A DNA stretch of 64,000 nucleotides from Macrostomum lignano (Eukaryota). This document shows, piece after piece, positions 1 to 64,000 of this stretch. Both the position numbers and the translations under genes were made by a program. The notes beneath the pieces were generated by a model. The model had not been told where the DNA came from and did not search any database. It worked only from the letters and a program-made list of their open reading frames with translations. The stretch is from assembly GCA_002269645.1 (NCBI GenBank), contig NIVC01000957.1, positions 248,001-312,000 on the forward strand, written 5' to 3'. Positions within the stretch are counted from its first letter, which is position 1, and each line of letters starts with the position of its first letter.

Positions 1-232
1 TCACTCTCTCATTGCCAGAACTGTCACTCTTTCAGTGCCGGAACTGTCACTCTCTCAGTGCCGGAACTGTCACTCTCTCATTGCCAGAACTGTCACTCTC
101 TCAGTGCCGGAACTGTCACTCTCTCAGTGCCCGAACTGTCACTCTCAGTGCCCGAACTGTCACTCTCTCAGTGCCCGAACTGTCACTCTCTCAGTGCCAT
201 AACTGTCACACTCAGTGTCATAATTGTCAGTG
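1..232. repeat. Minisatellite, about 23-bp unit (CCGGAACTGTCACTCTCTCAGTG), truncated by the window edge, intronic in the SLC24 gene
   Basis: GAACTGTCAC recurs at 18, 41, 64 and onward, with some 21-bp units; it explains ORFs 12..446 and 58..486. Confidence 0.92.
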
Positions 233-267
233 CCAGTCAGAGCCCAGCACAAGGCTTCAATCCTCAC

Positions 268-482
268 CCCCTGCCGCACACGAACTGCTCAAGGTCGGCG
301 AGCTTCTCCATGAGTCGCTGGTTGAACACCATGATAACAATGTACAGAGCGTACAGACTCAGCAGGATCGCAGCCTCCCAGATCTGCGTCAGGCTGTCCA
401 TCACCATGATGATGAAATATATCACAGATACCAAGTACCAAACTGAGTCTCTGAACAGAGGCCGCCAGTCCAGCTTCAGCAC
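268..482 (-). CDS. SLC24: SLC24/NCKX exchanger, coding exon 5; the gene continues beyond the left edge
   Basis: VLKLDWRPLFRDSVWYLVSVIYFIIMVMDSLTQIWEAAILLSLYALYIVIMVFNQ matches the NCKX WxPLFRD...WE...Y TM segments; acceptor tcag at 486-483, probable donor GTGAGG at 267. Confidence 0.9.
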
Positions 483-560
483 CTGAGTTGAAATGTTTGC
501 TACTATGGCTTAGTATTATGAATTTCTTTAAGCACATTAACAATGAACCGCAGGATTCAC

Positions 561-618
561 CTTTCCAGCGAATGTGGCACTGAAGGACACGATGATCAGC
601 AGGTTGAAAACTGCAGAG
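561..618 (-). CDS. SLC24: SLC24/NCKX coding exon 4
   Basis: Reads (G)SAVFNLLIIVSFSATFAGK, the NCKX GSAVFN motif; acceptor ttgcag, donor GTGAAT at 560; phases fit both neighbouring exons. Confidence 0.9.
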
Positions 619-648
619 CTGCAATTCGTGTTTGGATTGGGTTGTGCT

Positions 649-1016
649 GGATTGGAGAGTGACTCTCAATGGATTGGAGAGTGACTCTCAATGGATTGGA
701 GAGTGATTATCAATGGATTGGAGAGTGACTCTCAATGGATTGGAGAGTGATTCTCAATGGATTTGAGAGTGATTCTCAATGGATTGGAGAGTGACTCTCA
801 ATGGATTGGAGAGTGATTCTCAATGGATTTGAGAGTGATTCTCAATGGATTGGAGAGTGACTCTCAATGGATTAGAGAGAGAGATTCTCAATGGATTGGA
901 GAGTGATTCTCAATGGATTAGAGAGTGATTCTCAATGGATTGGAGAGTGACTCTCAATGGATTAGAGAGTGATTCTCAATGGATTGGAGAGTGATTCTCA
1001 ATGGATTACAGAGTAA
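649..1016. repeat. Minisatellite, 22-bp unit GGATTGGAGAGTGACTCTCAAT, about 16-17 copies, filling most of the intron
   Basis: Period 22 (649, 671, 693 and onward); each unit carries an internal hairpin GAGAGTGACTCTC. Confidence 0.95.
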
Positions 1017-1049
1017 TTCCCGCGGGTTTTCCAGCCCCCAAAACCTCAC

Positions 1050-1233
1050 CCGGCAATGGTGCCCACGCCTGCGTCAGAGTCCATGGCAACCGCCGACATG
1101 GAGCTGAACAGCTCGGGAGCCGAGGACCCGGCCGCCATGAAAGTTGCCCCGGCCACGTCCTCGGACAGCTTGAGCTTCTCGGAGATCGCCTCCAGCGACG
1201 GCACAAAGAAGTCGTCACAGACGATGGCTACCG
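1050..1233 (-). CDS. SLC24: SLC24/NCKX coding exon 3 (alpha-1 repeat)
   Basis: [61 protein letters not shown] is the canonical NCKX alpha-1 signature ([18 protein letters not shown]); ctccag acceptor, GTGAGG donor at 1049. Confidence 0.95.
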
Positions 1234-1886
1234 CTGGAGTTTGAGAGTCACAAGGGCGCCAAATTGAGTGTCACAAAGGCGCCAAAAATTGAGTGTCACA
1301 GATCCTGACCCCCGGTGCAGGCAGTGCTAAAAGTGCTCCGTTAGTCTGCTCAGTTTGAAGAAGTGAAGCGTGAGGATGCGGCTTTATTGCTATGTGCTGT
1401 CAGGATTGTAAAAGCCAAGGTTTCAAAGGCTTGCGTTATGGAGTCTTCCACAAAGGTTTGTGTAGTGCTAAGAAATTTCAAGTATGGCGCTCTGATGCAT
1501 CAGCGGTCCAGGATCGATTCCAAGTGCAGCCATATTAATTTGGAGCCAAATTGGAATCTCGGCTTGTCTCTGTTCGTGCAATCATCGCCCTGTACATGCC
1601 TAACGATAAATAAGTTGGAGTCGCTGTACACTCCTGTGTGAGTTTGTGCCTGTGCGTATGACTGCGTACGTATCCGCAGGGAAGTCGGCGGAATGGGAAG
1701 TAACGCCTCTCACCGGTTGCGACAATGTCGCTTAAAGTGCTTAAGCGCTAGAGTGCACACAGCCCCTGACTCTAACTAAAACAACATTGAGTGCCAGTTC
1801 GAAAAACTTTTAGCAACCCCTAGGACGCCATTTTAAACAAAAGCATTTTTTATGACAACAGATTTTAAGCACTAGTTTGAACTAAC

Positions 1887-2099
1887 CAATAAAGGTGACA
1901 ACCGTCAGGAAGATGTACAGCGCAATGAAGGCACTGCCGAGGCCAGTAGCCTTCTCGGCGTCGCAGGACTCCAACGACACCGCCGGCTTTGGCGCGGGCT
2001 GCACCAATTCGCACTTGCCGTTGTAGAATGTCCGGTTCGGGTCCGACGAGGACGAGCTGAGCAGGCGGCGGCTGCCGGCGACGGCAATGGAGGAGCTCC
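1887..2099 (-). CDS. SLC24: SLC24/NCKX coding exon 2 (extracellular loop and first TM)
   Basis: Reads SSSIAVAGSRRLL...CDAEKATGLGSAFIALYIFLTVVTFI; ccgcag acceptor, GTTAGT donor at 1886; phase 1 at both ends joins exons 1 and 3 in frame. Confidence 0.82.
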
Positions 2100-2175
2100 C
2101 TGCGGGATTTTTTTGCTCACTGATTTAACTGCTTATCTGGGGCTCTATTGAGAAGGTAGAAATCGGCTGTAAAAC

Positions 2176-2660
<485 letters not shown>

Positions 2661-3137
2661 ATCTTCTCTTATCTAACCTTGTTACCTTGGTTCAAATGAG
2701 TCCCAGGAGACATCAGGGATTTATGTCTTAACTGTGATGTGTAACATGCGATTAAAAATGTATCGTGAGAGGCAGCTTATCTCGCGCCCTATAATGCTTA
2801 CCTCATGCCTCCAGAGCCTAATAAGGCAGCATGTTTGTTTTAAAACCAGAATAACCTGAGTGAATTATCCAAGCACTCTCACGTAGTTTACGACGTCAGT
2901 TGAGCCTCAGCAATAAATAGTTTTTATGCATTTCTATTCTAAAGAGGCACAAAGAAATTCCGCACTGGTTTCTTTTGGCTTTGCACGCACAGAAAAGATT
3001 CACGGCGAAGGAATCCTACCAAGAGCAGAGAGCGCCCACCCCCAGCTGCAGTCATCCCTGTATTTCTCATTTTAAAGTGCCCGAGTTCGAATCCATGGCG
3101 CGGCCATTTTTCTGCTTTAGAAATAGCAGCGTCGTCT

Positions 3138-4133
3138 TACTGTAATAGAGGCGCCATCATACTGTAATAGAGGCGCCATCATACTGTAATAGGAGACGCC
3201 ATCTTACTGTAATAGAGGCGCCATCTTACTGTAATAGAGGCGCCATCCTACTGTAATAGAGGCGCCATCCTACTGTAATAGAGGCGCCATCCTACTGTAA
3301 TAGAGGCGCTATCCTACTGTAATAGAGGCGCCATCTTACTGTAATAGAGGCGCTATCCTACTGTAATAGAGGCGCCATCTTACTGTAATAGAGGCGCCAT
3401 CCTACTGTAATAGAGGCGCCATCCTACTGTAATAGAGGCGCTATCCTACTGTAATAGAGGCGCCATCTTACTGTAATAGAGGCGCTATCCTATTGTAATA
3501 GAGGCGCCATCTTACTGTAATAGAGGCGCCATATTACTGTAATAGAGGCGCTATCCTACTGTAATAGAGGGGCGCCATCCTACTGTAATAGAGGCGCCAT
3601 CCTACTGTAATAGAGGCGCCATATTACTGTAATAGAGACGCCATCTTACTGTAATAGAGACGCCATCATACTGTAATAGAGGCGCCATCCTACTGTAATA
3701 GAGGCGCCATATTACTGTAATAGAGACGCCATCTTACTGTAATAGAGACGCCATCATACTGTAATAGAGGGGCGCCATCCTACTGTAATAGAGGCGCCAT
3801 CCTACTGTAATAGAGGCGCCATATTACTGTAATAGAGACGCCATCTTACTGTAATAGAGACGCCATCCTACTGTAATAGAGGCGCCATCCTACTGTAATA
3901 GAGGCGCCATATTACTGTAATAGAGACGCCATCTTACTGTAATAGAGACGCCATCATACTGTAATAGAGGCGCCATCTTAATGTAATAGAGGCGCCATCA
4001 TACTGTAATAGAGGCGCCATATTACTGTAATAGAGGCGCTATCCTACTGTAATTGAGGCGCCATCATACTGTAATAGAGGCGCTATCATGCTGTAATAGA
4101 GGCGCCATCCTACTGTAATAGAGGCGCCATCTA
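3138..4133. repeat. Minisatellite, 22-bp unit TACTGTAATAGAGGCGCCATC(C/T/A), about 45 copies
   Basis: Period 22 from 3138; it ends about 28 bp from the exon 1 donor. Confidence 0.96.
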
Positions 4134-4161
4134 TTTCTGAGAATCTGGGTAGGCGACTCAC

Positions 4162-4342
4162 CTGAGAGGCCGCCCGGAGGCGCGGCGCCCGGCTGCAGGA
4201 CGGCCAGCGCGATGGCAGCCAGCAGGAGGCAGGCGGACAGGCAGGAGGACAGCAGCGGGTGCGGCCGGCCCACCAAGCTCGTGTAGCCCAGAGTTCGATT
4301 CCACTGGCCCTTGCGCAGGGCGGCTCGGAACAGGCGGGCCAT
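4162..4342 (-). CDS. SLC24: SLC24/NCKX probable first coding exon
   Basis: ATG at 4342; MARLFRAALRK...LLSSCLSACLLLAAIALAVLQPG has a signal-like hydrophobic stretch; CAG|GTGAGT donor at 4161; 181 nt gives phase 1, matching exon 2. Confidence 0.72.
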
Positions 4343-4580
4343 GGCAGCTGGCTCGGAGTCGCTGACTGAGAAATCTGTTTCAAAGCACAGAAGTGTCGGG
4401 CAGCGCCAGCTCTTTTCCAGGCTGCTGCCGAGCTTTTCTACCTTCGCTCACTTCTGGCTGGCCCGTCTGATTGGCTGGTGGGAGCTGGGCAGGGCTGCTG
4501 CCCTCCCGTGCACTCTAACCGGTTTTTGGGTCTCCGGTGCACTCTTAGTGCAATCGGCGGAAAATTGGATAAATTTCTTC

Positions 4581-5320
4581 GTGGGCGCCCCTGTCTCTTG
4601 ATGGGTGCCTCTGTATTTTGGTGGGCGCCCCTGTCTCTTGATGGGTGCCTCTGTATTTTGGTGGGCGCCCCTGTCTCTTGATGGGTGCCTCTGTATTTTG
4701 GTGGGCGCCCCTGTCTCTTGATGGGTGCCTCTGTATTTTGGTGGGCGCCCCTGTCTCTTGATGGGTGCCTCTGTATTTTGGTGGGCGCCCCTGTCTCTTG
4801 ATGGGTGCCTCTGTATTTTGGTGGGCGCCCCTGTCTCTTGATGGGTGCCTCTGTATTTTGGTGGGCGCCCCTGTCTCTTGATGGGTGCCTCTGTATTTTG
4901 GTGGGCGCCCCTGTCTCTTGATGGGTGCCTCTGTATTTTGGTGGGCGCCCCTGTCTCTTGATGGGTGCCTCTGTATTTTGGTGGGCGCCCCTGTCTCTTG
5001 ATGGGTGCCTCTGTATTTTGGTGGGCGCCCCTGTCTCTTGATGGGTGCCTCTGTATTTTGGTGGGCGCCCCTGTCTCTTGATGGGTGCCTCTGTATTTTG
5101 GTGGGCGCCCCTGTCTCTTGATGGGTGCCTCTGTATTTTGGTGGGCGCCCCTGTCTCTTGATGGGTGCCTCTGTATTTTGGTGGGCGCCCCTGTCTCTTG
5201 ATGGGTGCCTCTGTATTTTGGTGGGCGCCCCTGTCTCTTGATGGGTGCCTCTGTATTTTGGTGGGCGCCCCTGTCTCTTGATGGGTGCCTCTGTATTTTG
5301 GTGGGCGCCCCTGTCTCTTG
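4581..5320. repeat. Perfect 40-bp tandem repeat GTGGGCGCCCCTGTCTCTTGATGGGTGCCTCTGTATTTTG, about 18.5 copies
   Basis: Identical units at period 40, about 240 bp upstream of the SLC24 ATG. Confidence 0.97.
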
Positions 5321-7189
5321 GTCGGCGCCCCCGTCTTTTGGTTGGCGCCTCTGTCTCCTAGTTTGGCTGCTTCTTCCCCTCGGTCCTTCAGTTGAGTTCA
5401 GCGGACTGACAGCAGTTTAAACAGATTGGTTAATTCATTCGGTTGGTAGTTCGCAGTCTCAGTCAGAGCAGCGAATTCGACCCCTCTCGCCCAAGCTGCA
5501 TCTGATTCGGTGCTGCGGACTGATAAACTTTACAGATCACGCGGCTTATTGACCAAGAGCGACTGCGGGATTTAATCGACAATTTGGCCAACTGTGAGCT
5601 GCATGTGCTCAAACAATCCAATCCTAAATTGAATTCATCGAAAATTAAATTATGTACGACAGTATTAAATAAAAAAGTAAGTGTACCAGCATTCTTCAAG
5701 TCCACTTAAAAGTACATCAATTGAAATCAACCCGGGATTACTCAAGTAGAATGCTGCACTTTCAAATCTTGCTAGAAAATGCATTGGCGAAACGGCAAGT
5801 CCAGTTTTTAGAGCTAAATTTCCGGGATCCCACATCTCGCCTTCTGGACTGGCGCGAATTCCAAATGAAGCAGAAAAGCGTTTTGTCGGAGATGCAACCA
5901 AACCAATATTTTTTCCTGAAATGCAACTGGAAACCGGCAAGCAAGCAGAGTTCTCGCAGAACTTCAGCTGCTCTTGTTGCTTCAATCGTCTACTCGTATG
6001 AACAGACCTCATTGATTGCAACGCAGAAAAGCAAAAACCTGTTTATTAGAAACGCCACTGCATTTCAAAAGAATTGATACCCTCCGATATCACCTCAAGA
6101 AAACTTTTCCCAGCAAAAATCATATATGTACTTTCTTTATTAGACTTTCTGAAGTCCAAAGTCAATCCAAAAGACTGGCGACCCTTTAAACCCATGTTCT
6201 AATTGCATGTAATTAATGAAGCACTATGATAGATCACAGAATGCAAATCAGTCAGTAATATGACCCATTAATTAAAGCCAGGCAAGAGACCAACCTACTT
6301 AATCAGACCGAAACTCATCTGAGCAGCACCCTGATGACGCATAGATTAGGATCGTTCTTAGTAGGAAGAACTAAATCAGTAAGCCAGTTCGTCCTGTTTC
6401 CATCAATCAACATCTGTCTGCCAATTGAAGAACACAGCGCTGAAATCACAGAGCAAACAGCTCAGAGACAGCGACCGCTCTTGTCATTAAATCAGCAGAG
6501 GGCAGAGTACACACAGCCGCGCCACGACTACTGGTTTGATTCCATGCGTGGCCACCCTCATTTGTGCAGCTTGCAGTACATGAAAATCGGCCCAGGGTCG
6601 ATGTGCCATTCACATTACTCGCGAAGGCCAACCCCTCCCCAAGGTACAGAGAGTGTACAGGTACATGGCCCACAATTAGAAAATCAGGGCTGCTTCACAC
6701 CCTGCGTGAGCGTGTGTACGAGAGCGTGCCTGCATACAGTATCCGCGCGCTTGTGTGTGCTCATGGGCAGAATTACCCCAGCTTCTGGTTGCTCGACGAT
6801 GCCTCCGAATACGTTGTGCCAGGGTGTCCATGCACAGCCTTCCAGCGAAAAATGTTATACACTCAGCAACATGCTGAGGTTTCCACCCGTAAATCAGTGG
6901 TCAACAAGTGGAAGCTTTAATCCAACTCTAAGCCATCTACACTCTCTCCTTACCAAGCTTAGGCTAATTACATCACCCAACTTTAACACAGTTGAGACGA
7001 GAACCGCGGGCGTGTGGTGTGAATTGCATCTCTTAGGGCAAGGATCTGAGAAAAGTTGACCACTGGTTTTGCAACGGAAGCTTTAACATCCGCCATCCCG
7101 GACCCGGACCCAGTGCGCCTGAGCGAGAGTTGGAAAACCTTGCGTCATTTGCATTGCCGTGATCTGAATTGGGCCGATGCTCGATGCCC

Positions 7190-7765
7190 TAGGGTGGCGG
7201 TTTTCAATGTTGCTGAATATAAGTATCTCAGATACATCGCTCTAGGGTGGCAGCTTTCAATGTTGCTGAATATAAGTATCTCAGATACATCGCTCTAGGG
7301 TGGCGGTTTTCAATGTTGCTGAATATAAGTATCTCAGATACATCGCTCTAGGGTGGCGGTTTTCAATGTTGCTGAATATAAGTATCTCAGATACATCGCT
7401 CTAGGGTGGCAGCTTTCAATGTTTCTGAATATAAGTATCTCAGATACATCGCTCTAGGGTGGCGGTTTTCAATGTTGCTGAATATAAGTATCTCAGATAC
7501 ATCGCTCTAGGGTGGCGGTTTTCAATGTTGCTGAATATAAGTATCTCAGATACATCGCTCTAGGGTGGCAGCTTTCAATGTTTCTGAATATAAGTATCTC
7601 AGATACATCGCTCTAGGGTGGCGGTTTTCAATGTTGCTGAATATAAGTATCTCAGATACATCGCTCTAGGGTGGCGGTTTTCAATGTTGCTGAATATAAG
7701 TATCTCAGATACATCGCTCTAGGGTGGCAGCTTTCAATGTTGCTGAATATATGTATCTCAGATCC
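7190..7765. repeat. 53-bp tandem repeat, about 11 copies, with a 3-unit higher-order pattern
   Basis: TAGGGTGGC at 7190, 7243 and onward; the GCAGCTTT variant occurs every third unit; each unit contains the hairpin GTATCT-C-AGATAC. Confidence 0.95.
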
Positions 7766-8586
7766 ATTGCGCACCGCGAAAGCTCCCAGCTCTCAGCAAA
7801 ATCCCCAAACCAAAGCCCCCTTGTTTTACAGTCTCCATTCCCGCTGAGGCGAACTGTACTCAATACCCGGCTAATTGCCGGGCTGTAATGACCAACCAAC
7901 CTACAAAGTCAGTCGGATTGCTAAGCCGGCTCTCCTCTCGATCACTGCACCGCTTCCTCCGCCGCAAAGAAATCCGAGACTGACTGATTTGAGCGAGCTG
8001 TTTTTCACGCGACACTGCATGGCTACATGACTAGGGAGAAGCAGAGTTAATGAGCTCATGGACACCGAGTGAGCAGGCGGGCTAATCTGCGGCCGCTCAG
8101 GGCTAATGACCGGCCGAAGCTTGGGAAGAAAGTAAATGAACAAGTCGGGAAAAAGGCGTTTAAAAGCCGGCTTGCAATCTTTGTCTACGAATTTCCATGG
8201 GTAAAGCGATTTGAAAGAGCTCAAAACCTCCATATCCCAGTTGAGCACAGAGTTTTCTAAACAATTGACGGACGCAAGTCTTTTTTATTCTTGCATTTTT
8301 CTAATGAAAACAGAAACATTGCTATCATTTTAACGAAAATCAGGTACTATACTTACTCAATACTAGGGACGTGAATCGAAAAAATTAGAGGCCAAGGACC
8401 TTCATATCTTCTTATCATATCGCTTGCAGTCAGTGAATTTGTGTCTGTGGTAAAGTCCTATCCAAGTACGCTCGTAATGCTTTTCGAGGAATACTTATTG
8501 ATCAATAGATTAGCCTCCAACTGTTGTCGTTTCCCGTCCCTAGTATTGAGTAGTCCCTGCAGGACGAAAATGAACAAATATGAACA

Positions 8587-9150
8587 CCCATATTTGAGCC
8601 CCGCACTCCCAACACCATTGAGTCCCGCACTCCCAACACCATTGAGTCCCGCACTCTCAACACCATTGAGTCCCGCACTCTCAACACCATTGAGCCCCGC
8701 ACTCCCAACACCATTGAGCCCCGCACTCCCAACACCATTGAGCCCCGCACTCCCAACACCATTGAGCCCCGCACTCCCAACACCATTGAGCCCCGCACTC
8801 CCAACACCATTGAGCCCCGCACTCCCAACACCATTGAGTCCCGCACTCTCAACACCATTGAGTCCCGCACTCTCAACACAATTGAGTCCCGCACATACGC
8901 GCGCAACCTTGGGAATCACCCGGCCGTCTCTATTGGCAACACACACATGTAAGTCGCTATTGGCTGAGAGCAGTCACGTGACTACTATTCTGTCCAATAG
9001 CGACTTACCTGTGTGTGTTGCCAATAGAAACGGCCGAGTGAATCCCAAGGTTGCGCCCAAGCATGGTCCCGCACTCTCAACACCATTGAGTCCCGCACTC
9101 CCAACGCTCCAACATCATTGAGTCCCGTACTTCAACACCATTGAGTCCCA
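8587..9150. repeat. 24-bp minisatellite CCATTGAG(C/T)CCCGCACTC(C/T)CAACA, interrupted by a palindromic insert
   Basis: About 13 units in 8587-8895, resuming at about 9068-9150; it explains the SPALPTPL ORFs. Confidence 0.93.
8901..9056. mobile_element. Palindromic (foldback/MITE-like) element with 63-bp arms
   Basis: 8901-8963 is the reverse complement of 8994-9056 with 4 mismatches; the loop contains the palindrome AGTCACGTGACT; no TSD identified. Confidence 0.7.
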
Positions 9151-9648
9151 CTGAACACACTAAAATAGGGGTCAAATAACGCGTAGGCACACCAAGACAG
9201 GTTTCTGGCTCGTTTGTCTTCGTCAGTCAGCCACAGTTACGCGCCGTCCTTTCCCACCACTTTTAGTGTGCAGACGTATCTTTTATGCTGTAATTTCTTC
9301 TATGGCGACATTTTCGAGCTATGCGAGGGATTTAACGATTCAAATCTTTATTATCTGTCTACTTTTCTCGGTAGCTTGGTAATGAGCGGGAGCAGTTATA
9401 GTTGTGCTACTCTCTTATTTTATTTGCCCCACTTAGCGCCTGTGTGTGTGTCCATCTCCTGCTTGTCTGCCTTAGTGTCTGAGAGTCTTTGTGTCTTAGA
9501 GCTTAGTCATAAATTCTGTTTTAGTATCCGCCCATCTTAGTGCCTGCAACAGTGTTAGTCTGTCAAAACAAACACGATGCACAACACGAAAAGCCTCAAA
9601 TGCCAAACAGGCTACTAGCAGTAGCTGCTGCAGCCAATCAGAACAAAC

Positions 9649-9727
9649 TTGAAGTCCGTAGTCCGGATTCGCCCTGATCTCCTTGGCGGTCTCGCAGGTC
9701 AAGCCGACGTGGCTGAAGTATTGACAA
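9649..9727 (-). CDS. Helicase-RBR gene, exon completing the IBR domain; 3' end uncertain (may read on to the stop at 9496)
   Basis: tttcag acceptor at 9728; the phase-2 join gives CRGTFCLD|CQYFSHVGLTCETAKEIRANPDYGL, supplying the last IBR C/H/C ligands. Confidence 0.7.
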
Positions 9728-9809
9728 CTGAAATTACGGAAAAGATACCATTTGAAAAGAATTCGAAATTTACTAGCAGAAGCAATTTTATTCGCGAGAG
9801 GCTGCTCAC

Positions 9810-10048
9810 TCCAGACAGAAGGTTCCACGACAGACTTTGCAGCGGCTCTCCCTGACGGCGGCCTCTTTGAAATCGCGCAGCAGGCCGGGACAGTCGGGCG
9901 CCGGGCAGAACTGCAGACAGCTGGCCGGTAAATTTACGTGACTCTTCAGGGCGGGTCCGAGGAGGCGGCGCATCAGCTGCTCTCGTTCGGCTGGGCTGGG
10001 CGCGCGGTCAAGGATGTCCTGTGCCACGTGGAACGGTCGGCCACAGCC
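9810..10048 (-). CDS. Helicase-RBR gene, exon with the end of RING1 and the IBR domain
   Basis: GCGRPFHVAQDIL...LQFCPAPDCPG...SRCKVCRGTFCL shows IBR spacing (CPxxxC, CxxC, FC); ctcag acceptor, GTGAGC donor at 9809. Confidence 0.85.
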
Positions 10049-10151
10049 CTGAGCAGGTCCGAGACAAAGGTGAAAGTGTGGAAATGGGATGAGACACGGA
10101 GGATGGGAAGAGGGATTATATTAGAGAAGAAATTATCCATTCGAGCCTCAC

Positions 10152-10599
10152 CTCAGCAGCACACAGCAGAGGCACATCGGTAGTGGAGGCCAGCTGCAGG
10201 TCCAGGCAATCGGTGCAGTAGACGTGACCGCACAATGCCAGGGTGGTGGCGGCCTCAGTGCCCGCTGGCGCGAAGCACACGGGGCACTCCAGCTTCACGG
10301 TGCCAGGCACAGCAACCGTTGTGGCGTTCAGAGCCGCCGCAGCAGCCGCGGCGGCCGCTTCCTCTTCGGCCAGACGCTCAACGGCCTCAGCGGCGGCGGC
10401 CACAGCGTCGGCGTTCACTCCAAACAGAGTCAGCGTCCTGCTGTCGCCTAGGTCGAGCTCGGCGGTGACGGACTCGTCGCCCAGTTTGGACAAATCCCTG
10501 CCGAATGTCTTCAATAGGCGACGGATGAGGCTGCGAGGGCGATGAGCGCCAGCCAGAGAGAGTTCGCGCAGGCTGAGTGCCTCTCGCTCTGACAAGTAG
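10152..10599 (-). CDS. Helicase-RBR gene, exon with a KH-like segment and RING1
   Basis: CPVCFAP...LALCGHVYCTDCLDLQL...VPLLCAAE is a C3HC4-type RING1; ccccag acceptor in phase 2 matches the helicase exon donor; GAG|GTGAGG donor at 10151. Confidence 0.87.
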
Positions 10600-11244
10600 C
10601 TGGGGAGTTCAAAGATTATTTTAAGTATCAAACAGGACTGCGTGTACTTCTAATAATATCGGCTACTATGGTTTGTATTTAACAGGTGAGCACGTGACTA
10701 CGGCACGACCACAGCAACTGGTTTGCTATGCGTGTACATTGTCTAACGGTGAAAATACCGTTCCTCGAATACCTATGCGAGTGTATGTACTCAGAGTAAG
10801 TTAGTGGAAGAAGCATTTTGAGCATCTATATTTGTATTTGAAAGTAAGATTTGAACTCGCAATAGGCCCAGATGGATTTCTTAATACTCTTCGTCACCTG
10901 GTAAACGAAGTTCTGATCAACTTTTAGATTGAGTGTAATTAAATTTTAGCAGACACCCCACAAAAATTCCAACAGTGTTCTTTCCCTTGCGTACGACTTG
11001 CTTGCCAAGCTGTAACCAAAACAAAGTATAAATATAAGCTACTGTCCTAAGCAAGTTACAACCTTCCAACATCTCCTTAGTTCACACTTTAACGGATGCT
11101 ACAAACTAACAATTCGCAACATTTTTATCAAAATTTCGCTTCACATTCTTTGCTTGCTGCTCTTCGATAGGCGATTATTAAGGGTTGACAGTCCCGAAAA
11201 TTTATACGGAGCTAAATTAATTAACTATTTAATCGTTCACTTAC

Positions 11245-14200
11245 TTGTTGATGATAATCTGGCACCGGCTCTTGACCGAGTCGGTACCGTAGATGCTCAA
11301 GCACTCGCGCCGCCTGTCGAATATGGCGTGTGACAGTTCCGGAAGACGTTTACGCAGCTCGGACTCCGACCTGGCCAGCAGAAGGCTTCTGAGAGCGTCA
11401 TTCCTGCTGCAGTCCAGCTCGTACGGCATCAGCGACTTTCTCAGGTGCTGATAGGTGAAGGACCAGGTGGTGACATCCTGTGTGTCGACGTCAATTTTTA
11501 CCTTTTTCACTTCGACTCCACGATGTTTCTCACGGTAGTCCGTATTTATATTAATTGACACGGGGTTAACTCGCAGCATATTTTGAATAGCAGTAGGGAA
11601 CAGCGAACTCCGCACCTCAATGTCCCGCTTCACTTCAAGCAGTAGCGGCTCTGAGGCGGAAAAAATTTCGCTGGAAACAATTAGCGGAGGAAAAATTAAC
11701 TCGAACTTTGAGCCAGCGAATGCGGACGCCTTGTAAGCATTTTGCTTTGCCAGGAATATACTTTTTCGTTCTCGGCCGCGAACGGGGTAACCATGCGACC
11801 AATTAGACAGATTTGCCAAAGCAAAACCTTTCAGCTGTTTAAACTCCCTAGCAAACACAATGTAGTCGTCATCGTATCTGAAACAAATCGTCACTTGCCA
11901 GTCAAAGAAGCCAGAATTGGGTGGATCTCGAATCCCAAATTGATAGTTTTCTTCGTCATCTACAAATTCCGAACTGAATACGGCTCTTAAAATTTCAAGC
12001 ACTCGCGCGCCAGCGGCCTCCTTTGATAGGGCATTATCTTGGTGCTCGCGGCGCATCGTAACTCTCGGGTTCATAGAGTCCAGCAGCACAGCAGAGCGAG
12101 CAAGCTCATTAGCAATAACATCTTCATCGATCCATAACGGCACGTCAAAAATGATTAGCTTTTCAGGATCTCTCTTGTCAAGGGCCATTTTACTTGCCCA
12201 AAAGCTGTTGTTGAGTGACAGAGAAGTTACGCGTTCAAGAACGCTGCTAGCATCTTCCGGATTGTCGAATGAAACATTGGCAAAACCTGTAGGGTACCGG
12301 CGAGGAAAAGTGAGCCGCAGCTTCAGCTCGTTTAAGTCGCAGGTTTGCTGTCTGTCCGTGCTATTAGAGTACGAATGTGGCTTTATCTGGGCTAAATACG
12401 CCACCTCAGATGCATTTAGCTTTTCAACTAGTTTCTGAGCGACGACTGGCGACTCGGCTATCAGAAACTTGCCCTTTTCGTTAACTTGAATTTCACCGAA
12501 TTCGTGACCGTACTTTGTAGCAACGGCGTTGAGCAACGGGATTGAAATAGGTTGATTCGGCATCCGTGCCAGCAATTTGACAGCGCTGGATTCGCCAGTG
12601 AGATTGAGCTGAGAGATGACGAATCCCGGAGAAAGCCGAATATGGCATGGTAGCTGGGTCTGATCAGGGGTCAGAGACGTCAAAGAACACAGAGTGTCGA
12701 CAGTTTCTTTAACGAAGTCATCTGTCATCGCCCTAGCGGCTGCCAGAGAAGAAGCTGGCTCGCATACAATGTCAACAAAGTGAAGTTCAAAGTTGCAGTG
12801 AACTTCAAACAACTTTGGTTTAAGCTTCTCTTTCACATTTTCTGTTAGTTTATTTAAAGCGACGCGGCCACGGCCGACAAGCCGCTTCATGACTTCCGTG
12901 CTGACTGGCATGATGCGCGTGACTGTTCTGAAGATGGCCTCGCTAGTCAAATTTCGATCGGAGAGCCACTCAGGAGACACCGGTGTAATATTTAGTAAAT
13001 AAGTTTGCTCTGTCTCAAGCAATTTGGTGTACACAGCGAACGGGAAGTTGACGGCGTTGCTAAACACTGAGGATGGATGAATTTTCAATAGCTGGCCAGT
13101 GCTCACTTCAACAAAGCCAATTCGAGGATTGCCCGAGTAGGCGCACAGCTTATCTGAGAAAACTCGATAGATGCACTCCTGGACAGCGGAAGCAAAATTT
13201 CCATTATCCGAAAAAGTTTCAGACACTTGCATCTTGAGGTCGTACTTTATTGCACGCTGCAAGTCGGCGACCTTCTCATTAACTGAGCGCATCGACTTGT
13301 TGTTAACGCAGTTTTTCACTGACCATTTCGTTCTCAAGTTATCCGGGCGAGATCGCCAATCTTTGAAAACTTGCATGCTAGTGAGAAGATCGCCGTCATC
13401 AGAGGCATAAAACTCTTTGGTCTTTGTAGCATCTTGACGCTCAGCATCTGTCTTGCCTCTAAAGAATACTTGTCCCGATAAGGTGATGAGCGAAGCCAGA
13501 ACCATTCCTTCCATTGCCAGGTTATTTTCGCAGAGAAGCAAAATCATTTTAGCAAGGCGCGGCTCAGCCGGTATTTTCGCAATCTTTTTGCCCAATTCTG
13601 TCAGCTGACCTTCGCTGAATGCGCCAATGAATTCCAGCGCGCTCATTGCACTGTTCAGGCCCTGGCGCGACGGCGGCGTCAAATAGTCAAACTCAAGCGG
13701 ATTCAATCCAAGCTCCAGAATTCGGATGGCGACTCCAGATAAATCGATGCGCTGTATCTCTGGCACAGTTGACTCGCTCATTGCCTCGTACTCCGCCTGA
13801 GTGTAAAGTCGATAGCAGCAACCGTTTTGAGTTCTACCAGCCCGGCCTTTTCTTTGATCGGCGCTGTTGCGCGAGATCTCGCCTACAACGAGAGCGTCCA
13901 TGTTCCTGACAGGGTCGAATGCGTTTTGCTTGGAGAGCCCGGAGTCAACGACAACAACAACGCCCGGAATTGTTAGAGAAGTTTCGGCGCAATTTGTCGC
14001 AAAAATTACTTTTCTGGAGTTTTTGTCTTTTACCTCCTCCATTGCCAGCTGTTGATCCTCTGGCTGCAGCTGCCCGTGCAGAGGATAAGAGGGTATTTTG
14101 CTCTGCGTGCCAATTTTTCTCTGAAACAACGCACTAGCATTCTCTGTGTCTTTTGGGGTCGTCAGAAAAACCAGCATGTTTCCATGCGGAACATTGCGAT

Positions 14201-15553
14201 CCAAACACAGTTCTACCACTTTGTCAACTGCTGTTTCAAAGTATTTTTCACTCTTGTCCATCTTTTTGTCGCTATATTGAACGTCAACTCGATACACTCG
14301 TCCAGGAATTTTGGCATGAGCTTTTGAGAAATCATCGAAAAAGCTCAGAAACAGGTGGGGATTGATGGTGGCAGAAGTTATGAGCACCTTTAGTTCCGGT
14401 CGCAGTTTCAGGGCCTGCTTCAACAGACCAATGATAAGATCGGTGTGCAGGTTCCGCTCATGCGCCTCGTCCACTACAATGCAGTTGTATTCAGAGAGTC
14501 TCGGGTCGCTAACACACAATTTCAACAGTTGAAAGTCCGTCATAAAGACAATTTTAGTTTCTTCTTTAACTGGCTTGCCGCCAACCATTGAAGCCACTAA
14601 GCTGCCGTTTTTGCAGTTCATCTGCTTGGCCACGTACTCGGAGAGGCTTCTGGCAGCAAGGCGTCTAGGCTGCGTGCAGGCGATCTTGCCCGGAAATAAC
14701 CCGGAAGTCTGCAAATACTGCACGATCTGCGTGCTCTTGCCAGAGCCAGTCTCGGCCACGAACACGCTTACTTGGTTGTCGAGAACCAAGTTCACAATCT
14801 CCTCCTTATATGGGTAGATAGGTAAGCCAAGCAGGGACTGCCTCTCGCTCTGTTGCAGACTTCCGACGATTTGGTGAATATTTTCCACAGTGCCTTCATC
14901 GCCAGAGTCCAAGTACTTCAGCTTTACCTTGCACTCGTGACAGTCGCGCTCAAACACCTTGGTGGCTCTAGTGATTTCTTCCACTTTGTCGCCAGCAAAT
15001 TCATCGTTATCCAGGATTTGGCGGAGCTTAGTAGCAAGCTGTCGTGTTACACGCTTTTCAGCAGCATCGATTTTTTGTACAGCCTGCTTATTAGCATCAG
15101 CAATCAGACGGGCAAGAGTGGCTGCATCCACGCTCACATTGAGTGCCATTGTGATTGCAGCATCCATGCTGGGCCAATTGCATTTAGTTTTCAGAAAACA
15201 TTTCAGTGAGCCTTCAATACATCTAGCCATGTCAATATTAGATGCATAGATGCGGCCAACAGTTGTACTCTGGCTATACTCAAAGAATTCGATGCTACTA
15301 GCAGTGCAGCCTTCAATCATGCTAACTTTAGTGCAAACTGCTTCGCGTGATTTGCACAGATGTTCGCTAGCATTGCTAGCTAGGCAGAGAGCAATCACGT
15401 GAAATTTACCTCGTTGACACTTTTGATTTTCCATAAACATATCCAATGTGCCTTTGGCGCTTATATTATTAGACAAATTTCCAAAAAGCAGATCAGGACT
15501 TCGAGCTTTTTGTACAGGCCTTGGAACTGGCTGACTAGCATTTGAAGATGGAC
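11245..15553 (-). CDS. DEAH-box RNA helicase (DEAH/RHA family), single 4.3-kb exon, fused downstream to RING1-IBR (architecture like plant DEAH11/DEAH12)
   Basis: Motifs AETGSGKST (I), TQPRRLAA (Ia), DEAH (II), SAT (III), TNCAETSLTIPG (V), QRKGRAGR (VI), HA2-like PAEPRLAKM and OB-fold IHPSSV; ttttag acceptor at 15554 and AA|GTAAGT donor at 11244. Confidence 0.95.
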
Positions 15554-18483
15554 CTAAAATTATCAAAAGAAATGGTTTTGTCAGAAATTTTTAGTAATAT
15601 AAAGTTAAAAACTTAAATTTAGTACTGAAATACTGATAATACATAAAACATGTGTACTAATAAATATACTTCTATTCACTTTCAACCAAAACTAAATGGC
15701 AAATGTATTATAAAAAATACAACAATGGTTTTAGTACATACAAAGTAATTTAGAAATTTTTAAGCCTAATATTATTAATAAAAAATAAAATTTCAATTTT
15801 ATCATATAAGAAACATGAATTATTAGATGAAATTCTGATAAAGTTAAAAAGCTTTATAAACTAAGACTTAAAAATAATATATATATTAAGGAATAGATCA
15901 TAAATACAAGCGTAATACTAAAAATCTTTCTATAATCTGCATAAATCATGAATAGTGCTATTGAACCCAGATATGCAGTTTAAAAATAATGATGGATACT
16001 ATGATTAGACATTTAGTATAGGTGGATTTTAGCAAGAATTTGAGTTTTGAGTATCCTATTCCTAGTCCTAGATACAAAAAGGAATTATTAGTAGACTGCT
16101 TGGATTAAATAAAATTATGTTCACTTACTTGGATTATCCCACTTCCACCCACTTTTACTTCTGATCATTTTATCAAATGTTAAGATCCAGCTGAGAGGTT
16201 ATAATTAACCGCTAGCTCGGGCCAGTGGTCTGGACGCGGACAGCAAAATCCTTTAGTATGATTGTCTAGTCTGTGACTTGTATCTTGTGGAATTAGTAAA
16301 TAAGGACAAATAAAACTAACAGCAACTGACATGAAATAGCAGAACACCGTATAACGTTCAGTTACTTAAGTGTACGTCTGTCTGTCTGTACACTGTACTA
16401 AACAACAACTGAACTGTTAGAAAGCGAAAACTACTTAAAATAAAGTACTTTCTCTATCAACGTGAAATTTATCCAGACAGTTTTGCTTAATTTAAAAAAA
16501 TTGGCTTTGTTTTCTTAAAGTCTGTTGAAGCATTTTTGCGTTTTGTATTGTTGAAAACTTCTCCGAATATATTTGCACAATGAACTTTGTTTCAACGTTC
16601 TGATATTCTTACGGTATAGTATGAGTCCTATGTAAATGGACCCATAAATTGCATGCTGGATTACGGGACTAACAACAACCGCGACCGCGACAAACTGCAG
16701 CAGCCATGTACAAGATAAGCTGCACTGCCGTAAAAAAGCGTGCACAAGCGCAGAGTTGCGCAAAACCTGGGACAAAATTAAATTACCTATTTTCGTACAA
16801 ATTAGAAGCACGGACGATTGAATTCGTCATTGTTTTGAAATTACAATTGAACCGTAACATCTAGTTTTATTTTCTAACTTCTTGGAACCTTATTAAATTA
16901 ACTTTTATTCACTTTTATTCCTAGCGGATTCTGTTGTAGAACCAAGCTAGGACAACTAATTAAAGCAACGTATGTACAGGACGCGATACTCACGTTTCGT
17001 GGTAAAAGTTTTGAAGGCCACTTTTCGCCGAAAATTACACTACGGAGATAGAGAGTTTTCATCTTTTCAGCAAAAAAATTGTTATTGCTTTCGATTGAGG
17101 CAGACCCAGTGTTCATATTTTGATATTTTTCCTTTCTTATAGCTCTATTTGTTAATACATGGTATACCTTTGTCGATAGCTTACAATCAATATTTAGCTG
17201 TCTGCTGGCGCGATCTTTGTAGTTGTTCGAGTGGGTTCTCTAAAGCTTCGGTTGGTCACTCTGGAGCCCGACGGGCGTACGGGCTGCCTGGGGGCGAGTG
17301 TGGTTGGAGGGGCGTGCCGGGGTCTTTTTCCTACTGATCCATCTTTTCTGATTCGTGGCATTCACCACCACTGTCAAGTCTGTTGGTTCCGGGCGGTAAT
17401 CAGCTCAAGGACCAGCTGTTAGAATGTTTGTTGTGACTTGCTTGTGAAAGCGAAGCCGCCACATGCAGCTTCCTCTATGCGATTCACCGACTCTTTAGCA
17501 GCTGGCCCGTCCCTTTACTATCGGAGCGTGGTTTAGCGTGGTTTAGCGTTTTTTAGCGTGGTTTAGCTGCTTGTTCCCCATGCTCTCTTTTTTAGCGTTC
17601 GCTTTTCTCACTAGTAAAAGCCCCTTTCTCGTCGTCAATGAAGCTCTGGGGCCTGACGCTAGCAAGCAGTGTTGCAGCAATGCTTACCGGTAAATGATTA
17701 GTCAATTTGTTGCTCTTTTCCACGTGGTAAGCACTATGAGAGCAGCCAGTGTGAGGTGTGACAACCTAATTGCTGGCAGTTCTAAACAACATTTGTGTAG
17801 GAATCATGACCAGGCTGCTGTACATAGTCATCTAATCGTAGCAGCGCCTACTGAGAAAGTCATGGTAGCTAGGTCGCCCCGAGCTTTCGGCGGCGGGCTC
17901 AGCCGGAAGGCGATTAAAGCCGCTGCTGGTCTCTTTGCGCCCACTCGCACATCTGTGCGATGCTGCATGGGAAGGCTTTGAGGGCACATTTGAACGGGTT
18001 TTGACTGACTTAACATACGTGCGGAGACGGTGCAATGCAATAATGCCTAGGGGTTTTCGGGGCTTTGCACAATTATCACATTTAAATTTAGTTTTTAGCC
18101 ATTTTTGACCCTTTCCATTTAATTTTAATTCAATATGAGATACGGAAAGGAATTACCTGAGGCCAACATTTTTTTTCCAGGAATCTGTGGCGTCAGCGTT
18201 TTTTCATTATAGGGAGTCTTACAATCGAAATTAAAATTTCCTGAAGGCCGGGTTGGAATTCTGTTATTACGAGCGTATTTGCGCACTTTTTAAGACTAAT
18301 AAAGCTGCTAATTTTTCATTTGTTTTTGAACTTACGTCGTCACCCAAAAGTGTTTCCAGTCAGATTGAAATACAAAAAGTTTGATAAGGTTTTGAAGAAA
18401 ATTTTCGAACCCAGGGTACCAGACCCAGAAAAAGTTGCCGGCCCAAACATTCCTAGCAATGCCTTTCAGATGCAGGATCTCAC

Positions 18484-18610
18484 CTGAAGAGCCTCGAATA
18501 GGGAAACTATGTTCACCCTCAGTCATGCGCTGACGTGAAGGATCGAGCAGTCTTCGACAGGAGCCTCTGAGCACAGGATCGCTTTCACCTCTTGAAGCCG
18601 GTGGGGGCAT
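18484..18610 (-). CDS. Candidate first coding exon of the helicase-RBR gene
   Basis: ATG at 18610; CAG|GTGAGA donor at 18483; 127 nt gives phase 1, matching the phase-1 acceptor at 15554. No homology support, and intervening exons are possible. Confidence 0.4.
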
Positions 18611-19219
18611 GGCAGGAACCCTAGTTCACTCAAAGTAGCCAAAGATTGTCGCCCACTCAGAGCGCTCTCTGGCTTGACCCTCGGGTGGACGTTTAGACTG
18701 AATTGAAACTGAAAACTTGGCTGGAAATTTCCTACCGCCTCATTAAACGACTGCTTTTGTGTAAACTCTACCCGATGGAAATCTGTTTAAAAAATCTGCT
18801 TCTTCTGCAACAAACTGAGGGGAGGTGTGACTGAGTGATGGAACAGAACTTTAAAGAGCAAAATGTAGCGCTAATTCACCACAGAAGCATAGTAATATCT
18901 GCAAGGAGAACGAGCTTGAGGAATTGTCTCGTTGTCTCGGCCTTCGGTACGAGCAGGGAGACTCAGCACCCAGTCCCGCTGCTTGCGAACCAACTGCCGC
19001 ACTAGCGCCCAAGCATAGGGCAGTAGTGCGACCAGGGTTGCAGCAAACGCACAGGCCCTGGTGACAATGCCCTAACTGAATCAAAAAGAACAGAGTCAGG
19101 ATGACACTTACGGTTGCCGGCGGCACTTCGTCGCTCGTAGAGGGGCTCAAAATTACAAACCACAGTATATATTTTATATTTTATACTTTATATTTTATAT
19201 TTTTATATATTTTACCACA

Positions 19220-22200
19220 GTAAAAAATCATAGAAGCGTCATGTAAATATCATAGAAGCGTCATGTAAAAAATCATAGAAGCGTCATGTAAAAATCATAG
19301 AAGCGTCATGTAAAAATCATAGAAGCGTCATACAAAAATCATAGAAGCGTCATGTAAAAATCATAGAAGCGTCATACAAAACTCAGAGAAGCGTCATGTA
19401 AAAAATCATAGAAGCGTCATGTAAAAATCATAGAAGCGTCATGTAAATCATAGAAGCGTCATGTAAAAAATCATAGAAGCGTCATGTAAAAATCATAGAA
19501 GCGTCATGTAAAAATCATAGAAGCGTCATACAAAAATCATAGAAGCGTCATGTAAAAATCATAGAAGCGTCGTGTAAAAATCATAGAAGCGTCCTGTAAA
19601 AATCACAGAAGCGTCATGTAAAAATCATAGAATCGTCATGTAAAAAATCATAGAAGCGTCATACAAAAATCATAGAAGCGTCATACAAAAATCATAGAAT
19701 CGTCATGTAAAAATCATAGAAGCGTCATGTAAAAATCATAGAAGCGTCATACAAAAATCATAGAACCGTCATGTAAAAATCATAGAAGCGTCATACAAAA
19801 ATCATAGAATCGTCATGTAAAAATCATAGAAGCGTCATGTAAAAATCATAGAATCGTCATGTAAAAATCATAGAAGCGTCATGTAAAAAATCACAGAAGC
19901 GTCATGTAAATCATAGAAGCGTCATGTAAAAAATCATAGAAGCGTCATAAAAATTATAGAAGCGTCATGTAAAAATCATAGAAGCGTCATACAAAAATCA
20001 TAGAATCGTCATGTAAAAATCATAGAAGCGTCATGTAAAAATCATAGAAGCGTCGTGTAAAAATCATAGAAGCGTCATGTAAACAATCATAAAGCGTCAT
20101 GTAAAAAATTATACAAGCGTCATGTAAATATCATAGAAGCGTCATGTAAAAAATCATAGAAGCGTCATAAAAAATTATAGAAGCGTCATGTAAACAATCA
20201 TAGAAGCGTCATGTAAAAATCATAGAAGCGTCATGTAAACAATCATAGAAGCGTCATGTAAAAAACCATAGAAGCGTCATGTAAAAAATCATAAAAGCGT
20301 CATGAAAAAATCATAGAAGCGTCATGTAAACAATCATAGAAGCGTCATGTAAAAAATCATAGAAGCGTCATGTAAAAATCATAGAAGCGTCATGTAAAAA
20401 ATCATAGAAGCGTCATGTAAAAATCATAGAAGCGTCATGTAAAAATCATAGAAGCGTCATGTACATCATAGAAGCGTCATGTAAAAAATCATAGAAGTGT
20501 CATGTAAAAATCATAGAAGCGTCATGTAAAAATCATAGAAGCGTCATACAAAAATCATAGAAGCGTCATGTAAAAAATCATAGAAGCGTCATGTAAAAAT
20601 CATAGAAGCGTCATGTAAAAATCATAGAAGCGTCATACAAAAATCATAGAATTGTCATGTAAAAATCATAGAAGCGTCATACAAAAATCATAGAATCGTC
20701 ATGTAAAAATCATAGAAGCGTCATGTAAAAATCATAGAAGCGTCGTGTAAAAATCATAGAAGCGTCCTGTAAAAATCACAGAAGCGTCATGTAAAAATCA
20801 TAGAATCGTCATGTAAAAAATCATAGAGGCGTCATACAAAAATCATAGAATCGTCATGTAAAAATCATAGAAGCGTCATGTAAAAATCATAGAAGCGTCA
20901 TACAAAAATCATAGAAGCGTCATGTAAATCATAGAAGCGTCATGTAAAAAATCATAGAAGCGTCATACAAAAATCATTGAATCGTCATGTAAAAATCATA
21001 GAAGCGTCATACAAAAATCATAGAATCGTCATGTAAAAATCATAGAAGCGTCATGTAAAAAATCGTAGAAGCGTCATGTAAATCATAGAAGCGTCATGTA
21101 AAAAATCATAGAAGCGTCATAAAAATTATAGAAGCGTCATGTAAAAATCATAGAAGCGTCATACAAAAATCATAGAATCGTCATGTAAAAATCATAGAAG
21201 CGTCATGTAAAAATCATAGAAGCGTCGTGTAAAAATCATAGAAGCGTCGTGTAAAAATCATAGAAGCGTCATACAAAAATCATAGAACCGTCATGTAAAA
21301 ATCATAGAAGCGTCATACAAAAATCATAGAATCGTCATGTAAAAATCATAGAAGCGTCATGTAAAAATCATAGAAGCGTCCTGTAAAAATCACAGAAGCG
21401 TCATGTAAAAATCATACCGGTAGAATCGTCATGTAAAAAATCATAGAAGCGTCAATGTAAAAAATCATAGAAGCGTCAAGTAAACAATCATAGAAGCGTC
21501 ATGTAAATAATCATAAAAGCGTCATGTAAAAAATTATAGAAGCGTCATGTAAATATCATAGAAGCGTCATGTAAAAAATCATAGAAGCGTCATGTAAAAA
21601 TCATAGAAGCGTCATGTAAAAAATCATAGAAGCGTCATGTAAAAATCATAGAAGCGTCATGTAAAAATCATAGAAGCGTCATGTAAAAATCATAGAAGCG
21701 TCATGTAAAAAATCATAGAAGCGTCATGTAAATCATAGAAGCGTCATGTAAAAAATCACAGAAGCGTCATAAAAAATTATAGAAGCGTCATGTAAAAATC
21801 ATAAAAGCGTCATGTAAAAATCATAGAAGCGTCATACAAAAATCATAGAATCGTCATGTAAAAATCATAGAAGCGTCATGTAAAAATCATAGAAGCGTCA
21901 TGTAAAACATCATAGAAGCGTCATAAAAAATTATAGAAGCGTCATGTAAAAATCATAGAAGCGTCATACAAAAATCATAGAAGCGTCATGAAAAAAATCA
22001 TAAAAGCGTCATGTAAAAATCATAGAAGCGTCATGTAAAAATCATAGAAGCGTCATGTAAAAAATCATAGAAGCGTCATGTAAATCATAGAAGCGTCATG
22101 TAAAAAATCATAGAAGCGTCATAAAAAATTATAGAAGCGTCATGTAAAAATCATAGAAGCGTCATGTAAAAATCATAGAAGCGTCATACAAAAATCATAG

Positions 22201-25200
22201 AATCGTCATGTAAAAATCATAGAAGCGTCATGTAAACAATCATAGTAGCGTCATGTAAAAATCATAGAAGCGTCATAAAAAATTATAGAAGCGTCATGTA
22301 AAAATCATAGAAGCGTCATACAAAAGTCATTGAATCGTCATGTAAAAATCATAGAAGCGTCATGTAAAAATCATAGAAGCGTCGTGTAAAAATCATAGAA
22401 GCGTAATGAAAAAATCATAAAAGCGTCATGAAAAAATCATAGAAGCGCCATGAAAAAATCATAGAAGCGTCATGTAAACAATCATAGAAGCGTCACGTAA
22501 AATATCATAAAAGCGTAATGAAAAAATCATAGAAGCGTCATGAAAAAATCATAGAAGCGCCATGTAAATATCAGAGAAGCGTCATGTAAACAATCATAGA
22601 AGCGTCATGTAAACAATCATAGAAGTGTCATGTAAAAAATCATAGAAGTGTCATGTAAAAATCATAGAAGCGTCATGTAAACAATCATAGAAGCGTCATG
22701 TAAACAATCATAGAAGCGTCATGTAAAAAATCATAGAAGCGTCATGTAAACAATCATAGAAGTGTCATGTACAAATCATAGAAGCGTCATGTAAAAATCA
22801 TAGAAGCGTCATGTAAAAAATCATAGAAGCGTCATGTAAAAATCATAGAAGCGTCATGTAAAAATCATAGAAGCGTCATGTACATCATAGAAGCGTCATG
22901 TAAAAAATCATAGAAGTGTCATGTAAAAATCATAGAAGCGTCATGTAAAAATCATAGAAGCGTCATACAAAAATCATAGAAGCGTCATGTAAAAAATCAT
23001 AGAAGCGTCATGTAAAAATCATAGAAGCGTCATGTAAAAATCATAGAAGCGTCATACAAAAATCATAGAATTGTCATGTAAAAATCATAGAAGCGTCATA
23101 CAAAAATCATAGAATCGTCATGTAAAAATCATAGAAGCGTCATGTAAAAATCATAGAAGCGTCGTGTAAAAATCATAGAAGCGTCCTGTAAAAATCACAG
23201 AAGCGTCATGTAAAAATCATAGAATCGTCATGTAAAAAATCATAGAGGCGTCATACAAAAATCATAGAATCGTCATGTAAAAATCATAGAAGCGTCATGT
23301 AAAAATCATAGAAGCGTCATACAAAAATCATAGAAGCGTCATGTAAATCATAGAAGCGTCATGTAAAAAATCATAGAAGCGTCATACAAAAATCATTGAA
23401 TCGTCATGTAAAAATCATAGAAGCGTCATACAAAAATCATAGAATCGTCATGTAAAAATCATAGAAGCGTCATGTAAAAAATCGTAGAAGCGTCATGTAA
23501 ATCATAGAAGCGTCATGTAAAAAATCATAGAAGCGTCATAAAAATTATAGAAGCGTCATGTAAAAATCATAGAAGCGTCATACAAAAATCATAGAATCGT
23601 CATGTAAAAATCATAGAAGCGTCATGTAAAAATCATAGAAGCGTCGTGTAAAAATCATAGAAGCGTCGTGTAAAAATCATAGAAGCGTCATACAAAAATC
23701 ATAGAACCGTCATGTAAAAATCATAGAAGCGTCATACAAAAATCATAGAATCGTCATGTAAAAATCATAGAAGCGTCATGTAAAAATCATAGAAGCGTCA
23801 TGTAAAAATCATAGAAGCGTCATGTAAAAATCATACCGGTAGAATCGTCATGTAAAAAATCATAGAAGCGTCATGTAAAAAATCATAGAAGCGTCAAGTA
23901 AACAATCATAGAAGCGTCGTGTAAAAATCATAGAAGCGTCATGTAAAAAATTATAGAAGCGTCATGTAAATATCATAGAAGCGTCATGTAAAAAATCATA
24001 GAAGCGTCATGTAAAAATCATAGAAGCGTCATGTAAAAAATCATAGAAGCGTCATGTAAAAATCATAGAAGCGTCATGTAAAAATCATAGAAGCGTCATG
24101 TAAAAATCATAGAAGCGTCATGTAAAAAATCATAGAAGCGTCATGTAAATCATAGAAGCGTCATGTAAAAAATCACAGAAGCGTCATAAAAAATTATAGA
24201 AGCGTCATGTAAAAATCATAAAAGCGTCATGTAAAAATCATAGAAGCGTCATACAAAAATCATAGAATCGTCATGTAAAAATCATAGAAGCGTCATGTAA
24301 AAATCATAGAAGCGTCATGTAAAACATCATAGAAGCGTCATAAAAAATTATAGAAGCGTCATGTAAAAATCATAGAAGCGTCATACAAAAATCATAGAAG
24401 CGTCATGAAAAAAATCATAAAAGCGTCATGTAAAAATCATAGAAGCGTCATGTAAAAATCATAGAAGCGTCATGTAAAAAATCATAGAAGCGTCATGTAA
24501 AATATAGCGTCATGTAAAAATCATAGAAGCGTCATAAAAAATTATAGAAGCGTCATGTAAAAATCATAGAAGCGTCATGTAAAAATCATAGAAGCGTCAT
24601 ACAAAAATCATAGAATCGTCATGTAAAAATCATAGAAGCGTCATGTAAACAATCATAGTAGCGTCATGTAAAAATCATAGAAGCGTCATAAAAAATTATA
24701 GAAGCGTCATGTAAAAATCATAGAAGCGTCATACAAAAGTCATTGAATCGTCATGTAAAAATCATAGAAGCGTCATGTAAAAATCATAGAAGCGTCGTGT
24801 AAAAATCATAGAAGCGTAATGAAAAAATCATAAAAGCGTCATGAAAAAATCATAGAAGCGCCATGAAAAAATCATAGAAGCGTCATGTAAACAATCATAG
24901 AAGCGTCACGTAAAATATCATAAAAGCGTAATGAAAAAATCATAGAAGCGTCATGAAAAAATCATAGAAGCGCCATGTAAATATCAGAGAAGCGTCATGT
25001 AAACAATCATAGAAGCGTCATGTAAACAATCATAGAAGTGTCATGTAAAAAATCATAGAAGTGTCATGTAAAAATCATAGAAGCGTCATGTAAACAATCA
25101 TAGAAGCGTCATGTAAACAATCATAGAAGCGTCATGTAAAAAATCATAGAAGCGTCATGTAAACAATCATAGAAGTGTCATGTACAAATCATAGAAGCGT

Positions 25201-25455
25201 CATGTAAAAAATCATAGAAGCGTCATGTAAAGAATCATAGAAGTGTCATGTACAAATCATAGAAGCGTCATGTAAAAAATCATAGAAGCGTCATGTAAAC
25301 AATCATAGAAGTGTCATGTACAAATCATAGAAGCGTCATGTAAACAATCATAGAAGCCTCATATAAAAACTAATGAAAGTGTCATTTAAAAAATTAAGAA
25401 GCATCATGGAAGAATAAAAGAAGCGTCATGTAAAAATCAAAAGAAGCGTCATGTC
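19220..25455. repeat. Satellite array, about 22-bp unit GTAAAAATCATAGAAGCGTCAT (about 280 copies), with a 2419-bp higher-order duplication
   Basis: Continuous 20-23-bp units; rare variants recur at +2419; the array decays after about 25345. Confidence 0.97.
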
Positions 25456-26970
25456 AGACATGAAAGGTGTCATATAAAAATTAAATGAAGCTATAGTGCT
25501 GTGCTTGGGAGAATTACTGAGACGTCAAGGCTCACAGAGAATAACTGAGATTACAGGGGGGGGGGGTTTCTGAGATGTCAAAGCAAAGTCAGAAGCTACT
25601 TCAAAGTTCATGTACTTTACTCAATTTTTTTATTACATTCTTTGTTGGCTCGCCACGGGGGGGGCGCTGATAGACGCAGAGTCATGTAAAAAATAAAAGT
25701 AGCACTATGTATACATAAAAGAAAAGTCATGTCGAAGTTAAAAGATTCATTTGGGAATAGCTACGATGTCAAAGCTTGGAGGGAATCGTTATAGTGCTGT
25801 GATTCTTAAAGAAGGAATCACTAAAATGCCAAGGCTTAGGGGAGAAGAATTGCTGAGATTTCAAGGCTTTAGGTTGGGTTAAAGTTAGGTTTAGGTCAGG
25901 TGTGGTTTGAGGGTTATATTTTATCGGGTTTCAAGGTTCACAGGGGATTTTTTAGATTAGAAGGTTTATGGGGGGCATCGCTGACATGTCAAGGCTTACG
26001 GGGGAATAGCTGAGATGTCAAGGCTCACGGGGGTATAAATGAGATTTCAAGGCTAAAGTCAGAAGCTACATGTAGTTTATTGAAAAAAATTTATTACATT
26101 ATTTTTTGGCTCCTCAGGGGAGGGATCGCTGATAGAAAAAGCGTAATGTAAAAAATAAAAGAAGCTTCATGTCGAAGTTAAGAGATTCATTTGGGAATCC
26201 CTACGATGTCGAGGCTTGCAGGGAATCGCTATAATGCTGTGGTAGTGCTATAATGACTCAGAATTACTGAAATTTCAATGGATTAGGGTTAGGTTAGGGT
26301 TAGGGTTAGGGTTAGGGTTAGGCTAGGGTTAGGGTTAGGGTTAGGCTAAGGTTAGGGTACGTTAGAAGGTTGACAGATTTTTTTTAGATTTCAAGGCTTA
26401 TTGGGGGCATCGCTGAAATGTCAAGGGGGGAAGTTGATATGTTTAAGCTTGTGGGGGGGGGAATTACTGACATGTCAAGGCTTACAAGGGACTTCTGAGA
26501 TATATTGCAAAGAGATGCTACATGTAGTTTATTACAAAACTTGTACTGCATTTTTGGCTCCCCAACGCTAAGATACTAAGCTAAAAATACTACTAGCGCT
26601 TCACAAATTTAATGCAGTTTCAGGCTGTAGGGTTAGTGTTAGGGTTGGTATTATGGTTTAGGTTTAGGGTTAGGTTCAGGGTTATTGCGTTAAGATTCGG
26701 GTTAGGGTTAGGGTTAGGGTAGCTTATAACTTAGCTCATTAGCTTATTAAAATGTTTATCATGGAAGCATCATGCAAAAATAATGGAAGCGTCATGTAAA
26801 AATCATAGAAGCATCATGCAAAAACTCATGGACAAAATATTGAATTTAGGGTTTTGGTTAGGGTTAGGGTTAGGGTTAGAAGTTTGACAGGAGATTTTTT
26901 AAGATTTCAAGGCTACATGTAGCTTATTAAAAAAACGTGTATTGCATTTCTTTGGCTCCCCAACGGGGGG
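25456..26970. repeat. About three diverged 450-bp composite units containing satellite-like monomers and interstitial telomeric (TTAGGG)n tracts
   Basis: GATGTCAAGGC, CAGAAGCTAC, TTTTTGGCTC and GTCATGTCGAAGTTA recur near 25570, 26040 and 26500; TTAGGG runs at about 25865, 26283-26358, 26630-26720 and 26855-26880. Confidence 0.8.
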
Positions 26971-27109
26971 CGTAGATTGCTAGTTTTATACTGAAAGTTT
27001 AAAATAATCCGGAAAATAATTTAGAGCGGGAAACCGAAGTTATGCCGCTTATCTTTGTCAATTAAATTTGAGCTGCCATTGTCTCTGAAAACTAAAAAAT
27101 AATTTTAAG

Positions 27110-28813
27110 TTACAACTGTGCGGCATGCCAGTCAGCAAAACAGGGGGCTGCGCACAGTCCAGGGTTTCCTTCACATAAGCCGCAGCAGAAGACAGTTTCT
27201 GTAGCACTGCCTGCGCCGCTTCGTTGGTCGGGCTTGCGCTTCGGTGGCTTTAATGCGCTTTAGCGAGTGCTGTTGGTAAGCCACTGCTGGCTGCTGCTGT
27301 GCCCGACCAGCTCTTACACGACCTGGTCCAGAGGAGTTGATAAAGTTCTTGATGAACTTTATCCAAAAACTTCAAAAACTCCTGTGTACCTCCGAATGAT
27401 CGGTACACAACCCAGCCGTTTCTGGCATGTACAAGAAAAAGGTGCGCTCCGAGCTTTGTGGGCCACTTCTGAGTCCGCTGGCATGGGTTGTATGGCTGCA
27501 AGGCAGAGTCAAGCCTGTCGACACCACCCATAAATTTGTTGTACGATACAACTGTCTGTTGCTTCTGCTGGATGACCAGTTCGTTTTGCACGATTTGGTG
27601 AACAGGGTGAAGTTGGGCTACGCCTTGCGTGTCAAGGAAGTAAACTTTCTTTAGCCCGGAGCTCTTCCTGTCAACTATTTTCAACGCTAGCACGTTTCCT
27701 TTGCGCATAAACGTGCAGCTTGGAGCTTGGTGGACCTGAATACCACGAAGGCCATCTGGGACACCGCGATCGGCGCGAACTGTGCATATCAGCAAGGTGC
27801 TCCGCTGCAGTAGATACATCGCAAGCCGATAAGATCCAAACCAGCTATCGCAGAAGACGTGATAACCTAAATCCAATACGTACCTAACTGCCTCCACCAG
27901 GACTTTCTCACTCAGAGACAGCCCCCCACACCCGAGACCTTGACCGAATCGCTCATTCTCAGCTCTACTAGAGTGTACTAAGAAGTTGTTAACGTAACCG
28001 GATCTAGCTTCGCAAAGACAATACAGTTTTATGCCATATCGCGCTTTCTTGGATGGAATATATTGACGAAATGTGACACGACCCCTGAACAGGACTAGCT
28101 CTTCGCCGACACTAATTTCTTTTTTCTGGCATGTACACACTGCGACAGACCTCAGAAACAGTAATAAATGGTCTTGCCTTTGCTAGCGGGTCGTTTCCAT
28201 CGAAGTTGTTGCAGTCATAGAAGCGCAATTGGCTACTGATCTGTTGGTGCCTGTCCCTTGTCAGGCAAGCGAGTTGTTTGAAGAAAGGTGTTGCGCAGAA
28301 ATCATATTTGCTCCAATAGTTGGCGATCTCGGGCTTTTTAACTATTCCCATGTTAAGCGACATGGCGACAAACTTCTTCATCTCGTCCACGGTCACGTCT
28401 TTCCACGCAGAGAACCTTTGAGGCAGGTTTGGCATCGATGCTTGCAGCTCGTCGAATTTGCGCCACGCCCGCGCATTGGTCCAAGCGCAGAGCTGTTGCA
28501 GCAGGTCAGCAGTCAGAAACAGATTGAAAAACGCAGCTGGATCGTCATTGGCAGTCTCTGGTCTCGGCAGGTCAGGATTCACACCGGGCATTCCCAAGAA
28601 CTCGAGCTCTGCATCTGGCCGTTGATCCTGCCCAGCTTCACGTGCCGCCCAATCATCATTTGGCAAGCATTCGGTGTCTTCATTTGGCTGGAGATGCAGG
28701 TCCTCCTCTTCTTCATCTTCGCCCTCATCCGCTGTTAGCCAGCCTTCCTCCTCTTCATGTTCGGAGTCGGTATCCGGATCAAATTGCACTTGAGCCGCAG
28801 CGATGACAAACAC
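27110..28813 (-). mobile_element. Decayed piggyBac (PGBD-type) transposase
   Basis: Acidic N-terminus; FFNLFLT...TNARA, W.DVTVDEMKKF, YW, ISVGEELVLFRGR (first catalytic D replaced by G), FRQYIPSKKARYGIK, VFCDSWF, YNKFMGGVDRLD, and a frameshifted Cys-rich tail FCGLCEGNPGLCAAPCFADWH. Frameshifts near 28120 and 27190; TIRs not found. Confidence 0.93.
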
Positions 28814-29314
28814 TATCCGACACTCGGAATTTATTGCACTTAATAAAGCTGCTGATGATTTAATTAATTAATTTGCACTTTACTTCCTTTTGTAGCTTTA
28901 AGCTTTCTTGATTTCATGAATTCTACAATTTTACTGTTTTTCATTCATACCCACCCACCCGGCCATCACCCCACTCCAGCTAATCCGCCTGCTATCGCAG
29001 GATACGGCTGTGTCTAAAATATTCTGAAATAGTCTATGACCTGCTCTGCAGGTCATTCCGCAAGCTACGCTGGTGAATGGAATCTCAACCTTGAATCCAA
29101 AGCTTGCATAATATCGAGGTTCGAGAAGCTTAGCACACTGGCTCCACCAAACACAAACACACAAGCAGTGAAATTGGCGAGGACAGCGAGGAAGCGCGAT
29201 GAGGCAAGAGGGAAAGCGGTCAGCTTCTTTGGTTGAAAATTTTCAACCAAGGCAGAGAGGCTCAAACCGCCAAACCACGTCGGTATAAAACCCCCCGCCC
29301 CCACCCGTAAACTA

Positions 29315-29560
29315 ATCAGAAATTAGAGAAATTCGCAACCGAGTGAGTATAGTCATTTGACTGAAGACGAATGACCATCGTAGTCGGAGATAACGCAAAT
29401 AGACATGGTTGATGAGGCGATGAAATTTGAAGGCTTGGCGAGGCTGCACTATGGCAGTGTTGATTGGTGTACTCAATACGCAGGCGCTTAGACGATAAAT
29501 CCGACCTTTTGGCAGAATCACTGAATATCTCGTTGACCTCGAGGACTGTCAATTTGATTC
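29315..29560. repeat. Diverged dispersed repeat, with a second copy at about 40715-40985
   Basis: Shared blocks AGAGAAATT, GATGAAATTTG...CTTGGC.AGGCTGCACT, GATTGG and AATCCGACCTT.TGGCAGAATC...GAATATCTCG in the same order at both loci. Confidence 0.65.
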
Positions 29561-31077
29561 GCGTGTGAAAGGTGCGTAACAGACAGTTAGCGCGTGTTCT
29601 TGAATCCTTTCTGCCTGCGTTGCTCGGACCGGTTCCGGTGCAGCGAAGAAAACTGTCAAAAGCGGATCCCTTAATTGGTGTAGGAACAAGAGGGAATGGT
29701 TTGGTACGATCAGACCGTTAGAATACAACGGCTATAATAACAAGTTTGATGAATAATCTCAGTTTTGATTTTTGAGTGAAAGCCGGCTGCCAGATGGAGA
29801 AAATGTTCTCAGACCGAGGGCTTGAGTAACACTCAGTCATTTGCTAAGTATCAGTTGCTGCTTTAATAGCTTATATTGCTTTACTTCGGAGGCTGAATTG
29901 ACTCGAATGATGGAGTTGGCGATGCGAGAGCAAAGCAGAATCTGCGGTTCTTTCACCTGCGGTGAGAGGGCAATGCGTGTAGGAATTCGAGTTCTGTGGG
30001 AAGGTGGCGCCGTCACTCAGCTTTTCAGATTTAATCTTTTAACCGAAACTTGTTCGAAACTTATTGTCCTATCCCAAACCCACCCCTTCTACCTTCCACC
30101 ATACTCCGACTCCTTTCTACTCCATCTCGCGATTCTCTCTCCACCCCGTATTGATTTCCCCTCTACCCTATAGATTCCGTTCAACCCCATCCTTGTTCCC
30201 CTTCTACCCCATCCTGATCCCCATCTGCTCCATTCTGGTTACCACCTATCCTGTCAACTCTTTCAGGACCTGGTCCCGAGTCTGATCCAACTTTAACTAA
30301 GCCAGCACACGGAGGAGCACCGATTGTCCTCCATAAGACAAAATTCTGAAATCACAGAGTAGCAGTCACAGATCGTAACAAACACTGGATGGCCACTTGT
30401 GCCAGCTATGAACCAAATACTGTGTTAGGGTTAGTAGCAGGCCTAAGTAAAGCTCTACCGCAACACAGGTTCCGCATTTGTTCTGCCTCTGCCCTGTTTT
30501 ACAACTCGCAGAAGACAATTCAGCGAAGCTTTGTTTAAATATTACAGTAGGTCAAATTACCTCTCCGCCAACAAATGCAGAGATGAGTAGATTTACAGCC
30601 GATGTAATAATTGATACGGCAAAGGCAAGTTTGATTACAAATAAAGTGATGCTATGGCAGAGGCTGTGTCCTTTCCCGTTGGCACATTGCAGAGACGTGC
30701 TTGACTGAAAGAAAAAATTTTGAGACGCCGAATGCGAGTAAACTAGAGAATAAACTGTTTTCTGTTAAACTTATCTATCTATTATCAGACTGTCATGAGA
30801 GTAAACATGTAAAAAGTAAAAAGTTCAAAAGTAAGCATGAAATGACAGAGAGGGGCTTGCGGTCTGATTAATACTTAAAACTCTTGACTTAAGACTTGTG
30901 GCCGGATGCAATGCTAAACCCTCTGCGAAAAAACGAAGTCCTTAAAAAATTTCGCATGCGAATAACTTTTTTCATCGTATCTGATGCACATTGTATTTCC
31001 AGAAAGAAAAACTTTGCATTTCAACTCAAGTCTTCATTATCCGAGCATAGTTTTCGGTAATTTTTTCAGCCAGCCAA

Positions 31078-31487
31078 CTAATTGGCATACAATGTGACTT
31101 CGGCAACGTTGATTTCTCGTCTTTCATAATCCGAATACCTTTGAATGATTACCACATATTTAATATTCGAACTAGAGCAGGTTTTGTGGTATGTAACGAT
31201 TTCATCAACATCGTATTCAAATGTACAGTCAACAATAACTTTCCGACCAGAATTAAGTAGTTTCAGCATCAGATTCTTGAATGACATGCGTGACTTTTTG
31301 TTCCGCCAGATGAGAAACCCTTTCACAGATGAAACTCGGTCGAGTTTGTACCCGAAATAGGTCCGGAACATTTCAGCGCCCTTTGGTACATGGTCTCTCA
31401 TAATTGCTGTTCCATATGTGTCCAAATCGCCATCAATAGTTTTTTCACATTCGCCAAAACTTATCCAACACCTCATGCGCAAATTGG
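31078..31487 (-). CDS. Left toxin-like paralog (copy A), last exon: C-terminal beta-sandwich-like tip domain
   Basis: ttcttcag acceptor at 31488 is in phase with the C|GTAAGT donor at 31572; homologous to 51581-51996 (C..T.D.D..TYG, G..IWR, LLNS, IKY, AEV..YA). Confidence 0.85.
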
Positions 31488-31572
31488 CTGAAGAATTTTA
31501 GAGTTATTGATAATAAAGGCCATATAAAAGCAACAAACAGAATATTGAAAATGCAATTACGCTCCTACTTAC

Positions 31573-34300
31573 GGTAACATGTATCCGTGCCAAAGGTACT
31601 CCCAGAGTCAGGGCATTGGTCACAATGCGTCATTCCGCTGTGACGACTAAGGGAAAACAAATTACAATATTCGCATTCTCGGGAACCTGATTCGCTGGCG
31701 TAGGTGCCAGCGGGACATTTCGAGCACTCGCTGCTGCCTGAGCTGTTAGAGAAAGTGCCTGCTGGGCACAGAGTGCAGTTAGCAGCGTTTCCAACTGAGA
31801 ATGAGCCTGCTTCGCAAAGCTGGCAAGAAGCGGAGCCTGCGTTACTCCAGCTTCCAGCAGGGCACTGGCTGCAGTTTGTTGAGCCCACTCGGTCAGCAAA
31901 TGTCCCAGAAGGACAAACGGTGCATTCCGATGCAGCAGCACCGGAATACTTCCCCAGCGGACACATTCTCTGTTCCGAACGGCCTTCCGTGTCGACGTAC
32001 CACCCTGGCTTGGAGCTCTTACAGTGCGTCTGGTTTGCCTGTGGCTGGTAGAATCCCCGAGGACACAGGGTGCAAGAAGCTGATCCGACTCGACTGGAAT
32101 AGCTGCCTTTGGCACAAAAAGTGCAGCTTACCGATCCCGCGCTGGGACTGAACGAGCCTGCAGGGCACTGGCTGCAGTTTGTTGAGGATATTAGGTACGC
32201 AAAGCTTCCAGCAGGGCACGTAGTGCAAGAAGCTGAGCCAGCGTGACTGGAATAGCTGCCTTTGGCACACGAAGTGCAATTTACCGATCCCGCACTGGGA
32301 CTGAACGAGCCTGCAGGGCACTTGGCGCAAGGGATGCCCTCGGCTGGACTGAACTCGCCCCTCTTGCAGTTGTTGGCGCAGCTCACTGAGACCTCAGCAC
32401 TCGACGTTCCAGCAGGGCAAGCAGTGCAGGATTTCTGACCTGACTTGTCGGCGAAGAACCCCGCAGAGCACAACTGGCACTGCGTCTGTCTCTCTGCTTT
32501 ATTGAACTGTCCGACTGGACATGGAGTGCACTCCGTTTGACCTCGCTGAGCTGCGAACAAGCCGGCACTGCAGGCCCCGCACGAATCAGATCCATAAAAC
32601 CTGCTCGCTGTTCCAACATGGCACTGCTGGCACTGTACCGATCCTGGCTTGGAAGCGAAATTTCCTGGACTGCAGAGCATGCAATTCACAGTCGTGTTTG
32701 ATGCAGAAATACTTCCAGGAGCGCATGGCAAGCAGTTATGATTTCCTGTTGTGTTCTTAAAAGTACCTGGTTGGCAGGGCACGCACAGATTTTCCTTGCT
32801 GTCACTCAGTTGGTAGCCAACTGGACACTCTGGCAAGCACTGCCCTGTCCTGACTCTCCTGCCCCCAATAGAATTCCACAATTCAACGCGCACATTGCGA
32901 CACTGGAAGCAGCTCGTGTCATCTTTTGCTAGATTGCAGTCGATGCACTCTTTGTGACAATCCAGGATGCAGTGACCATCAACCAGCTTGTAGTTATTGT
33001 TCAAACACTCCACCTGCGGCATGTCCTTGGTGAGGTGAATATCCATCAGCGACACAGACTTCGAGCCCGCTCCGAACGTGTAGAAAGACAGGCGGCTGTA
33101 CTGGCTGTCCGGTCGGAACTTGTACCCAGAGTAGACAGTGCCGATCTCGCTGTTCGAGCCCGCCTTACCGAACTGCATCAGAACTGATCCATTGGCCTGA
33201 TTCACACACAAGAAGTAGGACTGGTACAGGTTCTTGTCTCCAAGTGTCCCCATTCCCTTCTGATAGTCTCTCTTTTGCGGTTTCATTGCTTTGTAGAATG
33301 CCACTCCATCCATATTTATCTGCAGGTAGTACCATGTTGTGTGGTCTCTTGGTATTGACGCGAATATAACAAAGATGTCTCCAGCAGTCGCAGCCGTAAA
33401 GTAAAGGCAGTTTTCTTCCCTATCAGGGTCCAGTCTGTGAGAGTTCAACCACCGAACGTTGCACGGAATTGACGCCGCATCAGTCGAGTCTGTGCCTTTT
33501 TGCCCTTCTATCCGAGAAGCCCTAGCAACCGTGGTACCCTCTATCCAGTCTGGAAGGTTTGGGTTGCGGCGCTTTGATGCAATAAAGTCCAGCGGATCGA
33601 TATGGAAGAAGCCTGTCTCCTCCTTATAGGTGAGGATGATGCTCCAGATACAGATCTTAGTCTCAGCTGGCTTGAAGCCTTCAAGCTGACAGCCTTCGTA
33701 CAGGTGTGCATGATGGTGCCCTGGCTCGGTCGCAAACCACCTGTCTTTTAGATACGTCATCACATACTTGGCTTGCGATTTCAACAAGTTCGGAATATCC
33801 TGGGGCAGAACAAAGGAGATTAAAAACGGGGACTTCGTGAGCTGCAGAAACGTCAGTGTGTTGTTATTTGAGTTAAACACGTCGATCTTGGCCAGTGTAG
33901 AGCTCTCACAACCGGGTTGCCCTGCTTTCAACTCGTGCGAGGAGGTTGGGAAAGGACCTTCCGTCATGTACGCAGCTACGGCTTTCTCCAGTGAGAGTCT
34001 TCGTCTCTTTAGAGCGTTCTTAAAGTCTTGTTGGTTCTTGTATTTGCAGTAGATTTTAACCAATTTAGTTTTAGTCTTATTGTTAGCAAAGTAAGTCTCC
34101 TCATCGAGGTAGTAGCGACGACGAGTTTTGGGCTCCGTCAAAATATTTACTTTGCTTCCCGCACTTTCAGCCAGCCGGAAACAGGTCGTCCATGTTCATG
34201 TCGAACAGCTGATCTGGTCTTTTATATGGTCTTTTTCTGCAGCTTCAACTTGAAATCCAAGCAATGCAATTGCGATCACTGCAGCCAGACAGGCGTGCAT
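31573..34300 (-). pseudogene. Copy A main exon: signal peptide, MACPF deleted, beta domain, furin-like and ephrin-receptor-like (GCC2/GCC3) Cys-rich repeats; one in-frame TGA at 34198-34196
   Basis: ATG at 34300 gives MHACLAAVIAIALLGFQVEAAEKD; the same frame runs through a single TGA at codon 35 into the 858-aa ORF 31565..34141, which is nearly identical to copy B from 49259 onward. Confidence 0.85.
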
Positions 34301-35434
34301 TTTCGAAGCCAGCAAGTTGCTTTAGACGAGAATAAAACTCGAATGGTTTTGACGCTTCCTGAATCAGTTCGAGTCTGTTCTGGAGGGGTTTTGAAGGCAA
34401 CTATGAAAGTGTGAATTATCCACAAATATGCTAAAATTTTGAAGTGCTAAAATCACTTCAACAGGTGAGTGTGAGGTTAGAGTTACGTGAGGTGCCTAGA
34501 AGGATAGAGGGAGCCGATGGAAGGAGAGGGATGGGGAGGAGGGGGATGGGGAGGAGAGGGATGGGGAGGAGAGGGAGAAATATAAATGCCCGTGTGCCAG
34601 TCAGTCGCTAGGTGAGCAATGCTACCAGCTGCTTTTGCACGCGTCGACACAAAACCGACCTCATTCGAATTAAAGAATAAGAAATGATTTAAATTTGCTC
34701 AAATTCTGCAACTACCACGCCAGGAAACGAAATGTAGGTGCTATTTAAAATTCAAAAATCAATAAATAATCGTTGACATCCATAGCCAATACTTAGCGAT
34801 TTGAGTGCAGCCAGAAATTCAATACGGCTCAGCCTGAGAAGGAAAAGGGAGATCAGAATAAGAGTGAGGGCGGACACTTCAAATACAATCTTACTGAGTT
34901 ATTTACACAGAATGAAAATAGTAGCAGGGTATTGCTTAAGGGCATTAAGATTCATATGCCTCTGAAGAAAAGCATCCGAATAATATGCTGAAGCAGGAGC
35001 ATCACAGAGCACAGAGGAAGCTATGTGGGTTCAGCACAACACAGATAGCTCTGCACAGCCCATCTCGAGTGCAAGTGCAGCAAAATGAGAGCCAAAGCAG
35101 AACAGAAGCCTTCGGCCACAGACAAATCAGTGACACCAGCAACTGGCGACAACAGGTTCTCATTGAGTTCTCAACTCTGGAGCAGAGTCGGCAAACTCCG
35201 GCTTGCGGGCCGGGCCACACGCGGAACTGGAAGCGTCTCTATCAGGCCCTCGGGTCCTTTGAAATTTCACGATAGCAATCCTTCCCCTCGAGATTGGTGT
35301 CTCAGCTCTCTCTTTTCTCTCTTCTCTCTCCTCCCTCCTCTCTTCTCTCCTCCTCTCTTTTCTCTCCTCTCTCCCCTCTGCCCATCTCACCTCTCACTCA
35401 TTTTTCATCTCTTCTCTCTCCTCCCTTCACTCCC

Positions 35435-35723
35435 CAACCCCACTGAAGATGGCGCCCTTCCCAAGACACCCCACTGGAGATGGCGCCCTTCCCAGGACAC
35501 TCACTGGAGATGGCGCCTTTCCCAGGTCACCCCACTGGAGATGGCGCCCTTCCCAGGACACTCACTGGAGATGGCGCCCTTCCCAGGACACCCCACTAGA
35601 GATGGCGCCCTTCCCAGGACACCCCACTGAAGATGGCGCCCTTCCCAAGACACCCCACTGGAGATGGCGCCCTTCCCAGGACACCCCACTGGAGATGGCG
35701 CCCTTCCCAGGACACCCCACTAG
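35435..35723. repeat. 30-31-bp minisatellite GGAGATGGCGCCCTTCCCAGGACACCCCACT, about 9 copies
   Basis: Units at 35476, 35506, 35537, 35567 and onward; inverted homologue at 45186-45795. Confidence 0.93.
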
Positions 35724-38721
35724 ATAAGAGAGCGCTTGTCTGACTCGTTTTCTGTGCTTTTTGAGTGCGATTCGCGCACCCAGAAATTGTCATTCGTAAC
35801 CTGATTTTTGGTCAAATACGCCAATCTTTACATTGGCTTGGTAGAAGTTGGATCAGACTAAGGAACCGGTTCCTAAAGTGGCGGGAACCGTGGTGGGGTG
35901 GAAGGAGAACCTGGATGAGGTAGAAGTTAGAAGGGGTAGGGCTTGGGATGGAAGCAATAAGTATGAGAATTGAGTAGAAAGGTTCAGCAATAAAATGAGA
36001 AAAGTTTCGTGACGGCAACTTTGATGACTCACCTGAATGTGAATGCCGAGTTGGTCTCCCGACGAGATTCCTCCGCCTCGCTTCGCTGTCGAAGAGTCGT
36101 AAAACTTGCCGAGACGCCGAGCCGCATTTATGGGGCCGCTGCCGAGCCAGGAAGTTTCGAATCTTCGAGCTTTTCGAATTCCTGGTTGCTGCGGCTGGAA
36201 TTCGAGATAATTTTTATTTCGATACAGCCGCATAGAATTTTATTGAGAGATCCAACAACAGACCGAACATGTCATGTCAGTTTGAAGTTTAAAATTGAAT
36301 TGCAATTAGTTAATCGATATATTTAAAACTTAAATTAAAAAAAAACTTTTTGACTAATACAAAACCTAATCAGAAAATGAAAGTTTCAAAAACTTTAACT
36401 GTAAAAATGTGAAGCATTTCAAGTTTCGGAGTGCAGCTAATCAAAAATAATTTTTTTATTCAATTTTAATTCTTGCACCAAAATTCTGAAGTGAATTTTT
36501 TCCAATGGTGAAAATTCCAAGTCAGTTAAAATATACAAGAAATTTGGGCCTGCTATGCTCAATTGTTATCTGAGCAATGCCGCAATGCGAGGCAACGGGT
36601 TGGGACATGTCCGTCAGACCGTTGGGCAGCCATCTTGGCTGCAGGCCGATTGCTGCCAGCAGCCGCGCCTGTTGTGGGCTGGAGATTTTGCGGATCGGCT
36701 TCAGAGCAAATTGTGCTCACTTTATCTAGAATTAATCCTGCCAGAATTAACGCTGAGGTTCTATGAAAGGCTTCTATGAAGTACTTTGTCATGAAATAGC
36801 TTGTAATACGAAATATAGTGTCATACGAAATCGCATCTCATGAAAAGCATGTCATAAAATAGGTGTCTATATGAACCAGTATATCAGTCGTATTTGAAAG
36901 TCGGATTACTTTTGAGGTGAGCAAATACTCGTAAGTTCAATTAACTTCATTACTATTAATTAAAGATTTATCCTGGCGCACCTTCTAGCTGCGCATGCAC
37001 TGCCCGCTGGCCAACGACGGCGCTTCAGAGTTGAGTGATGATGCGAGCTCATGGAATCCAAGGCACTGAATAGCGCCTCGTAACACCGCTGCTTAAATGA
37101 TCCGTGCTACAGAAATCCGATATCTTGAGAGCATACTCGATGCACCGGCGATAGAACACTTATGCGTTCCTTACCAGCCAGGGACTACTCATTACTCCAT
37201 TCTCGGGACGGAAAACAACAAAACTTGGAGGCTTATTAATTGGATATGTTTTTATGAGCGTACCGCGGACACAAACTCACTGACTACAACTACAAGGTAG
37301 AACCTATCGAATCATTGCTTTCGAGGACTCAGTTATTAATAGACCGGCCTCCAAGTTATGTCGTTTTCCGTCCGGAGTATTAAGCAGTGCCTGTTACCGG
37401 CCTTCAGCTCATTTCTTAAGAAAGTTGGGTGCAGCCTCTTTCGACTACTTCAGTTGTTCATGTTCATCAGCCCTGTGGTGTCGGAAAATAGTTCAAAGTG
37501 GGGGGCATATAGGTTGGAGGGCTCTTACATTTTTGCAACCAAAGGGCAGCCCCAATCCCTGCGATAGTGCCGCCTGTCGCTGCGTGACAACCAGGCCAGC
37601 ACTCACTTGAGTTCGAAGTGCTCAGATTTTAAGTGATTTAAACACTGCGAAAAATTAGTGAGCTTAATCGATTCAATTCAATCAAGACGCAAGACAATAG
37701 GAAAGCAAGTTTATGATTTTAGTTCTCTAAATTCATTGCAGAAAAAGGATAACTGAAGTAATAATTCCCCACGACCACTGCAACGGATCGTCAATTTGCG
37801 TGCAACTTGCTGCAAGTCCAAGTCGCCGCTGCACTTCTGGTGCGTATGCGAGATCATTAATTGCTGTTCGCATTACCGCCGCGAGCCGTCCGGGTGTATA
37901 GTAGCTCTTCACATGCGGTTGTGCTGAAAATGACCTCGCAGCTGTAAGTTGCAACTGCAGTAACCTGATTGCCTCACAGTGTGCTCTGTCTGACAAATTT
38001 AAGCTACAGGCACAGTTGAGCGTTCAGATTTTTTTGCATTAATGTCAAGCGGATGATAAGCCATCAGCGACACAGGATTCGACATTGGTGGTCCTCCATT
38101 CGCAGCTCTAACAATAGTTTATCCAAGTTTCCTATTGTCAGAAAGCGTCTGATAAGCTATCTTATTAAAACGGCATTTTAATTCTCCCATGACGGCATCC
38201 ATTGCTGGGCAGTAATAAAATTCGTAGTAATCCTCCGGCTTTCACTGCCACATGCTAATTCTGATTTTTCCACAGCCTGGAAGACCTGCCCAGACGGATC
38301 GGGCATGTCAGTAGCAGGGGGAATGCGCACACTGCAGCAGAGAAAGTCACGGAATTATTACCGTAGGGCCTAATGAGAGAACATAGCCGCTGTTGTTTTA
38401 ATGCATTGCATAGACTCTGCCGCGGGAATCTAAAACAGTATTGAGCCGCGGGTTATAAAGTAAATTTTTTATATAGTTTGAAAATTTAACTTCCACCTAT
38501 TTTATTTGCCTCTTATCTGGTAGAAGTGGTAGAAGGGGTACCTCGAAAGGACACGCCTCGAGAGCCGGCACCCCTTCTCCTTTTTGAGTGCGATTTGCGC
38601 CCAGAAATTGTCATTTGCAACCAGAGTTTTGGTCCAAGTATGCGAATTTGGGTCTTGACATTTTTTAAACAAAGTCTTCTACGTGTAGTAAAGAAGAAGA
38701 ACGTAGACGCGTCTGCTCTTT

Positions 38722-39230
38722 GGCTCCGTCAGCCAGCTTGCCAGCCTGATTCAGCCGTACATCGACACGCTGACCCGGTATCTCGAGAGCAACAATCTCC
38801 GTCTCTCTCCTTCCCAATCGTCTGCAACCATCTTCTCCAGCTCTACTAATGAATTCTCTGCTCAAATGGCCCTTTCCGTCAATGGCACTAGCGTCAACTA
38901 CACGACTTCTCCAAAGATCCTCGGGGTCACGCTCGATCCCTTGATGAAGGGGCACCTTCACGCCAAAGCCACTGCTCAAAAGGTCTGGTCGGCCAACCAC
39001 GTCCTCAGAGCCCTTAGTGGCAGCAGCTGGGGGCGGGACAAGGAAACGCTGATCGTCACATACAAGCCTGTAGGCCTGTATTTCAACTACTGCGCCCCCC
39101 AGTCTAGTCTACTTTGCTCAGCAGCAGCAGTTGGAAACTCCTTCAACTGCTCAAAATGTGGCCCTCAGAGCCAACACTGGGTGCCATAGCTGCGCACCAA
39201 TTGGGTACCTGCACGAGAAAGCCTTTGACT
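38722..39230 (+). mobile_element. Non-LTR retrotransposon (LINE) reverse-transcriptase C-terminal fragment, degenerate
   Basis: LTRYLESNNLRLSPSQSSATIF...SPKILGVTLDP...HAK...NHVLRALSGSSWGRDKETLIVTYK matches the RT thumb region of LINE ORF2 (L.L...KS, KxLGVxxD, L.G..WG); frameshifted afterwards. Confidence 0.82.
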
Positions 39231-41121
39231 GCCTTCATTGCGAACTACTGACATGTCTCCGATTGACCTTTGGATTCGTCCCAATGACGTGATTGGTCTG
39301 CTTGGCATGCTGTTTCCAAGCCAGGGCAGCGTTCTGGACCGCCATTACTACACACACTTTTTCTGGATAGACAGAGTTGGGGTTGCTGGGCCGAAAACAG
39401 GAGCATCAATTTGGCTATGCGTCAATCAGTAGCCACGAGAGCAGTCATCTAATTCAGCCGCACCCAGCAGAGCTACAAATGCAAGTGTTGGGGTCTGTGG
39501 CTTCACCAATCACGCAGATTAAATAGCTCCGGTCATGATCGATTCTTCGAGAAGTTTTCTGCTGCTGTTGTGTCTGCTGACTGTCGCAATTCCACGTGCG
39601 GCCGTCCTCAATGTTGAGACATTGAGCTTCTGGCCTTCAATACGGCACTTTTGCCTCAGTCGGTCCGCCTACAGAGCCCAGCTCAACGGAATCTGACGCT
39701 GGCGTCAACACCACCACCGAAGACACCGAAGACATGTGGAACCAGCAGTCAACAGGGCAACCAGTCAGTCAGCAAATCTAGGACGCCGACGTCTACAGCC
39801 GCTCAAAGTGGTAAGACTTACGCGGATGGTGACGACGACACGGACGTCGACTGCATAGATCCAAGGGCAGTAGAAAGACTGCAGAGAAGTCTGGCCTAGT
39901 CAGTAGTGAACACAAATTCTCTCAGCGGCTTAAGCATTCTGTCGATGCTCAGTGCACGGCAGAACTGTGACGCTGTGCAAAGAATCCGTTGACTGGAAAG
40001 GCTGATTCTACCACTTCTGGAAGGCATCAACACATCCTTGCGTACGTCATCTGCAGCATCGAAGTTTACAACAACCACGGACTTTGAGCCAATTGACTCC
40101 TGGGAGCGTTACATTCGCTTCATTTCATCAAGGCAGATTCAAAGCAGCTTGGTGAAGGATTAGAATAAGTAATAGTCTGATTTTTACCATATGAGGGTAT
40201 GAGAGTATATGAGGAAGACAGGGATGAGCCATGAACATATAGCTAATGTGATAAATAGTCTTTACAATCGGTCTCTAATTCCTTCCCAGAGGCCGAACGC
40301 CCTCTACCAGGATGCTTTGTCTGGTTAATTGGAGCGGCCGAGGCGGTGTGCTGAAACACTGCAAGGCGCAGCTTCCAGACTGCACCCTGACTGGAAAACA
40401 GTTGAGATTCGAGAACGCCGTGAAATTATTTTTTGGTAAGTCAGCGAGTCACCCTACTAATTTCAGTAGGCACTACAGAGCGTAAACAAAAGATATGTTG
40501 AAGTACTTGAAATTCAGGCTAAAAAATAAAAAAATCTACAAACGCTGTAAAAGACTTATTTCCGGCGGACCCAGTCAAAAAGTCCATAGAGTCCATAGTC
40601 GCATGGTACAATCTGTTGAAGGTGTCGACGGCGTCGGGATAATGACAGAATGCTTGAGACTAGCTGAGAATGTCCAGCAGTTGAGGCTTGCCCACTGTCG
40701 AGGCTTGATCGGCGAAACTAGAGAAATTTGGGGTTCATAGTCACCTAGTGCCACCAGCTGAAGGTTCAGAAGCTCTACCTGGGTAAAGGCCAATAATCAA
40801 CAAAGTCAAAGCTGATGCAGACACATGTGGTCGACGTGCTGATGAAATTTGGAGACTTGGCAAGGCTGCACTGAGACGCAGTGCTGATTGGCGCACAGGG
40901 GTGTATTGAATACACTGGCGCTTATGGGAAAAATCCGACCTTCTGGCAGAATCGTCGAATATCTCGACGGTCCGGAAAGCTGGCGACGACTTTATTTTTG
41001 TTTGAGAAAATGCGCAACAAAAAGTTGGCCCGCTTTCTAAAATCTCGTGTGCCTGCGTTGCTCCGTTCTGGCGCAGCAAAGAAATTGTCAGGATAGTTCG
41101 ACGGGAGGCAAATGGCTTGGT

Positions 41122-43946
41122 ATTCCTGCTAATAATACTAGCTCGTATTTACTGAACAGCTTGCTTGAACTGATTATACTAATTCCTGCTAATAATACTA
41201 GCTCGTATTTACTGAACAGCTTGCTTGAACTGATTATACTAATTCCTGCTAATAATACTAGCTCGTATTTACTGAACAGCTTGCTTGAACTGATTATACT
41301 AATTCCTGCTAATAATACTAGCTCGTATTTACTGAACAGCTTGCTTGAACTAATTATACTAATTCCTGCTAATAATACTAGCTCGTATTTACTGAACAGC
41401 TTGCTTGAACTAATTATACTAATTCCTGCTAATAATACTAGCTCGTATTTACTGAACAGCTTGCTTGAACTAATTATACTAATTCCTGCTAATAATACTA
41501 GCTCGTATTTACTGAACAGCTTGCTTGAACTGATTATACTAATTCCTGCTAATAATACTAGCTCGTATTTACTGAACAGCTTGCTTGAACTGATTATACT
41601 AATTCCTGCTAATAATACTAGCTCGTATTTACTGAACAGCTTGCTTGAACTGATTATACTAATTCCTGCTAATAATACTAGCTCGTATTTACTGAACAGC
41701 TTGCTTGAACTGATTATACTAATTCCTGCTAATAATACTAGCTCGTATTTACTGAACAGCTTGCTTGAACTGATTATACTAATTCCTGCTAATAATACTA
41801 GCTCGTATTTACTGAACAGCTTGCTTGAACTAATTATACTAATTCCTGCTAATAATACTAGCTCGTATTTACTGAACAGCTTGCTTGAACTGATTATACT
41901 AATTCCTGCTAATAATACTAGCTCGTATTTACTGAACAGCTTGCTTGAACTAATTATACTAATTCCTGCTAATAATACTAGCTCGTATTTACTGAACAGC
42001 TTGCTTGAACTAATTATACTAATTCCTGCTAATAATACTAGCTCGTATTTACTGAACAGCTTGCTTGAACTAATTATACTAATTCCTGCTAATAATACTA
42101 GCTCGTATTTACTGAACAGCTTGCTTGAACTGATTATACTAATTCCTGCTAATAATACTAGCTCGTATTTACTGAACAGCTTGCTTGAACTGATTATACT
42201 AATTCCTGCTAATAATACTAGCTCGTATTTACTGAACAGCTTGCTTGAACTGATTATACTAATTCCTGCTAATAATACTAGCTCGTATTTACTGAACAGC
42301 TTGCTTGAACTAATTATACTAATTCCTGCTAATAATACTAGCTCGTATTTACTGAACAGCTTGCTTGAACTAATTATACTAATTCCTGCTAATAATACTA
42401 GCTCGTATTTACTGAACAGCTTGCTTGAACTAATTATACTAATTCCTGCTAATAATACTAGCTCGTATTTACTGAACAGCTTGCTTGAACTGATTATACT
42501 AATTCCTGCTAATAATACTAGCTCGTATTTACTGAACAGCTTGCTTGAACTGATTATACTAATTCCTGCTAATAATACTAGCTCGTATTTACTGAACAGC
42601 TTGCTTGAACTAATTATACTAATTCCTGCTAATAATACTAGCTCGTATTTACTGAACAGCTTGCTTGAACTAATTATACTAATTCCTGCTAATAATACTA
42701 GCTCGTATTTACTGAACAGCTTGCTTGAACTGATTATACTAATTCCTGCTAATAATACTAGCTCGTATTTACTGAACAGCTTGCTTGAACTAATTATACT
42801 AATTCCTGCTAATAATACTAGCTCGTATTTACTGAACAGCTTGCTTGAACTAATTATACTAATTCCTGCTAATAATACTAGCTCGTATTTACTGAACAGC
42901 TTGCTTGAACTAATTATACTAATTCCTGCTAATAATACTAGCTCGTATTTACTGAACAGCTTGCTTGAACTGATTATACTAATTCCTGCTAATAATACTA
43001 GCTCGTATTTACTGAACAGCTTGCTTGAACTGATTATACTAATTCCAGCTAATAATACTAGCTCGTATTTACTGAACAGCTTGCTTGAACTGATTATACT
43101 AATTCCTGCTAATAATACTAGCTCGTATTTACTGAACAGCTTGCTTGAACTGATTATACTAATTCCTGCTAATAATACTAGCTCGTATTTACTGAACAGC
43201 TTGCTTGAACTAATTATACTAATTCCTGCTAATAATACTAGCTCGTATTTACTGAACAGCTTGCTTGAACTAATTATACTAATTCCTGCTAATAATACTA
43301 GCTCGTATTTACTGAACAGCTTGCTTGAACTAATTATACTAATTCCTGCTAATAATACTAGCTCGTATTTACTGAACAGCTTGCTTGAACTAATTATACT
43401 AATTCCTGCTAATAATACTAGCTCGTATTTACTGAACAGCTTGCTTGAACTGATTATACTAATTCCTGCTAATAATACTAGCTCGTATTTACTGAACAGC
43501 TTGCTTGAACTAATTATACTAATTCCTGCTAATAATACTAGCTCGTATTTACTGAACAGCTTGCTTGAACTGATTATACTAATTCCTGCTAATAATACTA
43601 GCTCGTATTTACTGAACAGCTTGCTTGAACTGATTATACTAATTCCTGCTAATAATACTAGCTCGTATTTACTGAACAGCTTGCTTGAACTGATTATACT
43701 AATTCCTGCTAATAATACTAGCTCGTATTTACTGAACAGCTTGCTTGAACTGATTATACTAATTCCTGCTAATAATACTAGCTCGTATTTACTGAACAGC
43801 TTGCTTGAACTAATTATACTAATTCCTGCTAATAATACTAGCTCGTATTTACTGAACAGCTTGCTTGAACTAATTATACTAATTCCTGCTAATAATACTA
43901 GCTCGTATTTACTGAACAGCTGGCTTGAACTGATTATACTAATTTC
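41122..43946. repeat. Near-perfect 60-bp tandem array, about 47 copies, in the spacer of the inverted duplication
   Basis: Unit ATTCCTGCTAATAATACTAGCTCGTATTTACTGAACAGCTTGCTTGAACT(G/A)ATTATACTA; one G/A dimorphic site plus a single T>A at 43047. Confidence 0.99.
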
Positions 43947-45185
43947 TGACAATTTTAATTAGTCTAAATTTTTGTCAGCTCCTGCGTAATTTTAAGATTT
44001 GTTGCCTACAGCCGTTACGTGTTAAATATTAATGCCATTTCTAATATCCATTTTTTTAATTTAAATTTTCTTTATATCTTCTACGAGCTATCTAGCTCGA
44101 TCTGTACACGAAGAGCCGGCGACCGATAAGGTACGTATATTTGTACTATCGCAATAGTGCACTGAGTACGCTCTAGAGAACGCAGAGAAATGATTGAGGC
44201 TTCAGACAAATTCGGTTGAGAAAATCTGCGCTAAAGAATTTGACTTCTTAAAGCAACTTGTGGCTCTCAAGAGAGTGAGCTATGCACTTAAGTTGTAGTA
44301 TTGTCTGGCTGACAGATGTAAATCAGTGTACGTGCGTTACGTGATAGTATACAGCATGCACATTCACAACATCGCGCGTTTGATTGGCGCATTTTGTACA
44401 ATTTCATACAAGAACTCATAATTGCACCAATGGAAAAATTAAAATTAAGAAATGTAGCGAAAATGATAAAATTTTGTAGAAATTAATTTATTTTTTATTA
44501 GATGCACTCAGCGATTGGAAATTCTTTACATTATTCAGTTAAAAATCTTGAAACTTTTCTTTGCTGATAGAGTTTTGTAGAAGTTGAAAAAGTTTTTTGA
44601 ATTTCAGTTTACAAAAATACCGATTAACTAATTGCAATTCAATTTCAAACTTCAAACTGACATGACATGTTCGGTCTGTTGTTCGATCTCTCAATTAAAT
44701 TCCATGCCGCTGTATCGAATAAAAATTATCTCGAATTCCAGCTGCAGCAACCAGGAATTCGAAAAATTTGGAAACTCGGAAATTCCTGGCTCGGCAGCGG
44801 CCCCATAAATGCGGCTCGGCGTCTCGGCAAGTTTTGCGACTCTTCGACAGCGAAGCGAGGCGGAGGAATCTCGTCAGGAGACCAACTCGGCATTCAGGTC
44901 TGGTGAGTCATTAAAATTGCCGTCACTAAACTTTTTTTATTGCTGAACCCTCCAACTCTATTTTCATAATTATTGTTTCCATCCCAAACACTACCCCTTC
45001 TACCTTCTATCCCATCCCGGTTCCTGGCACTTTCGGAACCGGTTCCTGAGTCTGATCCAAATTTACCAAGCCAATGTGAAGATTGGCGTATTTGGCCAAA
45101 AAAAGTTACGAATGACAATTTCTGGGTGTGCGAATCGCACTCAATAAGCACAGAAACGGTTCAGACAGGCGCTCTCTTACGAGTA

Positions 45186-45795
45186 TCCAGTGGGGTGTCC
45201 TGGGAAGGGCGCCATCTTCAGTGCGATGTCCTGGGAAGGGTGCTATCTCCAGTGGGGTGTCTTGGGAAGGGCGCCATCTCCAGTGAGGTGTCCTGGGAAG
45301 GGCGCCATATTCAGTGGGGTGTCCTGGAAAGGGCGCCATCTCCAGTGGGGTGTCCTGGGAAGGGCGCCATCTTCAGTGGAATGTCCTCGGAAGGGCGCCA
45401 TCTGCATTTGGGTGTCCTGGGAAGGGCGCCATCTTCAGTGGGGTGTCCTGGGAAGGGCGCCATCTCCAGTGGGGTGTCCTGGGAAGGACGCCATCTCCAG
45501 TGGGGTGTCCTGGGAAGGGCGCCATCTCCAGTGGAGTGTCATGGGAAGGGCGCCATCTCCAGTGGGGTGTCCTGGGAAGGGCGCCATCTCCAGTGGAGTG
45601 TCATGGGAAGGGCGCCATCTCCAGTGGAGTGTCATGGGAAGGGCGCCATCTCCAGTGGGGTGTCCTGGGAAGGGCGCCTTCTCCAGTGGCGTGTCCTGGG
45701 AAGGGCGCCTCTCCAGTGGGATGTCCTGGTAAGGGCGCCATCTCCAGTGGAGTGTCCCGGGAAAAGCGCCCTATCCAGTGGGATGTCCTGGGAAG
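45186..45795. repeat. 31-bp minisatellite (reverse complement of the 35435 array), about 19-20 copies
   Basis: Unit CTCCAGTGGGGTGTCCTGGGAAGGGCGCCAT; it explains the overlapping ORFs in 44973..45929. Confidence 0.94.
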
Positions 45796-46219
45796 GATTA
45801 AATTCGAGTGAAAAAGTATATTCTCCACTCGTAGAACAGAATCAAAAAGTTCTAAGATTGCGTGGCCATCGGGGAGGCAAAGGGTGGCAAAGCATGTGCG
45901 CCCCCTTGTCAGCTGGCTTCGCACACTGAAAATAGTGGGTAGTGAATTAAGTCCAGCTGAAAAAAACTTTGCGGATATTCGCTGCAGTGTCTGAAATTTA
46001 TACCAAATTTGTTATTCAACAGCCGGTAGCAAAGATGAAGAGGTCAGCTGCAGTTCCAACGCGTGAACATGCAGCGTAAAGTTGGACATGTGAGAAGCAG
46101 GGTGACTTTATGTTGATTCTGGCCGGCGACTTTTTCTTTAGCGACTGTCCTTGGGCTTGATATGTGGTCTGAGCAAAGCAACCCTACAGATTGGATGGCA
46201 CTAACGACAAAAGATAGAA

Positions 46220-46795
46220 AGAAAGATTGGCGGGTAAAGAAGGGGAGAGAGGGAAGAGGCGAAAAAAAGGAAAAGAAATGACGAGACAGAGGAAAGAGAA
46301 AAGGGAAGTGAGAGGTGAGAAAAGGTGGGGAGAGAAGAGGTAGAAAGATAAGTAAGTAATGATATAGAGAGAGAAGAGAGAGGAAAGAAAAGAGAGAAGA
46401 GAAAAAAGAGGAGAGAAGATGGGAGAGAGAAGAGATAGATCAGTGGGAGATAAAGGGGAAGAAGGGAGAGAGGTGAGAAAGGAGAGGATAGAAGAGGAGA
46501 GAAAGCAGAGAGGATAGAGGAGTAAGAGGTGAGATGGGGAGAGAAGCGAGAGAAGAGAGAAGAGAGAGGAGAGAATAGTTGATTGAGAAGGGGGAAAAGA
46601 GATGAGAGAGGAGGGGAGAGAGGAGGGGAGAGAGGAGAGAGGAAATAAAAGTGAGAGGAGAGATTGGGAGAGAGGGGAGAGAAGAAAGGAAAGAGACGAT
46701 TGATAGGATTAGAGTAAGTAGAAATTGGAGAGGGGAGAGAATAATAGAGAAAGGGGGAGGGAGAAGCGTGGAGAGAGGAGAGATGAGAGAGAGAG
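46220..46795. repeat. Polypurine GA-rich low-complexity tract
   Basis: Almost exclusively G/A; a shorter CT-rich counterpart lies at about 35305-35430. Confidence 0.85.
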
Positions 46796-47467
46796 GGCTG
46801 AAAAGAGACACCAACCGTGAGCAGGCTGGATTGCTATTGTGAAGTTTCACCGGACCCGAGGACCGCATAGAGAGGCTTCGTGTGCCGTGCGTGGCGAGCG
46901 GGCCGGAGTTTCCCGACCCCTGATCCAGAGTAAAAAACCCTATTGAATCAGTCAATAGATTTGTAAAATATTTTGTTTTCTGACGTGGCAGTTGCATAAA
47001 TTTATCAAATTTAAATAATTTCTTCGAACGACGTCGGTTTTATGTTGACGCGTGCAAATTCAGTTGGTAGCGTGGCTCGCCTAAGGACTGACTGGCACAC
47101 GGCCCTCTGCACAATTTCTCCCATCCGTCTCCTCCCAACCCCCTCCTCTGAATCACTCTCCTCCCAACCCCCTCCTCCCCATCCCTCTCCTCTCCATCTC
47201 TCTCATCTCCATCCCTCTCCTCCCCATCTCTCTCATCTCCATCACTCTCCTCCCCATCCCTCTCCTTCTGATCCCTCTCCTTCCCTCTATCTTTCTAACC
47301 ACCTAACGTAACCAACTCACCTGTTAAAATAATTTTAGCACTTAAAAACTTTAGTACATTGGAAAATACAAACTTTCATATTTTCTATCAACCCCCCCCC
47401 CAGAACCGACTCGAACTGATTCAAGAAGCGTCAAAACCATTCCAGTTTTACTACCGTCTGAAGCAAA

Positions 47468-50400
47468 TTGCTGGCTTCGAAAATTCACGCCTGTCTGGCT
47501 GCAGTGATCGCAATTGCATTGCTTGGATTTCAAGTTGAAGCTGCAGAGAAAGACACCAGCAAGACTGTCGATGCCAACGCCCTGGAGCAGTACGGTCCGG
47601 CTGTAGACGCGATTGCAAACGCAATCAGCAACTCAGACAAGAAGACCAAGGACTTGCTGGATGATCTCACGCAATCAACTGACGGTCAAGACACCCCACT
47701 CATCACCAAGGAAATTCTAAAGAACATGCTGAAAGAGCGCTCGGCAAAGACGCAGAAAGCAGGCACGAGATCCATCAGTCTGCAGGCCGAGCAGGGCTTC
47801 AACGGATTCTCCAACTATCAGCCTTCGGGTTGGGTGATGACGGAGACCGTGGGTGAGCCTGACAAAAAGAAGGAAGAGGCAAAAGACAAGATGCCCGTCT
47901 ATGTCTATCCAATGGGAGTTGGTCCGGTGTTGATGAATGGGTGCACAGGTGCATCATATCCCAAGACTAGCAAATGCTACTCCAGCAAGGTGCCTGGCAA
48001 GGGCAATACAATCTGCATGAACCTCCTGGACGCTGTCGCGTACATCGGCGTCGGCTTCGACGGACGAGGATTCTACAAGATCGAGAGCCGCAAAGCCAGT
48101 CTGGTGCAGCGCTACTGCTCCAGCATGGCCACCTTCCTGGACAAGGACGTGCCCGACACGATGAACGTGTTTGGCATCTTCGAGACCACAGCTGAGACCA
48201 AGTCGTTCCGGTCTGCGGACGAGTACATGAGCTACATCAGGGACAAAGCCGGTCTATCAGAGCAGCGAAATTTGTTCTTGAGCGAGGCTCGCCAGCACAG
48301 CACTTCTGAGGCGTCTGGGTTCAATCTCGGTGCGATAGGTGGAATCGTCGTTGGTGCTATTGGAGCCATAGCGGGTGGGCCTGCGGGAGCGGCCTTGGGA
48401 GCAACGCTCGGTGGCGCGGTGGGTGGCTCGCTTTCATCTGGGTCAGGAGAAAGCTCTGGCAGCTCGTCATCAACCACTAGCAGTCAATCAGCCTCAAAAA
48501 ATTCACAGTATTCCCAGGCTGCAAGAAAACAAGGTTCTACTGACGATTTCTTTGCCATCATGTATGTGAGTGTAATCATGTACAAAATTTCACTGGATGA
48601 TGTAAAGCCCAATGACATCAACTTTGCTGCGCTCAGAGACTACATGAGTCTTCCAGAGTCCTACTCTTCAGTGGGCGCTGCCAGCAAATTTCAAGACTTT
48701 CTGCTACGCTGGGGCACGCATTTTATCCGGTCTGGAAAGTTCGGCGGTCAGCTAAAAATCACAATGAGAGCAAAGACAAACAAGTTTGCGTCGTCGGAAG
48801 AGTTTGCCAGTCTGGCTGAGACCGAGTTCCAGTCAATGTTTTCATCGCTGCAGTCAAAATATTCTCAGGAAACCACTCGGACGGGCTTTTTGGGTCTTGG
48901 ACCCAAGAAAACGACTACAACAAAATCGAGCAGTGAAAGGTCGGAGAGCCAGTACAGGAGCACAAGAAATGAACGTAATCAAGAGTCCCACAGTTCTAGC
49001 GGGCCCGAGTTCACCCAGACCACCGTCGAGGCTCAGGGAGGAACTCCGGAGATCGCAGAAGCCCTCGTTGACTTTTACACTCCGGCATTCAAGGAGCTGT
49101 ACCACAGGTGGATCGCCTCCATCAATGACTATGTGAAGCCGTTCGAGTTCAAGCTGAAGCCCATCGATCAGCTGTTCGACATGAACATGGACGACCTGTT
49201 TCCGGCTGGAAACCGCGACTTTGGCTGTATTGGAAGTGCGGGGAGCAAAGTGAATATTTTGACGGAGCCCAAAACTCGTCGTCGCTACTACCTCGATGAG
49301 GAGACTTACTTTGCTAACAATACGACTAAAACTAAATTGGTTAAAATTTACTGCAAATACAAGAACCAACAAGACTTTAAGAACGCTCTAAAGAGACGAA
49401 GACTCTCACTGGAGAAGGCCGTAGCTGCGTACATGACGGAAGGTCCTTTCCCAACCTCCTCGCACGAGTTGAAAGCAGGGCAACCCGGTTGTGAGAGCTC
49501 TACACTGGCCAAGATCGACGTGTTTAACTCAAATAACAACACACTGACGTTTCTGCAGCTCAAGAAGTCCCCGTTTTTAATCTCTTTTGATCTGCCCCAG
49601 GATATTCCGAACTTGTTGAAATCGCAAGCCAAGTATGTGATGACGTATCTAAAAGACAGGTGGTTTGCGACCGAGCCAGGGCACCATCATGCACACCTGT
49701 ACGAAGGCTGTCAGCTGGAAGGCTTCAAGCCAGCTGAGACTAAAATCTGTATCTATGAGGAGGAGACAGGCTTCTTCCATATCGATCCGCTGGACTTTAT
49801 TGCATCAAAGCGCCGCAACCCAAACCTTCCAGACTGGATAGAGGGTACCACGGTTGCTAGGGCTTCTCGGATAGAAGGGCAGAAAGGCACAGACTCGACT
49901 GATGCGGCGTCAATTCCGTGCAACGTTCGGTGGTTGAACTCTCACAGACTGGACCCTGATAGGGAAGAAAACTGCCTTTACTTTACGGCTGCGACTGCTG
50001 GAGACATCTTTGTTATATTCGCGTCCATACCAAGAGACCACACAACATGGTACTACCTGCAGATCAATATGGATGGAGTGACATTCTACAAAGCAATGAA
50101 ACCGCAGAAGAGAGACTATCAGAAGGGAATGGGGACACTTGGAGACAAGAACCTGTACCAGTCCTACTTCTTGTGTGTGAATCAGGCCAATGGATCAGTT
50201 CTGATGCAGTTCGGTAAGGCGGGCTCGAACAGCGAGATCGGCACTGTCTACTCTGGGTACAAGTTCCGACCGGACAGCCAGTACAGCCGCCTGTCTTTCT
50301 ACACGTTCGGAGCGGGCTCGAAGTCTGTGTCGCTGATGGATATTCACCTCACCAAGGACATGCCGCAGGTGGAGTGTTTGAACAATAACTACAAGCTGGT

Positions 50401-51508
50401 TGATGGTCACTGCATCCTGGATTGTCACAAAGAGTGCATCGACTGCAATCTAGCAAAAGATGACACGAGCTGCTTCCAGTGTCGCAATGTGCGCGTTGAA
50501 TTGTGGAATTCTATTGGGGGCAGGAGATTCAGGACAGTGCGGTGCTTGTCAGAGTGTCCAGTTGGCTACCAACTGAGTGACAGCAAGGAAAATCTGTGCG
50601 TGCCCTGCCAACCAGGTACTTTCAAGAACACAACGGGAAATCATAACTGCTTGCCATGCGCTCCTGGAAGTATTTCTGCATCAAAAGCGACTGTGAATTG
50701 CATGCTCTGCAGTCCAGGAAATTTCGCTTCCAAGCCAGGATCGGTACAGTGCCAGCAGTGCCATGTTGGAACAGCGAGCAGGTTTTATGGATCTGCTTCG
50801 TGCGGGGCCTGCAGTGCCGGCTTGTTCGCAGCTCAGCGAGGTCAAACGGAGTGCACTCCCTGTCCAGTGGGACAGTTCAATAAAGCAGAGAGACAGACGC
50901 AGTGCCAGTTGTGCTCTGCGGGGTTCTTCGCCGACAAGCCAGGTCAGAAATCCTGCACTGCTTGCCCTGCTGGAACGTCGAGTGCTGAGGTCTCAGTGAG
51001 CTGCGCCAACAACTGCAAGAGGGGCGAGTTCAGTCCAGCCGAGGGCATCCCTTGCGCCAAGTGCCCTGCAGGCTCGTTCAGTCCCAGCGCGGGATCGGTA
51101 AATTGCACTTCGTGTGCAGAAGGCAGCTATTCCAGTCGCGCTGGGTCAGCTTCTTGCACTACGTGCCCTGCTGGGAGCTTTGCCGACCAAATGCACTCAA
51201 AAAACTGCAGCCAGTGCCTTGCAGGAAGCTGGAGTAACGCAGGCTCCACAGCATGTGAGCTGTGCAAAGGAGGCTCATTCTCACTTGGAAACGCTGCCAA
51301 CTGCACTTTGTGCCCAGCAGGCACTTTCTCTTTTAACCCAGGCAGCAGCGAGTGCTCAAAATGTCCCGCTGGCAACTACGCTAGCAAATCCGGTTCCCAA
51401 AAATGCCACGATTGCGATTTGAACTTTGCCCATAAACACCGCATTGGAAGGCACATTGTGACCTATGCCCCGACTCTGGCACTACCTTTGGCACGGGGAA
51501 ATGTCACC
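47468..51508 (+). CDS. Right paralog (copy B): MACPF pore-forming-toxin-like protein with signal peptide, MACPF, beta domain and Cys-rich repeat stalk; lacks the ATG and is frameshifted near 51445
   Basis: MACPF signature WGTHFIRSGKFGG (W-G-T-H-F-x6-GG) at 48710-48748, plus IGVGFDGRG and AQGG; signal HACLAAVIAIALLGFQVEAA; many CxxCxxGxF/Y repeats. ATT at 47483 where copy A has ATG, in-frame TGA upstream at 47459, donor GTAAGT at 51509. Confidence 0.88.
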
Positions 51509-51580
51509 GTAAGTAATTGCGCTTTCCAGAGTTTGTTTATTACTTTTGTTTGGCTTTTTGCTTATCCTAAATTTTTTCAG

Positions 51581-51996
51581 CCAAGTTGCCCATGAAGTGC
51601 GATGCGAGCTTTGACAAATGTGAAAGAACTGTTGATAACGATGTGAGCACATACGGAGTAATCAATTTTGGAAACCGGTATGGAGCTGGAGGACCTGATG
51701 AATTATCCTATTTGCAGTACAGACTGGACAAAGCGGCAACTGTGAGAGGATTTATCATCTGGCGCAAAAGAAATACCTCCGGCTCTTCTGCTGTCCCTTT
51801 GCTGGAATTCACACTATTAAATTCTGAAAAAAACTTTATTAATAGTTGTAAAACCAGCGCTGATATTCTTCGTCAGTACTCAATGTACGATTGCTTTGGT
51901 GCGGATATAAAATATTTGTTGATTGCTAAAACTGAATCCAGTAATTACGTGCACAATATCGCCGAAGTTGGTGTGTACGCCTACCTTGCCGAGTAA
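51581..51996 (+). CDS. Copy B last exon: C-terminal tip domain, out of frame with the main ORF as assembled
   Basis: ttttcag acceptor at 51580; open 136-aa frame homologous to 31078-31487; the ancestral frame HCDLCPDSGTTFGTGKCH|PKLPMKC is visible one frame off at 51459-51508. Confidence 0.8.
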
Positions 51997-54354
51997 TTCA
52001 GCATGCTCAGCATCACAGGAAATTATCCTACTCGCTCGTATTGATGAACATTTTGCCGTGAAAGCAGATTTTATTCTACAAATATAACAAACACATGGCT
52101 ACTGAAAAACATTCGGAAGGCATAAGTTCACTTCTTTGTTATATATTTATTAACGATACAGTTTTTTACAATGGAGTAGTTGGTACGAGTACTGTGATAT
52201 AATGGCCCAACAGTGAAGGACTTTCACTATCATGCACGCATGTACTCGTACAATCACGTGTGAATTTATAAAAGAGTCATTGATAGATAACAAAGTCGAT
52301 AAGAATAATACGTAACGATCTTAATTACCCCATTGAGAGCGTCATGAATAGTATTGACAACTGCATGTACAAAAGAGCGCGCGACTATTGCATATGCAGT
52401 ACGTGTGCTTGTGTTATATTAATACTTGCGAATAACAGGGTAAGTTCTTGATGGCTTTTTTCTACTATACGAGCGTACGAGCGGACCGCACTGAATTGGC
52501 GGTGGCTAAAGAGAGCTGTGGCATGAAGGGACAAATAATTAAAGCAGACCGAGAGATCGGCTGGAAAGAGAGCCAACAACTCGTCGCGTCGATTTACTCA
52601 AGAGCAGGCCGAGCCTTTAAGTTCTTCATTAGACCTAACAGAGGTCTAAAAGTAACCAGATTAAAAGCAACAACAGAACAAAAGACGCAACCCACCAATA
52701 GGGTCAAGCGGTTAGGATGCGTCAGATAGCGCGGCGCTGGGCTGGTGCAGAAGTCCTCCTCAGCTGGAAGCGGTGTGTCTGGCGGGAGCGAGAAGTTGGT
52801 GGGCAGCCATCGGTCACGGGGCTTGTTGCCGCTCATCCAGTGGGCAAACGTAAGGTTCTTGATAACCCAGCTTTCTTTGAGGCTCTCTTTATTGTGCCCA
52901 GTTTCACCTATCTCTGCAAATTGAATTTTAGGCACTTTGGGGCTGAAGTATTCCTTAAATACTACTTTATCAGGTACGAGCAGGTATTTTTTGTGTTGTA
53001 ATCTTGAACGCTATATGCGATGAAAGCTTCTACATGTATATGAATCAGTTCAACACTTTGGGCCCGTTCTATAAAGCCATCGTAAGATAAGATCGTTCTT
53101 AGCTCCTCTCTCCGCAGTGTAAAAGTTCCGACGTACGATCGAACTTACGCTACGACAGCTTTATTGTACGACCCCTTAATGACTAAAAAGTTATTTATTG
53201 AATCAAATATTGAAACCGTTAAATTTTGAGATGTTGACAGCGTCATGTATTTATACGAGTATTAAAAAAAACTGTAATTTCCTAGTTTTGCATCATATCT
53301 CGTAGTCAAGTCGGTTGCCGAATGCTTTGCAGTCCAACTCGATGCCAGCACTGCTTGATCATACAGACGGTCACATTTTTGTTGGCTATCATAACCCTGC
53401 AACCCTGCAACCCTGCAACACCCAGCAACAACGGTGTCGGAATTGCTTTTGATCTAGAAATAAGAAATAATGCAATGCAATCTCCCCTGGCACGAGCATG
53501 TATTTCCAGACACCCCAAAGAGCGAAGTCGGGATGGAACGTCTCGTTTTTAGTTGCGTCGAGCGAAGCTGCAAGTTTGAGATTGGCCTTTATTCTCCCTC
53601 CTTAACTTTTGTGATGAGCTGCAGGTTTGCTGCAGGCCAACTAGATGTTTAAATCGAGTCCCTCTTTGAATGACATAAGTTCACCATAGCTGCAATTGTC
53701 TGCGGTGCACTGACTACTTTGCATCAAATCAGGTTGAAAACAGTAAGGAAGCAAAGCATGCACAAGACTTGATCGAGATTTCGTAACCAATTGTTAACTT
53801 TAATAGATTGATTTTGACAGACAGAGAAATATACTGCTTTCTGTGACTTTTACTCTAACCAAATTGATGTGCATGTTGAATTTTTCACATATATACTCAG
53901 CAACAGTCAAAAGTTCCACCCTCCAAATTGCGACAACTTCACACTCACAATTCAACCCTCAAGTTACGCAACTAAGCCGCCGCGAGGAAGGGAAAGTTGA
54001 TTGACTATCAATACTCGTAGTAAAATCATAAATTTTTTATGCAATATTCAGTTAGAATCGCGATGCGTGTGGGATCCCCTCGCACGCAGAAGTGCGACGA
54101 CTCTGCGGGGCATCCCAATGATGAGGCGGCGCAGAAAGTCGGAAGCGCTCCGAAGCGTTTTCAATGGCATGACGCAGAGCTCTCCGCAACATTCTATGGA
54201 GAGCTCTTTTCGAATGCTACGTTTTAGGAAGTCCCAGACATGCTCGATGGGATTCATGTCTGGGGACCGGGAAGGCCAGCGCAGAGTGCGCAGCTGTAGC
54301 TGTTCCTTCAGTTGACTAACAGCATCGGCTTGGTGTGGCGGGGCGTTGTTCCTG

Positions 54355-55598
54355 GGCTTGGGTCTGCTTAATGGTATATTCTTCTGCAGTCGGGATGCAT
54401 GATATCGGTATAACACGCGAGCGCCGGTAGGCGCGAGTCGTGTTATTCCAATATCATGCATCCCGACTGCAGAAAAGTGCATTGACTAGTGTTTCCAAAT
54501 AGGCTAGTTGTTTATGATCGAGAAAGACAATAACACGCAGTCTCAGTAGAATCTGTCTAGTTCAATTTTGTTATGTCATTTATCTCTCCCTCGCTGCCTT
54601 CTGATTGGCTCTCAGTTCTCACCTCTTTCCTCAGTTGCGGAAACCACCCCACCCCTGTCTTATCTTGCACCCCCCTCCAGTATATTTGAATAAATATACC
54701 CGTTTAGGCCCTGCGCTTCGCTATCGTTTTTTCCGAAGCCTCTTCAAGGACAACCTGAAAACCGTACCGTTTCTCCGAGAAGACCGCTCGAGGATATCGA
54801 TTCCTTCAAGAATTTATGAAGAATCTGAGTGCGAAGGCCGGTCTAAGCAAGGTCTACACTAATCACTGTATTAGGTAAGTCAATTTCGTTTTCCGATATG
54901 GTATATAAATACGAGCTAGTTTTAAATAGTTCATATAAAATTACTTTCCTTTGATTCTCCCACAGAGTCACTTGAGTGTGCGATCTAGTCGCCGCTGGCC
55001 ATTCGCTGCAAGACATAATGCTTATTACCGGCCAGAAATGTGAAAAGACGGTCAAAAGGTATTTAACCAGGCGCCAGGACCGCAGTCCGTTCAGGAGTTC
55101 CAAGGCAGTGAACTGTGCACTAAGCCGGCATATTCCAAGCACAAGCACAATGCCGTCCAATGAGGCGTCTTTCTCTGCTAATGCGAGCGGCTCTATCAGT
55201 TCTACTGTCTGCGCGCAAGTGATGACGAACCGGTTCCTCGGCCAGTTCATATCGAGGCCTGTCCGACCAAGAATATTCGTGTTAGCATTGACGGCAACAA
55301 CAATTTGTTTAACATTGTGTTTGAGTAAGGCGTATCTATCAAAAAGACTAATTCTTCGAGAGAAACTATGGCTTTAGACATTTCCCCCTCATGTTCATGC
55401 TATAAGTAGTTGTTGTTTATAACTCATAATAATAAATTTAAAAATATTCATTTAGTGATTAATATTTGGGTCATCTAATAAACTCGTTAAACTAATGTTT
55501 TTGTCTATATGGACAATAGCACGCATCCCGCGTGCGTGTTATTGGGTAGTGAAATGCTTGTCAATGTCCAGGCCTGGACCATTAAGCAGACCCAAGCC
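54355..55598 (+). mobile_element. Nested element with 20-bp inverted ends carrying a Crypton-like tyrosine recombinase relic
   Basis: GGCTTGGGTCTGCTTAATGG (54355-54374) and its perfect reverse complement (55579-55598); internal hairpin at 54382-54474; spliced frame FMKNLSAKAGLSKVYTNHCIR|VT*VCDLVAAGHSLQDIMLITGQKCEKTVKRY. Confidence 0.72.
54760..55100 (+). pseudogene. Tyrosine recombinase C-terminal catalytic region with a GT-AG intron (54875-54965) and an in-frame TGA (54973)
   Basis: HxxR (HCIR), TGQK at the position of the usual TGH, and a candidate catalytic Tyr at 55060; the YTNHxxR..T...L..AG...IM..TG.K pattern is that of Crypton/DUF3504-type recombinases. Confidence 0.72.
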
Positions 55599-56254
55599 AC
55601 CCCCAAGCGGCAATAAGCTTTGCGCGTGCCGTAGGTTGCGTCACTCGCAATAAGTGAAAAAATCATCTCGCTTAGTGGGGTGGAACTTTTAATTGTTGCT
55701 GAGATACCAGGAAAAAGGACGATCGGAAAAGTTTAGGTGCTAGGTTTTTCGTTATCTCACGCCAGTTATATCAATAAGAGCACTGGCCTTTGTACACTGA
55801 TACAGACTGTACACTGGTATTGAATTCAAAGCACAAAATAGTTTTCTCAAACGTGCTGAAAATATGTACGATTTTGAGCTCAGCTGGAGATATGTGCGCA
55901 CAGTATTGCTCACGCAACAAATTGAAAAACTTGCGTCACCCTCCTCTAAACCCCAGCCCAGTCATTCTTCTCAGTATATATCAGTTGATTGCAGTGTGAA
56001 CGCTTGCGATCACTCGTAAAAGTCAGTTGATGGCGTAAAAACTGAGGTGATTGTCAAAGATTCGTTAATCATTAACTGAAATTTTGTGTGATCACTCGAA
56101 AACTGGCCTCATTTGATGGCGGTGTGAATGGGCCTTAAGACGTGAACAGACTGAACTGCTAATGCAGCGACCCGGGTTCAAATTTAAGTGTCAACTTTTT
56201 ATATTAAATGCTTTTTTCATTTTGAAGAAAACTCAAGGAAAAGAAAAAACATAA

Positions 56255-56460
56255 AAGAAGCGTCATGCCGAACATTAAAGATTCTTTGGGGAATCGCTGA
56301 GATGTCGAGGCTTACGGGGGTATTTCTTCGGTGTCAAGGTTTACGGAAGAAATTTCTGAAATGTACGAGTAAAAGCTGAGAGACCAGAAGATACATGTAC
56401 TTTATTTAGAAAAAATTATTGAATTCTTTGTTCACTCCTCAGTGGCGGCGCTGATTGTTA
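56255..56460. repeat. Dispersed monomeric copy of the composite unit flanking the 22-bp satellite
   Basis: AAAGAAGCGTCATG..GAA..TTAAAGATTC..TTGGGGAATCGCTGAGATGTCGAGGCTTACGGGGG...CAGAAGATACATGTACTTTATT matches 25700-26130. Confidence 0.75.
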
Positions 56461-57461
56461 GTTGTTTCTAAGGCACATGTTAGCTGAGTTAAAATAGTGG
56501 CTGAAATACATACATGTAACAGGTGCAAGTAGCATTGTTCTACCATTTCTGTGACCATTAGCTAATTGTTGGACACTTTCGTTGGCAATTGTTATTTCAA
56601 TATTTCCACGCATTTCATTAGATACGCAGAGTTAGATAGATAAAATACATTGGATAGAAATTCTGTGGAATATTAAGGCCAAAAGTACATGCAATTGCTG
56701 TTGTGCCTGCATGGGTGAAACTTGAAAGTATATGTGAAAGATCTCCTTATATCCGTGACATGTGTGACATTGTACGAGCTAGCCAATGTATTTGTTATGT
56801 CTTCTTCTTTAGCGGAAGACAGTGAGCAAAGACCTCTTAATAATTGCTCTCTTTAAAGTAAACCGGTGAGCTAGGCGTCGAATCTCGATAAAATTAATAG
56901 CTAATTAGCTATTTAGCAGGTGCGCTAATGAAGTACATAAATAAAAGCATTCATGCGCAAACACCTTTTTTACAACAAGTTTAACATAGCTGCTCTCTGA
57001 ACAAAATAAGGGAAAACGAATTCTTCATTATATTTTTTTGTCTGGCAAGGCAATTTTGATTAATAAACAGACACCTAAGTAAAATACCACTACAGTTATA
57101 GTCGGGTAAAATTTACATGTACATGGTGCTATTGTTACATTACAGTAAGTATCTAAAACTCCATGTAAAGTTTAACCCTACATGCCTGCATACAATTAAG
57201 GAATAATGAGTTAAATTAGACAGTATGCTATGGAATTTATAAAAACATCAGCACCGAGTCTGACTAGCCACGGAAAGTCCCTATGCCTTTCTTTTATGGT
57301 TAGCCTCCCTATAGTGTTGCAGTTTGATCGACGTTGATGGATAGCCGACCAAAGACGTCTGCAGAAACCACAGGACTGATTCTGTCCAGGTGTCGCCTAC
57401 TTTTCTGCAAAATTAGAAAAAAAACAAAAGAACTGATTTAAAGACTAACTGTAAACTAGGA

Positions 57462-57950
57462 TCTTGGAAATAGCAACAGGTGACCTAACTTGTGGATCTT
57501 GGAAATGGCTATAGGTGACCTAACTTGTGGATCTTGGAAATATCTACAGGTAACCTAACTTGTGGATCTTGGAAATGGCTATAGGTGACCTAACTTGTGG
57601 ATCTTGGAAATATCTACAGGTGACCTAACTTGTGGATCTTGGAAATGGCTATAGGTGACCTAACTTGTGGATCTTGGAAATATCTACAGGTGACCTAACT
57701 TGTGGATCTTGGAAATGACTATAGGTGACCTAACTTGTGGATCTTGGAAATATCTACAGGTGACCTAACTTGTGGATCTTGGAAATGGCTACAGGTGACC
57801 TAACTTGTGGATCTTGGAAATGGCTATAGGTGACCTAACTTGTGGATCTTGGAAATATCTACAGGTGACCTAACTTGTGGATCTTGGAAATGGCTATAGG
57901 TGATCTAACTTGAGGATCTTGGAAATGGCTCTCTAACCTGTGGATCTTGA
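57462..57950. repeat. 35-bp minisatellite TGACCTAACTTGTGGATCTTGGAAAT(GGCTAT/ATCTAC)AGG, about 14 copies, with two alternating variants
   Basis: Period 35 (57481, 57516 and onward); the variants alternate, giving a 70-bp dimer in the first half. Confidence 0.95.
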
Positions 57951-59024
57951 ATATGAAACTACAGATATAGTTATAGAATAAATAAGTATTGAGGTTTTAT
58001 CTAAGAAATTTTGCAGGTTGTTATGTTAAACTAGATAATACAATATAGAATCAGAACTAGTCGTGTATGATGGATAAGAAGAGTTTTTAGTGGTCTAATA
58101 TAAAAATAGTATGTTTCACTATACAAAACATTATTTTCTATACCTGGACCAGTAGAAGACTAGGACTCCCTCTAGAACATGTGCAAGCCAAGCAAGAATG
58201 CAGCTAAAAGTATTATAGGTTAATTAAAATGAAGTTAAAATGTTAAATATAATATATAATAATTTCATTATCAAAAAGGTTCTTACATGATACATCGAGT
58301 TTGATAAGTCAAACCATTGACTATGGGCTTCAACTGAGGAGGAAATATATTTTGTGGGGCAAAAACAGCCATCTAAAAGCACAAAATGAGATTAGAAAAA
58401 TTTAAAAGTCAGGCAAATTGATTCAATTAAAAGTTGCAATCTAAACAAAATGCAATTAACACTTACTGTTGTAATGTACATTCCATACAGAATAAGCAAA
58501 ACAATTCCTATGTTTGGAAGTCTGAACATTTTTTTCTCAAACAAATTATTTTGGCAAGAGCTGAAATTGATTGCTTGATTGATTTAATTATAAAATACAT
58601 AGATGTTACAAATTATTTTCATCCATTATCCTTTAGCAAAGGATGTTAGCAAAATATAATAATAATATAGCTTACATAGGATAGTGCAGATATAAATTGT
58701 CACCTGTATTCAATTTGCAATAAGATAGAAAACAATATTATATTGACATAGGCCTAAGTCAAAAAAGTAATTCAACTTAAAAATTAAAAACCTTTTGGGC
58801 CTATGTGGCTAACATGCTATAAGAATACTAGCTCTACTACTATACTATTTAGATTATTATACTCATATTGCATAAATTGCATAAAAAGTAAAAAATAACA
58901 CTATATTAGGAATTAGCCTTTGGCTTTACAAAGCATGTAATAATATATTGTATATATTCGTGTACTATAGGCTACTAGCTAGCTTTTGAAGTTTTGTACT
59001 ATAATATATAAAATAAAGTAAGGT

Positions 59025-61873
59025 TAGGGTGTCCAGTGAGCCTATTTTTAGCGTGTGCAAAAATGAAAAAAACGTGAAAAAGTGGTCTTCTTTAAATGGC
59101 TGTAACTTTTTTAATATGTAAGATATGGCTATGCTCTTAAATTCATTGAAAAATAGACAAATAGATCTTTCAAACAACATATAGTTTACATGTTTAGGAC
59201 ATACAATTACAAAGATACAGACTGTCAAACATCGTGTACATTTTCATACATTTTCAAAACTGTGCCAAATTTGCTTGAAAATATGGGGTCGGGAGGATTC
59301 GTTTTTTAGTAAATGAGTGCATAACTGCTAAGAATGCTTGCACACTGAGTGTAGGTAACTTCCTGGAGGTCATTTTAAGTGAACTTTTTTTGTTCAAAAA
59401 TATGTACATGTACATGTACATGTAAAATTTAAAATGGTCATAACTTTTGAATGGAAAGAGCGGCCACCCTAGTTCTTTTTGCTACTTACTTCTAGTGACA
59501 AAATAAAACTTTTAGGCTAGACAGGATGAGTGTAACTCTTGCCGCAGTATGCTTAATGGAAATCGCCAAAATACATGCAAATCCCCATAAGGGACATAAA
59601 AATCGGGAAATTTTTGAAGCTCGAAAGAATGGCCAGTTAGTTTCTTCGATAAAATGATAGCAAAACAGGCCAAACTCTTTGTCCTAAAGGCACATCCTGG
59701 TAGCTTTTGCCGCACCAAAGTTATTAAGCATAATTGGCACAGGTGTACATGCAAAATACACTACAGAGATAGGAAAAATGTACATTGAGGGGTTGTACAT
59801 TCGAAAAGAAGTCATATATGCAATTTTTTTTAAAAATGATAGCAGGACTTAGGATATACTTCAACTTTTATGCATTTCTCACTAATCCATCCTTTACTTG
59901 CAGATATTGCAGATGCCAGACACGCTGCACCTACATAGTATACAGTAGCTGCTATGAGCGCCTGACAAGCTCATGGTGCAGCTTTCTACACAGTCTCCTC
60001 TGATCATTCCAGCTGGGCCCGAAGATCGCGCTTCGAAGCTTCTTGAAGGCCTGCATCGGCGCCCCTCTTCTCTAAAGGGGACGAGGCAACAGCAGCAGCA
60101 GAGAAATGTTGGCAAACTGGCGTGCTGGAAGTCGACTCTGGTGCAGTTGCAGCTGGGACCACTGCAGGAAAGACAAATATCTGGTCCATGTAGATGGCCC
60201 AGGGACTCTGCTTGCCAGCAGCTTTCTCGCGCACCTTCGACCTCAACAGGTCCCGCGTTTTTTTCCTTCACTTTCGTTACTGCCTGCCACAGCCACAGGT
60301 TATAAAGTTATAAAGTACGTCTGGTTCAGTGTATATAGACAGACTGATACATTTTGCCAAGCTAATTAATACAGTATTAAAGCACTAAAATGGAGCAGCT
60401 GAGTAAAAGCTGGGCTGACTAAAAGGGTTCTCAGTCAATTCAGCTTCTGGCAGACAAACTGACTGGGAATGAAAACGGGAGCAGACGAATCGAGTGTCAT
60501 ACTCTCATAATGTACATGTACATAATACAATGTAATCACGCTGTGTAGTGTACTGCCCCCAAGATTGTTAGATTACTACGAGCGAGTCACCAATGCGACA
60601 CTTTATCGCCGAACTGGTGTCCGTCTTAGCAAACTGTTGCGCAGTTGGCGACTCCAGTCTCTAGCTGCCAGGCCATGTCAACCAAGCTGATTCGTATTGC
60701 CCGCAGCTGGTGCTGATGCTGCTGACACTGTAGGCACTGTAATACTGGAGAGGAAAGGCACGCACTCGCATTTTATTGACTGCATGCCGGCTGATGCAGC
60801 TGACACCCTTGACACTGCCAATGATGCGACCTATACATTCGTGTCAAAGCCCTGAAACCCACCCTGTAACATTGTCTCGATCATGCCTGACTGGCTTGAC
60901 TGTAGTAACTACAGTTGTAGTACTGTAGTAGACTAATAGTACAATGAGAAGACCAGCACAGCAGACGAAATGTTCATTTAGATATTTGCTGACGAGCTGA
61001 CTGCAGATGAATTGGTAGCAGACAAATTGACTGGATTACAACGGAAAGCTATTGTGCTGAAAAGTGGACACAGTGAACAAGTAAATGAATAAAATAATGC
61101 AGGTAAACTGTAACTAGGTAGATTCAATTGCTGAATTCGGGCATGGCCTTTTCAAACATGAAAGTACATGATTTAGTAACATATTACTTAGTAAAGCATT
61201 GATTCATTACAATTGTCAGATGGACTACAAAAAGTTTTTAATGACTTCAGCATGAAGATAGAAGATAAGGATTGACAGGAGCTACATCGATTTTTGACAA
61301 CCAGAGTGGTACTTTAGAAGACCCATTTTCATGGAAATAATGGTCAACTATTTGCATACTACTTACAGTAGAAAGTAAAAAATCTTACTAATTATAGTAT
61401 ACAAGTATTACTTTAACATGAAAGTAATACAAATTAAGGTTAATAGAAAGAATACCATGATAAAGCCAAAAAGTGGTACTCTAGAAAAAAAAATTTTCTT
61501 CCCTTTTTCTGTCTTAATCCGCAGATATCTGCATATATAGAACAGTAAATATGTACAAAAATATCAAAAAATGTTATGGTAACAAAAATCTACAAAATAA
61601 CATCTAAAACACTAAAATCGGTTATGAAATAAAAAAGTTACAGACATTTTACTGCAAAAAACATGCTTTTTTGCCCAAAAATGGCACAGTTTTTAGTGTA
61701 TTTGAGATAGGAAAAAAACACCATTTTTTTGAAATGAAAAACTTCATAACTTTTTTATTACTTGATCAATTTTTAAAAGTCTAGTGTCATTTCACTCATA
61801 ATACCCAGGGCTGCAATATGGCTTGATTAAAAATTTGGTTTTTGAAAAAAAAATTTTCTCACTGGACCCCCTA
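59025..61873. mobile_element. Non-autonomous TIR DNA transposon, hAT-like termini (TAGGG), 7-bp TSD
   Basis: TIRs TAGGGTGTCCAGTGAG (59025-59040) and CTCACTGGACCCCCTA (61858-61873) match 15/16; flanked by GTAAGGT at 59018-59024 and 61874-61880; no transposase ORF recognised. Confidence 0.82.
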
Positions 61874-64000
61874 GTAAGGTCAAGGTATAAAATGAGATTT
61901 AATTTAACAGCTAAATACAAGGGATGCTTCTTAATCTCAATTGACAATCGCTAATCATGTTCACTATCGCACTGAGAAAATACAAAAAAGTTATATTTTC
62001 AGACTTCTAGAAAATTTCTATAAAAAATCTTAAAAATATTAAAGTGCTTAGAAACTTGTTAAAAGATCATTCTTCTTGATTGCCAAGTCGTCAAAACAAG
62101 GACGACTTTGTGCTTTAACTTAAGTACTATTTAAAGTCGCCCTGATGCCTGATTGCGTTTTTTCCTACATAGTTAACGCTAATTTAATAAAGTACTAGAA
62201 AAAATAAACCTTAAAATGAATTAAAATTTATTATTCAAACTTCTCATTTTAAAAGTCTACTCAATTTATTTTATTGAGAAGTGTTTAACAAATTTTACCT
62301 CTTTCTTTTTACTTAGTAGAAATTTAGGCTTAAACTTAAAGCTTTTTGTCTTTAAAATAAAGCGGGTCATCTATTTTTCTATTATGTTACCAGTTTCAGT
62401 TTCCTATCTATTCTCGAGACCGGCGACTGTTGAGCGGTGGCGTCGAAGTCATTTCTAGATGCTGTGCTAACCTGAACTCTGAAGAAAAAAATGTGTACGG
62501 CCAGATGTTACTTCAAACGGTTAAAGTAACGGTCATGTACGCTTGTATCTTTACGCGACTTTAGTTTGATAACTATAACTTAACAGTTCCTCTGGTCGCT
62601 TTAAAGTCATTTAGTTAGGCTAGGGCCGCTAGGCCTATAGGCTACTTGCTGAAAGCATGTATACACAGGGGCAGGGCCTATTTTTAATTATAAATTAGGC
62701 CCTAGTTCAACAGTTATTGTCATTGAATTAGAATTATAATGAATTAGGCCTATTAGGCCCTAGAGCCTAGCAAGAGAGCTCTAGGCCCTATTGCTTTGCT
62801 AGGACCTGTTATTTAGCCCTTTTTAGTAGGTAGGCATAGGCCTAGGCCTAGAAGAATAGAAGAATAGGCCTAGGCCTAGTCAATTGCTAGGGTTTAGGGT
62901 AGGCTAGAAGATACCTAGGCTATGACCCTTTTCTTCATTTGCCTTGATCTTAACTTTTAAAACACTTTAAAAACCATTTACTAACATTAAAACTGACCTG
63001 TGCTGTAAAAATGTACATAGACATCAGACATGTGCATGATTCTGCATGATACTCATTCACCCCTCACCTCTTGGTCAGCCACCCCATAATTTTGTTGTCT
63101 AGTATACAGCCACCTTACTCCCACTATGTATATTTTAATATCAGTTTTAATGTTGGTAAAAACTGATTAGCCAAAATTATAACTTATATACTATTTTAAT
63201 AAAAATTATGCCTACAAATTATGATATATTATGTATAATAGATAGCTACATTATCTAATTGTCTATGTCTAAAGACTTATCCCTAAGCTAGGCCTAGCTT
63301 ACCACAATTTTTTATGTTGTTAGCTAAGCTGCTAAATTAGCCAAGTTGCTTATATCACTAATTAATAACTAGGCCCTAATATACTTTTGTATAGGCCTAT
63401 AATATATCAATGATCAAAAGTTTAATAGTTTATAAAACTAAATCTCAAAATATACTATTCTACTATACCTTAACTTTATTAATATTAGAACTATACAATA
63501 TGCCTCTTGAAAATTAAATAAATAATGTCAATTTTTATGATAAACTTTTAATTAAAAGTTACCTTAAAGCTTCCATTAAAACTATTCTCTGACTTTAGCC
63601 TATGCTACCCCAGCTAATGCAAGTGGTTTTAAGCTATATAACTTGCATCAAAGCTATAAATAGTATTTCAAAAGTTATGAAATTTTTTTATCTAGCCCTA
63701 GGCCTTTTAATTGAAAAAAATGTTTATAAACAAATAAATATAAATGACAACAATATTTTAAGCTTTTTATAATTTATATTCAGTTGTGCAATGCATGCAG
63801 CTAGATCTATTTTTTTATCACAATGTTATTAGCTTATAGAAAAAAAACTGGCTATCCTGTAGTTTCGCACGTTTAATTATTTCCGGAATTATTTCGCCCT
63901 CTATTCAAGGGTGGTGGGGGGTGGGGGTTGGAATTAAACGTGAGAAACTATAGGTTAGCCAAAAAACCTAAAATTTAAATCAGGACCATTAAAATCAATT

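Follow-up and report, generated by a model that had tools for sequence, protein, structure and literature searches.

How can two linked genes have nearly identical bodies and anciently different end domains? The genes in question, A and B, lie head-to-head on contig NIVC01000957.1 of the Macrostomum lignano assembly Mlig_3_7, within the 64-kb stretch of DNA that was analysed (the window). The answer that we favour, and consider highly probable, is that non-allelic gene conversion keeps overwriting the body and thereby homogenises it between old paralogs (concerted evolution). The comparison set consisted of six copies, representing three tip types with two homeologs each (A/A', B/B' and C/D), and copy C is located on another contig than A and B. 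Besides NIVC01000957.1, the contigs concerned are NIVC01002678.1, NIVC01004190.1 and NIVC01002877.1.

Architecture and condition of copies A and B

The full-length product of the family contains, in this order, a signal peptide, an N-terminal region, a perforin-like MACPF domain, a middle domain (~370 aa, beta-rich), an Ephrin_rec_like stalk and a tip encoded by its own last exon. In B, Pfam identified the MACPF domain (PF01823) at ORF residues 341-571 (60.9 bits, cut-off 21.5, E = 2.4e-16), and the MACPF signature, (Y/W)-G-(T/S)-H-(F/Y)-x6-G-G, is present as WGTHFIRSGKFGG from residue 415 of the B ORF; the domain was also recorded for C, D and A'. Ephrin_rec_like (PF07699) matched 10 stretches in A (E = 1.1e-52) and 6 in B (E = 1.8e-30). 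The AlphaFold2 model of the middle domain (pLDDT 55, pTM 0.39) gave weak matches to concanavalin-A-like lectins (E 2e-3 or weaker, TM about 0.2). The parts of both copies, in window coordinates, are:

34229-34300, minus strand: A start codon (34300-34298) and signal-peptide coding stretch (MHACLAAVIAIALLGFQVEAAEKD), from the alignment with B, C and D; 2.8% different from B
34171-34228, minus strand: A deletion scar; 1611 nt of B (47555-49165) have no counterpart in A
33008-34141, minus strand: A middle domain (TEPK to DMPQVE), within the homogenised core; includes the 18-nt WSIILT segment (33646-33629)
32204-33007, minus strand: A proximal stalk, made of Cys-rich repeats (Ephrin_rec_like); closes the block 98% identical to B on its 3' side (dS to B 0.046)
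31901-32203, minus strand: A extra stalk, 101 codons (two Cys-rich repeats); present in A, A', C and D, missing in B and B'
31573-31900, minus strand: A distal stalk, beyond the A-B homogenised block (dS to B 0.32)
31488-31572, minus strand: A intron, phase-1 GT-AG, 85 nt; the splice matches the deposited model PAA74317.1 (P0031), B being without a deposited model
31078-31487, minus strand: A tip exon, 135 aa, open, putatively F5/8-type-C / F-type-lectin-like; stop 31080-31078
35437-36453, no strand: non-coding A-side part of the palindrome; 86% match to B-side 45475-44485
47483-47554, plus strand: B signal-peptide coding stretch, from the alignment with the other copies
47555-49258, plus strand: B N-terminal region and MACPF (PF01823, Pfam match 48488-49180)
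49259-51178, plus strand: B homogenised core (middle domain and proximal stalk); 18-nt deletion common with C at 49753/49754
51179-51508, plus strand: B distal stalk; 303-nt deletion junction at 51178/51179
51509-51580, plus strand: B intron, GT-AG, 72 nt
51581-51996, plus strand: B tip exon, 137 aa, of the same putative fold family as the A tip; open in its own frame, cut off from the upstream frame

Copy A is damaged as assembled: it has lost MACPF, and its signal peptide cannot connect to the remaining gene. The missing 1.6 kb, which codes for the N-terminus and the entire MACPF domain, is retained intact in the homeolog A'; in A, Pfam found no MACPF match and tblastn recovered just 34 residues. 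The scar consists of a 14-nt filler (34228-34215) and 44 nt left over from where the MACPF region ends (34214-34171), 100% identical to B 49166-49209, followed by a 20-nt deletion private to A (34171/34170). A preliminary description of this DNA had presented A and B as paralogs; A is not a MACPF paralog, as the copy lacks the counterpart of B 47555-49165 and its signal-peptide frame stops at 34198-34196. A short intron does not rescue the frame (by inspection of 34243-34141, the sole GT before the stop leads to a stop again with either of the two downstream AGs checked). An origin of A by crossover of an A'-like copy with one resembling X, a truncated copy on the homeologous contig, found no support: the truncation of X differs from that of A (X keeps about 109 aa of MACPF and has neither A's 20-nt deletion nor its filler).

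Copy B is damaged as assembled as well, with no initiator ATG and a frameshift before the tip. Its codon 47483-47485 is not ATG (ATG in A, C, D, A' and B'), and no in-frame ATG was found upstream. The spliced leader of flatworms carries an AUG that can supply a start codon; the two upstream AG acceptor candidates in B, checked by eye, are both out of frame. A 1-nt deletion private to B near 51449/51450 puts the tip exon out of frame. Intact copies exist elsewhere, namely A' (A-type tip) and D (C-type tip). The single-base lesions in B and C could be assembly errors, given the known difficulty of resolving this assembly (PMC10733133).

Divergence along the gene and grouping of the six copies

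The near-identical part of the two genes forms an inverted repeat (32157-34169 versus 51225-49231; 97% identity with gaps, 98% without), and the palindrome arms together extend over 31411-36453 and 44485-51657, with a spacer at 36454-44484. Segment-wise alignments were used; a global MAFFT alignment put the A upstream region against the B MACPF region. A codon alignment of the core (A 34141-32204, B 49259-51178) covers 640 codons and shows 15 amino-acid and 32 nucleotide differences and one 18-nt (WSIILT) indel at A 33646-33629, close to the roughly 14 residues and 6-aa indel counted in the preliminary description. The last exons (A 31487-31078, B 51581-51996) are both open and differ at 88 of 133 residues; their 34% identity, estimated earlier at about 30%, includes two Cys and the TYG, IWR, LLNS, IKY and AEV motifs already pointed out. 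The extra Cys-rich residues of A, put at about 100, number 101 (32203-31901) and are bordered by the repeated coding motif CP(A/S)G(S/T)FAD.

Divergence between A and B changes in steps along the gene. It is 0.13 in the far upstream non-coding region, 0.18 in the proximal upstream region and 0.03 in the signal-peptide coding stretch; dS is then 0.041 in the core and 0.32 in the distal stalk, the intron differs by 0.33, dS reaches 0.75 in the tip, and the 3' flanks cannot be aligned. The flanks are more diverged than the core, as had been noticed. A uniform dS along the gene would have spoken against the earlier idea of a recent conversion of the core over an old duplication; the observed dS is not uniform. 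The dS contrasts among core, distal stalk and tip are significant (p = 6e-8 and 1e-22), with 17 synonymous differences among 423 core sites as against 40 among 84 tip sites (Fisher p = 1e-22). Synonymous divergence is approximately 18-fold higher in the tip than in the core. In B, the exact point at which identity drops from 98% to about 85% is the junction 51178/51179. The dN/dS of the core is 0.24, and the body has therefore evolved under purifying selection.

The six copies group differently in the core and at the tip. In the tip exon the homeologs are close (A-A' 1.0%, B-B' 2.7%, C-D 2.7%) and the tip types are 39-44% apart (A versus the B and C types 41-44%). In the 5' half of the core the nearest pairs are A-B (1.5%), A-C (1.5%), B-C (1.1%) and A'-B' (2.6%), and the homeolog pairs are farther apart (A-A' 4.1%, B-B' 3.6%, C-D 3.4%); in the N-terminal/MACPF region, dS of B is 0.038 to C versus 0.085 to D. 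Homeolog pairing was backed by 1 of 58 informative sites in the core, where the main splits were A'+B' (16 sites), A+B+C (11) and A+B (10), and by 282 of 289 in intron, tip and 3' flank. Copy C agrees with B against D at 52 core sites and with D against B at 18; the corresponding numbers for the tip are 6 and 216 (core versus tip, Fisher p = 4e-35). A and A' have the same intron sequence, which differs by 28% from that of B, and the A distal stalk is 3.4% from A' and 12-17% from other tip types. Collinearity extends across 13 kb (95.8% identity) between A and A', as far as 54373 between B and B', and through both flanks of C and D. The structure of the homeologous contig differs (it contains the extra copy X, and A' is 75 kb away), so that it is by the tip and 3' flank alone that A' is assigned as homeolog of A.

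Two indels add to this picture. The 18 nt encoding WSIILT are present in A, A', B' and D as well as in distant paralogs, and are missing in B and C alone. The deposited proteins suggested that B, C and D all lack WSIILT; the genomic DNA of D has the 18 nt. The 303-nt stalk deletion is common to B and B', and must therefore predate the subgenome split. The difference in stalk length is a loss in the B lineage and not a gain in A. A single unequal exchange producing both B's short stalk and the mosaic boundary is ruled out, as B' has the same deletion.

The core groups by contig and the tip, intron and 3' flank group by homeolog, which is concerted evolution by non-allelic gene conversion, seen in each of the two copy sets. 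The steps on the dS scale and the discordant core and tip trees across the six copies bear out the earlier suggestion of recent core conversion. On this reconstruction, the tips fall into three or more ancient lineages (A type, B type and C/D type), each represented by homeologs in the neopolyploid genome, and conversion has repeatedly copied the stretch from signal peptide to mid-stalk between genes differing in tip type, most commonly between linked genes, and has also reached a copy on another contig. The bodies have thereby come to group by contig or subgenome at 1-3% divergence, with tips, introns and 3' flanks retaining their own deep lineages (about 40% nucleotide difference), and tracts entering B-type genes end at the old 303-nt stalk deletion. 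The direction and number of the conversion events are beyond the resolution of six copies. The inverted geometry, proposed earlier to favour conversion, is not required: copy C, on another contig, takes part in the exchange and differs from A and B by 1.1-1.5%, no more than these two differ from one another.

Three other explanations were weighed. In an ordinary old duplicate without recombination, purifying selection might keep the body alike and a fast tip might diverge; the low core dN/dS would suit this, as would the fact that the tip outpaces the body family-wide (B is 68% identical to family member P0003 in the middle domain and 21% in the tip). However, synonymous divergence itself differs between core and tip, the non-coding intron and flanks show the same strata, and the core and tip trees contradict each other, which leaves this explanation with next to no credibility. 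Capture of pre-existing tip exons after a recent duplication of the body (exon shuffling) predicts the same two-part mosaic for a single gene pair, and the unrelated C-terminal modules in the family (Kringle in P0002 and P0005; SRCR, C-type lectin and CUB in amphioxus) indicate that module swapping has happened over deep time. Against this, each tip type has a locus to itself, complete with intron, 3' flank and homeolog, which places the origin of the loci before the subgenome split; the bodies were regrouped after that split in both copy sets, and the non-coding arms upstream of A and B have diverged by 13-18% rather than by 4%. We consider such a capture improbable, though the best of the three.

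Near-identical cores might also have been collapsed or cross-polished during assembly of a neopolyploid genome. The genome of M. lignano is reported to comprise three paralogous copies that are about 2% diverged, with 93% of read pairs mapping to multiple loci and some paralogs erroneously represented in Mlig_3_7 (PMC10733133); cross-mapping between paralogs is also visible in the deposited gene models. An artefact of this kind remains very unlikely, because the copies keep discrete private markers (32 substitutions and indels of 18 nt, 303 nt, 20 nt and 1.6 kb), the grouping is structured (A+B+C versus A'+B'(+D)) and not a uniform blur, sequences originally 70-85% identical could not have cross-mapped reads, and the block boundaries are sharp and at the same position in B and B'. 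Gene conversion is preferred over all three.

The tip domain and a possible function of the family

The tip probably adopts an F5/8-type-C / F-type-lectin-like (galactose-binding-domain-like) fold. The preliminary description had predicted a discoidin/galactose-binding-like fold, and structure, profile and representative searches agree with it. The AlphaFold2 model of the A tip is all-beta (pLDDT 70), and its top Foldseek matches were lectinolysin and pneumococcal fucose-binding modules, followed by F5/8C, CBM32 and APC10; at E about 1e-4 and TM 0.5-0.54 the match is moderate. Against the PDB, the tip profile matched the F-type lectin 2j22 (3e-5), the lectin domain of lectinolysin (1e-4) and the F5/8C domain of 3nng (1.2e-4). 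In the word-indexed protein database the profile recovered P0029 alone, and the exhaustive search of the representative library found the family among 467 matches, the best non-family ones being proteins with many tandem F5/8C domains that are strong in Pfam. The A tip itself had no Pfam match at E up to 5, and weak matches were obtained in 2-3 of 7 family tips (PF00754 5.8e-4, PF22633 3.7e-3). F-type lectins bind fucose through the motif H-x(~26)-R-x-D-x4-(R/K); by inspection the canonical motif is not found in the A tip, where the sole candidate His is followed by R-N-K instead of R-x-D, and an R-T-D-C-C core is kept in the P0004 tip alone.

The idea of a conserved scaffold with a variable tip stands as a property of the whole family, supported by the Kringle and other C-terminal modules; the tips themselves are not hypervariable. 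The tip types are ancient (dS 0.75-1.0) yet stable, their homeologs differing by 1.0-2.7%, and no positive selection on the tips was evident (dN/dS 0.5-0.9 at near-saturated dS). The family is distributed over flatworms, amphioxus and one annelid, and includes members without MACPF but with their own signal peptide (P0008, P0055). Our literature search found no paper on MACPF together with Ephrin_rec_like and nothing relevant on gene conversion in Macrostomum.

Judging from domain content alone, the intact members may be secreted lectin-guided pore formers, in which the tip would pick a glycan target and MACPF would make the pore; we give this reading about an even chance. A broader and more speculative proposal, which we regard as rather doubtful, is that the family forms a repertoire of lectin-aimed pore formers: conversion would maintain a single "killing and stalk" scaffold, three or more ancient tip exons of discoidin-like type would be kept apart as target specificities, and copies that are broken or have no MACPF, A among them, would survive by donating sequence or by acting as soluble lectins made of stalk and tip. 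In that case, the polyploidy of the genome would provide a natural replicate for the study of how conversion tracts stop at a specificity exon. The locus offers an unusually clean, internally replicated case of concerted evolution, with the body regrouped by location in two homeologous copy sets, in both of which the last exon, intron and flanks retained three lineages of deep origin. A further point of interest is the family itself, bilaterian MACPF proteins with lectin-like ends that have gone unstudied and that could serve a laboratory model flatworm as effectors of innate immunity or of attack on prey. Because paralogs are mixed in the deposited gene models and several copies are broken, studies of expression or by RNAi need to rely on tip sequences specific to each copy.

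Comparison with known systems

The preliminary description had likened the design to polymorphic toxins. In these the variable part is the C-terminal toxin domain and a cognate immunity gene is present, whereas here the variable part is lectin-like and the constant part carries the MACPF effector; the window was found to contain neither a small downstream gene that might be a cognate partner nor any orphan tip. With these defining features absent, the likeness reduces to an analogy of layout. Uncharacterised MACPF / Ephrin_rec_like proteins of Branchiostoma and Owenia are the true relatives outside flatworms. Their alignments with B cover 62-95% of its length (30-35% identity), across MACPF, middle domain and Cys-rich stalk, and the binding modules at their ends vary, F5/8 type C being one of them; their C-termini are mixed (SRCR, C-type lectin, CUB, EGF, F5/8C), whereas here there is a single divergent discoidin-like exon.

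Two other pore formers share the proposed principle. Perivitellin-2 of Pomacea apple snails, reportedly a MACPF chain disulfide-linked to a tachylectin chain and encoded by two genes, is likewise a MACPF pore former of a lophotrochozoan that relies on a lectin for its delivery, but the lectin has the tachylectin fold rather than a discoidin / F-type one, and there is no Ephrin_rec_like stalk. Lectinolysin is a cholesterol-dependent cytolysin of Streptococcus mitis and thus belongs to the MACPF/CDC superfamily; a fucose-binding module directs it to its target, and no other domain matched the tip better in structure and profile than its lectin domain. It differs in being bacterial, in its N-terminal lectin and in having the fucose His/Arg motif that is missing in these tips. 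The resemblance is one of design, not descent.

For the evolutionary pattern, the closest parallels are vertebrate immune-receptor and plant resistance-gene clusters, which undergo concerted evolution while a specificity-determining segment escapes conversion. The flatworm copies differ in that the pattern is replicated in two neopolyploid subgenomes and several of the participating copies are broken. As in those clusters, paralogs within a genome are closer than orthologs or homeologs over most of the gene, one segment keeps deep lineages, and the tracts end at heterologies.

Architecture of the family and state of its copies

In a protein search, the top matches of the long open reading frame at 47468-51595 were MACPF (perforin-like) proteins of Macrostomum lignano, followed by amphioxus and Owenia proteins with 30-35% identity. 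A full-length member comprises, from N to C terminus, a signal peptide, an N-terminal region, a MACPF domain (PF01823, signature WGTHFIRSGKFGG), a middle domain of ~370 aa without a Pfam match and with a low-confidence structure model, a stalk of 6-10 Ephrin_rec_like Cys-rich repeats, and a last exon of ~135 aa (the tip) preceded by a phase-1 intron. A Gly/Ala-rich hydrophobic stretch ahead of the MACPF core, GFNLGAIGGIVVGAIGAIAGGPAGAALGATLGGAVGG (~48310-48450 in copy B), is conserved in B, C, A', B' and the distant paralogs P0002, P0004 and P0005; copy D lacks ~129 nt of it and P0003 has none. Six copies were compared, in which three tip types are represented twice each:

Copy A: window, minus strand; deposited as PAA74317.1 (BOX15_Mlig023775g1, 934 aa)
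Copy B: window, plus strand
Copy C: NIVC01004190.1, Mlig021963g3; MACPF region interrupted by an in-frame stop
Copy D: NIVC01002877.1, Mlig027274g1, 1538 aa; open throughout
Copy A': NIVC01002678.1, Mlig029702g1; full length, with ATG, MACPF, the 6-aa segment WSIILT, long stalk and intact genomic A-type tip exon
Copy B': NIVC01002678.1; 5.4-kb insertion and 4-nt deletion in the B-type tip

The deposited A model assigns the window to NIVC01000957.1 of assembly GCA_002269645.1 (Mlig_3_7), with 100% identity over 21078-43967. Homeologs are collinear in each pair: for 13 kb in A' and A (95.8%), past the 3' flank into a common 22-nt satellite, to 54373 in B' and B (94.7%), and across both flanks in D and C, which have the same tip type.

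The functional framing of the preliminary description, a conserved scaffold with a variable tip as in polymorphic toxins or immune receptors, needs correction because both window copies are damaged and A lacks the MACPF domain. Copy A retains the ATG (34300-34298) and 24 signal-peptide codons, but the counterpart of B 47555-49165 (1611 nt; the N-terminus and the entire MACPF domain) is replaced by a 14-nt filler followed by a further 20-nt deletion. The signal-peptide frame runs into a stop at 34198-34196 and, as assembled, cannot be linked to the remainder; the 858-codon open reading frame starting at 34141 has no ATG upstream, and the deposited model begins at an internal Met. In copy B, the conserved start position (47483-47485) is not ATG, no in-frame ATG lies upstream, and a private single-base deletion near 51449/51450 shifts the final 20 stalk codons and the tip exon into another frame. 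Read from the assembly, the one-base lesions of B and C are provisional. Since some family members (P0008, P0055) carry a signal peptide of their own but no MACPF domain, a stalk-plus-tip product would not be absurd. Copies A' and D look intact and A, B, B' and C are broken, which fits a neopolyploid in which redundant copies are decaying; the M. lignano genome is neopolyploid, with three paralogous sets at ~2% divergence (PMC10733133).

A further copy, X (NIVC01002678.1, from ~45.5 kb; stretch L005 1-878), faces B' in inverted orientation on the other side of the same spacer. Its 5' truncation is unlike that of A (~109 aa of MACPF kept, signal peptide and N-terminus missing), and full-length A' lies 75 kb from it. 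Some deposited models conflict with the genomic sequence of their own locus: the D protein (P0022) lacks WSIILT though D has the 18 nt, and the A' protein (P0177) ends in an aberrant C-terminus despite an intact tip exon in the genome. It seems that one paralog's transcripts were assigned to another.

Mosaic divergence and gene conversion in the core

Copies A and B form an inverted repeat (32157-34169 versus 51225-49231, 97-98% identity). In a codon alignment of the core, from TEPK to the mid-stalk, 640 shared codons differ at 15 amino acids and 32 nucleotides, and an 18-nt indel encoding WSIILT also separates the two; the last exons are both open, 34% identical, and have in common the Cys, TYG, IWR, LLNS, IKY and AEV motifs noted previously. 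The ~100 extra Cys-rich residues reported for the A stalk number 101 (32203-31901). Divergence was measured segment by segment.

A-B divergence along the gene (dS for core, distal stalk and tip)
Upstream non-coding: 0.13-0.18
Signal-peptide coding: 0.03
Core: 0.041
Distal stalk: 0.32
Intron: 0.33
Tip: 0.75
3' flank: unalignable

The steps in dS, with synonymous differences at 17/423 core sites versus 40/84 tip sites (p = 1e-22), rule out a uniform dS along the gene and confirm the mosaic identity proposed in the preliminary description.

Across the six copies, core and tip groupings are opposed. Tip exons differ by 1.0% (A-A'), 2.7% (B-B') and 2.7% (C-D) within homeolog pairs and by 39-44% between tip types, and the intron and 3' flank pair in the same way. 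This pairing is reversed in the core, where A-B (1.5%), A-C (1.5%), B-C (1.1%) and A'-B' (2.6%) are closer than the homeologs (A-A' 4.1-4.9%, B-B' 3.6-4.1%, C-D 3.4-3.6%). Only 1/58 informative core sites favours a homeolog pair, the main splits being A'+B' (16 sites), A+B+C (11), A+B (10), A'+D (6) and B'+D (5), versus 282/289 sites across intron, tip and 3' flank. In the core, copy C matches B rather than D at 52 sites and D rather than B at 18, compared with 6 and 216 in the tip (p = 4e-35). The core pattern extends to the N-terminal and MACPF region (B-C 1.9%, A'-B' 2.9%, B-B' 3.4%). The 18 nt encoding WSIILT are missing only in B and C and kept in A, A', B' and D, distant paralogs having W(N/S)IILT; this shared derived marker supports the exchange.

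Assembly collapse or cross-polishing could in principle be invoked for the core identity. It cannot create this pattern: 98% identity is not obtainable from sequences 70-85% alike, and neither process is a source of structured splits, private indels or boundaries at matching places in B and B'. The segment comparison instead indicates that the core is in concerted evolution by non-allelic gene conversion, which acted in both copy sets after their separation; an interlocus process replicated across subgenomes is strongly supported, as is the core conversion previously suggested.

In B-type genes, identity falls from 98% to ~85% exactly at a 303-nt stalk deletion between two CP(A/S)G(S/T)FAD repeats; it is common to B and B', therefore old, and acts as the edge of homology for tracts. 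The high-identity block that A shares with C and D extends to ~31700, about 130 nt short of the donor site. Inverted geometry, proposed earlier to favour conversion, is not a requirement: C, on a different contig, is equally close, and A' and B' are ~85 kb apart. Linked pairs have the highest numbers of shared derived sites (10 for A+B, 16 for A'+B'), and proximity may help conversion.

Repeats and neighbouring elements

Tandem repeats are unusually abundant in the window. Repeats and other elements, by position:

1-8900 and 57459-57930: many more minisatellites, units of 22-53 nt
2176-2675: 500-nt ATCT microsatellite
11241-15566, minus strand: uninterrupted 1441-codon ORF, DEAH/RHA-type helicase (DEAD, Helicase_C and OB_NTP_bind domains)
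19223-25454: 22-nt unit, 281 copies over 6.2 kb, 88% matches
27250-28813, minus strand: piggyBac-type transposase (PF13843) over two overlapping ORFs, 2.3 kb past the A 3' end, probably frameshifted
35437-35721 (9 copies) and 45186-45796 (20 copies): 31-nt repeat, mirror-image arrays within the non-coding arms
41122-43948: 60-nt unit, 47 copies, 99% identity, in the middle of the spacer separating the inverted arms

The 60-nt repeat accounts for the long ORFs open on both strands there, and it recurs in the spacer adjoining B' (L005 3487-4033, 94%). The 22-nt satellite also follows A' (L004 20428-24769, ~91%), and upstream of D there is a relative with ~75% identity (L002 5045-5669).

Tip domain and predicted function

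An AlphaFold2 model of the tip (pLDDT 70) is all-beta, and its best structural matches were the F-type lectin domain of lectinolysin and pneumococcal fucose-binding modules, followed by F5/8 type C, CBM32 and APC10 domains (E ~1e-4, TM 0.5). A profile of seven tips matched the same PDB entries (3e-5 to 1e-4); it also hit 467 representative proteins, among which the top matches outside the family carry many tandem F5/8C domains. No domain was called in a Pfam search of the A tip, and by inspection the F-type fucose motif is absent. The predicted discoidin/galactose-binding-like fold thus holds at the superfamily level. "Hypervariable" does not describe the tip, whose types diverged anciently (dS 0.75-1.0) and are stable at present; dN/dS (0.5-0.9 between types, 0.43 for C-D) gives no evidence of positive selection.

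By analogy, intact members are inferred to be glycan-binding, pore-inserting proteins, in which the tip would bind a glycan, the stalk would serve as a spacer and the MACPF domain would insert a pore. As functional comparators we took lectin-aimed members of the MACPF/CDC superfamily: Pomacea perivitellin-2, reportedly one such protein, and lectinolysin, to which the intact M. lignano proteins may be likened.
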